Below are positions 1 to 64,000 of a DNA stretch of 64,000 nucleotides, piece by piece; the stretch's first letter is position 1, and each line of letters opens with the position of its first letter. Origin of the DNA: Calditrichia bacterium (GTDB taxonomy: Bacteria; Calditrichota; Calditrichia; RBG-13-44-9; J075). The DNA lies in the NCBI GenBank assembly GCA_050633245.1, contig JBOEGD010000018.1, positions 128,001-192,000 of the forward strand. Direction: 5' to 3'. The position numbers and the translations under genes were made by a program. Under the pieces are notes generated by a model. It was not told the DNA's origin. It worked only from the letters and a program-made list of their open reading frames with translations, and made no database searches.

Positions 1-814
1 TTATAAGTGGCAGTTCAAGGATAAGTTGGGGGTAAATATGGGCGCACGAACTGAACTGCACGGAGAGTCTGTAGTGTTTGATCCAAGAGCCAGTGCATTT
101 TATCGCAAAACCAACTGGATATACAAGCTTTCGGTTGGAAGGTATTCACAGCTGCCACAGTCGCGCTACTATGCTGCAATCAGTGATGTCAATTTGTTAA
201 AACCTGAACGCTCAACTCATCTTATGTTAGACGCGGAGTATGAAGATCCTACCCGAAAACTCTATGCCGGTATGTACTATAAACGATATAGTGATTTGGT
301 TCTAAATCAGGGCGATTCATTTTCTTCAACCGGTGATGGTGAGGCGATTGGCGCAGACCTTCGAATTAACATTAAAACTCGTTTGCTGAGCAAAAGGATT
401 CAATATTCGTTCACCACCTCTCTATTGAGTATCAAGAAACGTTTTCGCCAGTATCAAACGCGTGTTGCTGCGCCCACAGATGTGCCAATGTCGAACTATT
501 TCTTCTTCAAATATTACTTCACCGGAAATACTCATCTCGGATTTATTCACTATCAAAGTGTAGGTCGTCCCTATAGTACTTCGGATGAGCAGCTTCAAAA
601 CCGCCGACTACCGTGGAGCCATTCTACGAGCATCTATGGCCTAATAAAAAATAATGTGTCGGATTGGGATTTGTATACCTACATCAGTTTGTCCAACATC
701 TTTGGCGTAAAAAATATTTATGGTTATTCCTTTAGTGAAGATTACACATCACGTATCCCGCAGTACACGGGAGGAATTCGATCATTAACAATTGCAGTGT
801 CGCTATCTAAATAG
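1..814 (+). CDS. TonB-dependent receptor, C-terminal beta-barrel part (5' end outside window)
   Basis: Frame is open from position 2 (YKWQFKDKLGVN...). Amphipathic beta strands; LKPERSTH, GRPY and SNIFGVKNIYGY motifs typical of TBDR C-termini. Confidence 0.75.
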   Translation, partial: YKWQFKDKLGVNMGARTELHGESVVFDPRASAFYRKTNWIYKLSVGRYSQLPQSRYYAAISDVNLLKPERSTHLMLDAEYEDPTRKLYAGMYYKRYSDLVLNQGDSFSSTGDGEAIGADLRINIKTRLLSKRIQYSFTTSLLSIKKRFRQYQTRVAAPTDVPMSNYFFFKYYFTGNTHLGFIHYQSVGRPYSTSDEQLQNRRLPWSHSTSIYGLIKNNVSDWDLYTYISLSNIFGVKNIYGYSFSEDYTSRIPQYTGGIRSLTIAVSLSK

Positions 815-841
815 CGATAGAGATAATTTGGAGGAAATAAA

Positions 842-1567
842 ATGCGACGGACAATTATTATTCTGATTCTTTTTACGTGTTTCGGAACGGGTATTGGCAA
901 TGAACAAAAGGCAATTACTGTCTGTGTCTGGCAAAGTACGCTTTGGGATGAAGCAGATACGATGCTTCGGACACGCAGTGAAATCTTATTAAAAATGCGT
1001 AGTGATAGCGGAAACAGTTCTCTAACTGTTGAACTGGCAATGCTCGACTATAAACTTGCCAGCCTTTATCTACCATCCGACCCTAAAAAAGCACTGCATT
1101 TTTTGAACGATGGACTTGAACAGTTGATTACGCTTGAAAGTCCGTCGTCAGACTCTGAGAAACTTTTGAAGCTTGGCCTTCTCTATGGATTATGGGCCAA
1201 TAAAATACCTCTCGATCAGGCCAACTTTGCCATCATTCTCTCTGAGATGAGCACGATTGCATATGAGAGCAAAAAGATCAGCAAGAAAGATCCTTTCATG
1301 TCCCTTCAGAAAGGGAAATCGTATTTCTGGTGGAGACCACAAGATGGCGTTCTTGCACTTACCAAGGCGTTGAATAATCTGACACTTTTGGAAGAGAATG
1401 CAACATTGAGACAATTTGTTGAAGAAGAAAGCCTTGTCTGGTTAATTCGATGTTACAACAAGCTGGGTGATTCCATAAAAGCAGAAGAAGCTTATCAACG
1501 ACTACTAACCCTGAACAGCCGGTATTCCGAAAAGAAGGAGGGAGTATTTGAAATCGCCAGTCGTTGA
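842..1567 (+). CDS. Exported alpha-helical (TPR-like) hypothetical protein
   Basis: GGAGG RBS; signal peptide MRRTIIILILFTCFG; TPR-like C-terminus (WLIRCYNKLGDSIKAEEAYQRLLTLN). Confidence 0.6.
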   Translation: MRRTIIILILFTCFGTGIGNEQKAITVCVWQSTLWDEADTMLRTRSEILLKMRSDSGNSSLTVELAMLDYKLASLYLPSDPKKALHFLNDGLEQLITLESPSSDSEKLLKLGLLYGLWANKIPLDQANFAIILSEMSTIAYESKKISKKDPFMSLQKGKSYFWWRPQDGVLALTKALNNLTLLEENATLRQFVEEESLVWLIRCYNKLGDSIKAEEAYQRLLTLNSRYSEKKEGVFEIASR

Positions 1568-2672
1568 AGCCTGCGAACCACCTGAACAGATACGTTTACC
1601 TCGTGGTAAATATAAGCTGTCCCGTTTTACTTTATTTCGTCCTGAAGCAGATGGCTTTATCATAGAGAGCCCTTTTTCTGCCGAACAGGTTCGATTAAGT
1701 GGCTCAACGATCTTCCAGATACTACAAGTCTTTCTGGATGGAGTTGAAATAGAAACAATGTTAAGCGGGGTTGGAGAAAAAGCGAGACCGCTGGTTGAGC
1801 GAATAATCGAGAAGTGTCTCTCCTGTGGCTTTCTCATTCCTGTTTCAGATGATGGCATTTCAGAAGATGAAACAGGCGACCTGAAAACCTGGGAATTCCA
1901 CGACCTGTATTTTCATTCTCGGAGCCGAATCGGCCGTCATCAAAACGCCGTCGGTGGAACCTTCCGATACGCAGAGGAAATGAATATGCCCGGGCTTCTT
2001 CGTCAGCCGCCGGTAGGAAAACCCATCGAACTCTTTCAACCAGATATGGCTGCTCTGCAGCAGAGTGATGTATCGCTAACTCAGGCCTTGGAAAGACGAA
2101 GGACAATTAGAAATGCAAACGCCGGTTCAGTAAGCTCTGAAGAGCTCGGAGAGTTCTTATACCGTACAAGTCGAATTACATCTGTCGAGAACTATAATAA
2201 TGGATTCTCCTCCGGACTACGAGTTTATCCGGGCGGTGGTGGAATGTACCCGTTGGAAGTATATCCACTTATTTCCTCATGTAATGGCTTGAAGAATGGA
2301 CTGTATTATTATCATCCGCTAAATCATAACTTAACAACCATACCTGCCTCCGAAAACTGCTTGGAAAATCTGTTGCGCGATGCCAGGTCTGCTGGTGGCC
2401 TGGAGTATAACCCAGCCGTGCTCTTCTTAATAACGGCGCGCTTTTCCCGAACGGCTTGGAAGTATCAATCGATTGCCTATTCACTGATATTAAAAGAAGT
2501 GGGATGTTTGTTCCAAACCTTCTACCTGGTTGCTACTGCGATGAACCTGGCACCTTGCGCACTTGGAAGCGGAAATTCAGATTCTACCAGCGAGGCTATT
2601 AATCGTAGCTATTATTTGGAGACAAGTGTGGGAGAGTTTATGCTCGGGCCGGGGGCGTGCAATGCAGACTAA
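1548..2672 (+). CDS. SagB/ThcOx-family FMN azoline dehydrogenase 1 with N-terminal extension
   Basis: WEFHDLYFHSRSR, RRTIR, YPGGGGMYPLEVY, GLYYYHP, catalytic KY (AWKYQ), EVGCLFQTFYL; AGGAGG RBS; overlaps the upstream stop. Confidence 0.88.
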   Translation: MKSPVVEACEPPEQIRLPRGKYKLSRFTLFRPEADGFIIESPFSAEQVRLSGSTIFQILQVFLDGVEIETMLSGVGEKARPLVERIIEKCLSCGFLIPVSDDGISEDETGDLKTWEFHDLYFHSRSRIGRHQNAVGGTFRYAEEMNMPGLLRQPPVGKPIELFQPDMAALQQSDVSLTQALERRRTIRNANAGSVSSEELGEFLYRTSRITSVENYNNGFSSGLRVYPGGGGMYPLEVYPLISSCNGLKNGLYYYHPLNHNLTTIPASENCLENLLRDARSAGGLEYNPAVLFLITARFSRTAWKYQSIAYSLILKEVGCLFQTFYLVATAMNLAPCALGSGNSDSTSEAINRSYYLETSVGEFMLGPGACNAD

Positions 2673-3612
2673 AACCAGTTTGACCGAATCAGCTGATTTC
2701 TCTCTAAAGGCACTCTTATCGACATCAGGGAAATGCCATTCGTGGCTTAACAAATCGAGTTTACAGCAGAGCCCCTGGGAAAGATTTCAACAACAGCAGG
2801 TAGATTTTTATGATCCTGCAGAATTATATCATGAAAATTCAAAGCTACGCCGCTGTTTTTCGACAAAGGACGGACAAGGTATACGCTTTTTCCTTGCCGA
2901 CCCTCAGATGATTGATGGAACCAGCCAAATTAATAAAACGTATCCCGGCTCAAATAAAATTACTCTTCCCGGAGTGCGTCTAAAGCGAAAGTCTTCAATT
3001 GATGAAACCATTCGCTCTCGCCGTAGTTGTCGGAGCTTTAATGGCGAAGCTGCTTCGCTAAAGGAATTGAGTAACATATTACATTTATCGAATGGTGTCA
3101 CCGGCCAATCAAAATCTACAATTGAAGGACAGAAAGAGATTGTCCAGCACTATCGGGCGGCACCAAGCGCCGGTAGCCTATATTCTACTGAAATGTATGT
3201 TGCTGTCTTTTCTGTCGAGACGCTTACTCCGGGGATTTACCACTATAATGTTTTGGGACATCAACTCGAAGAGTTGGATTTGTCGCAACATTTTACAGCA
3301 GCCTTTCCAGATTGCTTTCCAATTCACCCGGATACTTTCCAGGTCGATAAGTGTGCTTTTTTGCTCATTCTGTCTTCTGTCTTTCAGCGCAGCACAGCTA
3401 AATACGGCAGTCGCGGTTATCGCCTGGCACTGCAAGAGTCGGGACATATTATGCAGAATGCCTTGCTTATTGCCACTGCCCAGAACATAGGAACCTTACC
3501 CGTAGCCGGTTACTATGATGACGAATTGAATTCCTGGCTAAAGCTCGATGGCGTTACGGAGTCGGTTGTTTACGTGGCCGGTTTTGGGAGTGCGGAGTCT
3601 TTTTGTGGCTAG
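2662..3612 (+). CDS. SagB/ThcOx-family FMN azoline dehydrogenase 2
   Basis: RRSCR, APSAGSLY, GIYHYN, KYGSRGYR, ESGHIMQN, GYYDD. Start placed at ATG 2662, which overlaps the upstream gene. Confidence 0.88.
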   Translation: MQTKTSLTESADFSLKALLSTSGKCHSWLNKSSLQQSPWERFQQQQVDFYDPAELYHENSKLRRCFSTKDGQGIRFFLADPQMIDGTSQINKTYPGSNKITLPGVRLKRKSSIDETIRSRRSCRSFNGEAASLKELSNILHLSNGVTGQSKSTIEGQKEIVQHYRAAPSAGSLYSTEMYVAVFSVETLTPGIYHYNVLGHQLEELDLSQHFTAAFPDCFPIHPDTFQVDKCAFLLILSSVFQRSTAKYGSRGYRLALQESGHIMQNALLIATAQNIGTLPVAGYYDDELNSWLKLDGVTESVVYVAGFGSAESFCG

Positions 3613-3653
3613 AAGCTGTTTCCCTTAGTATTTCAACTAATGACGGAGAATCA

Positions 3654-4868
3654 ATGATTTCGCTTAGTGATCTCGACTTAGAAGAGCGGTCATCTATTTA
3701 CCGCTTAAAAATTCCTTATCGTACTGCTCATATTAATGCGAATCAGGTGGTTATTTGGGCAGGTCTGTGGAGTGGCCCGGGTTTTGTACTGCGAGATAAA
3801 AAAGAACAAAATCTGATATCTGATTTGTTATCCACATTGGATGGTCTAAGAACGATTGAAGAGGTTGTGTTGGCTCAGAACAAGGAGGTTCAGTCTAAGG
3901 CATTACAATTTCTTATTCTTCTTATCCAGCGCTCAATTTTGGAAAAGATACCGACCAAACCGGCAAATATGGACATATCTCATGCGGAGTTCGAGCAATT
4001 CGGAAATTCATTTCGTTCCTTGTCTGTCCTAACCAGTCAGTCTACAGAGTCCGTCTCTGGTCGATTGAGAAATAGCAATGTACTTTTCATTGGCGCAGAC
4101 TCTCTTGCAATGCGTGCAGCATTACAGTTGGGAAATAGCGGTATTGCGAGTCTTTCGATTCTTGACTACCATGAGATAAACAAATCCGATCTATCAAGCT
4201 CCATTCTTTTCGAAAAGAGTATGATGGGAAAAAACCGCGCAGATGTATTAGCCCAAGTGCTTAATGAACATCATCTGGGAACTAAAGCAGTGTCTTCAAG
4301 TCGCACAGAATGGTTTTCTCATAAGGATATTGAACAGGCAATGAAGAATTGCACACTCGCCATTGTAGCATCTAACAGCCCGGATTTGCTTCTCTTACAG
4401 AGAGTAAATGATGTGGCTTTAAAGCTAAAAAAGCCCTGGCTTGCTGCTTCTTTAGATGGTTTGGAAGGAGTTGTTGGCCCAGCATTTTTTCCTTACGAAT
4501 CCTGCTGTTTTACATGTTATCAGATGCGATTGGAAAGTAACATGAATAATTTTGCGGACTACGTTCAGTATCGATCCGCCTCCGAGCGACAGCCTCTGGC
4601 AAGCCGCAATACAAATACGCTCTCACTAGCCGGGACAATCGACATTCTCGCAGGGCATGTCTCTTTGGAAGTCCTTCGCTGGTTATCTATTGGCACGAGC
4701 CGTCTGGCGGGAAGAATACTTCGCCAGGATTTTCGATCCGGGGAAATTGAAACGAACGATGTTTTGAAGCTACCTCGCTGCCCCTCCTGTAGCTTAGTTG
4801 CTGAGGAGCGTCCAAATGAACAAATTTATCATACCTATGAACATCTTATTAAGGGGCTGAATATATAG
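3654..4868 (+). CDS. TOMM cyclodehydratase C subunit (RRE plus ThiF/E1-like leader-binding protein)
   Basis: N-terminal LDGLRTIEEV winged-helix-like segment; ThiF-like core; VGP...CCFTCY and PRCPSC zinc motifs; GGAG RBS before ATG 3654. Confidence 0.85.
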   Translation: MISLSDLDLEERSSIYRLKIPYRTAHINANQVVIWAGLWSGPGFVLRDKKEQNLISDLLSTLDGLRTIEEVVLAQNKEVQSKALQFLILLIQRSILEKIPTKPANMDISHAEFEQFGNSFRSLSVLTSQSTESVSGRLRNSNVLFIGADSLAMRAALQLGNSGIASLSILDYHEINKSDLSSSILFEKSMMGKNRADVLAQVLNEHHLGTKAVSSSRTEWFSHKDIEQAMKNCTLAIVASNSPDLLLLQRVNDVALKLKKPWLAASLDGLEGVVGPAFFPYESCCFTCYQMRLESNMNNFADYVQYRSASERQPLASRNTNTLSLAGTIDILAGHVSLEVLRWLSIGTSRLAGRILRQDFRSGEIETNDVLKLPRCPSCSLVAEERPNEQIYHTYEHLIKGLNI

Positions 4869-6218
4869 ATGGAAACCGATTTATTGATTAATGAGTTCTT
4901 TCCACTCAAAAATTTATTACCTCCAGAGAATTTACGTCCTTTCATTGGCAGTCGAGCCGGACTGGTTAAACAGATTATACAAAATGGAATTGAACCCGAT
5001 GAGGCGCATCTTTTTCATTTGTCAGTAGTTACATCAAACGCGTCGATTCTTCTACAGCAGCCATCACTCGATATTCGTGCCGCCGGAAGCGGCTCGACCT
5101 ATCGTGAAGCTTTTGGTTGTGCAGTAGGGGAAGTCGTTGAACGATCGGCTCTCGCCTCATATGATAAGAAAGCGATAGTCAGAGGCTCTTATCGCGAGCT
5201 TAGCCAAAGAGGGGTTGAGGTTCTGAGTCCAGAGCAACTGGATTTGTTTTCCAAAGAGCAATATACCAATTCAGATTTCTTGTTCGAGCCATTTACCGAT
5301 ACAGCTGAGCTCGGCTGGACAGAAGGAGTTAACTTGCTTACCGGCAAACCTGTATTGGTTCCCGCCCAAGCCGTTTTGATGAGCTATAAACCGTTCCCCG
5401 GAGAGGCATTCATTACATACTCCACAACATCTGGCTGTGCTTGTGCAACCAGTATGGAATCTGCGATTATTAAGTGTGTTTATGAGCAGGTTGAAAGAGA
5501 CGCCGTTATGTTAACCTGGCTGACGAAAACTAGTCCACCAGGTGTAGATGCTGAGAAAATTGTAAGCGCGGCTCTTTTGAAGAAGCTGAATATGCAGAAC
5601 AATTCAGCCACTGATGTGTATGATCTGCGCTATTTGTCCTATGGAATTGATATCCCGGTATTTCTTGGAATCTTACAAAGGAAGATTGCAGGGAAAAAAC
5701 GATTGCTGATTGGAGCAGCGGCAAATCTCTGTGCTCAGGCTGCTTCCGAAAAAGCATTACTTGAAACGGCCCAATCAATCCCTTTTTTAAAGCTGATTTT
5801 AGCGAGTAATCCCAACCCGGATTTTGCCGGTATTTCGTTCAACGATTTCGAAAAGAATTTACGTTATTATGCAGACGAGAGAAATCAACATCATTTAACG
5901 TTTCTTCAAGAAAATAACGACGTCTTTGCAACGGAGAAACTGCCTGACCACAAAAGCAGAACGACAGAGGAAAACCTGACGTTTATTCTGAAAACTTTGA
6001 AAAGGAATAATCTTACTCCAATCGCCATCGATCACGGTAATGCTGAATATAGAGATCTTGGCTTTCATGTACTTCGCGTCTTTATCCCCGAATTACTACA
6101 GCTTTATACACCAAACGCTCCATTCCTTGGAAATCGAAGAATGCACAGCGTTCTTGGAAAGCTTGGCAAACAAGAAACAGTAAATGATCTCAACCTTCTC
6201 CCACACCCAATGCCCTGA
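4869..6218 (+). CDS. YcaO cyclodehydratase (azoline-forming, D protein)
   Basis: ATP-binding motifs GEVVER, STTSGCA and YEQVERDA; C-terminal PHPMP (PxP tail of azoline-forming YcaOs). Confidence 0.93.
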   Translation: METDLLINEFFPLKNLLPPENLRPFIGSRAGLVKQIIQNGIEPDEAHLFHLSVVTSNASILLQQPSLDIRAAGSGSTYREAFGCAVGEVVERSALASYDKKAIVRGSYRELSQRGVEVLSPEQLDLFSKEQYTNSDFLFEPFTDTAELGWTEGVNLLTGKPVLVPAQAVLMSYKPFPGEAFITYSTTSGCACATSMESAIIKCVYEQVERDAVMLTWLTKTSPPGVDAEKIVSAALLKKLNMQNNSATDVYDLRYLSYGIDIPVFLGILQRKIAGKKRLLIGAAANLCAQAASEKALLETAQSIPFLKLILASNPNPDFAGISFNDFEKNLRYYADERNQHHLTFLQENNDVFATEKLPDHKSRTTEENLTFILKTLKRNNLTPIAIDHGNAEYRDLGFHVLRVFIPELLQLYTPNAPFLGNRRMHSVLGKLGKQETVNDLNLLPHPMP

Positions 6219-6397
6219 GACTGAATATTCTTTTGAGGATGGGCTTCTATCCTGCTACTTAAATTCCCCGATACGAGTAAAATGTACTTTTTCTGTGCAA
6301 AATCGTATCAGAAAAAGTTTTTTTAATATAATTTCTTGACATTTTTAAGTTTCTGTTATAAAGTATAAAACAATATCGTTCAAAACGCTCTTTTTTG

Positions 6398-6426
6398 TTG
6401 ACATGAATATTTATTCTTTATATGTT
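6398..6426 (+). promoter_or_regulatory. Putative sigma70 promoter
   Basis: TTGACA-N17-TATGTT in the AT-rich intergenic region upstream of the kinase/regulator genes. Confidence 0.55.
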
Positions 6427-6792
6427 GAATATATGAGCTTTTGATCCTCCTCCCAGCCTTCTCGAATTGCTGCGTGTCATTTGAGAAGTGAGGATCCTGG
6501 CTATTGTCTTGTAACTTTCTAAAATTATTTTTGTATTTATCCAATTAGATGTATGATCATCTAATGCTAGATTGGAAGAAAATGCGCTGCTTGTCTCGTC
6601 TCTTCATTTATGAGAAGCCGGATTATCCCGCTTTCCCTATTGGAAAAGGTAAAAATCTAATGACTGAGTCATCCGGACTCAAAAAAAAGACCCGTTTATC
6701 GGTTCAAGGCTTTTGGCGTCATCTTCTAAGCTCTACTCCATCTCTCTCTATTTTAGCCGCTTATCTCTCCGACTGTGTTGGTGTAGTGTTAA

Positions 6793-7587
6793 ATGATTTT
6801 TCCTTTCTTGAATTTGCTGAACTCTGTTAAAAGCCGTGTTTCCGATATGAAGCTGCTTCAAAAACGTGTTTTAAAACAGGACGATAAAATGAAAGTTGTT
6901 AGTGACCCAATTAAGACGGATTTACTCCTTGAAGATGTCGAGAACATTAGAGGAGAAGAACGAAAAAGACTTGCAGTAGAAATTCATGATGTATTTGGGC
7001 AGTTATTAGGAAGTGCACATGTAAATGCTCTGCTTCTGAAGCAGCATGTTGAACGCCAGGATTATAACGCAGTTCTTCGAAAGGTCGACCAGGTAATTTC
7101 TCTTGTTGAAAAGTCTCTGCATAGAGTGAAAGATACGGCAGTTCTACTACATACTGAGTCGGTTAAGGGAGATAATATTTTAGAGATTTTCGAACGACAC
7201 TGTCTGGAATTTACTGAAGAGAGTGGTGTTAACTGTAAAGTGGAGTGTCGGTTAGATCAGAAAGAGATGGGAACAGACTTGGGGACGACTCTTTTTTGCA
7301 TCTTACTGGAAGGGTTGCGAAACGTCTCAAAACATGCAAACGCCTCTGCTGTAAACGTTACGCTGAGTGGAAACATTGGAGAGTCTATCATCCTCGAAAT
7401 TAGAGATAATGGAGATGGTATCTCCTCACAACAAACTAAAAATCCGTTTTCACTGGGAATTTGGGGAATGAAATACCGTGCTAATCGTTTAGGTGGAAGC
7501 TTTAGTATTTCTTCCGGACAACCAATGGGGACTAATTTACGTGTCGCCTTACCATGGACAATCAAAAGAGTTAATGGGTTCGAATGA
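6793..7587 (+). CDS. HisKA_3 (NarX/UhpB-type) histidine kinase without a sensor domain
   Basis: EERKRLAVEIHDVFGQ H-box, EGLRNVSKHA N-box, DNGDG, SLGIWGM. In-frame TAA immediately upstream; true start may be 6847 or 6889. Confidence 0.85.
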   Translation: MIFPFLNLLNSVKSRVSDMKLLQKRVLKQDDKMKVVSDPIKTDLLLEDVENIRGEERKRLAVEIHDVFGQLLGSAHVNALLLKQHVERQDYNAVLRKVDQVISLVEKSLHRVKDTAVLLHTESVKGDNILEIFERHCLEFTEESGVNCKVECRLDQKEMGTDLGTTLFCILLEGLRNVSKHANASAVNVTLSGNIGESIILEIRDNGDGISSQQTKNPFSLGIWGMKYRANRLGGSFSISSGQPMGTNLRVALPWTIKRVNGFE

Positions 7588-8216
7588 TAAACATTTTATT
7601 AGTAGATGATCATCCTGCCTTCAGGTATGGTGTAAAAGAAATTTTACAAGGTTTCTCGCAGAAAGTAGAAGTTGATGAAGCTGGGAACGCAAAGGCTGCA
7701 TTAAACTGTGCCTTGAAAAAGGAATATCAAATTGCGTTCCTGGATATCAGCATGCCGGGACGTAGCGGGTTGGACATACTGCAAGATCTTAAGCAATCGA
7801 CTCCTCAAATAAAAGTTATCGTTCACAGCATGCATGCCGAGGAACAGTATGCTCTAAGAGCTCTTAAAGAAGGGGCTTCCGGATATTTGCCAAAATCATC
7901 CAGGTTAGAGCTTTACCATGAAGTGTTGCAAAATGTGCTTGATGGTAAAACATATTTTAGCGCGGCCGTTGTGAATGAATTGTTAACCATGTTAAATCAA
8001 CCTGATTCCGTTGCTGCCCATCAACTGTTGACAACCCGCCAATACACGATAATGATGTTGATTGTACAAGGTAAAAAATTAATTGAAATCGCGGAAGAAC
8101 TGTCCATTAGCTTAAGTGCGGTGAGCAATGCGCGCTCGAAAATTCTGAAAACGATGAATCTATCGGGCAATTCTGAGTTAATTCGCTACGCTGTTAAAAA
8201 CAATCTTATTGAATAA
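7584..8216 (+). CDS. NarL/UvrY-family response regulator (REC plus LuxR HTH)
   Basis: LLVDDHP, LDISMPG, GYLPK; C-terminal LuxR HTH; ATGA overlap with the kinase. Confidence 0.93.
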   Translation: MINILLVDDHPAFRYGVKEILQGFSQKVEVDEAGNAKAALNCALKKEYQIAFLDISMPGRSGLDILQDLKQSTPQIKVIVHSMHAEEQYALRALKEGASGYLPKSSRLELYHEVLQNVLDGKTYFSAAVVNELLTMLNQPDSVAAHQLLTTRQYTIMMLIVQGKKLIEIAEELSISLSAVSNARSKILKTMNLSGNSELIRYAVKNNLIE

Positions 8217-8539
8217 TCTCACACCCTTTTTAACTTCTCGCTTTTTTTGTAGTCCTTCCTTTACTCTTTGGTCGTATTGCTAGCCATTGCACGTCGATTT
8301 AATATAAAAACACCTGTCATTTATTTACATAAATTCGATTGTTTCTTTTCAATTATAGCATATACATCTTTGCTGCCACTGCGGGATCGTGTATACCCAG
8401 AGTGCATTTCTCCAAGCTTTTTTGCAGTGTTCTACCGTTTACATGTCAATTTCCGGCGGCTATATTGGTAGAGTGCCAAAAACGGCAATCTTCAGCGTGG
8501 GACATCCAGCTCACCTCCTTCCATTGGAAAGGCGAATTA

Positions 8540-9265
8540 ATGAAGAAAATCCTTATCGTCACACCAAGTAAGCTCGTAAAAAGTTGTAGCTGTTTTCAAA
8601 ACTCAGCCAGTAATACATCCCGGCTTGAGGTACGTTCAACGGATTGGGAAAATTTACCGGAGCATTTTAGTCCGGATATCTTAATTCTCAAATCGTCAGC
8701 AGTGAGCGTAGATTTGATTACACGGATGTTGGTTTTGCAGCGTATGTACCGAAGTTCGGAGTTGCTGCTATGTGTTGAGGAGATTCCTCAATCATTTGGA
8801 CGCCTGATAAAGGAATTAAAGGTTCAATGCAATGCCTGCTTGCACGACAGCTGTAAGCGACTCGTTCAAACCAGCGTTGATTTAGATTCCCTCCTTTCCA
8901 AACTTCTCCAAAATGTAAAAAGCCCCAAATCGATTACAAGACAGTTGATTGAATTATTGAAAGCCCGTCCCTGGGAAGCCAATCTGAGTAGCTTTGCCGA
9001 AGATTTAAACATCTCTCCGGATCATGCTTCAAGAGTATTTCGTGGAGATACCGGCTATAATTTCAGGGATTTTATCAACGAACTCAAGCTATCAACGGCG
9101 AAAAAAATGCTTGAGGATTATAATGCCGATATCTTTGAGATCGCTCGTAAGGTTGGTTTTAAAGAGGTGAATAGTTTTCATCGCTTTTTTCGAAGTAAGG
9201 CGGGTATTTCTCCAAAACAATACTACAAGTCGATTCATGATAGAAAGATGAAGGACGTTATTTAA
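8540..9265 (+). CDS. AraC-family regulator with a degenerate, Cys-rich receiver-like N-terminus
   Basis: C-terminal AraC double HTH (IARKVGFKEVNSFHRFFRSKAGISPKQY). Start at MKKILIV after AAAGG. Confidence 0.8.
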   Translation: MKKILIVTPSKLVKSCSCFQNSASNTSRLEVRSTDWENLPEHFSPDILILKSSAVSVDLITRMLVLQRMYRSSELLLCVEEIPQSFGRLIKELKVQCNACLHDSCKRLVQTSVDLDSLLSKLLQNVKSPKSITRQLIELLKARPWEANLSSFAEDLNISPDHASRVFRGDTGYNFRDFINELKLSTAKKMLEDYNADIFEIARKVGFKEVNSFHRFFRSKAGISPKQYYKSIHDRKMKDVI

Positions 9266-9275
9266 GGTCGATTAC

Positions 9276-9932
9276 TCACCGAAAGAATATCTCCCCAAAA
9301 AATTCCGGACGATGAAAGTCTGGTTTCGGATGATCAACAGGTGCCCATGTAAGCCAGTGAGGGTGACTGGATTTATCCGCACACTTGTAGAAGTTAGCGC
9401 GCCAAACGGTGTCTGGAGCAGGACGCTCCACCGAGGCATAGTGCTCAAGAATCGTGAATGGTAAACGGTATTCCACTCCCCAGGTAATGTCGGTTTTTAT
9501 CTCCTTATTAATACTCCCTTTAAGCGTATGCGCAATGTCTACCTTATTGCGTTCATCCGTGCGAAGAACTACACCCTCTCGCGGTGCCTTTTGCGCATGA
9601 AAAAGCATCTTGCCGCAACAGTTCATCTCAAGATTAAAATACCGGGTTGTTTGTTGCCGGCTTGGCGAGAAGAAAAATTCAACGCAACTGTCTTCATATA
9701 CCGGATCTTCATGCGCAGTTGCCATAGCTCTGACGTATTGGTCTTCAACCCGAAAGATGACGTAAAGCGCTTCACTACAGTAAGCAACTTTAAACTGGAC
9801 ATCGGGGAAATGGTTCGGATGTTCTCCCATATGGTGTGTTAGCGTTTCCGCCCGAATGCTTTTCCAGTTGTCATGCTCCCAATTTGCACTTACCTGATGA
9901 TGTGATGGCATTCTGCCAGCTATACAGCACAT
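9276..9932 (-). CDS. Carbohydrate-binding family 9-like protein
   Basis: VYEDSCVEFF, YFNLEMNC, WRANFYKCADK, PDFHRPEFFG motifs; GAGGA RBS. Confidence 0.85.
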   Translation of the reverse strand: MCCIAGRMPSHHQVSANWEHDNWKSIRAETLTHHMGEHPNHFPDVQFKVAYCSEALYVIFRVEDQYVRAMATAHEDPVYEDSCVEFFFSPSRQQTTRYFNLEMNCCGKMLFHAQKAPREGVVLRTDERNKVDIAHTLKGSINKEIKTDITWGVEYRLPFTILEHYASVERPAPDTVWRANFYKCADKSSHPHWLTWAPVDHPKPDFHRPEFFGEIFFR

Positions 9933-10093
9933 ATAAACTTCCTCTTTCTATCAATAGAGACGATTGGGATGAAATAATACAGAATATCAACCCAATATTG
10001 CAAAAACATCTACAAAAAATGGGGTTTATTACCTTATTATCTTTTGCTTACGTAAGGTGCTGCACAGTTCAGTTGATCTTGCGCTCCGTATAT

Positions 10094-10121
10094 TTAAGAA
10101 CCGGTATTATACTACCGATAC
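10094..10121 (+). promoter_or_regulatory. Possible sigma28 (FliA)-type promoter
   Basis: TTAA-N16-ACCGATAC, 28 nt upstream of the peroxidase start. Confidence 0.35.
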
Positions 10122-10149
10122 TGCTAGAGTATGTTAATAGGGGAAACCA

Positions 10150-11616
10150 ATGTCAGGACTGAAACAACTTTTTGTATTTACGACTATTCTGTTTTTGAGT
10201 GGAGAGACGTTACTTGCACAGTCACCGGGTGTAATTGACTTAAATAGTTTACCGGATTATGCCGGGCAAACAGCACCGATCTACATTGAGAAAGATAATA
10301 CACCGCTTGGTAATGCAATCACGAATGAAGGCGCAACACTTGGTCGAGTAATTTTTTACGACAAACGGATATCTGTTAATAATACCATTGCCTGTGCGAG
10401 TTGCCATCAACAGCAATTTGCTTTTGGCGATCCGGCAAATGTGAGCACCGGAGTCAATGGTACCACCGGACGCCACTCGATGCGCCTGGTAAATGCCCGA
10501 TTTGCAGACGAAACAAGGTTTTTTTGGGATGAACGCGCAAGCTCTCTTGAAGAACAGACGACTATGCCGATTCAAGATCATGCCGAGATGGGGTTCAGCG
10601 GTTCTCAGGGAGATCCGGCATTAGATTCATTGCTTACAAAAATGTCTCAACAAAAGTACTATCGTGTGCTTTTTGCTGCGGTTTACGGAGATAGTGTCAT
10701 TACCGAAGATCGAATGCAGAGAGCCATCGCTCAATTTATTCGCAGCATTCAGTCATTCGATTCGCGCTTCGACACCGGTCGTGCCCAGGTGGCGAATGAC
10801 GGAGCGCCGTTTCCCAATTTTTCGAATCAGGAAAATCAGGGTAAAAATCTGTTTCTTATGCCACCGCAGTTTAACCAAACGGGTACACGTGTAGGTGGCG
10901 GTGTTGGCTGTGCCGGATGTCATGGCCCACCGGAGTTCGACATTAACCCTAATTCTGGTAATAATGGGGTGGTGGTCTCCATTGGTGGAGGAACTGATTT
11001 TACCAACACGCGTGCACCTTCTTTGCGTGATGTTGTCGATGGTAATGCGAATCTTAATGGATCGCTCATGCACGATGCCGGTTTTCCCAGTTTGCTTTCG
11101 GTTGTGAATCACTACAATAATATTCAACCTGCTCCGGGTATTGACCCAAGGCTGACGCCGGGTGGTAATGGACAGAATTTGGCGCTCACTCAAAATGAGA
11201 AGGACAATCTGGTCGCATTTCTCGAGACGTTAACCGGATCTGATATATATGCCAACCCAATTTGGAGCACGCCTTTCGATGGTAATGGTGATTTAACAGT
11301 TATTCCGCAGGGAACGACTGGTATCGAGCCCGGATCTGGTGAACTGATTGCCGATTTTGTCCTTCGCCAAAATTATCCAAATCCCTTTAACCCGACGACA
11401 ACGATTGGATATGTGCTGAAGCGAGAAGGCCTGGTGCAATTATCTGTGTTCGATTTGCTGGGTAGGGAAGTTGCAGTTCTGGTAAATCAAAACCAGGCGA
11501 TCGGTAGCTATAGCAGCGCGTTCGATGCTACAAAGCAACCGGCAGGAATTTATCTTTATCGGCTTAGCTTTAACGGAATTCCTGTGCAAACTAAAAAGAT
11601 GTTGCTGGCAAAATAA
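10150..11616 (+). CDS. Diheme cytochrome c peroxidase/MauG-family protein with Por/T9SS-type C-terminal tail
   Basis: Signal peptide; two CxxCH motifs (CASCH, CAGCH); FWDERA, APSLR, MHDA; C-terminal QNYPNPFNPTTTI...GIYLYRL...TKKMLL. Confidence 0.88.
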   Translation: MSGLKQLFVFTTILFLSGETLLAQSPGVIDLNSLPDYAGQTAPIYIEKDNTPLGNAITNEGATLGRVIFYDKRISVNNTIACASCHQQQFAFGDPANVSTGVNGTTGRHSMRLVNARFADETRFFWDERASSLEEQTTMPIQDHAEMGFSGSQGDPALDSLLTKMSQQKYYRVLFAAVYGDSVITEDRMQRAIAQFIRSIQSFDSRFDTGRAQVANDGAPFPNFSNQENQGKNLFLMPPQFNQTGTRVGGGVGCAGCHGPPEFDINPNSGNNGVVVSIGGGTDFTNTRAPSLRDVVDGNANLNGSLMHDAGFPSLLSVVNHYNNIQPAPGIDPRLTPGGNGQNLALTQNEKDNLVAFLETLTGSDIYANPIWSTPFDGNGDLTVIPQGTTGIEPGSGELIADFVLRQNYPNPFNPTTTIGYVLKREGLVQLSVFDLLGREVAVLVNQNQAIGSYSSAFDATKQPAGIYLYRLSFNGIPVQTKKMLLAK

Positions 11617-11626
11617 GCCCGGTATT

Positions 11627-11668
11627 TGAACTGCCGAGGATCATGATCGGCAGTTCATGTTTTCTTCA
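11627..11668 (+). terminator. Intrinsic terminator
   Basis: TGAACTGCCGA-9 nt-TCGGCAGTTCA followed by TGTTTTCTT. Confidence 0.7.
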
Positions 11669-11818
11669 ATTTTCACAGGCTGACCGCAATCACTCCGCAA
11701 TCAGTAAAATCGAATATATTCCCCATTGATATTCATCTTTTTTAAATGCTATACGGCATGCTTTTTGCCGATTATATCACCAGAAATAGCATTGATTAAA
11801 TCAATTAAGGGGTTTGTT

Positions 11819-13573
11819 TTGCAGTTTTCTAAAAAAAGTGTATGGATTTTGCTCACATTAGTGTTTTTCTGGTACAGTTGCGGTTCAGATACCGCAAATT
11901 CGCCAAATGATCGCAATTCTGATGATACCGGCTCAGTAACGATTCGTCTCACTGATTCTCCGGCAGATTTCGAAAACGTTTATATTGCTATCGATGAAGT
12001 GAGCCTCATTTCCAATGGAAATGCGGTAAGCGTAATTGATACAACCATTCTTGTCGATTTACTGAAGTGGAATAATGGTGCATCTGTCTTAATTGCAACT
12101 GGTGACGTTCCCGTCGGGGAATACGATGCCGTTGAACTTAAGATTGGCTATGCGATCGTTCGTGTCGATCAGCAATCTTATCCCGCCAACGTAGACTTAA
12201 ATGATCAGAATGGCCGTCGGATCAGCTTTCCGATGGATATTACGTCTGGTAGTCAAAGTGAGGTTGTGCTGGATTTTGATGCGTCACGCTCTGTCCGCGA
12301 AAGCGGATCCACGAGCAATCCGATTTTTTCCCTACGGCCGAAAATTCGTGCGGTTTCACCTGCAAACACCGGAGCAATTGCCGGCAGTGTGGTCAATCCC
12401 GGTAATGGGGCAATGGCCTATGCCATTAGCTCAGGTGATACAATCGGTGGAACAATTATAGACAGATCTGATAATTCTTTTAAGCTGGCATTTCTGCCTG
12501 AAGGCAGCTACGTGGTTGCCGTTGAAGATGGACAGGGATCGGCTTACTATCAAACTAACGTAGCTGTGAGTTCGGGTAGCGATAATGACCTGGGTGCACT
12601 GACGCTGGAGTCTGCCACAGGCGGAACGTCAGTTTGCGGCAATGGAATATGTGAAGACGGTGAGGATGAAAATAATTGTCCTGAAGACTGTGGTCAGACT
12701 ACCGGACCGATTTGCGGTAATGGCATTTGTGAAGATGGTGAGGACGAGAACAATTGTCCGTCTGACTGCGGAAATACCGGCCCGAGTGAACACTTCGATA
12801 CCGAGCGCGCTAAGCCGGGTGTCGTAGGCGCCGTTAGCTGGCGTAGTCAAGCCGAAATTAACCGAGATCATCATGGAAGTAATGACATTGGTGATCCTGC
12901 TTATCCGCAGTACGATCCAACTCTTGATGCAGCCAAACTGTTTATTATGGACGGAGAGCCACTTTCCCAGTTGCGTTTTGAGTTTCAGTATGTTTCCGGA
13001 TCGGTTTGGACACAGCATGAAATTATGCTCGGACCGACATTGTTTACAAATGACTATACGCCGTATGGCATGAAGCTCTGGCGATGGGAAGATCCTGACA
13101 AAATTGAATGCACCGATGAAAGACGGTTAACAATGAATGTTGGCTTCGATACGGCTCCGCACGTTTACCACCGTGATGGTTGTCCGATCCCGGAGGGCGA
13201 AGTGCGCTTGTGGAATACAGCTGCAGATGCCTGGGATGAACAGCCCGGCGGTGAAACGAGCTGTATTTGGGAAGCAAATACGCCTCACCCTGAATGCTTT
13301 CGCTGGGCACCGGGTGTGTGGGTTCGTATGACGTATCACTTCGATTTCGTTGGTAAAACGCTTCACATTTGGGCACGGCGTTTTGATGAGGAAACCACGT
13401 ATAAGATTGTTGAATTTAGCGTTCCGGATTGGAATAACAACTATGGATTCAGCGTGGCTGGCGCGTGGCTTCACTCAACATCCCGAACGCACGGTAACTG
13501 GGATTCGGGTTTACCAACGGCACATATTTACGCCAGAAATCAGATTATTTCGACTAATCCAATTGGCTTCTAG
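11819..13573 (+). CDS. DUF4382 lipoprotein with Ig-like domain, two Cys-rich repeats and an unknown Trp-rich C-terminal domain
   Basis: Lipobox-like WYSCG; IRLTDSP and LDFDASRSV...LRPKIR (DUF4382). Start placed at TTG 11819 after AAGGGG. Confidence 0.7.
   Translation: MQFSKKSVWILLTLVFFWYSCGSDTANSPNDRNSDDTGSVTIRLTDSPADFENVYIAIDEVSLISNGNAVSVIDTTILVDLLKWNNGASVLIATGDVPVGEYDAVELKIGYAIVRVDQQSYPANVDLNDQNGRRISFPMDITSGSQSEVVLDFDASRSVRESGSTSNPIFSLRPKIRAVSPANTGAIAGSVVNPGNGAMAYAISSGDTIGGTIIDRSDNSFKLAFLPEGSYVVAVEDGQGSAYYQTNVAVSSGSDNDLGALTLESATGGTSVCGNGICEDGEDENNCPEDCGQTTGPICGNGICEDGEDENNCPSDCGNTGPSEHFDTERAKPGVVGAVSWRSQAEINRDHHGSNDIGDPAYPQYDPTLDAAKLFIMDGEPLSQLRFEFQYVSGSVWTQHEIMLGPTLFTNDYTPYGMKLWRWEDPDKIECTDERRLTMNVGFDTAPHVYHRDGCPIPEGEVRLWNTAADAWDEQPGGETSCIWEANTPHPECFRWAPGVWVRMTYHFDFVGKTLHIWARRFDEETTYKIVEFSVPDWNNNYGFSVAGAWLHSTSRTHGNWDSGLPTAHIYARNQIISTNPIGF
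12635..12772 (+). repeat. Two 60-bp coding repeats (CGNGICEDGEDENNCPxDCG), 78-bp period
   Basis: 12635-12694 and 12713-12772 are 19/20 identical as protein but diverge at synonymous sites. Confidence 0.9.
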
Positions 13574-13584
13574 GTTTTTTTGTC

Positions 13585-13614
13585 TTCAGTGGCGTAATTA
13601 ATTACGCCACTGAA
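13585..13614. repeat. Perfect 30-bp palindrome, probable terminator or stem-loop
   Basis: TTCAGTGGCGTAATT AATTACGCCACTGAA, 11 nt after the stop codon. Confidence 0.75.
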
Positions 13615-13758
13615 TGGCTGCTTTTTCCCACCGATTTTTTTACCTTTCCTGACTCCATTCGATCCGATTTGATTATGAAAAATCGGTTTGTTCCCTTCAT
13701 TTATTAATCGTTTATGTGGTTCAAGACGATACTGCTTAGGTAGCTATTTATCCTGGGA

Positions 13759-16482
13759 GTGGTAGAAGTGAAATCAACATCCGTGTTTAAATCCGATGTC
13801 CTTACACGAGAACTTGAAAAAGCAAGCCAATCCGGCAGATTTATTCTTTGGTTAGATCCGTTTCGTTTCGAGTGGTCGGAAGGAATGTATGCCATTTTTG
13901 GTTTGAAACAGTCTGAAAAGGCACCGGCCGGAGCAGCCTATTACAAAATTGTTATACCCGAAGATCGAGCATTTTGCCAATCGCAAATCGTTCTCTGTCT
14001 GAAAACTGGGGAAAGTAATTTTGTGCATCGTGTCCGTCTGAATGATTCCATACACTATTTGGAAACCCGCCTCTGGCGATCGAAAGAAAACGCGTTGTGC
14101 ATTGAAGGGATTTGTCGCGACGTCTCGGACTCGGAGGAGTTGTGTCAGAAGTTAAAGGACTCTGCGATTCAGGAGACCATGTGGAAAGCTGCATTGGAAA
14201 ATGCCGATCAGGGAGTATGGGATTGGGATATCGAGTTTTCAACGGTTTTTTTCTCCGATATCTGGAAACGGATGCTCGGTTATGAACCGGATGAAGTTTC
14301 AAATGATCTTGACGAATGGCAGAAGCGTGTTCATCCGGATGATTTATCAATCGCTTATGAACAGATTCAGGCTCACATTGATGGCAAGAGTGACCATTAC
14401 TCTCTCGAACACCGAATGTTACATAAAAACGGTGAGTATCTCTGGATATTGGCCAGCGGTAGAATTGTTGAACGGAAAGCCGATGGCAGTCCGAAACGCT
14501 TTATTGGCACTCATACAGACATCTCGCGTTTAAAGAAGGTTGAGAAAGATCTTAAACGCCTTGCCCTTGTAGCGGAAAAAACTCAGAATGCGGTGGTAAT
14601 TACCGATCTTGAGGGACGAATTAACTGGATAAACTCTAGTTTTGAAAAAATGACAGGTTATAGTCTGGATGATGTGTCCGGCAAAAAATCTACCGAATTT
14701 CGCTATGGCTCAAAGACAAATCAACAAACCGTCAAAGCGATTCAAATTGCAGTGCGAGCTGTTAAAAATTTTGATGGCGAATTGTATTGCTATAATAAAT
14801 CTGGTCAGGGGATCTGGCTAACCGTTTCTATTGCACCGATGTTTAATGCAGATAAGCATGTCGGCTTTATAACAATTGAGACAGATATTAGCCGACGTAA
14901 ATCAATAGAAGACAAATTACGACGATCTCAGCGTATGTTGCAAAAAGCGCAGGAAACTGCGAAGATTGGACATTGGCGCTACGATCTTCAGGTACAGAAG
15001 CTTGAGTGGTCTGTCGAAACAATGCGTATACATGAAGTAAGCCCGCACTTTGTACCCGAAGTTGAAACAGCTTTGGAGTTCTATCATCCTGATTCGAAGC
15101 CGATTGTTACAGCAGCCTTTGAGGAAGCCGTTGCCAACGGAAAGACGTTCGATCATGATCTGAAAATCATTACTGCTGCCAATCGCGTTCTTGACATTCG
15201 AACAATTGGAAAACCTGAATATGACTCTGGTGAGGTCGTTGCAATATCAGGAACATTTCAGGATATATCAGCATCGAAAGCGTATGAGAAAGAACTCATT
15301 GCAGCCAAGGAAAGCGCTGAAGCTGCCTCGCAGGTAAAGCAGGAGTTTTTGGCGATGATGTCTCATGAGATACGCACTCCTTTGAATGCGATTGTCGGTC
15401 TTACTCGACTCTTGTTGGATGAGAAGCCACGCGAAGACCAGCAGGAAAATTTGAATGCAATTGCCTCTTCTTCACGTAGTCTGCACATGCTTATCAATGA
15501 TATTCTGGACTACAACAAAATTGCAAGCGGCAAAATAGAATTTGCCGAAGTAGCCTTCTCTCCACGCCAAAGGTTTACTGAAATTTGTGATTCTATCCGC
15601 CATAAGGTTGAGGAGAAAAGCCTCGATTTTATTGTAGATATCGACCCTGCCATTCCGGAAAAGCTTATAGGCGATCCGAATCGTTTGGATCAGGTCATTT
15701 TTAATCTGCTGGACAATGCGGTTAAGTTTACCGTTGAAGGCGCGCTACGTTTTTCTGTTCTTACTACTACGCTTGAAGAATCGGCCTGTGAACTTCTATT
15801 TACTGTAGAAGACAGTGGAATTGGGATTACTGACATGCATATTGAGCGAATATTCGAAGGCTTTACTCAGGTACGCTCGGATATGGCGCGAACTGCTGAA
15901 GGGAGTGGGCTTGGGCTAACAATTACGCGCAACCTGGTTCAGCTACAGGGAGGGACTATAGATGTAAGAAGTACTCACGGAAAAGGCTCTACCTTCTTCT
16001 TTAAGTTGAGTTTTGATATACCCAAAACATCCCCATTGCTGAATAAGAGTCAAATAACGCATAAAAACAGTGCCGATTTCGCGCCACTTCAAAATGTTCG
16101 GGTATTGCTTGCAGAAGATAATCGGGTAAATGTTATGGTAGCCAGAAAATTTTTGCTCAAGTGGCAAATAGATGTTGACATTGCCGAAAACGGATTGATT
16201 GCTGTTGAAAAGGTTAAAGAGAACTATTTTGATCTGATATTGATGGATCTTCACATGCCGAAAATGGGTGGGCTTGAAGCAACGGCCAACATCCGCAAAC
16301 TCCCTGACCCGGTGAAGGCAAATATACCGATAGTTGCTCTTACTGCATCTGCATTAATCGAAACGCGCGATGAAATCAGCAAAGCTGGTATTGATGACCA
16401 TATAGCCAAGCCATTTAAACCGGAAGAACTCCATCAAAAAATATCGCACTATGTAAAATCGTCGCGAAAACAGGCTGAATAA
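13759..16482 (+). CDS. Cytoplasmic multi-PAS hybrid histidine kinase (PAS x4, HisKA, HATPase, REC)
   Basis: GVWDWD/VHPDD PAS_3 motifs; FLAMMSHEIRTPLN; NLLDNAVKFT; GSGLGL; LLAEDN...LMDLHMP receiver. Confidence 0.93.
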   Translation: MVEVKSTSVFKSDVLTRELEKASQSGRFILWLDPFRFEWSEGMYAIFGLKQSEKAPAGAAYYKIVIPEDRAFCQSQIVLCLKTGESNFVHRVRLNDSIHYLETRLWRSKENALCIEGICRDVSDSEELCQKLKDSAIQETMWKAALENADQGVWDWDIEFSTVFFSDIWKRMLGYEPDEVSNDLDEWQKRVHPDDLSIAYEQIQAHIDGKSDHYSLEHRMLHKNGEYLWILASGRIVERKADGSPKRFIGTHTDISRLKKVEKDLKRLALVAEKTQNAVVITDLEGRINWINSSFEKMTGYSLDDVSGKKSTEFRYGSKTNQQTVKAIQIAVRAVKNFDGELYCYNKSGQGIWLTVSIAPMFNADKHVGFITIETDISRRKSIEDKLRRSQRMLQKAQETAKIGHWRYDLQVQKLEWSVETMRIHEVSPHFVPEVETALEFYHPDSKPIVTAAFEEAVANGKTFDHDLKIITAANRVLDIRTIGKPEYDSGEVVAISGTFQDISASKAYEKELIAAKESAEAASQVKQEFLAMMSHEIRTPLNAIVGLTRLLLDEKPREDQQENLNAIASSSRSLHMLINDILDYNKIASGKIEFAEVAFSPRQRFTEICDSIRHKVEEKSLDFIVDIDPAIPEKLIGDPNRLDQVIFNLLDNAVKFTVEGALRFSVLTTTLEESACELLFTVEDSGIGITDMHIERIFEGFTQVRSDMARTAEGSGLGLTITRNLVQLQGGTIDVRSTHGKGSTFFFKLSFDIPKTSPLLNKSQITHKNSADFAPLQNVRVLLAEDNRVNVMVARKFLLKWQIDVDIAENGLIAVEKVKENYFDLILMDLHMPKMGGLEATANIRKLPDPVKANIPIVALTASALIETRDEISKAGIDDHIAKPFKPEELHQKISHYVKSSRKQAE

Positions 16483-16689
16483 CAACTACATAAGCGTACT
16501 TTTTCCCCTTCACGCTAGGGTAATTCATGCCAATTATCTATATTCGATCAGATTAAACTTCCCATTACCGATAACAGTTTCGACTTAATTCTTGCCATAC
16601 TATGCGCTGTGAAACATGGCGCTGTTCTAATTGCTCTATTTTTTAGAATAGATGGCAATTGTGCGAATATATAAGAAAATGAGGAGCTT

Positions 16690-18600
16690 ATGCTGCGCAC
16701 TCTACCCATTATTCTACTTCTTGCCGTTAGTTCAACACTCTCTGCTCAGCCAGATTGGGTGTGGGGTACCTATAAAGCTTCAGCAAATTATTCAATCCCT
16801 TCAGAAGTTTCTGTCGCAACCCTCCTTCTCGAGCGAGATGTGGTAATTAGCAGAAACAGTAATACTGAAACAAGAGTGCGTAAGGTTATCAAAGTCCTGA
16901 AAGATGATATTCGCGAGAAAGCAGTTCTTAAGATTCCCACTCATACCTGGCTGGAAATCAAAAAGACGAAGGGCTGGTTATTGCGGAAGGGCGACAAAGC
17001 GAAAAGCCTTAAGAAGGAAAACATTGTCGAAATGACGCCCGATGGATATTCGGATAGTCGAGTGTTAATTGCCAGTTTTTCAGATGTTGTTGCTGGTGAC
17101 GTTATTGCTTATGAGTATACTCTTAAAGAAAAGGGGTGGACCAGTCTGTTTCAACGCATGATCTTTCAGGTTCAGAACCCCGTAAAAAAAACAATTCTTC
17201 GACTAAAGATTCCAGTCGGATGGGTCTTGAATCGATACGAACGCAATATGGCTGAGTTTAGCCTTGCAGAGAATGGCAATGTTTTTGAATGGAGAGCAGA
17301 AAATTTGGCGTATCGCCCGAATGAAGCCCTGATGCCGCCTTGGGGCTATCTAACTCGCCGCATAGATTTTACAGCTCATAAGCCTGGCTCGCAAGATGAG
17401 AGACACTTCAGCAATTGGCAGGATGTTGCAAATTGGTATGCAGAACTTGCCGACAAACAGGATGCGCTCATCCCGACTATAAAAAATAAAACCAGTGAGC
17501 TCGTTAAGGGAGCAGCTACGCTGCAGGATTCTTTGGAAGCCATTGCGCGCTTCGTGCAGAGAGATATTCGCTATGAGGCTATTGAGATTAAAAAGGGGCG
17601 GTTTATTCCAACAGAAGCGGGAAAAACTCTCCACAACCTTTATGGAGACTGTAAAGATAAAACAACCCTTATGAGGGCAATGCTCAAGAGTATTGGATTG
17701 GAAACCTCGGCCGTGCTGGCAAGCGTCCAGTCTGCTGCAAATGATTCTCTGCCGACTCCTTTTCAGTTTGATCATTGTATTATCGCAATCTCAACTGCCA
17801 AGCTCCCTTCGGATAATCGCTTTGTCAGTGCTATTCGTAATAACTGGCTCTTTTTTGACCCTACGGATACCGCCACGCCGCTTGGTGAAATACCTTATTC
17901 ATTGCTGGGGAAGCCGCTTGTAGTTTGTAAGGCGAATATCGATGTGCTTCAGGAATTTCCTTATCAGGATCCGCGGAATCAATTTCGCCGATTCGCAGTG
18001 AACGGCGAGTTAACAAGTGATGGTGCTGTTAATATGAAGGTTAAGATTTCTGACCATGGCGGCCGGGCCCAGCGTCAGCGTTATTTTCAGCAGTCTTCCA
18101 CCGGCTCGGAACTTCGGGACGGACTTGCAGAACATCTGCAGTCTATTTTACCGGGCTCAAGCCTCAGCGATTTTATGGTCGAAGATATGGGAGACAGTAT
18201 TACCACAAACTTTACGGTAAGCCACACCAACTTTTTGGAATCTGTACCACCATACAAGGTGATGCGATCTTCTATTTTTGCACTTGCCCATATCGAAAAA
18301 CTACCGCGTGGGAAACGAGTTCATGACATCTGGTTTGGCAGCCCGGCTGAAGTAGAGGTGCGCAACCGTTGGGAATTACCTGAAAGCTGGAAAGTAAATC
18401 TCGATACAACGGCTCTTAAGCAAGACATTGGCGCGGTTCAATTAGAGAGCAATGCCAATATCCTGAATAATGTTGTGGTCATAACGAATCGCTATCGCAA
18501 TAGCGGTAAGATTATTGAAGCAAAAAAATATGGTGACGCCAGAAAATTGAGCGCGAAAGTAGGTAAGTTAAACGCAATGAAGATTCTGATTGAAAAATAA
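16690..18600 (+). CDS. DUF3857 plus transglutaminase-like protein (catalytic triad intact)
   Basis: Signal peptide; GDVIAYEY; GDCKDK, FDHCI, FDPT (Cys-His-Asp). Confidence 0.88.
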   Translation: MLRTLPIILLLAVSSTLSAQPDWVWGTYKASANYSIPSEVSVATLLLERDVVISRNSNTETRVRKVIKVLKDDIREKAVLKIPTHTWLEIKKTKGWLLRKGDKAKSLKKENIVEMTPDGYSDSRVLIASFSDVVAGDVIAYEYTLKEKGWTSLFQRMIFQVQNPVKKTILRLKIPVGWVLNRYERNMAEFSLAENGNVFEWRAENLAYRPNEALMPPWGYLTRRIDFTAHKPGSQDERHFSNWQDVANWYAELADKQDALIPTIKNKTSELVKGAATLQDSLEAIARFVQRDIRYEAIEIKKGRFIPTEAGKTLHNLYGDCKDKTTLMRAMLKSIGLETSAVLASVQSAANDSLPTPFQFDHCIIAISTAKLPSDNRFVSAIRNNWLFFDPTDTATPLGEIPYSLLGKPLVVCKANIDVLQEFPYQDPRNQFRRFAVNGELTSDGAVNMKVKISDHGGRAQRQRYFQQSSTGSELRDGLAEHLQSILPGSSLSDFMVEDMGDSITTNFTVSHTNFLESVPPYKVMRSSIFALAHIEKLPRGKRVHDIWFGSPAEVEVRNRWELPESWKVNLDTTALKQDIGAVQLESNANILNNVVVITNRYRNSGKIIEAKKYGDARKLSAKVGKLNAMKILIEK

Positions 18601-18613
18601 AGGAGCCGGACGT

Positions 18614-20578
18614 ATGAGATTGTGGGTACAAATAATTTTACTCTGTCTTGTGTTTCAGACTGTCGTTTTTGCCAAAAAGTATAAGTTTGCACCGATCCCG
18701 GCGGCCGATTGGCTTGTGGAGTTAGACTCGACTAACACGCAGGGGGCAGTTGTATTAAAACATGTATTGAAAGCGAACGATCGCGATTTATTGGACGGTC
18801 GGATAATCTATCAGACGTTTAAGCGCATCAGAGTTGCAAGTGAGGCGGGGCGGGATTATGCTAAGGTTACTTTGCCCTTTGTGCATCGCAAATCGAAAAT
18901 AGAAGAAATACAGGCGCGCTGTGTCTTGCCGGATGGACAAACAATATTGCTGGACAAATCCCAGATAGAAGAACAGGAATTTGTTAAAACAAAGGGTCTG
19001 CGAATAAAGCAAAAAACCTTTACCGTTCCCGGTGTAACTACCGACTGCATTATTGAATACTACTATCGAATCCGAACGCCGGAGAGAATAAAAATTTGGA
19101 AATTCCAGACCGATATCCCGTTGGTTTATGGCGAGCTCTCCTGGGAGTTTTATCGTGGTAAAGGAGTTCCCTTTGGCTGGGGAAAGTTGTTGTCGGGCGT
19201 TTTGACACCGAACTATACGTGGGAAAACTTTAAGAATGTTGAAGTAGCCATGCTGCCGGAAGATAAAGATGATAAAAAGGAGGCACTTTTCCGCGTTCGT
19301 AATGTTCCGGCACTTGCCGACGAGCCATTTAGCCCGCCTGATGTCTCGATACAGGGCATTATCCACTTCTACTATAGTGGTGAAGATAAATTAAGCGCAT
19401 TCTGGCTAAGGGTATCTGGAGATATCGAGGAAAGCTACAATGAGTTCACAAAAAAGGATAAGGAAGCCAAAGCACTCGTTGAGAAATGGCGTATGCTGCC
19501 TGATAATGCTGCCAGAATGCGAGCTGCGCACGATTGGCTGCAAAACAATATCGTGAATGTCGACTATTTTGAGGATGAAGAGAAAGACTTCAAAGAAAAT
19601 AAACACATGAAAGATATGCTGAAGCGAGAATATGGCAGCAGCGTGGATATTAACTTCAGCTACCTCTATTTTTTGCGTAAAATGGGAATCTCGGCAAATC
19701 TTGTTTATACACACGATCGGGAAGATAATCCGTTCTTCAAGTCGGTAAAACGATGGCAATTCGACCGTTCCTTTGTTGTCACACCTAAAGGGATCAATGA
19801 CTATTACTACCATAGTCCCGCGCAAAAGAACGTACCCTATCGTGAAATTCCGTGGTATTATCAGGGGTCAGTTGCTTATCTGATCAACGAGACCGGATAC
19901 AAGTTCATGAATGTGCCTATGCTGGACTCGAAGAAGAATAAATTCAGTCGGTTTTTGTGGTTGGCTATGGATGATGAGTTTCAGCTTGAGGGAGAGATGC
20001 TAGAACGATTTGAAGGGCAATACGGCTATCGCGAGCGACTGTACCTGGATGATTTATCCGAAGTCGAAATTGAAGAATATTTCAAAGAAGACTTCCTGGA
20101 ACGCTTCCCGATTGGCAATATGGACTCTCTTGCACTGGAAAGCCTGGAAGAAGGTGAAAAGCGTTTGGATGTTAAGTGCAATGTTAATCTGGAGGCAGAA
20201 ATTCAGGAAGTTGGCAATCGAATACTTATAAAACCGGTCGAGATCATGGGGGCGTATGAGAATCCTTTTATTAGTGCCGATCGGCAAAACGATATCGTCT
20301 TTCAGTTTGCCGGAGATGAGATCGAATCAGTGACGCTCAATTTACCCGAAGGCTGGATTGTCGATGCGCTTCCGGAGGCAACGGCAGTTACGAACAGAAT
20401 CGGCACATATAACTTGGTATTTCAGAGCCTCAATGCCGGAACGAAGATTGCGATACAGCGCGTTTTTAAGCTGAAACATCCCTGGTTAACAAATAATGCT
20501 TATAGGCAGGTAGCCAAGCTATTTGCAGCGAGGCAAGCGCAGGAAGATCTTACGGTTGTTTTAAAACCCGCAGAGTAG
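18614..20578 (+). CDS. DUF3857/DUF3858 transglutaminase-like protein (triad lost)
   Basis: AGGAG RBS; signal peptide; IIEYYY, WKFQTDIP, EPFSPP; GSSVDIN and FDRSF in place of GDCKD and FDHCI. Confidence 0.82.
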   Translation: MRLWVQIILLCLVFQTVVFAKKYKFAPIPAADWLVELDSTNTQGAVVLKHVLKANDRDLLDGRIIYQTFKRIRVASEAGRDYAKVTLPFVHRKSKIEEIQARCVLPDGQTILLDKSQIEEQEFVKTKGLRIKQKTFTVPGVTTDCIIEYYYRIRTPERIKIWKFQTDIPLVYGELSWEFYRGKGVPFGWGKLLSGVLTPNYTWENFKNVEVAMLPEDKDDKKEALFRVRNVPALADEPFSPPDVSIQGIIHFYYSGEDKLSAFWLRVSGDIEESYNEFTKKDKEAKALVEKWRMLPDNAARMRAAHDWLQNNIVNVDYFEDEEKDFKENKHMKDMLKREYGSSVDINFSYLYFLRKMGISANLVYTHDREDNPFFKSVKRWQFDRSFVVTPKGINDYYYHSPAQKNVPYREIPWYYQGSVAYLINETGYKFMNVPMLDSKKNKFSRFLWLAMDDEFQLEGEMLERFEGQYGYRERLYLDDLSEVEIEEYFKEDFLERFPIGNMDSLALESLEEGEKRLDVKCNVNLEAEIQEVGNRILIKPVEIMGAYENPFISADRQNDIVFQFAGDEIESVTLNLPEGWIVDALPEATAVTNRIGTYNLVFQSLNAGTKIAIQRVFKLKHPWLTNNAYRQVAKLFAARQAQEDLTVVLKPAE

Positions 20579-20588
20579 CGGGTTTTAA
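20561..20588. terminator. Bidirectional terminator between convergent genes
   Basis: TTAAAACCCGC-AGAGTA-GCGGGTTTTAA, overlapping the stop codon. Confidence 0.65.
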
Positions 20589-20637
20589 TAGTTATTGCTT
20601 GCTGATTTTCAACCCGGTCAGCAGGTCGTGATTTTTC

Positions 20638-22869
20638 CTACTGGGTTATCAATACTTTATACAGTGTAACGTTTCCGCCGCTGCTCACCATAAAAAAATA
20701 GATCCCCGAAGGCATTGTTCCGGTATTGACCTCCAGAAAGCTCTGGAGGTTTATGGCAGAGTAACGACTTTGCGGTACGCGTTGGCCCAATACATTAAAA
20801 ATTTTAAGTGAGATATCGGCACCGGTGCTGATTGCATTACTTGTAGCGGTAGAGAGCTCGAGGCTAATTGTTGAGCCAGCCGATAGCGGATTTGGATAGG
20901 CTCGTCTTTCACTATTTTGTGGACCACCGGCGTTGTCGGTCGTTCCCTTGAAGTGATTGTCTGCATAATTAAAGGCATCGACCCCGATCTCTATACCCAT
21001 TAATCGTCCCGGAATGTCGTCTGCCGGTGGATGTATGCCGCCCCAAATTCGCGACAGACTCGTCTGATCAGAAGCATCATAGTAGGTTGCCCACTGTAAT
21101 GTCATGTCTACACTTGGACCTTTTTCAAAAACCAGGAAATTATTCTTCTCGATTGTAAATTCTCCGATTCCGCCTGGGAAAAACGGATCACCCGTGAGCA
21201 TTGTAAGCACTTCAGCAGCAGCTCTTGAGTAGGTAGAATGCCCGGATACATAGCCCGCAAATGGTGGTGTGATAAATGAGGGCCGCTGATAGGGCCACCA
21301 CATCTCGGCAAGTATCCAGCCGACTCCGGCGATGTCATACTCGGGGTTGCCGATATAGCCAGGACCGCGCCATGCAAATAATTTAACTTTGCCGACATTC
21401 TGGTCTTGTGAACCTGCGAGCGGGTCTCCACTCTCAACCAACTCAATGTAACCGGGAATTAGCGGCATGCCGGCAGGATGATAATTTGGAAGACCCGGAT
21501 CGCTGCTTTGGCCATACTCCGCCATTCCGCGAATAGCAGAAATAGGGCGCAGATAATCATACCAACCCTTCACCCCCCAGGCCGAGATCGCACAGTCGTG
21601 CATGGCGCCACCCAACATAAAGTAAGATTTAATATCCCACTCCAAATCATCTACAATCGGTCCTTCGCCCCTATAGCGCTTTTCAAGAAGCGGATTATCG
21701 CTTACCGTATTCAGAATCGTAAACCAATGTCCGGGAGGCGTCTCTGAGTCCGGACCATCTGCCCAAAACTCCGCTAAGACGCGCGCATAATCTCCGCGAG
21801 GAACCATCTGCGTCGTGTATGGCTGCCCCGTGTGAGGATTTAAATCGCGCCCGGTGCCCGGGTCGCCGCCTTCAATTAAATCGTAAAAAGATCGTAGATC
21901 TTCAACTGATTCCGGGAAGCTTGTGGTATTGCCAAAGCTTGCCGGAGAAATGTCTATCATGGTATTATCAGCGGGATCTAAATGACTGGACCAGACCGAA
22001 ACCAGGGCAAAGCCCCACTGATACTCAGCACTTAATCCACCGCCGGTTTGCGGCTCGAGATACGGTGGTGGACCCGGATCGTGATACACCCAAAATGGAT
22101 TCCCGTTACGGGAAAAAATTGTTCGGTCGGCGGCTGTTAACGCGAAGGGGAAAACCTGCCCCCATTCCGGTCCTAAAAATGCCGGAGTTGAGCCGGGAAT
22201 GGGATTTCCACTCTGATCAATAAATACTTCCAGCGTTAGCGGTTGCCAGCGATTGGGATCGGTTAAATCAGGGTTGCCGGGCATTGCAGGGATTAGCGAA
22301 CTATTTACCGGCTCATAGTGACGATTCTCATATTCATTCTCTTCATTCGAGCCGTCGTGTCTGCCAAAGTTGATAAAACAACTACCGATATAATTGCCAA
22401 GTGCAGCCGGGGAACCGCTTTGATAGCTCGTTGATGTAAAGTTAATGTCGTAACCTAAGGCTAGCATCAGATTATCAAAGCGCAGCTGAGTTTCAATTGC
22501 TCCGGGAGACTCTGCAAATCGATGCGTTAGCAGTCGATATGCAGCATAGCTCATTGCCTCTTCACGCGCATCACGGATATTTGTCGGTTGCGGAAATTCG
22601 GCGAGCGGACAGTAAAAATTTTCAACGGTATTGCCCAGCAGAAAAGGGTTGGCAACATCATCAAAAACTGCCCACGAATCATAAAGCGCAGCAGAAGTAT
22701 GAAATAAATTGCGTGCGTGAACTGTTGGACGGGCAAAATCATCGCGAATGGCTTCCAATAAGACTTCGTTCCATTCCCTTGCCACGCTATGTTGCGCGCT
22801 GAGAGGAAGAGTAAAGAAAATGAGAAAAACAATGTAAACTGGAATTTTTAAAATTTTTCTTTTTGCCAT
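20638..22869 (-). CDS. Secreted vanadium haloperoxidase/PAP2-superfamily protein with Por/T9SS-type tail
   Basis: Signal peptide; KGWYDYLRP, PPFAGYVSGHS, SRIWGGIH active-site motifs; C-terminal AYPNP...IFNVLGQ...SGIYF. Confidence 0.82.
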   Translation of the reverse strand: MAKRKILKIPVYIVFLIFFTLPLSAQHSVAREWNEVLLEAIRDDFARPTVHARNLFHTSAALYDSWAVFDDVANPFLLGNTVENFYCPLAEFPQPTNIRDAREEAMSYAAYRLLTHRFAESPGAIETQLRFDNLMLALGYDINFTSTSYQSGSPAALGNYIGSCFINFGRHDGSNEENEYENRHYEPVNSSLIPAMPGNPDLTDPNRWQPLTLEVFIDQSGNPIPGSTPAFLGPEWGQVFPFALTAADRTIFSRNGNPFWVYHDPGPPPYLEPQTGGGLSAEYQWGFALVSVWSSHLDPADNTMIDISPASFGNTTSFPESVEDLRSFYDLIEGGDPGTGRDLNPHTGQPYTTQMVPRGDYARVLAEFWADGPDSETPPGHWFTILNTVSDNPLLEKRYRGEGPIVDDLEWDIKSYFMLGGAMHDCAISAWGVKGWYDYLRPISAIRGMAEYGQSSDPGLPNYHPAGMPLIPGYIELVESGDPLAGSQDQNVGKVKLFAWRGPGYIGNPEYDIAGVGWILAEMWWPYQRPSFITPPFAGYVSGHSTYSRAAAEVLTMLTGDPFFPGGIGEFTIEKNNFLVFEKGPSVDMTLQWATYYDASDQTSLSRIWGGIHPPADDIPGRLMGIEIGVDAFNYADNHFKGTTDNAGGPQNSERRAYPNPLSAGSTISLELSTATSNAISTGADISLKIFNVLGQRVPQSRYSAINLQSFLEVNTGTMPSGIYFFMVSSGGNVTLYKVLITQ

Positions 22870-23243
22870 GCTGCCTCAGGAACTCCGGTTTAGGATAGCT
22901 TTAATAATGCCATCGGCTCGACTAATTATATATTCTTAATATAAGATGAAAGTCTGGACTCTTTAGAAAAATAGTCAATTGGATTATGTCAAGCAAGCGA
23001 TTCACGTTGCTTTTCTTTGTGATGAATGTCCGACCGGAGTGTCATTTCTTTTCCTTAGAGTTGCTGAAACCGTAAAATGATCTGAGTAGAGACTTTTTTG
23101 CAATATATTCTGCACGAAACATGTCTAACTAAAAACGCGTCAGTTCAGATGGATATTAAAGTGTCCGTTCTACTTTAATCTTGATTTTTATGGAATGGCA
23201 AATTAATCTGATTGATGATTTGAATTCTAAGATGAGGGATGAA

Positions 23244-25688
23244 ATGAAGTACAACTATATTGCGATAATGCTTCTGTCATTGCTGTTGTTCTCTGCCGAT
23301 CTAATGGCTCAGCAGGAACGCAGCGGAAATCGTAGCAGACGTGGTGGTGCCATAACAGGTAAAACTCTCGACGCCGCGAGCGGCAATCCAATAGAGTATG
23401 CTGAAATAATTCTTTTTAGCGTGCGTGATAGTTCACAAGTAACCGGGACAATAACCGGCTCTGATGGAAAGTTTGACCTTAGACCCATTCGCCCTGGTCG
23501 ATACGAGGTTGAGATTTTTTTTCTGGGCTATAAAACCCAGCGTATCGCTGATGTTCGAGTAAATCGCAACACTCCATTGGCCGACTTGGGATCGATTCGG
23601 TTATCTCCAACTGCAATCGCCTCAGAGGCTGTTGAAGTAGAAGGACGTCGGGCATCGGTATCTTATCAGATTGATAAAAAGGTGATAAGCGTTGATGAAA
23701 ACCAAACCGCTATATCGGGTAGTGCTGTTGATGTATTGGAAAACGTACCATCAGTTACTGTAGATATCGACGGAAATGTCAGCATGCGCGGCAGCAGCAA
23801 TTTTCGTGTTCTTATAGATGGTCGGCCAACAATTCTTGATGCCAATGATGCCCTTCAGCAAATCCCTGCGACGAGCATTGAGAATATCGAGCTAATTACC
23901 AATCCTTCTGCAAAGTACGACCCGGAGGGTACCGCTGGTATTATCAACATCGTCATGCGTCAAAACCGCAGTGGTTCACGCGGTGGACTCGTTAACTTAA
24001 ATGCAGGATTGAATGACAAATACGGTGCGGATGTGCTATACGAATGGAAAACCAGCAAGTTCAGCACTACCTTTGGTGCTAATTACCGCCGCCGTTTTTC
24101 GATAGCAGATGATTTTGAACGCAATCTAACAACAACTAATGCGATAACCTCTACCGTGCTGTCTGAAGGAGAATCGACTCGCGGTCGGCTTGGCTATGGA
24201 TTTCGTGGTGCCTTTGCTTACGAACCGACAAAAAATCGCTATTTCTCTGTAAATGTGAGAGTAGGGGAGCGTGGGGGAGAGCGTGAGGCCGATTCGGAAT
24301 ACAGCGAGCAGATTGATAGTAATACTCCGCTGAGTTTTCGCAGTATAACCTCCAGTGATCGTGCCGGCCTATATTATGACATCAACTTAAGTGCCGAACA
24401 ACGCTTTACCGGTAAAGACCACAAGCTTGTTGCCAGCGCGCAGTTTAGTGAGCGCGATATGGATGAAGAAACAATCAATGAACTGCGTAATGAAAATGGG
24501 GTGGCAACAGAGGGACAGCGTTCCACTGAATTTGGTCCCGGAAAACGTTTACGTGCCAAGCTGGACTACACGCGTCCGGTTGGCAATAAGCATCAATTTC
24601 AATCGGGCTATCAGCTTGAACGAGGTAATGCACTTGACAATACCGAGCTATACCAGTTAAATCCGGCAAATGGCATCTACGAAATTCAAGACGAGTTCAC
24701 GAATCTCACCGATTACACGCGAACCATCCAGGCGGCGTATGCCATCTATGGTGGTGAATGGAATAAGTTGGGCTATCAGGCAGGACTCCGTGCAGAATAT
24801 ACCGATCGGGTTGTGAAGTTTGATGAGGCTGGCAATAGCAGCTTTGCGGTTGACCGCACCGATTTATTTCCGAGCATTCACACCTCCTACCAACTGCCAG
24901 CAGGCCAACAAATGATGGCAAGTTATTCACGCCGCATCGAACGTCCGCGCGGATGGTACTTAGAACCGTTTGTCACCTATGTGGACGCGTTTAATGTGCG
25001 CAGTGGTAACCCGGATTTGTTACCGGAATACATTGACTCGTTTGAACTCGGCTTCCAAACATTTTTTGGACAAAACGTATTCTCTGCAGAGACGTATTAT
25101 CGGATCGGGGAAAATCGAATTGAACGAGTGCGTTCAGTGTTTGATGAGAACGTTACGCTTAGGCGTCCCGAAAACGTCGGTACAGATTATTCGCTTGGAA
25201 CCGAGCTGATGCTAAATATGGACCTGCACCGAAAATGGAATCTAAACCTGATGAGCAATATTTACAATTATCGAATTGAAGGTGATCTACTCGGTAGTCC
25301 CTTTGAGCGCGAGAGTAATAATTGGAACATCCGATTTAACAATTCATTGCGTGTAAATCGTGATCTTCAAATTCAGGCGAATGTTGGTTATAATAGCGAT
25401 ACCGTTTCATCTCAGGGCCGCCGTGAGGGGTTTGTGTCAACCAGCATGGCTGTAAAGCATAGTTTTATGAAACAAAAACTAAGCCTAACTTTGCAGTTGC
25501 GGAATCTTTTAGGGACCGAAAAATATGAGCAGGTTTCTGAAGGACCTGGTTTCTCGACTTTTCGAACATCCGAGCGTGAGAGCCCTTCCGTAATGCTGAA
25601 TTTACGTTATAATCTGAACAACTACCGTGCTGATCGCGAGCGCCAACGCTCTGGTGGTGGCGATAGCGGTGGTGATGATGAACTATAG
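23244..25688 (+). CDS. TonB-dependent receptor (carboxypeptidase-reg-like N-domain, plug, barrel)
   Basis: Signal peptide; LENVPSVTVD, IELITNPSAKYD..GIINI plug; YSRRIERP, GNPDLLPE. Start at MKYNY. Confidence 0.9.
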   Translation: MKYNYIAIMLLSLLLFSADLMAQQERSGNRSRRGGAITGKTLDAASGNPIEYAEIILFSVRDSSQVTGTITGSDGKFDLRPIRPGRYEVEIFFLGYKTQRIADVRVNRNTPLADLGSIRLSPTAIASEAVEVEGRRASVSYQIDKKVISVDENQTAISGSAVDVLENVPSVTVDIDGNVSMRGSSNFRVLIDGRPTILDANDALQQIPATSIENIELITNPSAKYDPEGTAGIINIVMRQNRSGSRGGLVNLNAGLNDKYGADVLYEWKTSKFSTTFGANYRRRFSIADDFERNLTTTNAITSTVLSEGESTRGRLGYGFRGAFAYEPTKNRYFSVNVRVGERGGEREADSEYSEQIDSNTPLSFRSITSSDRAGLYYDINLSAEQRFTGKDHKLVASAQFSERDMDEETINELRNENGVATEGQRSTEFGPGKRLRAKLDYTRPVGNKHQFQSGYQLERGNALDNTELYQLNPANGIYEIQDEFTNLTDYTRTIQAAYAIYGGEWNKLGYQAGLRAEYTDRVVKFDEAGNSSFAVDRTDLFPSIHTSYQLPAGQQMMASYSRRIERPRGWYLEPFVTYVDAFNVRSGNPDLLPEYIDSFELGFQTFFGQNVFSAETYYRIGENRIERVRSVFDENVTLRRPENVGTDYSLGTELMLNMDLHRKWNLNLMSNIYNYRIEGDLLGSPFERESNNWNIRFNNSLRVNRDLQIQANVGYNSDTVSSQGRREGFVSTSMAVKHSFMKQKLSLTLQLRNLLGTEKYEQVSEGPGFSTFRTSERESPSVMLNLRYNLNNYRADRERQRSGGGDSGGDDEL

Positions 25689-25741
25689 GCGCTTTATATA
25701 ATTCTCATCAAACTTCATCAACTTTATACAATCTTATCACG

Positions 25742-25767
25742 CCCGGCTTAATGCCGGGTTTTTTTTT
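25742..25767 (+). terminator. Intrinsic terminator
   Basis: CCCGGC-TTAAT-GCCGGG followed by a T9 run. Confidence 0.85.
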
Positions 25768-25786
25768 ACCAAAAACATGGCGGGAT

Positions 25787-25813
25787 TTAAGTAAATAGTG
25801 ATTTTACCGAAAA
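25787..25813 (+). promoter_or_regulatory. sigma28 promoter of flagellin
   Basis: TTAA-N15-ACCGAAAA, compared with consensus TAAA-N15-GCCGATAA, directly upstream of fliC. Confidence 0.65.
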
Positions 25814-25892
25814 AAAGATCAAACGAGGTTACTCTAATGACTGTTTGGAAAAATTGAATACCGGACACACACACACAACACGGAGGTTTTAA

Positions 25893-26711
25893 ATGTCTAT
25901 CTCAAGAATTTCAGCCAATATTCAGGCGATGCGCGCGCTGAACTCCTTTAACCAGGTGAACGATCGTCTTGGTATGCACCAAGAGCGACTATCTACCGGT
26001 CGGCGTATTAACTCGACTGGTGATGACCCAGCCGGTTATCAGTTGGCGAAGAAGCTTGAAGGTCGTCGTCGCGGCTTGTCAGTAGCGATGGACAACGTTG
26101 CAAATGCTCAGAACGTATTGAGTATTGCTGAAGGTGGTTATCAGAATATCATGGATATTCTTCAGACGGTTAAAGAAAAAACGCTTCAAGCCGCTGATGG
26201 ACTTCCCGATTCCAATGCGCGTAATGCTCTGAATGATCAGGTGAGTGCTTTGCTTGCTGAGATCGATGATATTGTTGGTGAGACTACACTTAACGGCAAT
26301 GTTCTTATTGATGGTACCTATACATCAAGTTTTCAGACTGGTGAAACGGCAAGCGATCAGTTGGGCGTTACGCTTCAGGATGCAGACTCTGCAGCTCTGG
26401 GAATCAGCTCTATTTCCCTGGCCTCCCAGGCGAGTGCATCTGCAGCAATATCTACCATTACTACGGCAATTACTACGCTGTCTCAACGAACCCAGGATGT
26501 GGGTGAGTACATGCTTCGTTTGAAGTCTAAAGAACGGACGCTTGGAACGGCGATTTCCAACACGGAAAGTATTCGTAGTACCATCGAAGACGCTGACTTT
26601 GCGAAGGAACAGATGGAAGTGCTGAAACTGCAGATTATGCAGCAGACGTCGATCTCATCTTTGGCCCAGGCCAATAGTTCGCCGCAGTCGATACTTTCAC
26701 TCTTCGGTTAA
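25893..26711 (+). CDS. fliC: Flagellin (minimal, D0/D1 only)
   Basis: ERLSTGRRINSTGDDPAG; IEDADFAKE; AQANSSPQSILSL; GGAGG RBS. Confidence 0.96.
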   Translation: MSISRISANIQAMRALNSFNQVNDRLGMHQERLSTGRRINSTGDDPAGYQLAKKLEGRRRGLSVAMDNVANAQNVLSIAEGGYQNIMDILQTVKEKTLQAADGLPDSNARNALNDQVSALLAEIDDIVGETTLNGNVLIDGTYTSSFQTGETASDQLGVTLQDADSAALGISSISLASQASASAAISTITTAITTLSQRTQDVGEYMLRLKSKERTLGTAISNTESIRSTIEDADFAKEQMEVLKLQIMQQTSISSLAQANSSPQSILSLFG

Positions 26712-26730
26712 TCGGGAACGCAACTATAGC

Positions 26731-26764
26731 TCATCGGGGCGATGGTTAACCATTACCCCGATGA
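26731..26764 (+). terminator. Stem-loop between fliC and fliS (partial terminator or mRNA stabiliser)
   Basis: TCATCGGGG...CCCCGATGA with inner GATGG/CCATT pairing; no strong U-tract. Confidence 0.6.
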
Positions 26765-26789
26765 CATTTAACAAAGAAGGTCATAATGC

Positions 26790-27116
26790 ATGGAAGCTCA
26801 AGTTAAGCAGTATCAAAAAAAACAAGTCGATCCCTATCTGAAGCAGAAGATAATGTCTGCAACTCCCGAGCAGCTTACAGCCATTGCCCTGGATATTGCG
26901 ATCTCAGCCTGCTATCAAAAAGATACGGTCAAGGTCAATAGTGTAATATCCGAGTTGATTACCACACTGGATTTTGAGCAGGGAGAGGTAGCACAGACTT
27001 TTTTTGAGCTCTACCGATTTATTCGACGTTGTGTCTATAAGAAGCAGATGGATATAGCTGTCGATATGTTAAAAGAAATTCGCGATGCCTGGAATAAAGC
27101 CATGAAGATCGTCTGA
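26790..27116 (+). CDS. fliS: Flagellin chaperone FliS
   Basis: IMSATPEQL, ELITTLDFEQGEVAQTFFELY, EIRDAW; located after fliC. Confidence 0.9.
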   Translation: MEAQVKQYQKKQVDPYLKQKIMSATPEQLTAIALDIAISACYQKDTVKVNSVISELITTLDFEQGEVAQTFFELYRFIRRCVYKKQMDIAVDMLKEIRDAWNKAMKIV

Positions 27117-27126
27117 GGGAGTAGAT

Positions 27127-28602
27127 ATGGATATTTCATCAATTTTTAGTTCACGAGATTCAATTGAATTTTTGGTTAGTCAGTATATGTCTCTTGAAGA
27201 GCAACCGAGAAACGAATTACTAGCTGATCGAGCGTATTTAGATACTCGAAAATCGGTACTTTCAGAGTTGGATTCGCGCTTATCGACCTTGCAAAACAAA
27301 GCAGAGCGTCTAAACGATACGGTTTTTGATTATTTTGCTGCCAAGAAGGCTGCAACAAGTGACTCAGAAAAGTTTACCGTATCTGCTGCATCTGCTGCAT
27401 CTGTTGGAAACCATTCGCTTTCAGTTGAAAGGTTGGCCATATCAGACACCCGGGTCTCGAATCAATTTACAGATAGTGACACGAGTTTTTCCGGCTTTTC
27501 CGGTGATCAGACCTTCACAATTGAAGTTGCGCATCCAACGGATGCTGACCCGGATTATCGTGAGCAGATTAGTGTGACTGTTGAGGCCGCTGTTTTTAGT
27601 CAAAGCGATGACGATGTGATCGCTGCAGTAGCCAATGCAATTGACGCGGCAATGGATGCGGCTGTTACAGCCGGAACAATTGATAACAATGAAGTTGTTC
27701 AGGCATCCGTTGTCTCTGAGGAGAGCGGTAAGAGTCGTCTTGTGCTTCGTAGCGATCAGGCCGGGTTTGCAAATAGAATTGTATTTGGAAGCAGCAGTTT
27801 GTTGGACACGCTGGGAGTCAATACTAATGCCCAGTCTTCCGGCGCTTCAGGTGGCTATATTACCGATCCCGGAACAAGCGCGTCAGACAGCCTCCTGAAC
27901 AGCAAGTTTACCTTGGATGGTCTGACGTTCTATCGCGACACAAACAATATTACTGACGCCGTTGACGGGGTAACTATTCGTCTGCGGGATGTTTTCACCA
28001 GTCAGGAAACAATTACAGTGAGTGCAGATACTGGTGCGGTAAAAGCAGAGCTTGATTCATTCCTCGAATCGTACAATGAAGTTGTAGACTACCTTCGCCA
28101 AGGCACTCTGGAGCCAGGTGCAAATGGCCGGCGTGGTGTTTTTGCAGATGATGTGATTTATCGAAGTATGTTGACCGACTTACGTGGAATAATGTCCGGC
28201 GTAGTCGGTACTACGCTAACATCGAGCTATGATCGGCTTTACAATATCGGGATTGAGGCAGACTCTGACGGCAAGCTCTCATTTAAGGACACAGATAAGT
28301 TGAATGCTGCTCTTGAAACGAATTCTGAATTTGCCGCAGACTTATTCAATTCTGAGGATGGAATTGCTCAGGCTCTTGATGGGTTTATTGACAAGTACGT
28401 AAAAGCCGGTGGAACCATTACAGAGAGTAAACAGGGGATTGATACGCAAATCCAATCACTTGATAGCCGAATTGGTTTGCTGGACGAGCTATTAATAAGA
28501 AGAGAAACTCAATTGCGCGATGAATTCGCCGAACTGCAGTCCGTAATGACTCGTTTGAATGACCAACAGGCTTTTCTCGGTACTATATTAGCATCATTCT
28601 AA
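27127..28602 (+). CDS. fliD: Filament cap FliD
   Basis: FliD N and C features (LSVERLA, TNNITDAVDGVTI, FLESYNEV, FAELQSVMTRLNDQQ). Confidence 0.92.
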   Translation: MDISSIFSSRDSIEFLVSQYMSLEEQPRNELLADRAYLDTRKSVLSELDSRLSTLQNKAERLNDTVFDYFAAKKAATSDSEKFTVSAASAASVGNHSLSVERLAISDTRVSNQFTDSDTSFSGFSGDQTFTIEVAHPTDADPDYREQISVTVEAAVFSQSDDDVIAAVANAIDAAMDAAVTAGTIDNNEVVQASVVSEESGKSRLVLRSDQAGFANRIVFGSSSLLDTLGVNTNAQSSGASGGYITDPGTSASDSLLNSKFTLDGLTFYRDTNNITDAVDGVTIRLRDVFTSQETITVSADTGAVKAELDSFLESYNEVVDYLRQGTLEPGANGRRGVFADDVIYRSMLTDLRGIMSGVVGTTLTSSYDRLYNIGIEADSDGKLSFKDTDKLNAALETNSEFAADLFNSEDGIAQALDGFIDKYVKAGGTITESKQGIDTQIQSLDSRIGLLDELLIRRETQLRDEFAELQSVMTRLNDQQAFLGTILASF

Positions 28603-28668
28603 TGGCAAAATCCTTCTTCAGCTGCCTGAAGAGATAACTCTTGTCAGAACCAGATGAAAGGAATTCTT

Positions 28669-29037
28669 ATGAGTGACCCAATTTCGCCGGATATAAAAGT
28701 GCCACAGCGAACAGTGGAAGCAGTACAGCGGATTCAGAAAATCGAATTGAATACCGATGCGCAAAAAAGTGAAAAAGATGAAAACCCTACTTCCGCTGAG
28801 ACTAAGAAGGTGGTTATGGAAGTAGATTCAGAAGTAATTCTTCACAAGCTTGAAGAATTTGTAAAAGCGTTTAACACAAAAATCGTTTTTAAAGTAGATC
28901 CTGAAACAGGATCAAAAATTCAGGTGATGGAGAAAGAAACTGGTAAGCTTATTCGCCAAATTCCTCAGGAAGAGGTGCTCGAATTACGGAGCAAGATAGA
29001 TGATATAACAGGGATGCTGTTTAACAGGAGAATCTAA
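28669..29037 (+). CDS. flaG: FlaG protein
   Basis: IQVMEKETGKLIRQIPQEEVL...GMLF motif. Confidence 0.9.
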   Translation: MSDPISPDIKVPQRTVEAVQRIQKIELNTDAQKSEKDENPTSAETKKVVMEVDSEVILHKLEEFVKAFNTKIVFKVDPETGSKIQVMEKETGKLIRQIPQEEVLELRSKIDDITGMLFNRRI

Positions 29038-29469
29038 GTGGATTCAGTTGATGTAAAACGTAAAAGTGATATGATGCTTCAATTAAATGGTGAGCTGGAC
29101 AGTTTTCGCGAGTTGGTATCGTTCTCCGGCAAATGGCTGGAACGCATCGATTCTATGCCTCCGGGCGTTATGCAGGAAGTTCTGAATTACCGACAGGAAT
29201 GGATCAGCCGATTTGGAAACCGGAAAGATGATTGGGTGTCTCTTGCCAGGCAGGCAGGGGAAACATATGCTGCAAATTTCATTGCATCTATGACCAAGGC
29301 AGTAGCCGATTTACAGGTTATTGATGAGCAAATTTGCCACTGCCTTGAGGAAAGGCGTCTGAACTATTTGAACCAGATTTCCAGTTTTCAGCAAACGAAA
29401 CGTAAGAAAGTGGACGTAGATACACAACATTCTGTTCAGGGAAAGCGTGTAGATATTGTTCAGGAGTAA
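29038..29469 (+). CDS. Helical flagellar chaperone-like protein (FliT/FlgN-like)
   Basis: All-helical, 143 aa, between flaG and flgM; ends GKRVD. Confidence 0.45.
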   Translation: MDSVDVKRKSDMMLQLNGELDSFRELVSFSGKWLERIDSMPPGVMQEVLNYRQEWISRFGNRKDDWVSLARQAGETYAANFIASMTKAVADLQVIDEQICHCLEERRLNYLNQISSFQQTKRKKVDVDTQHSVQGKRVDIVQE

Positions 29470-29472
29470 GAA

Positions 29473-29844
29473 ATGGGACCACTAAAGAATATTACTTCTG
29501 CAGCGGGAGAGGTACAGAAAAGGGAGAATACCAAGGGTGGAGGTATTCGCCGTGAGCGCTTGAATTCAAGCGATAACAGCGGAAATAAGGGGTCTTCTAA
29601 AGGCGATAAGGCCGTGATCTCCGACAGTGCTCGTGAGATGCTGGATCTCAGAAACCGCGCATTCAAGTTATTTGACGCGCTGGAGCAATCTGGTGATGCT
29701 GCAAGCCCTCATCAATTGGACGCAATTCGAACCAATATCCTGGAACAAGTTTATCAGGGAGATGATCATCTCGATAAACTGGCAGATATGATTGGACAGT
29801 TTTTAGGTGGCGAAAGTGTTGATGGGAATGATACTGAACGATAG
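29473..29844 (+). CDS. flgM: Anti-sigma28 factor FlgM
   Basis: DKAVISDSARE and LDAIRTNILEQVY resemble the FlgM D-V-IS and I..G.Y motifs; AGGAG RBS. Confidence 0.7.
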   Translation: MGPLKNITSAAGEVQKRENTKGGGIRRERLNSSDNSGNKGSSKGDKAVISDSAREMLDLRNRAFKLFDALEQSGDAASPHQLDAIRTNILEQVYQGDDHLDKLADMIGQFLGGESVDGNDTER

Positions 29845-29867
29845 AGCTCTGAGGATTGTTTCTTTTA

Positions 29868-30704
29868 TTAACCGTCAATATACGGTGCCAGGCTATCATC
29901 TTTCCGGGCGTCAAACTCTTTTTGAACAATCGGAAAGTGCAGAATAAACTCACTACCTTCATCTCTCGCACTGTTGCATGTAATTTTTCCTCCGTTCTTT
30001 TCCATCAGATATTTAACCATAAATAGGCCAAGTCCACTACCGTTGCTGTGTTCAGCATGCGAGTAATGTGCGTTGAAAATAGACCTTAATTTTTCGGGAG
30101 CAATACCGCTGCCGCTATCCTTTACCGCAACACAAACGTACTCCGAAGGATGACTTTCTCGGAAATACTGGTTGGATTTTTTTCGATATGCCTTCAGATG
30201 AATGCCCCCATCAGCGCCCATCGCATCTCTGGCATTCAAAACAAGGTTTAGCAAAACCTGCTGAAAATGGGCGTGATGAAACCGTATCGCGGGTAGCTCA
30301 TCTTCTAAAGACAATCTTATAGAGAGGCTACCCGGCAAAAATCGTTTTACCAAATTGTGTACTTGGTGAATACTAGCCCGGACATCGATTGCCAGATCAT
30401 CGAAACTTGATGGTGAGGAGAACGAAAGCAGCTGCTCAATATATGCTGCACTGTCTTGTGAGGTAGTTACAATTAGCTCAAGAAGTTCGCGAAGTGGACT
30501 TTCATCATCAACAGAACGAAGCGAGCTTTCAGCAAGCGCACTTATCGCGGTAATTGTATTGCCGAAATCGTGAGCCACACCGGCTGTTAGTAATCCAATA
30601 GTGCTAAGTCTCTCTTTTTGCACAGCCTGATCGGTAAATTCTATTGCTGGTGTTGCAGTCGCGACAAAATTATTAGGGGCATGTTCGATCCATTTCTTAG
30701 TCAT
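29868..30704 (-). CDS. Soluble histidine kinase (HisKA plus HATPase) with almost no sensor region
   Basis: GLLTAGVAHDFGN, QVLLNLVLNARDAM, DSGSGI, GSGLGL; only about 30 aa precede the DHp helix. Confidence 0.88.
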   Translation of the reverse strand: MTKKWIEHAPNNFVATATPAIEFTDQAVQKERLSTIGLLTAGVAHDFGNTITAISALAESSLRSVDDESPLRELLELIVTTSQDSAAYIEQLLSFSSPSSFDDLAIDVRASIHQVHNLVKRFLPGSLSIRLSLEDELPAIRFHHAHFQQVLLNLVLNARDAMGADGGIHLKAYRKKSNQYFRESHPSEYVCVAVKDSGSGIAPEKLRSIFNAHYSHAEHSNGSGLGLFMVKYLMEKNGGKITCNSARDEGSEFILHFPIVQKEFDARKDDSLAPYIDG

Positions 30705-31051
30705 TTTTCTACCTGTCCCATATTTCGAATAAATATTAAGCTCATCTGCAAGTTTATAGAAGGATACCTTTTGCTTTAAGTTAAAGATGTTGGTTCAATA
30801 AGGAATAAATCGACTGATCTGTTTTTGTAATTTTATTCAGAACTATGGCCTGGTATGAAATAATGAGACGTATTCCCGGATATGAAAACTAAGGGGTGCT
30901 CTGCGTTTCAGAAATAGAATTTGCCCTGTTTCTCCCATGCTATCTAACTCCTGAATCAAGCTGAAAATATTGGATTTTCTGCAAAGATTATCGACACCAT
31001 TACCACCGACTTTAACAGAAAATAAACCTTCATCTGTTGCCCGAATTTGTC

Positions 31052-31079
31052 TAAACTCCGTGAAATTACCTGCCGATAC
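31052..31079 (+). promoter_or_regulatory. sigma28 promoter
   Basis: TAAA-N16-GCCGATAC, near-consensus FliA/SigD promoter upstream of the pseudo-receiver-fapA-motAB operon. Confidence 0.75.
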
Positions 31080-31185
31080 TGAGCCTGAAAGCGAGACATC
31101 TTTAAACGATTTTTTTGACCAAAGCGTTTTGCTCTCGCACCAATAAATATCACATATCCACTTTTTTCAGACGGGTTGCTATAGC

Positions 31186-31686
31186 ATGAGCTTTAGGCAC
31201 ACACTTGTAGTTCTCGAAAAAGAAGCAAACACTATTCAGATTATTCGTGAACTTGCAGAAGCTGTAAACCTGGTACCCTATTTTATCCTGGGTGAACGCA
31301 AAGCAACAACACATTTTGCGAAATCAGAAATAGCTGCCATCATATTGAACGTAGATATTCCATTGAAAAACCCGGTTCAATTTGTCGAGCAATTTGCGGA
31401 CTTCAATACGAAACAGAAGAAATGGAGTATACCTGTTTTGTTAATTCATACGACACAGCAAAGTCGGGTATTAGCAGATTATCCAGCTTTTGAGTCAGCT
31501 AAAAAGATTCGCAAGCCTTTGATTATGGGGGATTTATGTTCTTTTGTCGAACAGGGGTTAGAGGCTGGTTGGAATCCCGAAGTTGAGAACTGGAGAAAAA
31601 AGCTGGAATACTATCAAAGTGAGTTAATCGAATTATCAACCTGGGCAGAAACACTAAACCCGCTCATCGATTATTTTGAAGGGTAA
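31186..31686 (+). CDS. Pseudo-receiver (CheY-like fold, phospho-Asp replaced by Asn) with C-terminal helix
   Basis: LVVLEKE, AIILNVDIP, IPVLLI and IRKP align with REC beta1, beta3, beta4 and the KP motif. Confidence 0.6.
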   Translation: MSFRHTLVVLEKEANTIQIIRELAEAVNLVPYFILGERKATTHFAKSEIAAIILNVDIPLKNPVQFVEQFADFNTKQKKWSIPVLLIHTTQQSRVLADYPAFESAKKIRKPLIMGDLCSFVEQGLEAGWNPEVENWRKKLEYYQSELIELSTWAETLNPLIDYFEG

Positions 31687-31694
31687 GTCTTAAG

Positions 31695-33200
31695 TTGAAA
31701 CATCATAGAATATCACTGTCAACTGCTTCGCTAGAGCTTTTTGTCTATATGGATGGTGCTTTACTAATCGGACAATTGGTAAACGGGTTCGCCACCCCGA
31801 CCGAGCTAAAGCTTGGTCTTATGCGAAGTGGGTTTGCACATGGAATTGTGGAGGCTGGCATACAAGCGATAGGGAGTGGCTCTCGTTCCCAGCACGTACT
31901 TGCCAAAGCAGAGACGGTATTTAGCCCTGCTCAAGCCGACTACTTTGTTCAATCTGCTATGACCGAAAAACAAATGCAATCTGTCTGCGGTGAATTGCAA
32001 ATTAGCAGGTTACACCTCATGCATTCGGTTGAGCACGGACAAACCTTACTAAAAATTAGTCAGCGACCCTCTTATCAACTCATTAACCCTGATGGCTTTA
32101 TTAAAAAAGAATATCCTGCCAAGTTACAAGCGGACGTCTGGGCTGCAGGTATGAATTCGCAGTTTAATGAAGCCGGAGATACAGTGAGTGCCGAAAAAAA
32201 TGGTTTGGCTCATTTCGGTTTCATGCATGAAACAATTGTTTCACTGAAAGAAAAAGTTTCTCTTTCGGAACTTTATGATCTTGATAGTGCAGCTTATGGT
32301 TCATATTCTCTGGACGCAGATATTGAAAACTCCGGTTCACTGTCAATACCCGGGAGCTTGATTTCAGATAGTGACGTTCTGCTGGAAAATCTGGTTGTTG
32401 AAGGGAATCTTGAGGTTAATACAGTCAAAGCTCTACCAATGTCAAAGGAGCCTTTTACTGTTTCCGTAAGCCGTAATATGGTCGTGAGAAACATTGCAAG
32501 ATGTGATGTCTACTGCGAGTCAAAAGTAGCTGTTTTAGATCGGCTTTCAGATAGCCGTGTTCGGGCCCTAAAATGTGCTGCAGTCAGAGAGATAGTAAAT
32601 TCAGAAGTGGTTGTCGGTAGAAGTTTATATGTGCGAAACGTTCTTGGTAAAAGCCATCTTAAGATTGGACAAAGTTTTGTTACTTCTCGAAAACTGAAAG
32701 AACTCTGTTCCTTTAATGAAAAAATACTCCAAAAACATATTCTGCTGGATTTTGAGATTAAAGAATTGAGAGAAAAAATTGAAACGGCTCAAAATAAGCT
32801 GAAGATGCAGTTAGTTAATGCCCAAAAAAGGGCAGCGAAAAATCAAAGAGTTGGTCTGATTCTTCGTAGGCTATATGAGGGTTTTCTCAACTATATCTCG
32901 GAACTGGAAGTAAAGACACGGCTATTTGAAGTCAATTTTGATCTGCTGACTTATTTAGCAAGTCTTATTGATATTTATGAAAGTGATTTTAGTGAAGTCG
33001 AACCATCGGAAATACTGTGCTTTGGTACAATTGAACCAGGAGTCATTATATCCACTGAAAATCAAAGCTATACCGTCAATCGTACCCTGAAAGAAGTCTC
33101 AATCAAGGTCGACACCACTTTAGGAAGTTTTGAAATAGTGCCGCTGACGCCGGAACAGGTAGAACTCGAACAAAATGTTTCTGCTCAAGAAGAGGAGTAA
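31695..33200 (+). CDS. FapA/DUF342-family flagellar assembly protein (divergent)
   Basis: GFAHGI, SVEHGQTLL, beta-helix-like middle, coiled coil, GTIEPGVII at the C-terminus. Confidence 0.65.
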   Translation: MKHHRISLSTASLELFVYMDGALLIGQLVNGFATPTELKLGLMRSGFAHGIVEAGIQAIGSGSRSQHVLAKAETVFSPAQADYFVQSAMTEKQMQSVCGELQISRLHLMHSVEHGQTLLKISQRPSYQLINPDGFIKKEYPAKLQADVWAAGMNSQFNEAGDTVSAEKNGLAHFGFMHETIVSLKEKVSLSELYDLDSAAYGSYSLDADIENSGSLSIPGSLISDSDVLLENLVVEGNLEVNTVKALPMSKEPFTVSVSRNMVVRNIARCDVYCESKVAVLDRLSDSRVRALKCAAVREIVNSEVVVGRSLYVRNVLGKSHLKIGQSFVTSRKLKELCSFNEKILQKHILLDFEIKELREKIETAQNKLKMQLVNAQKRAAKNQRVGLILRRLYEGFLNYISELEVKTRLFEVNFDLLTYLASLIDIYESDFSEVEPSEILCFGTIEPGVIISTENQSYTVNRTLKEVSIKVDTTLGSFEIVPLTPEQVELEQNVSAQEEE

Positions 33201-33206
33201 ATACGA

Positions 33207-33509
33207 ATGACTCGTCAGAATAAAAATCTTATGAATCTTGCCGGAATCCCGGTATTTGAATCGTCTGTTATACGGGGAAACTCAAATATTGTAAAAGAAG
33301 AAAGTCTTATTCAAATTCAAAATGCTTGTATAAATCATAACGGCAGTATCGAAAAGCCGGTTGTTAGCCCCATTGTCAGTAATGAAGATATTGTAGGCCT
33401 GGTTGTTTCCTGTACCTGCGGGTCTGAAACAAAGATTCTCTTTGATTCTGTTGCAACCAATCACCAAGCCCTCGAACAGCCTGCGTCTGAAGAAAATAGC
33501 GCGCAATAA
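33207..33509 (+). CDS. Small hypothetical protein with CxCG motif
   Basis: AGGAG RBS; GLVVSCTCGSETKILF. Confidence 0.6.
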   Translation: MTRQNKNLMNLAGIPVFESSVIRGNSNIVKEESLIQIQNACINHNGSIEKPVVSPIVSNEDIVGLVVSCTCGSETKILFDSVATNHQALEQPASEENSAQ

Positions 33510-33532
33510 AATTATTGTCACAGGAGATACTT

Positions 33533-34294
33533 ATGTCTTCCACCACGCTCTTAGGCATATTCACTTCCGTCATTGTTCTGGTCTTTGCAACATCTTCACA
33601 AACCGTAACTGTTGATACACTTTTTAACCTTCCCGGTTTAGCAATCGTCCTCGGTGGAACTGCCGCTTCCATTCTCTTTAGCTATTCTACAAGCGATGTT
33701 GCAGGTGTGATGAGAGTTTTCTATATCGTTATTCGTAAGCAACAGATTCGTATGGAGCAATACGTACAAGAAATAGGGACATTTGCACTAAAGGCCCGCA
33801 AAAAAGGTTTATTGTCTCTTCAAAATGAAGTGCGTAATTACCATGATCCCTTTTTTAAAGATGGTTTGAACATGCTTATCGACGGATTTACAAGCCGGGA
33901 GGTACGGCGCATAATGCAACAGAGAATTCTAAATATGCAGTTGCGCGAAGAGGAAGAAGCTCAAATTTTCCGCACTATGGGGAAATTTGCTCCGGCATTT
34001 GGAATGTTGGGAACAGTTATTGGGTTGATTGCTATGTTACAACGTCTTTCGGGAAGTTCCATCGAAAATATTGGTTCGGGAATGGCCGTGGCCCTGGTTA
34101 CAACACTCTACGGCCTGATATTGGCAAATATGCTGTTTAATCCTATTGCGGAAAAGCTGGAAAGACAGACTCAGGAACGCGTTCGCTTAATGAGTATGAT
34201 TACCGAAGGGTTGACAATGATCGGTGACGAATGGCATCCCAATAAGATAAAGGAAGCTCTTAATGCTTTTCTTCCAGCTGGCAAACGACGCTAG
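33533..34294 (+). CDS. motA: Stator A subunit 1 (PomA/MotP-like)
   Basis: IVLGGT, ARKKGLLSL, APAFGMLGTVIGL, AVALVTTLYG; AGGAG RBS. Confidence 0.92.
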   Translation: MSSTTLLGIFTSVIVLVFATSSQTVTVDTLFNLPGLAIVLGGTAASILFSYSTSDVAGVMRVFYIVIRKQQIRMEQYVQEIGTFALKARKKGLLSLQNEVRNYHDPFFKDGLNMLIDGFTSREVRRIMQQRILNMQLREEEEAQIFRTMGKFAPAFGMLGTVIGLIAMLQRLSGSSIENIGSGMAVALVTTLYGLILANMLFNPIAEKLERQTQERVRLMSMITEGLTMIGDEWHPNKIKEALNAFLPAGKRR

Positions 34295-34309
34295 GGAGTG
34301 CAATAAAGC

Positions 34310-35029
34310 GTGAAAGAACATTCGAGCCAAAGTTATGGCAATGTTTCCACTCAGGATGCGGATAGTGTATTGCATCAATTGCGAAAATCAACAAAAAACG
34401 ATGCTGAAGAGAGCCTTTGGCTGGTTTCCTACGCAGATATGATGACGCTCTTACTAATCTTCTTTGTTCTACTCGTCTCAATCTCTGAAGTAGACTCCAG
34501 CCGGTTTGAAAAAGTTGCAGATGGCATCACCGAGGCAATTGGAAAGTCGAATAAGAAAAAAGTTTCTTTGAAAGATCTTGATCGCGAGATAAATGAGTTT
34601 ATTTCCCAATCCGGTCTGAATAGCGAGCTGAGTTCTGAAGTAACGCCGACCGGGGTTTCTGTCAGTATCGCAGGGGCTTATCTATTTGAATCCGGAAGTG
34701 CGAAACTGTCCGATAAGTCTGTACCGTTGCTCGAGAGAATGTCACACTTTGTTCATGATGTGCCGTATGATGTTGCCGTTGAAGGACACACTGATGATGT
34801 ACCGATTCGATCGACTCAATTCGATTCAAATTGGGAGTTGTCTGCAGCCAGAGCAAGTGGAATTGTGCGCCTCTTTATAAGGCAACGAGTTGCTCCCTCG
34901 CGTCTTCGCGCAATAGGTTTTGCTGATACCAAGCCAATTGCACCCGCCAGGGATGTCAATACAGGTAAGATCATTGCTGAAAATCGTGCCAAGAACCGAC
35001 GGGTTGTTATTCAGTTTCTGGCATATTAA
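34310..35029 (+). CDS. motB: Stator B subunit 1
   Basis: WLVSYADMMTLLLIFFVLL; VEGHTD, SNWELSAARA, NRRV (OmpA-like domain). Confidence 0.93.
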   Translation: MKEHSSQSYGNVSTQDADSVLHQLRKSTKNDAEESLWLVSYADMMTLLLIFFVLLVSISEVDSSRFEKVADGITEAIGKSNKKKVSLKDLDREINEFISQSGLNSELSSEVTPTGVSVSIAGAYLFESGSAKLSDKSVPLLERMSHFVHDVPYDVAVEGHTDDVPIRSTQFDSNWELSAARASGIVRLFIRQRVAPSRLRAIGFADTKPIAPARDVNTGKIIAENRAKNRRVVIQFLAY

Positions 35030-35151
35030 AATTTTTTCCAGCTGATTTCAAAGCGATTCCCAACCTGATTTAACATATGAAATAATTAAGTTGGGTGACG
35101 AGTTTCAGGAATTTAAAGCAGAATGTTCAACTCAAAATACGATAGCAAAAA

Positions 35152-36522
35152 ATGAAACGAATACTCGTTGTAGACGACGACAATGCTTTGCGCATTGTAA
35201 TATGCAAAACACTAACCTCCACAGGATATGAAGTAGAATCTGCTTCGAATGGAGATGAGGCGCTCGAAATCCTTACAACCAAGTGTTTCGATCTGATGAT
35301 TACGGATTTATCTATGCCCGGGATGTCGGGAATTGAGCTTATAGAAAAGTGTCGAGAGTTATATCCGAATTTAGGATGCCTGATGATTACAGCGTATGCA
35401 TCCGTGGATAAAGCAGTTGCTGCTATGAAGCTGGGAACGGTAGACTTTATTACCAAGCCCTTTTCTTTAAAACAATTAGAAGAGCATCTTGATCATTTCT
35501 TTGAAGTACACCAGTTGCAAGTCGAGAATAAACAATCACCTGCTTCAGTAGAAGATAAAGATCATAAAGGGGAGCTTCTCGGTAATAGCACGGCTATTTC
35601 CAAAACGCTTGCGCTTGTAGATATTGTGGCACAAACAGAAGCGACGGTTCTTATTCTCGGTGAAAGCGGTACCGGTAAAGAGTTGATTGCAAGAGAAATC
35701 CATGCGCGTAGCCCGCGTGCAAATAAGCCATTTCTGAAAGTTAATTGCGCTGCGATTCCGGAAACTCTCTTTGAAAGCACGCTCTTTGGTCATGAAAAGG
35801 GATCTTTTAGTGGTGCGATTAAGGATGTAAATGGAATCTTTGAAGACAGTTGTGGGGGGACGCTGCTTTTAGATGAAATCAGTGAGATTTCAACTTCTAT
35901 GCAGGCAAAATTATTGCGTGTCTTACAGGAAAAGGTTATTCAGAAGGTTGGAACGAGTAGCGAAACCCCGGTGGATGTTCGGATTATTGCAACCAGCAAC
36001 CGAAATATGTCAACTATGGTAAAGGAACAGAAGTTCAGGGAAGATCTTTTCTTTCGGCTTAATGTCTTTCCCGTCTTACTGCCCCCACTTCGGGAGCGTG
36101 AGGATGATATTATCCTTTTGGCAAATCATTTTCTAAAATTTTACGCTGGAAAGTATTCGGCCACCGCTACCAGTTTTTCGCAAGATGCACTGGTGTTTCT
36201 GTCCTCTCAAAAATGGCCAGGCAATGTGCGCGAGTTAGAAAACCTGATCGAGCGAAGTATTTTACTAAATCGACTTGAACCTGTGATCGATGCCGCCGCA
36301 TTAAATTTTTCCGACTCTGGATCAGCTACAGAACTGTTAAATCCCGCTATGACCTTCAATTTAGAGGCTATTGAAAAGAAGCTGATTTTTGAAGCCCTTG
36401 AGGAAACAAACAATCATCGTTCCAAAGCGGCAGAACTCTTGGGAATCAGTATTCGAACGTTACGCAACAAACTAAATATTTATCGTTCAGAGGAAGAAAC
36501 AGAATCAATTGATGTCATCTGA
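35152..36522 (+). CDS. sigma54-dependent response regulator (FlrC/FleR/FlgR-like)
   Basis: REC (VVDDD, TDLSMP); GESGTGKE; GSFSGA (GAFTGA variant); WPGNVREL; Fis HTH ISIRTLRNKL. Confidence 0.92.
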   Translation: MKRILVVDDDNALRIVICKTLTSTGYEVESASNGDEALEILTTKCFDLMITDLSMPGMSGIELIEKCRELYPNLGCLMITAYASVDKAVAAMKLGTVDFITKPFSLKQLEEHLDHFFEVHQLQVENKQSPASVEDKDHKGELLGNSTAISKTLALVDIVAQTEATVLILGESGTGKELIAREIHARSPRANKPFLKVNCAAIPETLFESTLFGHEKGSFSGAIKDVNGIFEDSCGGTLLLDEISEISTSMQAKLLRVLQEKVIQKVGTSSETPVDVRIIATSNRNMSTMVKEQKFREDLFFRLNVFPVLLPPLREREDDIILLANHFLKFYAGKYSATATSFSQDALVFLSSQKWPGNVRELENLIERSILLNRLEPVIDAAALNFSDSGSATELLNPAMTFNLEAIEKKLIFEALEETNNHRSKAAELLGISIRTLRNKLNIYRSEEETESIDVI

Positions 36523-36528
36523 ATGAAT

Positions 36529-36565
36529 CGGTAATCCTTGCCGCTCAATCAGGTAAATTTTGCCG
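36529..36565. promoter_or_regulatory. Tandem palindromic enhancer (UAS) sites
   Basis: CGGTAA-TCC-TTGCCG (36529) and AGGTAA-ATT-TTGCCG (36551), 22 bp apart, about 100-135 bp upstream of the sigma54 site. Confidence 0.65.
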
Positions 36566-36664
36566 TATTACGTTCACTTATTGCGATAGATGCCTTTCCG
36601 TAAAGTGTTGTTTTAAAAGATTTAATAATGTTTTTTGTGTTGATTGAAATGCTTTTTTCTAATC

Positions 36665-36680
36665 TGGCATTTATTTTGCT
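36665..36680 (+). promoter_or_regulatory. sigma54 -24/-12 promoter of the flgB operon
   Basis: TGGCATTTATTTTGCT, exact GG-N10-GC spacing. Confidence 0.85.
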
Positions 36681-36751
36681 TTATTACATGTGAAAAACAA
36701 TAGGTTCATAGGATATCTAAATTGGTAACGGTTTTAATTAAGGATGATAGT

Positions 36752-37120
36752 ATGAAGATGAACGGTGTTGCACCAGTTGAATTACTTAAGCGTTCCCTTA
36801 ACGTCTATACAAAGCAGCAGGGTGCAATTGCTGAAAACGTAGCGAATGCAAATAATCCAGATTATCAGCGCCTGGAGACGGATTTTACAAATGAACTACA
36901 TAATGCGCAGCAAAATCGGCTGAAAACGTCCAGCGGTCGTCATTTGGCAGGTGATAAATTGCCGGTCCCACAGAACGGCGCCGCAGCAGATGAGGCTGTA
37001 GATATTACTGTTGAAATGGCAGACCTTGCCGTTAATCAACTGCACTTTGAATTCAGCGCTCAGGCCTTACGCAGAAATTATAGTCTTTTATTATCCAGCA
37101 TTACTGGAAGGATGGTTTAA
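36752..37120 (+). CDS. flgB: Rod protein FlgB
   Basis: IAENVANANNPDY, VDITVEMADLAVNQ. Confidence 0.9.
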   Translation: MKMNGVAPVELLKRSLNVYTKQQGAIAENVANANNPDYQRLETDFTNELHNAQQNRLKTSSGRHLAGDKLPVPQNGAAADEAVDITVEMADLAVNQLHFEFSAQALRRNYSLLLSSITGRMV

Positions 37121-37121
37121 A

Positions 37122-37613
37122 GTGGAAGTTAATGGAATTCTTACTGCGATACGCGTAACTCGCAAGGGACTCTCTACGCAAATGAAGCGTTTGGAAGTGA
37201 CTTCGGAAAACATTGCCCATGCCGATCGTTATCCGGATGCAAATGGTCAGGTATATCAACGAAAGTCACTGACCGTTACAGAGCCCAATAAGGCAGAAAA
37301 ATTACGCTTTGGCGAGCATCTTTCTCTCCGTCTACAGAAATCCAGCGGGACACACTTTTCGACTCCCGGCAGTGCCCGTCTTCTTCCGGAGGATAAAAAT
37401 GCACCCGCCTACGAAATTCAGGAAGATCGCAGTGAAAAACTCGTTTACGAACCGGATCATCCCCAGGCTGATGAGCAGGGGTATGTTCGGACATCAAATG
37501 TAAACCTTGTAGAGGAAATGATGAATTTAATGGCTGCCTCACGTGTATATGAAGCAAATGTTACTGTGATGAATTCAGCAAAGCAAATCGCAAAGAAAAG
37601 CTTTGAGCTATAA
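37122..37613 (+). CDS. flgC: Rod protein FlgC
   Basis: SENIAHA, YEPDHPQAD..GYV..SNVN, EMMNLMAASRVYEAN; GTG start. Confidence 0.93.
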   Translation: MEVNGILTAIRVTRKGLSTQMKRLEVTSENIAHADRYPDANGQVYQRKSLTVTEPNKAEKLRFGEHLSLRLQKSSGTHFSTPGSARLLPEDKNAPAYEIQEDRSEKLVYEPDHPQADEQGYVRTSNVNLVEEMMNLMAASRVYEANVTVMNSAKQIAKKSFEL

Positions 37614-37655
37614 ACATCAGATACTCATTACACTTCTATTATTGGAGAACGACGT

Positions 37656-37946
37656 ATGAATATTAAAGCTGCCGCTGTCCAAGCGTATGGAGCAACAACA
37701 AAAATATCAGCTGCATTAGAAAATGGAGGAAATAACGCTGTTCCGAATGACCATCCGGCTAATGTTGAATCAGCAGTGTTTGCTGATTCTAATCTGGCGA
37801 CACATGTCCTGCCGGCGAATTCAATTATTACGGCTCAGGAGCAATTTGTTATCGACCTAATGTTTGGAACTGAAAATACTTCTCTATATGCTGGTCGCAT
37901 TTCAGACCAGATCAAAGTTGGACTCCTAACAGATGTGAAAGCATAG
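37656..37946 (+). CDS. Hypothetical protein between flgC and fliE
   Basis: GGAG RBS; 96 aa; ends GLLTDVKA. Confidence 0.6.
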   Translation: MNIKAAAVQAYGATTKISAALENGGNNAVPNDHPANVESAVFADSNLATHVLPANSIITAQEQFVIDLMFGTENTSLYAGRISDQIKVGLLTDVKA

Positions 37947-37955
37947 GAACGTATC

Positions 37956-38270
37956 ATGACTACAATTAATGAAATTCCATCAATTAAGCTTGGGCAACTA
38001 CTTCAACAACGTGATCAAGCTGCACTACAGCACAATAATAACCCGGTTGGCGTCAGCTTTGGCGAAACGATGCAAAACATGATGAATCAGGTGAATTCGG
38101 ATCAGATTGTTGCCGCAACTCAGGTAAGCGATGTCGTTCAGGGCAGGTCGGATAATCTGCACGAGGCTATGATTTCGATGACAGAAGCGAAAGTCAGTTT
38201 TCAGCTCATGCTGGAAGTTCGAAACCGTTTGCTGGATGCTTATAAAGATATTGAAAAAATGCCGATGTAA
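37956..38270 (+). CDS. fliE: FliE
   Basis: LHEAMISMTEAKVSFQLMLEVRNRLLDAYKDIEKM. Confidence 0.93.
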   Translation: MTTINEIPSIKLGQLLQQRDQAALQHNNNPVGVSFGETMQNMMNQVNSDQIVAATQVSDVVQGRSDNLHEAMISMTEAKVSFQLMLEVRNRLLDAYKDIEKMPM

Positions 38271-38348
38271 TCGCTCTGTAGGTGCCATCACTAAGATGGC
38301 ATCTGCAATTTTCTCAACAGGATGAGTCTATAATTCAGGAAAGAAGCC

Positions 38349-39938
38349 ATGAATCCGTTTGTTGCTAATATCCAGCGTATGCTGGACCGCTATACCAGCC
38401 GTCAGAAAATCGTTATTGTCGCAGTTTTACTGGGATTTTTTTCATCGATGGTTGTACTGCTTCTTTGGGCAAATCGCCCCGACTATGAACTCCTTTACAG
38501 TAATTTGGATAGTGGTAGTGCCAATGCTATTGTCCAGGATTTGCGAGAGAACAATGTCGAGTACCAGATAGGTAATGGTGGTTCCTCGATCTATGTTCCG
38601 CGTGAATACGTTTCCGAGATGCGTTTGAAGTATGTGCAGTCGGACTATATGCAGGATGGCATTCAGGGATACGAATTGTTCGAAACCGGCAATATGGGTA
38701 TGACGACCTTTATGCAAAGGCTTAATATGAAGCGCGCACTTGAGGGAGAGCTTACCCGAACTATCGGTAATTTACCCGAAGTAAAATCTGCGCGAGTGCA
38801 TCTGGTCATTCCGGAAGACAGGTTGTTTCAGGATGATAAAAAAGGGTCTGCTTCCGTTGTGCTTCACGTAAGATCCGGCATTAACCTTGGTCGGAAACAG
38901 ATTAATGGGATTGTTGCTCTTGTCGCGAACAGCGTGGAGAATCTGAGTCCGGAAGATGTCGTTGTTCTGGGGTCAAATGGAGAATTATACAGCAAGACTC
39001 AAAATGAAGGTATCGTCGGTGAGGCCGGTGGGCGCTGGGAACTGCAATCTGCAGTGGAGGCTGACTATCGACGGAAAATAACCGAAATTGTTGAGGGAGT
39101 TGTTGGCTATCGCAACTCGGTTGTAAATGTGTCGGTGGACTTAAATTTTGATCAAATAGAGCGCACCATAGAAGAGGTAGACCCTGAGAAAGTAGCTTTA
39201 CTGAGTGAAGAGACTTATTCTGAGGCCGGCGCCGGTGGTGGTGGAAATGCCGAAAGAGTAACCTCCAATTATGAATTGACTAAAAAACTTGAACGCTTTG
39301 TTTCAAATACCGGCGATGTGAAGCGCGTTACGGTTGCGGTTCTTGTAAATGGTGTCTACGAAAAACCTGATGGAGCCGAGCCGGATGCTGTGGCCGAATA
39401 CCGAGAGCGCAGCCCCGAAGAGCTGGCTGAAATTGGCGCTCTGGTGCGAAGTTCAATCGGGTTTTCTGCAGAACGAAATGATGTGCTCGAGGTGAAAAAT
39501 CTGCCGTTTGAGAAAGATATCCTTACAACAGAACAGCAGTTGTACGACGAGCTTGAACAAAAAAGACAGTGGGAATATTACACATTATACGGTGTCGCAG
39601 CTATTGGCGGAATAATCGTGTTTTTCCTTTTACGAATGTTAATGAAAACAGGTTTTAAAGAGCTTTCCACAATTCCCCCGGTAGAGGCGCTTGGTGAAGG
39701 TGCAGAAGGTACAGAAGCGCTACCGGAAGGGACAGCTGCTGCGGCACTTGCTGACGGGGAGGCGGTTGAGCAGGAAGACTTGCGTGATAAATATCTTCAC
39801 AAATTATCGCCTGAAGCGAAGGGCAAGCAGGTTGCCAATGAATTTATGACAAAAGAAGTGGTTAATTTTGTTGAAGAATCACCGGAAGACGCATCCAAGC
39901 TATTGCGTTCCTGGTTAGTAATGGAGCAAGAAGGATGA
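38349..39938 (+). CDS. fliF: MS-ring protein FliF
   Basis: GYELFE, RALEGELTRTI, ARVHLVIP, SASVVL; two TM segments. Confidence 0.96.
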   Translation: MNPFVANIQRMLDRYTSRQKIVIVAVLLGFFSSMVVLLLWANRPDYELLYSNLDSGSANAIVQDLRENNVEYQIGNGGSSIYVPREYVSEMRLKYVQSDYMQDGIQGYELFETGNMGMTTFMQRLNMKRALEGELTRTIGNLPEVKSARVHLVIPEDRLFQDDKKGSASVVLHVRSGINLGRKQINGIVALVANSVENLSPEDVVVLGSNGELYSKTQNEGIVGEAGGRWELQSAVEADYRRKITEIVEGVVGYRNSVVNVSVDLNFDQIERTIEEVDPEKVALLSEETYSEAGAGGGGNAERVTSNYELTKKLERFVSNTGDVKRVTVAVLVNGVYEKPDGAEPDAVAEYRERSPEELAEIGALVRSSIGFSAERNDVLEVKNLPFEKDILTTEQQLYDELEQKRQWEYYTLYGVAAIGGIIVFFLLRMLMKTGFKELSTIPPVEALGEGAEGTEALPEGTAAAALADGEAVEQEDLRDKYLHKLSPEAKGKQVANEFMTKEVVNFVEESPEDASKLLRSWLVMEQEG

Positions 39939-40948
39939 CAAATGTAAATCTGACAGAATTAACACCAGCGCAGAAATGTGCGGCCTTCCTCATTTTTGTT
40001 GGCGTGGAGCGTGCGGCAAAAATTCTTGGCGCAATGTCTGAGGCCGAGGCGACAATTATATCGCTTGAAATAGCGCAAATGGATAATCTCTCACCTGAAA
40101 CGTTGAATGGGGTGCTTCATGAGTATTATCAGATGATGATTTCCAATCAATACATTTCTCAAGGTGGGAAAGACTATACGCGGGATGTACTTGAGAAGGT
40201 ATGGGATACAGATAAGACCAATCGTTTTATGAAGCAGCTGAGTGCCGGAAAGACGGAAGATGTTTTTCAGCTTCTTGAAAAAATGGATGAAAAAGTTCTG
40301 GCAGGTCTTTTGGCAAATGAACACCCTCAGACAAATGCACTCATTCTCGCAAACTTGTCGCCGGCAAGATCTGCACAATTGCTTGAGGTTTTGCCAACAG
40401 ATAGTCAATATGAGGTTGCCTATCGCCTGGCTACCATGCAGCCGACATCTCCTGAACAGTTGAGTGATGTGAAGCTTGCACTAAAGGAGCAACTTAAGTT
40501 TGCTCTGCTCGATGATTCGGAAAGAATTGGCGGAGTTGAAGCTGTTGCAAATATTTTGAACTCTGTAAGTGGAACGATAGAAAAAACAATTATCGGTAGT
40601 TTACGCGAACGCCAACCGGAGTTGGCATCCGCTATATCGGAATTAATGTTCTCCTTTGATGATATTGTATTGCTTGATGATAAAATCGTTCAGCGTATTC
40701 TTAAAGATGTTGATTCGAAAAAACTCGCGCTGTCTTTAAAGGCTGCCAATGATGATCTACAGGAAAAGGTCTTCAAAAATATGTCGGAACGCGCCTCTAA
40801 AATGCTGCGGGATGATATTGAATTTCTTGGAGCTGTTCGCCTTAAAGAAGTAGAAGATGCGCAGCGAGAGGTAGTTGAAACGATTAAAAAACTGGAAGCA
40901 GCCGGTGAAATACAAATCACCCGCGGCGAAGAAGAATTGGTTGGCTAA
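39935..40948 (+). CDS. fliG: Rotor protein FliG
   Basis: EHPQ, GG linker, MFSFDD, NMSERA..LRDD..VRLKEVEDAQ torque helix. Confidence 0.96.
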   Translation: MTNVNLTELTPAQKCAAFLIFVGVERAAKILGAMSEAEATIISLEIAQMDNLSPETLNGVLHEYYQMMISNQYISQGGKDYTRDVLEKVWDTDKTNRFMKQLSAGKTEDVFQLLEKMDEKVLAGLLANEHPQTNALILANLSPARSAQLLEVLPTDSQYEVAYRLATMQPTSPEQLSDVKLALKEQLKFALLDDSERIGGVEAVANILNSVSGTIEKTIIGSLRERQPELASAISELMFSFDDIVLLDDKIVQRILKDVDSKKLALSLKAANDDLQEKVFKNMSERASKMLRDDIEFLGAVRLKEVEDAQREVVETIKKLEAAGEIQITRGEEELVG

Positions 40949-40950
40949 AG

Positions 40951-41631
40951 ATGACAATTCATACGTTACAGCTAAAAGAAACAGTACCCGATTTCAGGGC
41001 GAACAGGGATTGGATTGCCGGCGACAAAATTCAGCTCGAGGATCTTGAACGGGCTGACAAGCATCACGATAGCCGGGATAGCGCGTTGACCGGAAATTCG
41101 TCTACAGGTGCTGGTGGGGTGGATAGCGATGAACTTCGTAAACAAGCCTACGAAGAAGGGTTTCGAATTGGCCAGGAAGCAGGACGAAAAGCTTTGGAAG
41201 AAGAAGTTGAGCAGCTACGCGAAACGGTATCTTCTTTGAGTTCCGTTTTCCCTGAAGCGCTTAACGAGTTGGAAAATCCCCTTTTAGATATCGCAAAACG
41301 GTTGGCTGCAATAGTTCTGGGGGTTAGTGCATTTGATTCTGACCTTTTTCACAAAGCGATGTTGGAAAAATTGCGCGAAATGATCGGGCGACTTGCCGGA
41401 CAAAAGCGCTTTGTGCTGGAGCTAAACCCGGATACGCTCCTGCTCATCGACAAGCATAAACTATTCGCATCTCTGTCGGAGACGGCGATCCCGGAAGTTG
41501 TAATGTTGCCTGATAAACGTTTAAAGCCGGGCGAGTGCATTATAAAAACTGAAGACTTTTTGATTGATGGGACTTTTGGTAACCAAACCGATTTCCTGGT
41601 GGAGCAGCTTATTACCGAGGAAGCCGTATGA
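40951..41631 (+). CDS. fliH: FliH
   Basis: AYEEGFRIGQEAG GxxxG repeats; LNPD, PGECII; position between fliG and fliI. Confidence 0.85.
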   Translation: MTIHTLQLKETVPDFRANRDWIAGDKIQLEDLERADKHHDSRDSALTGNSSTGAGGVDSDELRKQAYEEGFRIGQEAGRKALEEEVEQLRETVSSLSSVFPEALNELENPLLDIAKRLAAIVLGVSAFDSDLFHKAMLEKLREMIGRLAGQKRFVLELNPDTLLLIDKHKLFASLSETAIPEVVMLPDKRLKPGECIIKTEDFLIDGTFGNQTDFLVEQLITEEAV

Positions 41632-42956
41632 GTGAATTATCTCAACGATTCGATACGCTGCTGAAAAAAATTGACACAATCGAACCGTTTGATGTTCAGG
41701 GACGGGTAAGCCGTTTAAATGGTATTCTGATTGAAGCGACAGCAATTGGTGGTTCCATCGGGAGTCTTTGTGAGATAGAAACTGCAACCGGCAGAAAAAT
41801 CGAAGCCGAAATTGTTGGTTTTAAAGATCAGATGATTCAGCTAATGGCACTGGGAACCACTTTGGGAATGGCGCCCGGGAATCCGGTTCGTATAAAGTCG
41901 CAGGAAATGACGATTAAAGTGGGCCCGGCGCTGCTCGGCAGGATAATTGACGGATTGGGGAAACCGCTGGATGGACTAGGTGAATTACAGGATGGTGTAG
42001 CTTGTTCGCTCTATAATTCTCCACCGGCATCTTTGGATCGCGAGCGGATATCATCGGTCTTTCCAACCGGAGTTCGCGCGATAGATGGTCTGATTACTTT
42101 TGGCCGGGGGCAGCGGGTTGGTATTTTTGCAGGGAGCGGCGTTGGTAAAAGCGTGCTATTGGGAATGTTGGCAAAACATGCTCAGGCAGAAATAAATGTG
42201 ATTGCGCTCATCGGAGAGCGGGGAAGAGAAGTCCGGGAGTTCATTGAGAGGGATCTTGGCGAAGAAGCTCTAAAACATTCGGTAGTTATTGTTTCTACAT
42301 CCGATAATCCGCCTTCCGTTCGCATAAAAGCTGCGCATTTGGCAACGAGCATCGCTGAGTACTTTCGCACGGCCGGCAAGGATGTGCTTTTAATGATGGA
42401 TTCATTAACCCGGGTTGCTATGGCTCAGCGTGAAATAGGCCTGGCGATCGGAGAACCTCCGACAACAAAAGGGTATACTCCATCTGTTTTTACCTTATTG
42501 CCGGGACTGCTTGAACGCGCCGGAACGGCAAAGACCGGCAGCATTACCGGAGTATATACCGTTTTGGTTGAGGGTGACGATATGGATGAGCCCATTAGCG
42601 ATGCGGCAAGATCTATTTTGGATGGCCACATTGTTTTGAAGCGGGATCTTGCGGTTCAGGGGCATTTCCCTGCAATTGACGTGCTCGAAAGTATCAGCCG
42701 GGTAAAGAATGATGTGCTCACTACCGAGCAGCAGCAAACAACGGTGAGAATACTTGAAAGGCTTGCTGTTTATAAACAGGCAGAGGATCTTATTCGAATC
42801 GGAGCATACAAGGGAGGAACAGATCCTCTCCTCGATCAAAGTATTGCTGCCCGGCCTGAAGTGCTGAAGTTTTTACGTCAGCAGCCTGATGAAGCGTCCG
42901 ACTTTCAGACAACGCAAGAGCAGCTGGCAAAGCTGGTAGCCGGAGGCCAGAAGTGA
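41628..42956 (+). CDS. fliI: Export ATPase FliI
   Basis: GSGVGKS, IGERGREV, MDSLTR, GEPPTTKGY. Confidence 0.96.
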   Translation: MSELSQRFDTLLKKIDTIEPFDVQGRVSRLNGILIEATAIGGSIGSLCEIETATGRKIEAEIVGFKDQMIQLMALGTTLGMAPGNPVRIKSQEMTIKVGPALLGRIIDGLGKPLDGLGELQDGVACSLYNSPPASLDRERISSVFPTGVRAIDGLITFGRGQRVGIFAGSGVGKSVLLGMLAKHAQAEINVIALIGERGREVREFIERDLGEEALKHSVVIVSTSDNPPSVRIKAAHLATSIAEYFRTAGKDVLLMMDSLTRVAMAQREIGLAIGEPPTTKGYTPSVFTLLPGLLERAGTAKTGSITGVYTVLVEGDDMDEPISDAARSILDGHIVLKRDLAVQGHFPAIDVLESISRVKNDVLTTEQQQTTVRILERLAVYKQAEDLIRIGAYKGGTDPLLDQSIAARPEVLKFLRQQPDEASDFQTTQEQLAKLVAGGQK

Positions 42957-43417
42957 AGCGCTATAAATTTCGTTTGGAAAGCATTCAAAAGCTGCGTGAA
43001 CGTACCGTCCGGATGCGCCAGGTTGAACGTGCAAATGCGCAGGCTCTATTGATGCAACATGAAGATATATTGAAAAAATCTCTACAGGAAAAAGAACTCT
43101 ATCTGTCGAAGACTCAGCAAAGTCGCAAAAATAAAACATTTTTTACTGCTGTTCAACTACAACAACTGAGTGGTGATTTAAGCGTGCTCGATCAAAAAAT
43201 TTCCGAGCAGTTGGAAGTCGTGAAAGATCAGAAGGAACGGCTAAAGGAAATTGAACATCAGCTGTTGGAAGAAGAAAAAGAGCGAAAAATTATCGAAGAA
43301 TTACGTCAAAAGGATTATGACGACTTTCGGGAACAGCAAAAACGCAAAGTTGCCGAGGAAACGGATTTTATTGCCGAACGATTAATTGAGCGAAAAAGAG
43401 AATGGGAAGAAAACTAA
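42953..43417 (+). CDS. fliJ: FliJ
   Basis: YKFRLESIQKLR N-terminus, coiled coil, follows fliI. Confidence 0.88.
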   Translation: MKRYKFRLESIQKLRERTVRMRQVERANAQALLMQHEDILKKSLQEKELYLSKTQQSRKNKTFFTAVQLQQLSGDLSVLDQKISEQLEVVKDQKERLKEIEHQLLEEEKERKIIEELRQKDYDDFREQQKRKVAEETDFIAERLIERKREWEEN

Positions 43418-43418
43418 C

Positions 43419-43970
43419 ATGATAAAGTGGATACTGTTATCGCTTGGTACTATAACATTAGTTGCTACAATCGGATTGTATGTCACCCTCTCGCTCAATC
43501 CACCGCAAAAACCGGAAGCTGCTGATGAGGCTGCTGTAAATGCGGTAGCAGACTCTATGGTTGCTGACACTACCGTTGCCGATTCGCTGCTGACTGAAGA
43601 AGAGAAAACAAAGCGAACCATTCAGTCTTTAAAGGAGCAGCTGGCGGAGCAAACCAGAATTGCAGATAGTCTTCAGCTCTTAATTGCCTCATACGAAGAA
43701 CGCTTAAAGCTGTCGGAAGAAAACATAAATGAACAGAAGATGAGCATAGAAGCATTACAAAGGACCAATACAAATGTTGCAGATCTGGCAAAAACGTTTC
43801 AGAATATGAAAGTTGCTGAACTCAAGGCTATTCTACACAGCGTGGATGACAATGCGGCATTGAAAATATATGCAAATATGAACAATCGCTCTCGCAAAAA
43901 ACTGTTACTCGGACTTTCCGGGCAACGCGCAGCAAAATTGACGGAGAAAATTGTTAGCTCAGTGAATTAA
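43419..43970 (+). CDS. MotE/FlbB/YlxF-like protein (TM, coiled coil, MgtE_N-like)
   Basis: FQNMKVAELKAIL...YANMNNR pattern; conserved position between fliJ and fliK. Confidence 0.7.
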   Translation: MIKWILLSLGTITLVATIGLYVTLSLNPPQKPEAADEAAVNAVADSMVADTTVADSLLTEEEKTKRTIQSLKEQLAEQTRIADSLQLLIASYEERLKLSEENINEQKMSIEALQRTNTNVADLAKTFQNMKVAELKAILHSVDDNAALKIYANMNNRSRKKLLLGLSGQRAAKLTEKIVSSVN

Positions 43971-43985
43971 CATCGAGGGATAGAG

Positions 43986-46559
43986 ATGAAGACCCCGGGA
44001 TTGGGTCAGCAGACGACCAGTGCTTTGCATGCAAAGCAACAACATAATACTATAGGCAGCAAGTCAGAATTTGGTGGTTTAATGGGCTTTCTGCAACAAT
44101 CTGCAATGAAGCTACTTGCCGGTGCGACGCCAAAGACTCTTTCCGTGACGGAACCGACCCATCGCTTCGTCCAGAACAACTCTGACAAAGAGTCGGCAAA
44201 AGAGGGTGCTGAAAAAAAGATCCTTCCATCCGAACTTTTAAAGCAATCAGGGCACGATCTCTTGCGTCTTTCTTTTCCGACGGCCGAGTATCAGTCAATG
44301 ATGTTGAGCCCGGAGAACCTGTCGAGAAATCCTTCCGTCATTTTAACTGAAGACACGTCAGATAATTTGTTCACTGGCGTATCGGATGGAGATGACACGG
44401 ATGACGTTCAGGGAATCGTTCAAATTAAGAGCAAAAGCGAAGCCGGACCTTTACTACAATCGAGAGAGGAAATATCCGATACTCAGGCGGTTGAACAGAC
44501 GTTATTGCTTCCACCAGCGTTTTTCCCGCTATCTGATAGTCCTTCGGATGTTCAATTGCCTGATGAAAGCATACGGGAAATTTCACATGCAATAACAGCC
44601 ATTTTAAATCAGACAGACGGGGCAGCCTCAATAGAAGTGTCTGTGAAGGGGGCTTCACTTATTGCTATGGATATTCTGCCGCAACATAATAAACCACATC
44701 ATTTTGCAGTTGTGATGCGCCAAAATAATCTTGCAAAACCTGTGCAGCTGGTGAATAGAATAGCAAATGTTTTGGGAGCTTCTGTATCTCCAATATCCGA
44801 ATTACCCGCGAAAGCAAAGACTTTGGTTCGGGGTAACACGTATGTTGCTTCTGAGAGAAGGGGGAATGCTTCTACTGTCCAAAAATATGCACTGCCAAAT
44901 ATGATACAGGGACCCTCCTCACCTCGAAGTATAAAAAATAATTATGCTACGGGAGAAATACGCTCCGGCAATTCTTCACTTTCCGTTTCTAATTATATGG
45001 CGGATGAGGAATCCCCCAAATTAATATTACAGAATCGAATAGGGCAGAGTTCTCCGAAAGAGAAGAGTATTCTAAAAAACGATCTGGTTGCGAATCTTAC
45101 CGCGGAGAACAATGGAAATTCGCGTGAAAAATTATCGGGCATTGCAAAAGCGCAGATTGACAATGGTTTGAAAGCCGATCAGACCGCTTCGCAAAATAAC
45201 CGCCAGCCCAGATCGCTGAATGAAAAATATATAGCGAGGGCAAATCATGCGGTTGTTCCCGAGCAACCCGAACCAGATGCGCCTGGCAAAGTAGGGACTG
45301 TTTCTTCTGGAGTTTGGAATGAAGCAGTGAGGGAAAGGCCTTTTAATACTCAGCAAAATGTAGCAGCGCCAGTTGTCCGCTCAGGTTCTGAAACACCTTT
45401 TTCAATTGACGACACTGTGTTCTCAAACAAGGCTCCGATAACTGAAACCGAAGGTGTTGTAAAGCCTTCAAATAAGCAGAATGGTCTTGAACCCATATTT
45501 TCAGATAACGCAATACGGCATGCTCCCCGGCGTCAAACCGCTACGCAAAACCCGCGAAATGTCGCGGTCTCGGATCTCCTGGAAAAGCAGGATGTTTCAG
45601 CAAAAACACCACCACCTCCGCTGGAAACAGCAGGGATAGTAAGCTCACTGTCTGAAGCCATTGATATTCGTGTTTTCTATAAACAAAACAAGCGAAGCTA
45701 CAGCAGCAATGCTCATACGATTCAGCCAAAGAAAGAGCCTGAGATTATCCCATTGGGAAGTGATTTCGATAAGGTTGAGATAGAAAAAAATCAGCCTCTG
45801 CGTGTTTCTTCGGATGGTGCTTTTTCAGCAGTTCTTCCCAAAGCGAAACGGGTAAAACAGTTGACAAATGGGCACAAGACTAAAGACGGTATCCCCTTGG
45901 GTGGAATTAAAAAGGCGACGCATCTAAATGAACCTTTTGCAAACATTTCTACTCAGAACTCGCTACCGGAAGCGAGTCTAAATCCTGAAGTGGATCCGGG
46001 GCCGAAAAAGAAGGTGATGGCTGCTGAAAATAGTATTGATGTATCGACCGATCTGTCGGGGGCAACAAAAGAAGGGCGGGTAACGTCTCCCGAGAAAAGT
46101 CTCCCGGGCAGTGGGCCGGGCGCTCTTCCGGCAAAGGTTCGCTATGATTTTATGCGGGCGATTAAACAGGTTATTCATCGTTATCAACAAGAACAGAATC
46201 AAGAGCAGCTTCAGTCCAGCTTTCGGGTTCAAACCCAGGCACTGGGTAACTTGGATATTCACATTTTGGAAGATGAAGCGGGATTTCAAATTCAGATTTT
46301 CGCCGATCAGGAAGCTGCGCGAAGTCGTTTGGAAAAGGAATTGCCAGCGCTTGAAAAATCGCTGGATGAGTTAAACATCTCTCTTGGCAGCATCGCTGTT
46401 GATGTCGGTGGGCAGACGAATAATTTTCGTGAACCACCTCCACGAAAACGAGAGTCAGGGAATAACAACTTTGCAGATTCTGGTGCTTCGCCAGCAGAAG
46501 AGGCAACGATAAAAAACCAAAGGTTTGTTGGAACGAATACCATCGAAATATACGTGTAA
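43986..46559 (+). CDS. fliK: Hook-length control protein FliK (very long)
   Basis: Long low-complexity region; C-terminal LGNLDIHI...LEKELPALEKSL T3S4 domain; upstream of flgD. Confidence 0.8.
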   Translation: MKTPGLGQQTTSALHAKQQHNTIGSKSEFGGLMGFLQQSAMKLLAGATPKTLSVTEPTHRFVQNNSDKESAKEGAEKKILPSELLKQSGHDLLRLSFPTAEYQSMMLSPENLSRNPSVILTEDTSDNLFTGVSDGDDTDDVQGIVQIKSKSEAGPLLQSREEISDTQAVEQTLLLPPAFFPLSDSPSDVQLPDESIREISHAITAILNQTDGAASIEVSVKGASLIAMDILPQHNKPHHFAVVMRQNNLAKPVQLVNRIANVLGASVSPISELPAKAKTLVRGNTYVASERRGNASTVQKYALPNMIQGPSSPRSIKNNYATGEIRSGNSSLSVSNYMADEESPKLILQNRIGQSSPKEKSILKNDLVANLTAENNGNSREKLSGIAKAQIDNGLKADQTASQNNRQPRSLNEKYIARANHAVVPEQPEPDAPGKVGTVSSGVWNEAVRERPFNTQQNVAAPVVRSGSETPFSIDDTVFSNKAPITETEGVVKPSNKQNGLEPIFSDNAIRHAPRRQTATQNPRNVAVSDLLEKQDVSAKTPPPPLETAGIVSSLSEAIDIRVFYKQNKRSYSSNAHTIQPKKEPEIIPLGSDFDKVEIEKNQPLRVSSDGAFSAVLPKAKRVKQLTNGHKTKDGIPLGGIKKATHLNEPFANISTQNSLPEASLNPEVDPGPKKKVMAAENSIDVSTDLSGATKEGRVTSPEKSLPGSGPGALPAKVRYDFMRAIKQVIHRYQQEQNQEQLQSSFRVQTQALGNLDIHILEDEAGFQIQIFADQEAARSRLEKELPALEKSLDELNISLGSIAVDVGGQTNNFREPPPRKRESGNNNFADSGASPAEEATIKNQRFVGTNTIEIYV

Positions 46560-46572
46560 TAAGGAGACGTTT

Positions 46573-47247
46573 ATGGAAATAACAAATGCATTGCAAAGTG
46601 CCGGTGTTGGCGGTAACCAAAGTGTATTCCAGGATTCACTGGGAGGAGAAGAGTTTCTACAATTGCTCGTTGCCCAGCTGCAGAATCAGGATCCGCTTTC
46701 GCCGATGGAGAGTCAGGAATTCGCGGCTGAATTGGCGCAATTCAGCTCGTTAGAAAAGCTGGCAAGTATCGACGATACTCTGGCTGAGTCAGTCAGCACA
46801 GATATCGTATTAACCCAGGCTATCAATAATACGTTGGCCTCTACGTTACTTGGTCAGGAAGTAACTGCTGTTGGAAATACGTTTGCGCTTTCTCCGGGGG
46901 AAGACACAGATCTAACGTTCCGGTTGGGAGATTATGCTGAAAGTGTCGACGTGGTTATCTATGATGGAAGTGGAAATGAAGTTCGGCGAATTGATGCGGG
47001 AAGCATGAATTCCGGCGAGCACACGATAGACTGGGATGGAAAAGGGCAGGACGGCAGAGAAATGCTTGCCGGCGACTATTCCTTTCAGGTCGAGGCAACA
47101 TCCGCTACTGGCGATCCGGTCTCTGCTATGACTTTGATTCGCGGGGCCATTAGCTCAATTCGATATGAAAATGGGGCAGCGGTTTTGATTATTAACGGAG
47201 GCGAAATCGCCTTTAGCAATGTTTTAGAAATTGCGACAGCACCATAA
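46573..47247 (+). CDS. flgD: Hook cap FlgD
   Basis: FLQLLVAQLQNQDPLSP, LAQFSSLE, WDGK; AAGGAG RBS. Confidence 0.95.
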   Translation: MEITNALQSAGVGGNQSVFQDSLGGEEFLQLLVAQLQNQDPLSPMESQEFAAELAQFSSLEKLASIDDTLAESVSTDIVLTQAINNTLASTLLGQEVTAVGNTFALSPGEDTDLTFRLGDYAESVDVVIYDGSGNEVRRIDAGSMNSGEHTIDWDGKGQDGREMLAGDYSFQVEATSATGDPVSAMTLIRGAISSIRYENGAAVLIINGGEIAFSNVLEIATAP

Positions 47248-47357
47248 CAAAAAGCGGCAGTCCCTATGAATTGAAAGTTTGAGCGAATGCTCTTTACTCA
47301 AGGAAGGCCATAACAAGATTCAATAGTATTGTTGAATTTACCAGGAAGGGAGTAGTA

Positions 47358-49328
47358 ATGTTAAGATCACTCTATGCCGGTGTATCCGGTCTGAGAAATC
47401 ATCAAACGAAACTCGATGTTTTGGGTAATAATATTGCAAATGTGAATACGGTAGGCTTTAAATCCAGCCGGGTTGTTTTCTCGCAAGCACTTACCCAAGC
47501 ATTTTCCGAGTCTAAAAACAGCTCTGGTAACGGGTTTCTAAATCCAGTTCAAATCGGATTGGGTGTACAGGTTAACAGCATTGATCGCCTGTTTAACCAG
47601 GGAGCTTTTGAAAGCACCGGTAATATGACTGATATGGCGATTGAAGGAGATGGCTTTTTTATACTGTCGAATGGTGACAACTCCTTCTATTCACGTAGCG
47701 GCAACTTCTCGTTTGATCAGGCAGGAAATCTTGTTAATCCCAAGGGAATGACTGTACAAGGTTGGTTGCTTGACGGTAATGAAACGGCAATTGGTAGTGC
47801 CGGCCTGCAAGATATTCAGATTGATGACAGCATTATGTCTGATGCTCGAGCAACCAGTCGAATCGGTTTATCTGGAAATATAGATGCCAGCTTATCGCCA
47901 CGCGCTCAGGAATGGACGTTGAGTAATGCGTTAACCACTAAGGCGTTGCTTACCGGAAGCAGTGTTACTGCGCCACTTACTGTTACAGCAGGTGTAAACG
48001 ATGAGCTCAGTATTGCTCTGTCCGGTAATGGGGCTCCGGTAACTGAATCCTTAACGCTTTCCGCGAACACCTATGCTACGGTAGATGATGTAGTTACCGA
48101 ACTGAATGCACAGATCACTACTATAGCGGGGCTCGCCGGTTCGGTTGAAGCAGTAAACCGCGGTGGACAAATCACTTTTCGTTCACTGGATGGGGTCGAC
48201 TCGACGCGAATTGAAGTAGGTAGCGGCACCAATGATGTGCTTGGCGATCTTGGCTTTAGTGATGGTGATACTGCCACAGCCGGTTCAATTGCAACTGAAA
48301 CGACGGACATTAATGATCTGATCAATGTGAGTACCGACTTCATTACCGGGGATCGTCTTAATATTTCAGGTGCAAATATGGACGGTTCTCAGGTGAGCGG
48401 TGCATTTGCGTATGGAACTGACGGGACGACGCTCGCAGATTTTGTAAATTCATTATCTACAACATATTCATCTTCCACAGCCTCACTGGTGGATGGACAG
48501 ATTGTTTTAACTGATGATGCAGCAGGAGACAGTGAAACGATTATCACCATTATCAGCGATTCTACAAACACCGGTTCAATGAACTTTCCGGGTTTTAGCA
48601 GCACTGTTGATGGTTTTACCGGAATGGCTTCAACCTCCGTTCAGGTTTTTGATAGTCTTGGTGGTGGACATAATCTACTCCTGGAGTATACGAAAACCGA
48701 GAATCCCGGGGAATGGACCTGGGAAGTAACTGCCGGAGGAGATGAAGAAATTCTGAGTGGAGGCAGCGGACGCGTTCTCTTCAATGAGTTCGGAGAAATG
48801 GTGTCGTTTACCTACGATAATAGCGATACTTCTCTTCGAATTAATCCCGGCAATAGTGCTGCTGTTATGGAGATTGCGATTGAAGCAGATGGTGAAGATG
48901 GCTTTGCCGGTCTGTCGCAGTTCGACTCAGCATCAACTCTCTATGTTGCTGAGCAGGATGGTCGCACAACCGGACAGCTTCTTGGGCTAAATATTAGTCG
49001 TGAAGGAACTGTAAGCGGAGCTTTTTCCAATGGAGAGATCATGAATTTGGCACAGATCGCATTAGCTCGCTTTGGCAATAACAGTGGACTAATTGATTTG
49101 GGTGATGGTCTAAACGAAGAAAGCATCTCCTCGGGACAAGCTGAAATTACCGGTCTTGTCGACAATTCCGGGGTGAGTATTGCTGCAGGTGTGCTCGAGA
49201 TGTCGAATGTCGATTTGTCACGGGAATTTACTGAGCTGATTGTAGCTCAGCGAGGATTTCAGGCGAATGCTAAAGTAATTACTACAGCAGACACGATTCT
49301 TGACGAACTTATAAGACTCAAGAGATAA
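47358..49328 (+). CDS. flgE: Hook protein FlgE with large insertions
   Basis: GNNIANVNTVGFK; LEMSNVDLSREFTELIVAQRGFQAN. Confidence 0.96.
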   Translation: MLRSLYAGVSGLRNHQTKLDVLGNNIANVNTVGFKSSRVVFSQALTQAFSESKNSSGNGFLNPVQIGLGVQVNSIDRLFNQGAFESTGNMTDMAIEGDGFFILSNGDNSFYSRSGNFSFDQAGNLVNPKGMTVQGWLLDGNETAIGSAGLQDIQIDDSIMSDARATSRIGLSGNIDASLSPRAQEWTLSNALTTKALLTGSSVTAPLTVTAGVNDELSIALSGNGAPVTESLTLSANTYATVDDVVTELNAQITTIAGLAGSVEAVNRGGQITFRSLDGVDSTRIEVGSGTNDVLGDLGFSDGDTATAGSIATETTDINDLINVSTDFITGDRLNISGANMDGSQVSGAFAYGTDGTTLADFVNSLSTTYSSSTASLVDGQIVLTDDAAGDSETIITIISDSTNTGSMNFPGFSSTVDGFTGMASTSVQVFDSLGGGHNLLLEYTKTENPGEWTWEVTAGGDEEILSGGSGRVLFNEFGEMVSFTYDNSDTSLRINPGNSAAVMEIAIEADGEDGFAGLSQFDSASTLYVAEQDGRTTGQLLGLNISREGTVSGAFSNGEIMNLAQIALARFGNNSGLIDLGDGLNEESISSGQAEITGLVDNSGVSIAAGVLEMSNVDLSREFTELIVAQRGFQANAKVITTADTILDELIRLKR

Positions 49329-49343
49329 TAATTAGCTCATAAA

Positions 49344-49381
49344 TATGCTATCGGAAACAGGCTTCTGTTTCCGATAGCATA
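49344..49381 (+). terminator. 17-bp stem-loop between flgE and motA
   Basis: TATGCTATCGGAAACAG-GCTT-CTGTTTCCGATAGCATA; no U-tract on the + strand. Confidence 0.65.
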
Positions 49382-49408
49382 AAAGCTTAACTGTTAGGAG
49401 CATGCTCT

Positions 49409-50197
49409 GTGGATTTATCAACATTAATTGGGATTGTTTCAGGTGCTTTACTGGTTCTGATTTCCATTCTTCTTGGTGGAAGCGCAGCGATTTTCGTGCA
49501 CGTGCCTTCTATGCTTATGGTATTTGGTGGCGCACTTGCTGCTACTCTTATCAGCTATAAGATGGAGCATGTAACCGGTGTAATGAGCGTATTGCAGAAA
49601 ACGCTGAAAGTGAATCTGGCTGAAAACTCCGCTATTGTTGAACAGTTAACCGAGCTGGCGCGTTTGGTTAGGAAAGACGGAGCACTCGCCCTGGATGAAG
49701 AAGTTCGAAAAATTGACGATACTTTTTTACGTGGCGGCCTGGAAATGGTTATTGATGGGAGCGATACAGATACCGTTCGCGAAATTATGGAATTAGAACT
49801 TTCCTACCTTATGGAACGGCATAAGCTGGGGCAGGGGATTTTTAACGCATTGGGAATGTATGCGCCCGCTTTTGGAATGATTGGAACTTTGGTTGGGCTA
49901 ATTGCCATGCTTCAACAGTTGGATGACCCTTCAAATATCGGAGGTGGTATGGCCGTGGCTCTTATCACCACTTTTTATGGTGCACTGGGTTCGAACCTTA
50001 TTTTTATACCGCTGGCTAAAAAGCTGAAAACCAAGTCAAGTGAGGAAGTTATCTCGAAAGAGATGATTATTGAAGGCGTATTGTCAATTCAACGGGGTGA
50101 GCATCCAAATAATGTTAGTAGAAAGTTGTATAGCTTCCTACCGCCAAGTCTTCGCTCTGGAAGCACGGCTGAAGTTGAAGCTGCGAGCGTGGGGTAA
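49409..50197 (+). CDS. motA: Stator A subunit 2 (PomA-like)
   Basis: VRKDGALALD, APAFGMIGTLVGL, AVALITTFYG. Confidence 0.94.
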   Translation: MDLSTLIGIVSGALLVLISILLGGSAAIFVHVPSMLMVFGGALAATLISYKMEHVTGVMSVLQKTLKVNLAENSAIVEQLTELARLVRKDGALALDEEVRKIDDTFLRGGLEMVIDGSDTDTVREIMELELSYLMERHKLGQGIFNALGMYAPAFGMIGTLVGLIAMLQQLDDPSNIGGGMAVALITTFYGALGSNLIFIPLAKKLKTKSSEEVISKEMIIEGVLSIQRGEHPNNVSRKLYSFLPPSLRSGSTAEVEAASVG

Positions 50198-50203
50198 AAT
50201 TAA

Positions 50204-50899
50204 ATGAAGAAAAAAATTGAAGAAGACGAAGAGCTTACAGCCCCATTTTGGATGACAACCTACGGAGACATGGTTACCTTGATGCTGACGTTTTTTATCC
50301 TTTTGGTTTCCTATTCTACTATTGAGTTGGAAAAGTTTCGTGGGGCTATGGAATCGTTGAAGGGGGCACTTGGGATTTTTGAGGGGCACGAAAGCCCGCA
50401 AAAAAGCCCTTACCTCAACTTTGATACGAACAACTCCTCGCGTAGAGCCGATTTAAATGATCGAGCTAAGCAGATGGAGTCACTCATTCTGGCAGACAGC
50501 TTGCAGCATATTGTGGAATTTGAAATATTAGAAAGCGGTGTCTTGTTGCGTCTGGGGCAGGAAGTATTATTTGATGTTGGAAGCGTTGAACTGAAAGGTG
50601 AGGCTCATGAAATTCTTGCGATACTAAGTGAGATTCTTAAAGCTGATCTGAAAGAAATACAGGTGGAAGGGCACACGGATGATGTTCCTATTAGCACTAC
50701 TCGCTTTCCCTCGAACTGGGAGCTTTCTGCAGCAAGAGCACTTAGTGTGGTGCGCTACTTCTTTGAAGTAGAGGGAATCCCGGAGAAGCATCTGGTAGCT
50801 GTTGGTCGTGGAGAACATCGCCCACTTGTGGCAAATGATTCACGAGAAAACAGGCGTAAGAACCGCCGGGTTGAAATAATGATTAAATGGACAGACTGA
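50204..50899 (+). CDS. motB: Stator B subunit 2
   Basis: WMTTYGDMVTLMLTFFILL; VEGHTD, SNWELSAARA, NRRVEI. Confidence 0.94.
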   Translation: MKKKIEEDEELTAPFWMTTYGDMVTLMLTFFILLVSYSTIELEKFRGAMESLKGALGIFEGHESPQKSPYLNFDTNNSSRRADLNDRAKQMESLILADSLQHIVEFEILESGVLLRLGQEVLFDVGSVELKGEAHEILAILSEILKADLKEIQVEGHTDDVPISTTRFPSNWELSAARALSVVRYFFEVEGIPEKHLVAVGRGEHRPLVANDSRENRRKNRRVEIMIKWTD

Positions 50900-50939
50900 A
50901 TTTTAAACATGTTCGCTGAAATAGAAGAGGCATTATCTC

Positions 50940-51440
50940 ATGGATGAAAATAATGTAGTTCAAGAGGGCAGTGAAGCCCCAAAAAAGAAGAAACCTATCT
51001 TGTTGTACGTCGCAATATTTGCGGCGCAAATAATTGCATCCCTTGCATTATTGTATTTCGTAGTTCTGCCGATGATGAATGGAGAGCCGGCAGAAGGTGA
51101 GACAGCCAGCGCTGAAGTAAAACCGACAGAAAAAAAACTTGAACACATATTCAGGCTGGATGGCTTAACCGTTAATCCCAAAAATTCCGGGGGAAAACGA
51201 TTTGCCGTTTTTGAAGTTGTTATGTCGGTTGATGCCCCTGAAACGGTTGAAACTCTAAAGAAACAAACACCAATTATTAAGGATCGATACATTCGTTACT
51301 TTCGATCGAAAACAATTGCCGAGCTCTCGGTTGAAACTGTTATGGAAAAAGGAAGAGATGAATTAAAGCAGCTAACGAATGAGCTTCTGGGCACAGAAAG
51401 CGTGAACGAAATTTACTTCACGCGCTTTGTCTTGCAATAA
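50940..51440 (+). CDS. fliL: FliL
   Basis: Single TM; TVNPK, IKDRYI, IYFTRFVLQ. Confidence 0.9.
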   Translation: MDENNVVQEGSEAPKKKKPILLYVAIFAAQIIASLALLYFVVLPMMNGEPAEGETASAEVKPTEKKLEHIFRLDGLTVNPKNSGGKRFAVFEVVMSVDAPETVETLKKQTPIIKDRYIRYFRSKTIAELSVETVMEKGRDELKQLTNELLGTESVNEIYFTRFVLQ

Positions 51441-51455
51441 TCAAAACAGGGAACA

Positions 51456-52427
51456 ATGAAGAAAATACTCTCTCAGGATGAAATAGATGCTTTAATGGAG
51501 AATGTTGCCGGAGGAACGGCAGACTTATCCAATGAAGTCGATGATGCCTCTCTATACGATTTTCACTTTCCAAACTTAATCTCCCGCAATCGCATGCGAG
51601 TGTTGGAGGAAGTGCATGAAAGCCTTTGTCGCAATGTAAGCGTACTGATTTCCAATCGGTTGACTACTATGGTGGAAATGGATTTGCTTTCTATCGAGCA
51701 AATACGTTTCTCTGGCTTTATGTCTTCCATCGCCACGCCAGGCTGCATATTTGAGTGCGAGATTGAAGCACAGGAAACGAGTTTATTACTGGACTTCTCG
51801 CCGCAGTTAGGAATTTATTTTGTAGAGCGAATGCTTGGCGGACGTGGAGATTTTCTGGAGAACGTTCGGGCTGTTTCTCCGGTTGAACAAACGGTAATGC
51901 GTCGTTTGATTAATCATATTTCTGAAGAAATTGCCAACTGTTGGTTAGATGTCGATACCTATAAATTCCAGGTCAAGCGTTTCGAAAGTAACCCGGAATT
52001 TGTACAAATCTTTCCTGTTGATGAACCGGTAGTAGTTGTTGCTATTGAAGTAAAAATTCAGGGTAGGTCAAGTTTATTCAATATCTGCTATCCTTTTACA
52101 TGGATCTCGCCGATAATCTCTACACCGGAAATACAACAAAAAATTCTACATGGAAAAAAGGACTTTTCCTCAGAAGAGGTGAAAACTGTTCGATCCAACC
52201 TGCTGAATATTCCAGTGCAGCTTAGGGCGGTATTGGGACATAATTCCATCTCGATAGGCGATTTTCTTGATCTAAAAACCAACGACTTTCTTAAGCTCTC
52301 GACGAAAATAGATGAACCGTTATCGGTGTTCGTAAATCAGCGACCGAGCTACGAAGCGGTTTTGGACTCCAGCGGTAAGAACTATTCGGTTCGCATTACC
52401 GGCGAAGTAGATAAGTTGTCTAAATAA
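51456..52427 (+). CDS. fliM: FliM
   Basis: LSQDEIDAL CheY-binding motif, YDF, ESNPEFVQI. Confidence 0.94.
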   Translation: MKKILSQDEIDALMENVAGGTADLSNEVDDASLYDFHFPNLISRNRMRVLEEVHESLCRNVSVLISNRLTTMVEMDLLSIEQIRFSGFMSSIATPGCIFECEIEAQETSLLLDFSPQLGIYFVERMLGGRGDFLENVRAVSPVEQTVMRRLINHISEEIANCWLDVDTYKFQVKRFESNPEFVQIFPVDEPVVVVAIEVKIQGRSSLFNICYPFTWISPIISTPEIQQKILHGKKDFSSEEVKTVRSNLLNIPVQLRAVLGHNSISIGDFLDLKTNDFLKLSTKIDEPLSVFVNQRPSYEAVLDSSGKNYSVRITGEVDKLSK

Positions 52428-52501
52428 ACAAATTAGTATACAACACCAGGGTTTGAACAAATAGAATTGTTCAGCCACAATTCTAAAGCAGAGGATAAAA
52501 C

Positions 52502-52948
52502 GTGGCAACAGTAGAAGAGCCGGAAGCTATGGTTGATGAGCAAACAGAAAATAAGGGCACTGCGCCTTCAAATGGGCAAAACTCAAATGATGTTTCTGTT
52601 GCTCCACCTCCTGAGGTTTTAACTGAACAGGAAGATCCCCAAAGGGTATCTGAAGAAACGAGTTCGGAGGACTCTGAACATTTTGGTGAGCGCAATGTGT
52701 CGATGCTGATGGATGTAGAACTCAACGTTACTGTTGAGCTGGGTAGAAAGCAAATGTCCATAGCAGAGATCCTGAAGCTGGGCAAGGGAACGGTTATTGA
52801 ACTTGCAAAAGCGGCAGGTGAGCCGCTGGATATCTATATAAATGGTACTCGTATGGCGCGAGGGGAAGTCGTGGTAATTGATGAGCAATTTGCCGTCCGC
52901 ATTACGGAGTTGGCTTCTCCCAAAGAACGCATAAAGAGTCTTGGATGA
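52502..52948 (+). CDS. fliN: FliN
   Basis: DVELNVTVELG, AGEPLDIYING..ARGEVVV. Confidence 0.94.
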   Translation: MATVEEPEAMVDEQTENKGTAPSNGQNSNDVSVAPPPEVLTEQEDPQRVSEETSSEDSEHFGERNVSMLMDVELNVTVELGRKQMSIAEILKLGKGTVIELAKAAGEPLDIYINGTRMARGEVVVIDEQFAVRITELASPKERIKSLG

Positions 52949-53457
52949 TGATAAAAGAATCTGCCCCAAATAGCATGAAATGGTTATTTACAATTGCACT
53001 GGTTCTCTTGATTGTGCCATTGTCTGAAACAGGAATTTGTCTACAGACAGATACTAGTGTCGAATTGACACCGGCAGACAGCGTCAGTGTTGCGCAGCTG
53101 GAAAGTGTGTCTTCTTCTGATCATGATTCTGCTATCTCGGCGTTTCTGTTTAAAGTAAGCTGGGTTACGTTGCTTTTACTCGGCTGCTTGGTCTTGGCTG
53201 CAAAACTCTATAAACGCTTTTTGTTCAGAGCCGGAAAAACGCAGTTAATGCAAATTCAGGGTAGGCAGTATCTGGGACCCCGACAAAGCCTGGTGGTAGT
53301 AGAACTGGAAGGACGCCGCTTCTTAATCGGCTGTACCGAGAAACATATCCAGCTTGTCTCAGAGCTCGACAGAGCCGAAGTACCATTCGAGTCAGAACAG
53401 AATTTTCCGGATGAAAGTACTGGCTTCTTACAAGATATTTCGAGGCTGCTGAAATGA
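52945..53457 (+). CDS. fliO: FliO
   Basis: TM plus LGPRQSLVVVE..LIGCTE motif. Confidence 0.85.
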   Translation: MMIKESAPNSMKWLFTIALVLLIVPLSETGICLQTDTSVELTPADSVSVAQLESVSSSDHDSAISAFLFKVSWVTLLLLGCLVLAAKLYKRFLFRAGKTQLMQIQGRQYLGPRQSLVVVELEGRRFLIGCTEKHIQLVSELDRAEVPFESEQNFPDESTGFLQDISRLLK

Positions 53458-54233
53458 CGGTAGGGCGACGCAAAAATAAATTTATGATGCTGCTTGTTCT
53501 GGTGTTTTGCCTGGTCATCTTACCGGCGGAGCTCATTGCACAAGGGAGTAACCCAACGCCTTTGCCGAAGGTCACGATAGGTATCGACCAAACGGATAAT
53601 CCCGAGGAGCTGGTTCCGGCGTTGCAAATACTCTTTTTGTTAACAGTGCTTAGCTTGGCGCCTTCAATTCTAGTCTTAATGACGTCTTTTACACGAATTG
53701 TAATCGTGTTTTATTTTTTGCGGCAGAGTTTGTCAACGCAAAGTGTGCCATCTAACCAGATTCTGATCGGTCTGGCACTTTTTTTAACTTTTTTTATTAT
53801 GCGTCCTGTAATCGATGAGGTTAACGAAAAAGCACTACAACCGTACTTGAATAATCAACATTCTCAACAGGTTGCATTCGAGAAAGCGTTAAAACCAATG
53901 CGAGCTTTTCTGCTAAAGCATGCTGAAGAAAAAGATATTCAGCTTTTTATCGATATGCAGGGGATCGCAGTGGTACAAGGTCCGGATGATATTCCGCTTA
54001 CCAGTCTTATTCCTGCATTTATTATAAGTGAATTAACCAGAGCGTTCAAGATAGGTTTTTTACTCTATTTACCAATGCTGCTGATCGATTTGGTTGTGGG
54101 AAGCATCTTGCTTTCGATGGGCATGATGATGTTGCCGCCGGTAATGATATCGATGCCGTTTAAAATTTTGTTATTCGTCCTTGTGGACGGCTGGTACTTA
54201 CTTATTGAATCACTCGTAAAAGGGTTCGGCTGA
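53454..54233 (+). CDS. fliP: FliP
   Basis: MTSFTRI, PAFIISEL, MGMMMLPPVMISMPFKILLFVLVDGW. Confidence 0.96.
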   Translation: MTVGRRKNKFMMLLVLVFCLVILPAELIAQGSNPTPLPKVTIGIDQTDNPEELVPALQILFLLTVLSLAPSILVLMTSFTRIVIVFYFLRQSLSTQSVPSNQILIGLALFLTFFIMRPVIDEVNEKALQPYLNNQHSQQVAFEKALKPMRAFLLKHAEEKDIQLFIDMQGIAVVQGPDDIPLTSLIPAFIISELTRAFKIGFLLYLPMLLIDLVVGSILLSMGMMMLPPVMISMPFKILLFVLVDGWYLLIESLVKGFG

Positions 54234-54502
54234 TGACTTCAGATTACGTGCTCTATATAACGCGCGAAATGCTAATGACGGGAATCTATATTCTTCTACC
54301 GATTTTAGGCGTCACGCTGGTGGTAGGGGTTTTGATAGCCATTATGCAGTCGGTAACTCAAATTAATGAGATGACCCTGACATTTGTTCCTAAAGTTGGA
54401 GTCGTTGGATTACTGATTTTTCTTCTCTTGCCATGGTTCTTGGAGCTGCTCCGGGCGTTCATGCTGGAAATCTTCCAGCAAATTATTCTGATCGCTCAAT
54501 AA
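54233..54502 (+). CDS. fliQ: FliQ
   Basis: QSVTQINEMTLTFVPK. Confidence 0.95.
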   Translation: MTSDYVLYITREMLMTGIYILLPILGVTLVVGVLIAIMQSVTQINEMTLTFVPKVGVVGLLIFLLLPWFLELLRAFMLEIFQQIILIAQ

Positions 54503-54508
54503 AGCACC

Positions 54509-55288
54509 ATGTTTCAGGCAATTGATATACTGCGGGAAATATTCCCGATCTATATGCTGGTCTTTACCAGAGTTTCAGGGATGCTATTAACACTGCCTGT
54601 TTTTGGCTACCAAACTGTGCCGGGCAAGGTGCGGTTAATGCTGTCTCTGGCAATTACATTGCTCATTGCCATGCCCTTGTCTAAAGAAATGACAATCGCT
54701 TATGATTCGCATTGGGAACTTTTTTCCATTATTGGTTCAGAACTTCTTATCGGCCTGATGATTGGGATTGGAGCCCGCTTTATTTTTGAGGCAGTAACGA
54801 TAGCCGGCTCTTTTATTAGCATGCAGGTTGGTATGGGAATGATGCAGGTGGTCGACCCGAACAGTAGTCAGCAACAGCCGATTGTCAGCCAACTACTGTT
54901 TATGGTGGTATTGGTTTACTTTTTAGCCCTGGATGGTCATCACATGCTGTTAGAGGCGCTTTTTAACAGTTTTAAACTGATCGTACCAGGTGCCGCAAGC
55001 TTTCAATCTGAACTTGGAGTGCATTTTATATCCGGGGGCTCATTGATGTATAATCTGGCCTTTAGGCTGGCGGCCCCGGCTCTGGTTTTCTTAATACTCA
55101 TAGACATTTCGCTGGCTTTTGTGACTCGAATGATGCCGCAAGCAAATATCTTCTTTATCAGCTTGCCACTAAAGCTTGGCGTAGGAATGGTTATTCTGAT
55201 CCTAACCTTAAACATAGTGCAATTGATGTTTGCCTACTTGATGCAGAATTTGGCATTGTTCCTAGATGAACTTCTTCAACTCTTATAA
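54509..55288 (+). CDS. fliR: FliR
   Basis: FTRVSG, QVGMG..DP, DGHH, PQANIF..PLK. Confidence 0.94.
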   Translation: MFQAIDILREIFPIYMLVFTRVSGMLLTLPVFGYQTVPGKVRLMLSLAITLLIAMPLSKEMTIAYDSHWELFSIIGSELLIGLMIGIGARFIFEAVTIAGSFISMQVGMGMMQVVDPNSSQQQPIVSQLLFMVVLVYFLALDGHHMLLEALFNSFKLIVPGAASFQSELGVHFISGGSLMYNLAFRLAAPALVFLILIDISLAFVTRMMPQANIFFISLPLKLGVGMVILILTLNIVQLMFAYLMQNLALFLDELLQLL

Positions 55289-55305
55289 GACAGGAATGTT
55301 GATAA

Positions 55306-56388
55306 GTGTCTTCAAAAGACAGCAAAACAGAAAAGGCCACGCCCAAACGGCGTCAGGAAGCCGTTGAAAAAGGAGATGTTGCTCGCAGTATGGAAATAAA
55401 TACTGCTGCAGTTATGCTGAGTGTACTCATGGCTTTTTGGTTTGGCGGTGCAGGACTCTGGCACACGCTGAAACTGTATCTGCAAAGTGTTTTTGTCCTG
55501 TCGTCTTCAACAGATCTGACGATTGAAACGCTGCCGACTCTGTTAACAGATGCCGGATTAGTTGCCATGAAGCTGTTGGCACCTATTTTATTAACAATTA
55601 GCACCTTTAGCATTTTATCTAATATCTCGCAAACGGGACTGATTTTTTCTCAAAAGTCCTTAAAGCCGCAATTTGATAAGCTAAATCCGATGAATGGATT
55701 TAAGCGGTTATTCTCCAGTCGCTCGCTGATTGAGACATTAAAGGGGTTTCTGAAGATCGGTATTGTTGGCACTGTAGGCTATTTTGTTCTCATAAAATAC
55801 ATAGAAGAGTATCCGCTGCTTGCTCACCGGTCTATTCCTGAGATTGTCAGTTTCTTGTTTAGCGTAATATTTGAACTCAGTATCAAGGCTGTCTTGGCGA
55901 TATCAATTCTTGCAGTTATGGACCTGGCATACCAGCGGTGGGAGTATGCTCGAAAGCTGAAAATGTCAAAACAGGAAATAAAAGATGAGCATAAGCAAGC
56001 CGAAGGTGACCCGAAAGTTAAAGGTCAGCTTCAGGCGCAGCAGCGTGAACTTATCCGACACCGGATGATGTCCGCAGTACCGGAAGCGACAGTTGTAGTG
56101 ACGAACCCGACGCACATTGCTGTGGCATTAAAATATGATCCATCCTCGAAAAGCGATGCGCCACTTCTTGTCGCGAAGGGGCAAAACAAGATTGCAGAGC
56201 GGATCAAAGAAATAGCCGGTGAAAATAATATCCCGGTAATCGAGAATAAGCCGCTTGCAAGAAGCCTTTTTAAACTTGGTGAAATAAATATGGAAATACC
56301 GATTGAACATTATCAGGCAGTAGCGGAAATCCTGACGCTTATTTGGCAAGATCGCGATTTACCGTCAAACAGGAAGGATCAGAACTAA
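55306..56388 (+). CDS. flhB: FlhB
   Basis: KTEKATPKR, EGDPKVK, NPTH autocleavage site. Confidence 0.96.
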   Translation: MSSKDSKTEKATPKRRQEAVEKGDVARSMEINTAAVMLSVLMAFWFGGAGLWHTLKLYLQSVFVLSSSTDLTIETLPTLLTDAGLVAMKLLAPILLTISTFSILSNISQTGLIFSQKSLKPQFDKLNPMNGFKRLFSSRSLIETLKGFLKIGIVGTVGYFVLIKYIEEYPLLAHRSIPEIVSFLFSVIFELSIKAVLAISILAVMDLAYQRWEYARKLKMSKQEIKDEHKQAEGDPKVKGQLQAQQRELIRHRMMSAVPEATVVVTNPTHIAVALKYDPSSKSDAPLLVAKGQNKIAERIKEIAGENNIPVIENKPLARSLFKLGEINMEIPIEHYQAVAEILTLIWQDRDLPSNRKDQN

Positions 56389-58479
56389 ATGTCTGATACT
56401 GGAAGCGCATGGAACATTCGCGGTATGGACAGCAACTCGATGCTGGCAATGGGGGTGATCCTCATTTTGGCGGTGATGATATTGCCGCTACCTGCTTTTT
56501 TGCTGGATATGTTATTGGTAATGAACATTACCAGTGCTCTGGTTATTATGTTTGTTGCACTTTATGTTATGCGTCCTGTCGATTTTTCCGTATTTCCCGG
56601 AATCCTGTTAATTCTGACTCTCTTTCGCTTATCACTAAATATTGCTTCAACACGTCTTATTCTGGGAGATGGATATTCCGGAGAAATAATTGAGGCTTTC
56701 GGTAATGTTGTTGTCGGTGGGAATTTTGTGGTTGGTGGCGTCATCTTCCTGATTCTGGTACTCATTAACTTTATTGTGATTACGAAAGGTGCGACGCGTA
56801 TTGCCGAGGTTTCAGCACGGTTTACTCTGGACGCCATGCCGGGAAAACAGATGTCTATTGATGCCGACCTAAATGCCGGTCTGATTGATGATCAGGAAGC
56901 AAAACTGCGCCGAGAAATTATTTCACAGGAAGCAGACTTTTATGGAGCTATGGATGGGGCAAGTAAATTTGTACGTGGAGATGCGGTTGCAGGTCTGTTG
57001 ATTACCGTGGTAAACCTGGTTGGTGGTTTGCTTATTGGGGTACTTCAGATGGGGCTGCCATTACTGGAAGCGGCAACTCAATACACGCTTCTGACGATTG
57101 GAGACGGTTTGATTGCTCAGATTCCGGCACTAATAATCTCAACCGCTGCCGGAATTGTTATTAGCCGGGCCTCTTCGGCTTCGAATCTGGGAACTGATAT
57201 TCAAAAGCAGATAACGCGCGAACCAAAGGCCATTTTGGTAACAGCACTTATTCTGATGTTTTTAGCAGTAATGCCCGGAATGCCGTTTTTACCATTTTTC
57301 ACAATGGCATTAATCATGGGGTTACTCGGCTCTCAGGTCGTGAAGGCGCATAAGCAAGAGCTGGAATTGGCTGAAGCGCCTGTGATCGAAGAAATACCGG
57401 AAGAAAAGGTAGAAGAACGGATTGAAGAGTTCCTTCATCCCGATGCATTTGAAATAGAAATAGGCTATGGATTAATTCCGATGGTGGATACCGAGCGTGG
57501 TGGCAATCTGCTAAATCGCATTACGATGATCCGGAAATCGTTTGCCATCGAAATGGGTGTCATCGTACCGCCAATTCGTATTCGGGATAATATCCAAATG
57601 AGTGCAAATGCCTATTGTTTCAAGGTCTATGGTGTAGAAGTCGCCTCCGGAGACGTGATGGCTGAGCATTATATGATTGTGAACCCCGACCCGTCTCAAG
57701 GACTCCGCGGTATAGAAATGACTGAACCTACTTTTGGCTTACCTGCACTTTGGGTAAATAAACAGGAAAAAGAACAAGCCGAAATGTTTGGGAATACTGT
57801 TGTGGAAGCGGAGGCTGTAATTGCCACTCACCTGATGGAAACGCTAAAGAAAAATTGCTATAAACTGTTGGACAGACAAGAAGTTCAGCGGATGCTGGAG
57901 CACTTGAAAGAAACACACTCGGCACTCATTGAGGAACTGGTACCAAATCTGGTTACGCTTGGGATTATTCAAAAAGTATTAAAAAACCTGCTCAAAGAAA
58001 GTATTCCGATTCGAAATTTGGTAATGATCCTCGAGACTATTGCCGATTATTCTGTCCATTCAAAGGATGCTGAAGTTTTAACAGAATACGTGAGAAGTTC
58101 TCTTGCGGAAACAATTACGGATTTAGTTAAAAATGACAATGATGTTGTTGTGGTTGCCACTCTGGAGCCACAGTTAGAGAGTCATTTTATTCAAAACGTC
58201 AAGGCAGGAAAAACCGTTGCCCAAAACCTTGGCTTTATGCCTGATCAGGTGAATAACCTATTTAAAAAATTGGGTGATATGATTGAAAAAGCTGTAGGTA
58301 TGGGGGAGAATCCGGTGTTGCTGGTTTCACCTTTATTCCGACGGCACATGAAAAGTTTTGTTGAACCTGTTTTTCCAAATCTAACGGTGTTGTCCTTCTC
58401 TGAACTTAGAATGGATACTGAGATTAAATCAATAGATATGGTGGGCTACCCGCATGCAAACGAAAACGTACTGGGGTGA
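56389..58479 (+). CDS. flhA: FlhA
   Basis: RIAEVSARFTLDAMPGKQMSIDADL, FYGAMDGASKFVRGD. Confidence 0.97.
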   Translation: MSDTGSAWNIRGMDSNSMLAMGVILILAVMILPLPAFLLDMLLVMNITSALVIMFVALYVMRPVDFSVFPGILLILTLFRLSLNIASTRLILGDGYSGEIIEAFGNVVVGGNFVVGGVIFLILVLINFIVITKGATRIAEVSARFTLDAMPGKQMSIDADLNAGLIDDQEAKLRREIISQEADFYGAMDGASKFVRGDAVAGLLITVVNLVGGLLIGVLQMGLPLLEAATQYTLLTIGDGLIAQIPALIISTAAGIVISRASSASNLGTDIQKQITREPKAILVTALILMFLAVMPGMPFLPFFTMALIMGLLGSQVVKAHKQELELAEAPVIEEIPEEKVEERIEEFLHPDAFEIEIGYGLIPMVDTERGGNLLNRITMIRKSFAIEMGVIVPPIRIRDNIQMSANAYCFKVYGVEVASGDVMAEHYMIVNPDPSQGLRGIEMTEPTFGLPALWVNKQEKEQAEMFGNTVVEAEAVIATHLMETLKKNCYKLLDRQEVQRMLEHLKETHSALIEELVPNLVTLGIIQKVLKNLLKESIPIRNLVMILETIADYSVHSKDAEVLTEYVRSSLAETITDLVKNDNDVVVVATLEPQLESHFIQNVKAGKTVAQNLGFMPDQVNNLFKKLGDMIEKAVGMGENPVLLVSPLFRRHMKSFVEPVFPNLTVLSFSELRMDTEIKSIDMVGYPHANENVLG

Positions 58480-59800
58480 TACCCTTTCTCAGGCAATTGA
58501 AAAAGCCCGGGAAGAATGGGGAAAAGGTATTATTCTCCTCGAATCGCAAAAGATGGCCAATAGTGAACAGAATGCATCTTCCACTTATAAGATTACGGTT
58601 GGTGTAGATGAACTTACACAACGGATGAGAGCCTGGCGTCCGCCTACTATTGCCAGTAAGAGTCAACAGCGAATTATTAAGCAAGATGGTAGTGGTGGGT
58701 TTAAACAGGTTTTTAAAGAACCCACACCGGATGTTAAAACTAACGCATTTGAAAAGCGCCTGGTCGATGAGATTGCTGCTCTGCGCGCTGAAATGTTGGA
58801 GATGCGTGAGAGGACAGGGAAGTTGGTTGCCACAAACCAGCATCTGTCAACGATGCACCAGGAAAAGGATTCTGATGTGCTCAGTAATGCCATTGAGAAA
58901 GTTGTAAGTAGTGTATCCGACTGGAAAGATCGAGAAACAGCAGTAATGGATGAACTGAATGCTCTGCGTCACCAAATTAAACAGCTTAAGCAACAGAACA
59001 CATCCGATGTCTCAGCTATTACTGAACCATTTGCTTTCACATTGGAGAGGATTTGTGATTCCGGTGTTGATAGTGACTTAGCTGAGAGGGTTGTCCGATT
59101 GGCAATGCTGAAGATAGAAAACCACGCGACGGTAAAAAATGCTGAAATTCAAGAAGTCGTTATGTCGAACCTTGCGAAGCTCGTTCGTACCTATACCTTT
59201 CCGCCAGGTCTTTCAAATAAGCAACAAACTATTTTTCTGGTAGGGCCGACTGGGAGTGGAAAATCTTCTATGGCTTTCAAAGCGGCAATTCACTGGAAAA
59301 ATGAAGCAAATCGTGATGCCTGCGTAATTTCAGTTGGCAGATCTAAGTTACCCGAGGAGCTGAGCGTACTCGCAGAGCAATCTGGTGTTGAAATACAGCA
59401 GGTGCGAACGATTGCCGAATTTGATCTTGCCAGAGAAAAATTTCAAAACAAATCTCTTGTGTTTATTGATATGCCGGGAAGAAGTCCGTTTGCCTTTGGA
59501 AGTTTAAATGAGATGGAAATTTATATTAAGCGAGTACCCTCTTCCGAAGTTTTTTTGGTACTGAGTGCAACGTCCGATATGCGTGATTCCTTATTGGCCT
59601 GTGGACTCTACCTGCTTGTAGATCCGACAGGGCTTATTCTTACCAAGTTTGATGAAACAACCCGACCAGGTAAAATATTCTCAATTTTAAATGAAATCAA
59701 TTTGCCTCTGGTCAGCTTTTCTGATAGCGATAAAATGAATGTCGATATCATTCCGGCTAATGTAGACTACTTGTTCGACAGACTTTTTAACTCACATTGA
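58454..59800 (+). CDS. flhF: SRP-family GTPase FlhF (divergent motifs)
   Basis: N-terminal KTYWG..A..EWG; GPTGSGKS; DMPGRS; TKFDET; position after flhA. Confidence 0.85.
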   Translation: MQTKTYWGDTLSQAIEKAREEWGKGIILLESQKMANSEQNASSTYKITVGVDELTQRMRAWRPPTIASKSQQRIIKQDGSGGFKQVFKEPTPDVKTNAFEKRLVDEIAALRAEMLEMRERTGKLVATNQHLSTMHQEKDSDVLSNAIEKVVSSVSDWKDRETAVMDELNALRHQIKQLKQQNTSDVSAITEPFAFTLERICDSGVDSDLAERVVRLAMLKIENHATVKNAEIQEVVMSNLAKLVRTYTFPPGLSNKQQTIFLVGPTGSGKSSMAFKAAIHWKNEANRDACVISVGRSKLPEELSVLAEQSGVEIQQVRTIAEFDLAREKFQNKSLVFIDMPGRSPFAFGSLNEMEIYIKRVPSSEVFLVLSATSDMRDSLLACGLYLLVDPTGLILTKFDETTRPGKIFSILNEINLPLVSFSDSDKMNVDIIPANVDYLFDRLFNSH

Positions 59801-59801
59801 G

Positions 59802-60674
59802 GTGAAGCAAATGCTAAACAGTCTTTTAGCAAATAAACGCACGGATGCGCATAAGTTGAATGCTCCCAAAATCGTCGCTATAACTAGTGGCAAGGGAGGT
59901 GTAGGGAAAACGGTGTTTAGCGTTAATCTGGCTCTCGCCTTACAGCAGCTCGGTAAACGCGTGCTATTAATTGATGCGGACGTGTATCTTGGTAGTGTGG
60001 GTATGATGCTGGGTGTTAGTCCGAGGCTTACCCTTGCCGACGTGCTATCAAGTAAAATAAATGTACAAGATGCTATTTTTACTATTTCCGATGGATTGGA
60101 TTTTATTCCTGCCTGTGGGGGAGCAAATGAACTGTTCGATTTTAACGACAGTATTTTCAGACGTTTCTCAACGGCATTTAAAAATATTGAGGGTAATTAT
60201 GATTACGTATTGCTCGACACCGGAGCAGGTATTGTTTCAGAAGTGACGTCATTTGTTTTGGCCGCCGATGCCGCAGTGGTACTGGTAACGCCTGATCCGG
60301 CTGCTATATCTGATTCATATGCCATGTTAAAGGTAAGCAAGCGATATTGCCCGGGGCAAACATTGTTTTTGGCCTGTAACATGGTCGATTCGTTAGATCA
60401 GGGTGAGGTTTTATTTAACAAAATGAACCTGTTAGTTCGAAAGTTTCTGAATGGATCGGTTACAATGGCCGGTATTATCCCCAAAGATAAGCAGCTTCAA
60501 GCTTCTGTTCGCGCTCAAAACCCACTGGTTTCAAAAAATCCTCAAGCTGATTTGTCTCGCCGTTTTCGATTAATGGCCAGCAGAATTGACGCACACCTCT
60601 CTCGGGTGAAGTTTAACGAAGAGCCATTTTTCGAACGAATTAGTCATAGTCGCTCTCTGAGTCTGGAGTTTTAA
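59802..60674 (+). CDS. flhG: MinD-like ATPase FlhG/FleN
   Basis: SGKGGVGKT, DAD, DTGAG, TPDPAAISDSYA. Confidence 0.92.
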   Translation: MKQMLNSLLANKRTDAHKLNAPKIVAITSGKGGVGKTVFSVNLALALQQLGKRVLLIDADVYLGSVGMMLGVSPRLTLADVLSSKINVQDAIFTISDGLDFIPACGGANELFDFNDSIFRRFSTAFKNIEGNYDYVLLDTGAGIVSEVTSFVLAADAAVVLVTPDPAAISDSYAMLKVSKRYCPGQTLFLACNMVDSLDQGEVLFNKMNLLVRKFLNGSVTMAGIIPKDKQLQASVRAQNPLVSKNPQADLSRRFRLMASRIDAHLSRVKFNEEPFFERISHSRSLSLEF

Positions 60675-60676
60675 GG

Positions 60677-60946
60677 ATGAAAAAAATGGTATACCTGACG
60701 TCGGCACTATTGGCTTCTCTTACTTTGATGTTTTCTGTGATTAACGGGAAACGTTTTGTAATTGCGTTTGAGCGAAGTGCAATTGTTTTCCTGAGTACTC
60801 TCGCCCTGGTTGTTTTGTTTGCTCATTTGTTAAGTTGGGGGCTAAAAATGACGTCACTAAAAGCTAAGGATAATAAAAGTCAAATGTTGGCAAAAGATAG
60901 CGCATTAGAAAATGAACGCACTGGCAGTGAAAATACAGCAACATGA
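60677..60946 (+). CDS. Small two-TM hypothetical protein
   Basis: Two hydrophobic segments; coupled between flhG and fliA. Confidence 0.6.
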   Translation: MKKMVYLTSALLASLTLMFSVINGKRFVIAFERSAIVFLSTLALVVLFAHLLSWGLKMTSLKAKDNKSQMLAKDSALENERTGSENTAT

Positions 60947-61697
60947 AGAAGATAAGGTCGCGGAATATCTTCAAACCGGAGACCCTGCGATCAAAGATCA
61001 AATTATCGAGGATTATTCCCGATACGTTTATCATATCGCGCATCGACTGATCATACCCTCTCATGCTGTCGTAGATCGTCAGGATTTATATCAATGTGGT
61101 ATCATTGGATTACTGTATGCCCTTGAAAAATTTGATCCTTCACGCGGAGTAAAATTTAAAACATTTGCTTATCCTCGTATTCGTGGAGAAATGTTGGATG
61201 TTTTACAAAGAGAAGGATGTCTTACTCGCCTAATGCGTGAGAAGCTGAACAAAATAGAAAAGGCGGTATCCAAACTTTATCACTCTTTATTACGCGAGCC
61301 TTCAGTAGATGAAATTTGCGCTGCAGTCGGTATGGACGGTGAAGAGTATTATCGAGTTACAGATGCTGCCGGTCTTATCTATTCGGCCAGAAAATCTTCT
61401 GTCGAAGATAATCTCGCACATATCATGGAGGATGAGAATTCTCGCCCCGACAATATTTTGCTTAATAAATCTTTAAAAAAGCTCGTTAAAACTGCGATTA
61501 AACAGCTACCGGAGCGCGAAAGCCTTATTCTCAGCCTTTATTTCATGGAGGATCTAACGTTGCGACAAATCGGTGAAGTTCTCAATTTAACTGAGGCACG
61601 AGTTTCTCAACTGTTAAATCAAACTATTTTTCGCATACGTACCACAATTGAAGGAATTGAACAATTTACAAACAGTGGTGTGATGGATGATCATTGA
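60912..61697 (+). CDS. fliA: RNA polymerase sigma28 FliA
   Basis: DLYQCGIIGL, FDPSRGVKFKTFA..RIRG, LTLRQIGEVL.LTEARVSQ. Confidence 0.92.
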   Translation: MNALAVKIQQHEEDKVAEYLQTGDPAIKDQIIEDYSRYVYHIAHRLIIPSHAVVDRQDLYQCGIIGLLYALEKFDPSRGVKFKTFAYPRIRGEMLDVLQREGCLTRLMREKLNKIEKAVSKLYHSLLREPSVDEICAAVGMDGEEYYRVTDAAGLIYSARKSSVEDNLAHIMEDENSRPDNILLNKSLKKLVKTAIKQLPERESLILSLYFMEDLTLRQIGEVLNLTEARVSQLLNQTIFRIRTTIEGIEQFTNSGVMDDH

Positions 61698-61950
61698 TGC
61701 ATCGCCTTCTTTTCGCAAGCGCTTTGAAAAGGGTGAGCGGGTTTCTGGGCATGTGTTGCGTGAACTCCCCGACAATCAGGTAATTCTTCGCCTGAAGGGC
61801 AGCAATGTTATTGTGAGTTCAACTCTGAATATCAGAACCGGCATGCAATTGACAATGCGAGTAACACGCATTGGCGATACGTTGGAACTGAGTATAGAAA
61901 AAACGATACAAAAGCAAGACTTGCAGCCACCATTTTCCATCACTATTTAA
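61687..61950 (+). CDS. Small all-beta (OB-fold-like) hypothetical protein
   Basis: KGERVSGHVL...GMQLTMRV; overlaps the fliA stop. Confidence 0.55.
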   Translation: MIIDASPSFRKRFEKGERVSGHVLRELPDNQVILRLKGSNVIVSSTLNIRTGMQLTMRVTRIGDTLELSIEKTIQKQDLQPPFSITI

Positions 61951-61977
61951 CCTGTAACTACCAGCCATAACGTCAGG

Positions 61978-63135
61978 TTGTCTTGCATGAACACCGATTT
62001 ACTTCTGAATTCAATAGACCTTTTTGAACGATTCCCCGATATGCTTTTTATCTTTGATGAAGCAGGCGGCCTTCTGCGTCATAACAAAGCTGCATCAGAT
62101 ATGTGCGGTCTGGCTTCAACTAATATACCTCATATAACGTTCGAGGCACTTTTTAAAATGCAGGTGTGGCCGGAAGAATTTCCGGGTACTATCATCGATA
62201 AACAACCCGGACAAACCCTTACCATCCCGGCGCGAATCAGTGTTACCAGTATTCCATTGCCGGTTACATTGGTTTTGCAAAGCCTTAAATCAGCAGATGA
62301 TTCACAGAAGGGAATGCTGGTTGTCGCATATGACAATCGTATGCTCCGTGATCGCCATTTGAAAGACAGGAAGCAAATGTGGCATAGTCATCTGGCGAAG
62401 CGTATGCAGTTGCACCAGGATATTGCCTGCCTTACAGCACATGAATTTTCGCAACCGGTTGCTGTTCTGCGTCTTGAAGTTGATGGTATTTTGGCAAAAC
62501 TACACAATAGCGAGATGGATCAAAACAGTTACCAACTCATTCGATCATTAGATCCGATTCTATTAACACTTGAGCACTTGATTGCAGATCGTCGACAACA
62601 GCACGGAACTATATCTGAACATGGCTTTGAGGCCTTTGATTTATGTCCGATCTTACTTCAGGTTGAACACTTTTATCAGCATAGATTTCAGGCAAATAGC
62701 CTAAATTTTGTCTTTCAGCGAACTTTAAAAGAGGCTTTGATTTATGCAAATAGCCGGGTGCTATTGCATGTCATCATTGAAATTGTCAGTTTCTTTGAAA
62801 GAAAGGCATCCTTAAACCAATTTGCTACAGGTTCTACTCTCACACTGGGACTGACTGAATCAGACAACGGTTGCTTTATATTGGACATTCGTATGGAACG
62901 CGACTGTTTGACATGTTCGACTGAAATTAACACGGTATGGTCTGTTGAGCTGGAGTTGCTGATTGAAGGGAGTAAGGAGCTAATGGCAGCATTTGGAATC
63001 CTGGTTTATAGCACGAATGCTCAAAAGTGTTCCACGGTCGTTTTATCGCTGCCACAACACTTTACTGACGAACGTGAACATCTTAATTCAATGGTTGGTG
63101 AGATTGCCGAATACTGCGATACGGAAGGTGAATAA
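61978..63135 (+). CDS. PAS plus DHp-like protein with degenerate HATPase (pseudokinase)
   Basis: PDMLFIFDEAG..HNKAA PAS; TAHEFSQPVAVL H-box; no N, G1 or G2 boxes. Confidence 0.55.
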   Translation: MSCMNTDLLLNSIDLFERFPDMLFIFDEAGGLLRHNKAASDMCGLASTNIPHITFEALFKMQVWPEEFPGTIIDKQPGQTLTIPARISVTSIPLPVTLVLQSLKSADDSQKGMLVVAYDNRMLRDRHLKDRKQMWHSHLAKRMQLHQDIACLTAHEFSQPVAVLRLEVDGILAKLHNSEMDQNSYQLIRSLDPILLTLEHLIADRRQQHGTISEHGFEAFDLCPILLQVEHFYQHRFQANSLNFVFQRTLKEALIYANSRVLLHVIIEIVSFFERKASLNQFATGSTLTLGLTESDNGCFILDIRMERDCLTCSTEINTVWSVELELLIEGSKELMAAFGILVYSTNAQKCSTVVLSLPQHFTDEREHLNSMVGEIAEYCDTEGE

Positions 63136-63136
63136 C

Positions 63137-63850
63137 ATGACAAAACCGGAAGCAATTTCTTCTGCTCGTCTCAAAGACCTCTCAATAAAACTTCAGGATC
63201 TTTCACGGAAACCTGGGCAGGATTTTTGGAAAGCGCTTATTAAGGCCGTTCGCAACTATATTCCATATGATTGCTGCACGCTAACGGGTTTGGAAGGTTT
63301 GGAACATTCGGACTTTGTCGTGCTTAGTCAGTGGGGAGAAAAAGCTGTAGAATTCCTCGATTCGAATGATACCTTCAGTTCCGAAAAAGGCATTGCATAT
63401 GCGTTACGCTGTGGCAACCCAATTGTTATAAATTCCGAAGCTATCGGTGCCGGGCAATTTTGCTCTACACTGTTTTTACCTCTTCTGTTTGCGAAGATGC
63501 CTTTGGGAATTTTGAAATTCGGTTCCTACCTCACAGGCACGTATTCTATGGTTTTGCGCGAGAGCTATTTACAAACAGCTACAGGAATAGCCTCGGCATC
63601 ATACTGTTACTATCTTCACCAACAGCTTAACTCGCGCGAAAAACAGGTGGATAGTTTACTATTACGCATTAACAACTCTCAACCGGAACCTGCTTCCCTG
63701 ACTCCATCCTCACAGCTTTTGGCGGTGCAAAAACTTACTGCGCTGTTACCCCATATTGTAGAGAGCCGCAATCAAAAAAAATTGCGTCAGGTGGCTCAGT
63801 TGCTTTCAAAAAGCGTAGATAAAATAATGCTTGAAGCCGCTACCGAGTAG
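63137..63850 (+). CDS. GAF-domain protein
   Basis: IPYDCC, GIAYALRCGNPIVIN, STLFLPL..PLGILKFGS GAF pattern, then a helical tail. Confidence 0.65.
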   Translation: MTKPEAISSARLKDLSIKLQDLSRKPGQDFWKALIKAVRNYIPYDCCTLTGLEGLEHSDFVVLSQWGEKAVEFLDSNDTFSSEKGIAYALRCGNPIVINSEAIGAGQFCSTLFLPLLFAKMPLGILKFGSYLTGTYSMVLRESYLQTATGIASASYCYYLHQQLNSREKQVDSLLLRINNSQPEPASLTPSSQLLAVQKLTALLPHIVESRNQKKLRQVAQLLSKSVDKIMLEAATE

Positions 63851-63919
63851 CTTCCTTTACATCACTTTATAGAAAATACTTCCTACCGACTACCCAACCG
63901 GACAGTTTTTCCTCCAGAG

Positions 63920-63956
63920 CGGCAAAAAGTGCAGTACAGATGCGGCAATATTGCAT
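63920..63956. promoter_or_regulatory. Possible second pair of CGGCAA enhancer sites
   Basis: CGGCAAAAAGTGCAG (63920) and CGGCAATATTGCAT (63943), 23 bp apart, resembling the sites at 36529 and 36551. Confidence 0.45.
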
Positions 63957-64000
63957 GAGCTTGTTCATTTCTTTTGCTCTAAGGTTCTTTTAAACAGTGG

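Follow-up and report, generated by a model that had tools for sequence, protein, structure and literature searches.

A probable thiopeptide-type operon with embedded TonB-dependent-receptor-like and TPR-like genes in a Calditrichia bacterium

The first six genes of the window (the whole 64,000-nucleotide stretch analysed, positions 128001-192000 of contig C18, which continues upstream of it) are most likely the 3′ half of a single RiPP operon of thiopeptide type (11 genes on one strand, 14.3 kb), whose gene content predicts, with good probability, a pyridine-ringed thiopeptide made from a 56-residue precursor. This reading is built on gene content and order, on domain and fold assignments, and on conservation of the precursor family. 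A sequence-only reading of the window had described an azole-forming (LAP/TOMM) operon, and all six of its genes were found as plus-strand frames with the domains it had named, including the trio of YcaO, E1-like partner and FMN dehydrogenase, which domain hits bore out. The restriction to LAP/TOMM did not survive inspection of the upstream DNA, where a TbtD/PbtD-like pyridine synthase, a split LanB dehydratase and an ABC exporter lie on the same strand; because of these, we place the cluster among the thiopeptide-type clusters. Although the window itself shows neither a precursor nor a protease or ABC exporter, this absence does not extend to the locus: precursor and exporter lie upstream, where the precursor had been correctly anticipated. 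The precursor gene (L002 9917-10087, +; L002 coordinates are window coordinates plus 18000) lies 8,084 bases ahead of the window's first base. The basal-FCB origin suggested earlier is compatible with a phylum that has one class and only 86 species genomes, with a T9SS sorting domain observed near the cluster, and with one pyridine synthase relative labelled Calditrichota.

The whole cluster spans 14,302 bp on the plus strand (G000:C18:119917-134218). From the precursor on, its genes are separated by gaps of 208, 24, 3, 24, 26 and 27 nt and then overlap, the six window genes lying at intergenic distances of −20 to +41 nt. Short contigs from three runs in two studies align along the stretch, mostly at 90-99% identity, one of them spanning the junction of the exporter and receptor-like genes (L002 16367-16707) and another the junction of the receptor-like and TPR-like genes (L002 18782-19000). 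Promoter and terminator scans gave scores not above those of shuffled sequences. A HisKA_3 histidine kinase (6793-7587, +) and a LuxR-type response regulator (7584-8216, +), both recognised by Pfam and NCBIfam, follow the cluster and, from their position at 6793..8216, are possible regulators of it. The cluster is rare: it was not found in 40 close relatives, being present in one of the 41 nearest genomes (its own), and a profile search of the 86 genomes of the phylum found it in two, the second a partial and different protein. This rarity, along with the single precursor copy and the TTG start of the first dehydrogenase, would fit an acquired cluster that has fallen silent or is decaying and has ceased to yield a product. 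We consider this improbable, given that the 11 frames are all open and, relative to their families, full-length, with catalytic motifs kept, and that pieces 90-99% identical recur in runs from two studies; the GC content of 43.2% (genome, 45.3%) and an unremarkable tetranucleotide use, exceeded in distance by 18% of windows, argue for long residence under selection.

Central to the class assignment is the 369-aa protein encoded at L002 10296-11405 (+), which, by profile and modelled fold, is most likely a TbtD/PbtD-like pyridine synthase. It matched NF045556 (TbtD_PbtD_pyrid) at 1.4e-47 over positions 2-352 of 354, with a score of 162.6 bits that is under the 325-bit equivalog cut-off; against PDB sequences it matched TbtD (3.1e-10) and PbtD (3.3e-5), to which it is ~20% identical. 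In a Foldseek search with its model (pLDDT 93.6), ranks 1-10 were all PbtD, TbtD or TsrL, the [4+2] aza-cyclases, at E ~1e-12 and with TM scores of 0.63-0.73 by query and 0.67-0.85 by target, whereas the LanB dehydratases MadB, MibB and NisB reached E-values of 8e-7 to 1e-3 and TM scores of 0.38-0.49. H184 and Y317, which all 26 subfamily sequences share, align with the His and Tyr of TbtD/PbtD, and of 1.84 billion representatives searched, the closest homolog was only 33% identical. Could this LanB-C-like protein instead be a second elimination or scaffolding paralog rather than a macrocyclase, in a cluster making a linear peptide with azoles and dehydroalanines, as goadsporin is? We regard this as highly improbable. 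The sole Pfam match of the protein (Lant_dehydr_C, 4.4e-18) and its sub-cut-off NF045556 score lean that way, and a linear product would stay nearest to the LAP idea of the sequence-only reading; against it, ten aza-cyclase chains head the fold search with LanB elimination domains at least six orders of magnitude worse in E-value, a separate elimination protein with an above-cut-off TIGR03891 score is already present, and neither a leader protease nor a C39 domain on the exporter was seen.

The LanB dehydratase is split between an 803-aa glutamylation part (L002 11430-13841, +; Lant_dehydr_N, 6.9e-11), whose match to solved structures is weak (TbtB, 1.6e-4), and a 285-aa elimination part (L002 13845-14702, +; Lant_dehydr_C, 1e-20; TIGR03891, 58.3 bits versus a cut-off of 48.45), for which PDB sequences gave no match. 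The ABC exporter is encoded at L002 14727-16604 (+); no C39 domain was seen on it, and no leader protease at the locus. The earlier view of the absent protease as an anomaly can be set aside: the thiopeptide [4+2] step is described as removing the leader (PMC9247985; PMC7210931), and because the cycloaddition expels it (PMC9247985), no protease would be needed.

The precursor, with AGGAG 8 nt before its ATG, consists of a 34-aa leader ending ..GIPAFAA and a 22-aa core, SCSSGPGLHSCVREEKPAPNDE. A tblastn search of 17 related loci, most of them Acidobacteriota MAGs, found its homologs in 15, and the leader-core junction reads [F/L/M][A/G/S/T]A followed by S in 44 of the 45 homologous peptides (45 of 46 records when the present peptide is counted). 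At core residue 2, the 42 distinct cores have Cys (17), Thr (17) or Ser (8). A linear product would not require Ser1 together with a distal x-Ser-Cys, a motif kept in 41 of the 42, with its Ser at position 9-18 (here 10) and a tail of 0-24 residues after it (here 11). Ser10 is preceded by His and not by Cys, which favours the linear product; Cys occupies this place in 27 of 41 family cores and is missing from it in 13 other family cores. Because of this His, the predicted pyridine would be without the usual 3-thiazole. In lactazole, changes beside the 4-pi Ser are reported to have abolished cyclisation (PMC7210931). Cys2 and Cys11 are the only two Cys of the 22 core residues, against two dehydrogenases in the cluster.

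Both dehydrogenases are full-length, as had been claimed from the window. SagB no. 1 (1548..2672, +), of ThcOx/CyaGox type, joins an RRE-like ThcOx N-terminal domain (PF22767, 5.7e-17) to a nitroreductase domain (PF00881, 2.4e-13), scores 166.5 bits against TIGR03605 (3.7e-49; cut-off 78.4) and matches CyaGox in the PDB (5.8e-60) with the W-K-Y stretch kept (K305-Y306); its orthologs, 37-46% identical, occur in 12 of the 17 related loci. SagB no. 2 (2662..3612, +; 316 aa), probably starting at ATG 2662 within an ORF that opens at TTG 2563, is a stand-alone nitroreductase fold (TIGR03605, 2e-39, 134.9 bits; PDB 3eo7, 1.7e-30; McbC, 1.3e-11). Its K247-Y248 aligns with K201-Y202 of McbC, a pair described as catalytic (PMC6395948), and the Lys-Tyr pair is kept in both SagBs. 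It has 215 homologs at E≤1e-10 (best 42% identity) and no separate counterpart in the 17 related loci. The protein read earlier as RRE/ThiF (404 aa; 3654..4868, +, probably from ATG 3654 in a frame of 3603-4868) is confirmed in the second half of that label: it is an E1/ThiF-like YcaO partner, or F/C protein (PF00899, 4.2e-20; TIGR03603, 4.8e-25, under cut-off; PDB matches to MccB, 1.3e-10, PaaA and MusD/TruD), and exceeds the cut-off of the leader-binding model TIGR03882 (58.4 versus 36.9 bits), but Pfam gave no RRE/PqqD-type domain in its first 139 residues, even at E 10. The YcaO cyclodehydratase (4869..6218, +) is of SagD type (PF02624, 1.7e-59; TIGR03604, 256.1 bits versus 219.25), matches TruD/MusD/LynD in the PDB at 2e-14 to 5e-13, and ends in LPHPMP, the PxP tail noted earlier.

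From these genes we predict a pathway whose chemical steps, ring size and retained tail are all inferred. The precursor would be bound through its leader, and the YcaO with its ThiF-like partner would cyclodehydrate Cys2 and Cys11 to thiazolines, which SagB no. 1, and perhaps also SagB no. 2, would oxidise to thiazoles. The split LanB would convert Ser1 and Ser10, possibly also Ser3/Ser4, to dehydroalanines, and the TbtD/PbtD-like enzyme would join Dha1 and Dha10 by a formal [4+2] cycloaddition into a pyridine-bridged ring of residues 1-10, expelling water and the leader, as its carboxamide, without a protease. The product would keep its 11-residue acidic tail, at ~2147-2187 Da, and the ABC exporter would pump it across the inner membrane.

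The cluster shares with those of thiomuracin and GE2270 (TbtA-G, PbtD) the split LanB, pyridine synthase, azoline dehydrogenase, E1-like partner and YcaO, and the (here predicted) removal of the leader by the cyclase, but differs in its ~20% synthase identity, Cys-poor core (2 of 22), hydrophilic 11-residue tail, diderm host, and additional receptor-like, TPR and second SagB genes. Thiocillin/micrococcin-type compounds are 26-membered thiopeptides with Ser1/Ser10 spacing, each Ser followed by Cys; the present core has the same predicted pyridine-forming serines, whereas its residue 9 is His, its ring interior (SSGPGLH) holds no further Cys, and its tail is long and acidic. Lactazole and lactazole-like thiopeptides, the latter given as 251 of the 508 thiopeptide BGCs predicted (PMC7210931), are similar in their low share of Cys/Ser/Thr, a carried or tolerated C-terminal tail and, as described there, no known antibiotic role; the laz cluster differs in fusing dehydrogenase and elimination domains in LazF, here separate genes, in its 32-membered ring, and in having no outer-membrane genes. 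The dehydrogenase pair, though present, is less unusual than had been claimed, as the berninamycin gene table lists two McbC/SagB-type dehydrogenases, berE1/berE2, with two YcaOs (berG1/berG2) (PMC9290621); that cluster is actinobacterial and carries a P450 and resistance genes, and ours has one YcaO. The pyritides (MroA-D), as described, reach a pyridine macrocycle of the kind predicted here through LanB-type dehydration and a [4+2] cyclase, few azoles, or none, being required around the ring (PMC9247985), but their clusters lack azole genes and their cores lack Cys, unlike the present YcaO, ThiF, SagB and two core Cys. Also related are the uncharacterised Acidobacteriota/Longimicrobiaceae MAG loci (L008-L024), with a homologous leader (...IDL..L.V.E[IV]..L.QEG.RG.PEFAA), a Ser1...x-Ser-Cys-tail core, LanB parts, YcaO, and pyridine synthase (27-34% identity), ThcOx-type SagB (37-46%) and ABC exporter (37-57%). 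These loci have one SagB, no receptor and no TPR gene, and often tandem precursor arrays (L011 has at least 19 precursor genes and three synthase copies); MacB/FtsX permeases occur in three of six annotated loci, and some loci fuse YcaO to its partner.

Three features of the operon are unusual: the embedded TonB-dependent receptor (TBDR), the 241-aa TPR protein, and a second SagB with the catalytic Lys-Tyr. The presence of outer-membrane and exported genes inside the operon, claimed earlier, was confirmed. The TBDR-like gene (L002 16631-18814, G000:C18:126631-128814, +) has its 3′ 813 bases at window 2..814 and encodes 727 aa from ATG or 745 aa from an upstream TTG, with an N-terminal CarboxypepD_reg (CarboxypepD_reg_2) domain (8.8e-13); the window part matches Pfam TonB_dep_Rec_b-barrel at E 0.0022 with 18.4 bits, short of the 27-bit cut-off, and the Atlas model of the 745-aa protein resembles TonB-dependent receptor clusters (TM 0.82-0.85). 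The TPR-like protein (842..1567, +) has a hydrophobic, signal-like N-terminal stretch, sub-threshold TPR_1/TPR_6 matches, an all-helical AlphaFold model (pLDDT 58.9) and Atlas features at 0.97 to TPR families of 230-260 aa; it has no match in the phylum's 86 genomes save its own.

These two genes, and perhaps SagB no. 2, might be passengers, a nutrient-uptake module without a peptide role inside a thiopeptide operon, which we hold to be rather unlikely. Consistent with it, a full-length TBDR paralog elsewhere in the genome (25% identity, on C11) forms a pair with a TPR paralog that is, like the cluster, followed by a two-component system, with no RiPP genes adjoining (L026), TBDR and TPR homologs are absent from the 17 related loci and from the 53 annotated ORFs of six of them, and TBDRs are described as marking siderophore clusters, not other classes, in MIBiG (PMC7849407). 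Against it, the genes are flanked by the exporter and the azole enzymes, at gaps of 26-27 nt and with a 20-nt overlap, so that receptor and TPR genes must be co-transcribed with the cluster. A 60%-identical relative of the TPR protein and a 35%-identical relative of SagB no. 2 each lie on a 9,830-nt ENA contig, and if the two contigs are one, this suggests that the TPR-SagB no. 2 linkage survives considerable divergence. Judging by position, the most likely role of the embedded TBDR and TPR protein is in handling the peptide at the outer membrane. In what is the weakest part of our reading, uptake or sensing of the peptide is favoured over its export, because, to our knowledge, all characterised TonB-dependent receptors import.

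In its genome (6.35 Mb, 59 contigs; window at C18:128001-192000), the cluster comprises 11 genes over 14,302 bp at C18:119917-134218 and is single-copy. The sequence-only reading had presumed a precursor upstream of the window, and the 18 kb fetched from there does contain one: a 56-codon frame, MKNFKLNIDLEELNITEVELFTEEGTKGIPAFAA-SCSSGPGLHSCVREEKPAPNDE, with an AGGAG-preceded ATG, 208 nt before the first enzyme gene, and with an unrelated molybdopterin oxidoreductase gene further upstream. Also upstream and on the same strand, separated by gaps of 3-27 nt, are genes for a 369-aa protein matched best in NCBIfam by the thiopeptide pyridine synthase model NF045556, an 803-aa LanB N-type protein, a 285-aa LanB C-type elimination protein and a 625-aa ABC exporter in which the peptidase domain is absent. 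The gene for a TonB-dependent-receptor-like protein (TBDR) comes after the exporter and runs into the window, where its 3' fragment (2-814, +) gives a marginal TonB-barrel match when taken alone. The remaining genes, all on the + strand, encode an exported TPR-like protein of 241 aa (842-1567; hydrophobic N-terminus, weak TPR matches), SagB no. 1 (1548-2672; ThcOx N-domain plus nitroreductase domain), SagB no. 2 (2563 or 2662 to 3612; nitroreductase domain), a ThiF-like protein (3603 or 3654 to 4868; PF00899, 4.2e-20) and a YcaO (4869-6218; TIGR03604, 256.1 vs. 219.25) with the C-terminus ...LPHPMP. Short contigs from three sequencing runs in two studies, mostly 90-99% identical, cover pieces along the whole stretch and bridge both the ABC-TBDR and the TBDR-TPR junctions (bins with depth: 23/30, 15/30 and 20/30 in runs X1, X2 and X3, with some parts uncovered); thus, the gene arrangement cannot be put down to a misassembly in this one genome. 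Promoter and terminator scans gave nothing exceeding shuffles.

The 369-aa protein matches NF045556 over the full model span with 162.6 bits (E 1.4e-47), below the equivalog cut-off of 325, and its sequence matches in the PDB are TbtD (3.1e-10) and PbtD. Structurally, its predicted fold, built from an alignment of 26 relatives (pLDDT 93.6, pTM 0.91), retrieved only the [4+2] aza-cyclases PbtD, TbtD and TsrL at ranks 1-10 of a Foldseek search against the PDB (E about 1e-12), with the lanthipeptide dehydratases MadB, MibB and NisB ranking after them at E 8e-7 to 1e-3 and much lower TM. H184 and Y317 are conserved in all 26 aligned sequences and align to one His and one Tyr in TbtD/PbtD; judging from a 3-residue numbering offset, Y317 would equal PbtD residue 293, for which the PDB holds F293A and Y293F variants of the cyclase (8ejy and 8ejz). 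It is therefore the predicted fold together with the conserved residues, and not the NF045556 equivalog cut-off, that identifies the protein as a putative pyridine synthase. Its relatives are distant: when 1.84 billion representatives were searched exhaustively with HMMER, 292 reached E<=1e-3 and 35 reached E<=1e-30, the closest at 33% identity, while a protein-homolog search with the synthase returned only itself and a genome-contig search for related loci with the single sequence as query returned 0 relatives. A second, narrower alignment gathered the 17 related loci discussed below.

The ThiF-like protein passes the TOMM leader-binding model TIGR03882 (58.4 vs. 36.9), and both dehydrogenases exceed the TIGR03605 cut-off of 78.4 (SagB no. 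1, 166.5 bits; SagB no. 2, 134.9 bits). SagB no. 1 is closely related to the cyanobactin oxidase CyaGox (5.8e-60), and its K305-Y306 aligns with the W-K-Y stretch of that enzyme; SagB no. 2 resembles the tandem nitroreductase 3eo7 (1.7e-30) and McbC (1.3e-11), and its K247-Y248 aligns exactly with K201-Y202 of McbC, which is the catalytic pair of an enzyme described in part of PMC6395948 as a dimer in which both subunits help bind the FMN cofactors. Since the Lys-Tyr pair is kept in each, both proteins look like competent dehydrogenases from their sequences, and they may heterodimerise or split the labour between them. Such doubling is not seen among the related loci: in all 12 that have a SagB match, the match to SagB no. 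2 lies inside a SagB no. 1-type gene, and each of the six Pfam-annotated loci (53 ORFs) carries a single ThcOx-type SagB. Two McbC-type dehydrogenases, together with two YcaOs, are reported for the berninamycin cluster in the relevant part of PMC9290621. The split LanB exceeds PF04738 (41.5 vs. 28), PF14028 (75.4 vs. 24.4) and TIGR03891 (58.3 vs. 48.45, the elimination protein); its PDB matches are weak, with TbtB alone at 1.6e-4 and none for the C part.

Taken as a class, the cluster is thiopeptide-type and not a linear azole peptide (LAP) cluster, and its mature product would be expected to contain a six-membered nitrogen heterocycle. The sequence-only reading had filed the operon as LAP/TOMM, and much of what it described stands: all six + strand frames carry the domains it named, except for an RRE at the N-terminus of the ThiF-like protein, where Pfam detects no such domain, and its azole enzymes and upstream precursor were both borne out. 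The trio on which a LAP assignment draws (YcaO, E1-like protein and dehydrogenase) is present as well. A LAP, however, is linear, made without a macrocyclase and freed from its leader by a protease, whereas this operon has a pyridine-synthase homolog and a split LanB, and neither a protease nor a C39 domain was found at the locus. Because these genes accompany a YcaO with an E1-like/leader-binding partner, an FMN azoline dehydrogenase with its Lys-Tyr pair and a Ser-first core with a second Ser-Cys at ring distance, all features of a thiopeptide-type cluster, the LAP filing was wrong. Two neighbouring classes differ in other ways. Pyritides, as treated in part of PMC9247985, have no azole genes and no core Cys, whereas YcaO, ThiF and SagB genes as well as Cys2 and Cys11 are found here; and the lactazole system, in the portion of PMC7210931 concerned, uses a dehydrogenase-elimination fusion, LazF, whereas here the 285-aa elimination protein and the dehydrogenases are encoded by separate genes.

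The precursor belongs to a family that is visible across the 17 related loci, which come mostly from Acidobacteriota MAGs, with one from Longimicrobiaceae. When eleven window-cluster proteins were searched against these loci by tblastn, the pyridine synthase was recovered in 17/17 (by construction), the LanB N part in 13, the LanB C part in 12, the ThcOx-type SagB in 12 (37-46% identity), the YcaO in 10, the ABC exporter in nine (one partial), the ThiF-like C-part in three and homologs of the 56-aa peptide in 15; missed genes are not absences, since the loci span at most 10 kb per side and several end at contig ends. Among the 45 homologous peptides (one copy cut by the locus end), the junction reads [F/L/M][A/G/S/T]A followed by Ser in 44, the exception being a degenerate copy in locus L011. 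The 42 distinct cores, counting that of the window, have Cys (17), Thr (17) or Ser (8) at residue 2, and 41 of them contain an x-Ser-Cys motif with its Ser at position 9-18 and 0-24 residues after it, the second serine being assigned heuristically as that of the last x-Ser-Cys. The x is Cys in 27 cores and Asn, Ser, Pro, Ile, Ala, Thr or His in the remaining 14. The window peptide fits this pattern, with a core (SCSSGPGLHSC...) that has Ser1, Ser10-Cys11, His9 and an 11-residue tail; His in the x position occurs in 1/41 family cores, that of the only TBDR-bearing cluster. In full-text searches neither the precursor family nor a TBDR inside a thiopeptide operon was described, the published returns being survey counts of "thiopeptide" BGCs only, as in PMC13635244; such clusters may have been listed before.

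Several related clusters have features of their own. Locus L011 of an Acidobacteriota MAG holds at 6100-19037 a tandem run of 19 or more precursor genes whose cores are diverse, mixed with three pyridine synthase copies and adjoining one set of SagB, ABC exporter, ThiF-like protein and YcaO genes, and resembles a combinatorial library of thiopeptides at a single locus. Among the extras in related Acidobacteriota clusters that are missing here are a B12-binding radical SAM enzyme (L017, 3436-5541) and MacB/FtsX permeases (L010, 11965-14379; L015, 11110-13512; L019, 9815-11656). Some related-locus YcaOs are 625-805 aa long and, given this length, are probably fused to their partner.

Chemically, we would expect thiazoles at Cys2 and Cys11, dehydroalanines at Ser1, Ser10 and, possibly, Ser3/Ser4, and a pyridine ring closing residues 1-10, with the tail kept on the product. 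The leader would leave in the cyclisation, as the lactazole leader, released as a carboxamide according to part of PMC7210931, does, and this would account for the lack of a protease at the locus. By calculation, the product would weigh 2186.89 Da (two thiazoles, Ser3/4 intact), 2168.88, 2150.87 (Dha3, Dha4), 2148.85 or 2146.84 Da (the oxazole variants), and the leader amide 3822.98 Da with Met1 retained.

Within its own lineage, the synthase is rare. It was found in 1/41 nearest genomes, its own only, and its profile matched 2/86 genomes of the phylum, the second match being partial and falling on a LanB-C-like protein whose gene neighbours a LanM-like one; one member of a related protein cluster carries a Calditrichota label. 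In a genome of the same family (G005), locus L006 holds at 1411-3507 a 363-aa thiopep_ocin/LanB-C-like protein (TIGR03891, 6.2e-30) that adjoins a LanM-like fragment (5.6e-57), a RiPP locus distinct from the present one. The family is sparse in the phylum of G086 (the genome of related locus L012, titled Acidobacteriaceae) too, because a profile search of 151 genomes there, with at most 13 candidates scored per genome, gave matches at E<=1e-30 only in the centre genome. Compositionally, recent horizontal transfer shows no clear signal: the cluster has 43.2% GC vs. 45.3% for the genome (6.7th percentile of 1,165 windows), and its tetranucleotide distance is ordinary.

One feature that sets the cluster apart is its outer-membrane pair. 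TonB-dependent receptors are 22-strand barrels with a plug. The complete TBDR-like protein here has 745 aa and an N-terminal CarboxypepD_reg domain, and its Atlas model superposes on TBDR clusters (TM 0.82-0.85), with 601-694 residues aligned at TM 0.75-0.85; in Pfam, the barrel scores 18.4 vs. a cut-off of 27 and Plug gives no match, with a plug-like RGG...DG stretch seen by eye. Homologs of neither the TBDR nor the TPR protein were found in the 17 related loci or among the 53 ORFs of the six annotated ones, three of which have MacB/FtsX-type permeases instead, and the TPR protein occurs in 1/86 genomes of the phylum. Its sole close relative (60% identity) lies on an ENA contig of 9,830 nt, and a relative of SagB no. 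2 (35% identity) is reported on a contig also of 9,830 nt, which hints at a sister cluster; a metagenome-contig scan with the TPR alignment gave 0 relatives among 189 pattern matches. Elsewhere in the genome there is one full-length TBDR paralog (25% identity), followed by a 267-aa TPR protein and a LytS/LytTR two-component system; this locus, L026 (1218-8605; G000:C11:460218-467605), encodes in all a TBDR of 808 aa with full Plug and barrel, the 735-aa paralog, the 267-aa TPR protein, a LytS-type kinase and a LytTR regulator. The layout of TBDR, TPR and two-component system is the same as around the thiopeptide genes, and a HisKA_3 kinase and a LuxR regulator come after the thiopeptide cluster.

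What the pair does can be approached by analogy. In the part of PMC7849407 that treats them, TBDRs in characterised clusters are almost exclusive to siderophore pathways, and those in predicted clusters are also linked with lasso peptides, while thiostrepton, as reported in part of PMC10128021, enters Pseudomonas via pyoverdine receptors. From these associations, we favour a role for the TBDR and TPR proteins in taking up or sensing the peptide; help with export, immunity and passenger status remain as alternatives. A more specific proposal is that the producer takes back or senses its peptide through the two proteins, feeding the adjacent two-component system, so that the thiopeptide would be metallophore- or autoinducer-like. 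We consider this an improbable scenario, under which the peptide would not act, or not solely act, as an antibiotic that is secreted, a pyridine-thiazole unit beside His9 could form a metal site and the acidic tail would help it stay in solution. A complex prediction of TBDR 48-745 with TPR 21-241 scored 0.21 and 0.17, short of the 0.32 mark, which is evidence neither way.

A SusC/SusD arrangement for the two proteins is unsupported. The TPR model has a pLDDT of 58.9, its Foldseek search gave no match at E<=1e-3 (generic TPR rows at E>=0.014, and no SusD/RagB among the matches listed), and the genome's two TPR proteins show hardly any similarity to each other (pairwise E 0.013 and 0.15). SusD proteins are about twice the length of the TPR protein.

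Further features lie on either side. About 33 kb upstream of the cluster, at L027 4920-7233 (G000:C18:84920-87233), a second YcaO (PF02624, 3.7e-74) is directly followed by TfuA (8.9e-47). They form a pair of the thioamidation type for which no substrate gene is obvious there, and the genes on its flanks encode a sigma-54 activator/kinase-like protein, a STAS protein and a SpoIIE phosphatase. In the window, 6549-7587 encodes a histidine kinase of 264 aa without a recognisable sensor or membrane part, overlapping a 93-aa frame with a faint TPR match, and may be a split or truncated TPR-kinase. At 9276-11616 there is a CBM9 protein on the - strand (1.1e-43) and, on the + strand, an MbnH/MauG-like di-haem peroxidase with a T9SS C-terminal sorting domain, which points to an FCB-type secretion system in the organism.

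Characterised thiopeptides come mainly from Gram-positive bacteria. The core machinery of this cluster is of a known kind; what makes it a distinct variant is the embedded TBDR/TPR pair, extra SagB, His-Ser-Cys core and host phylum, with a TBDR, a TPR protein and an additional dehydrogenase set into an otherwise canonical thiopeptide operon of a small FCB-like phylum. A further outcome is an uncharacterised precursor family, hypervariable in its cores and arrayed in tandem in Acidobacteriota, whose minimal Ser1...x-Ser-Cys requirement may be of interest for macrocycle engineering. Because TBDRs in characterised clusters are almost exclusive to siderophore pathways (PMC7849407), the arrangement offers a concrete, testable handle on thiopeptide traffic and on possible non-antibiotic roles. 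Should the TBDR be only a passenger, the locus simply adds to the predicted thiopeptide clusters; if instead the peptide is taken back or sensed through it, it would be the first thiopeptide whose own operon encodes a cognate outer-membrane receptor, and would give a natural rationale for the thiopeptide entry via siderophore receptors known in Pseudomonas (PMC10128021).
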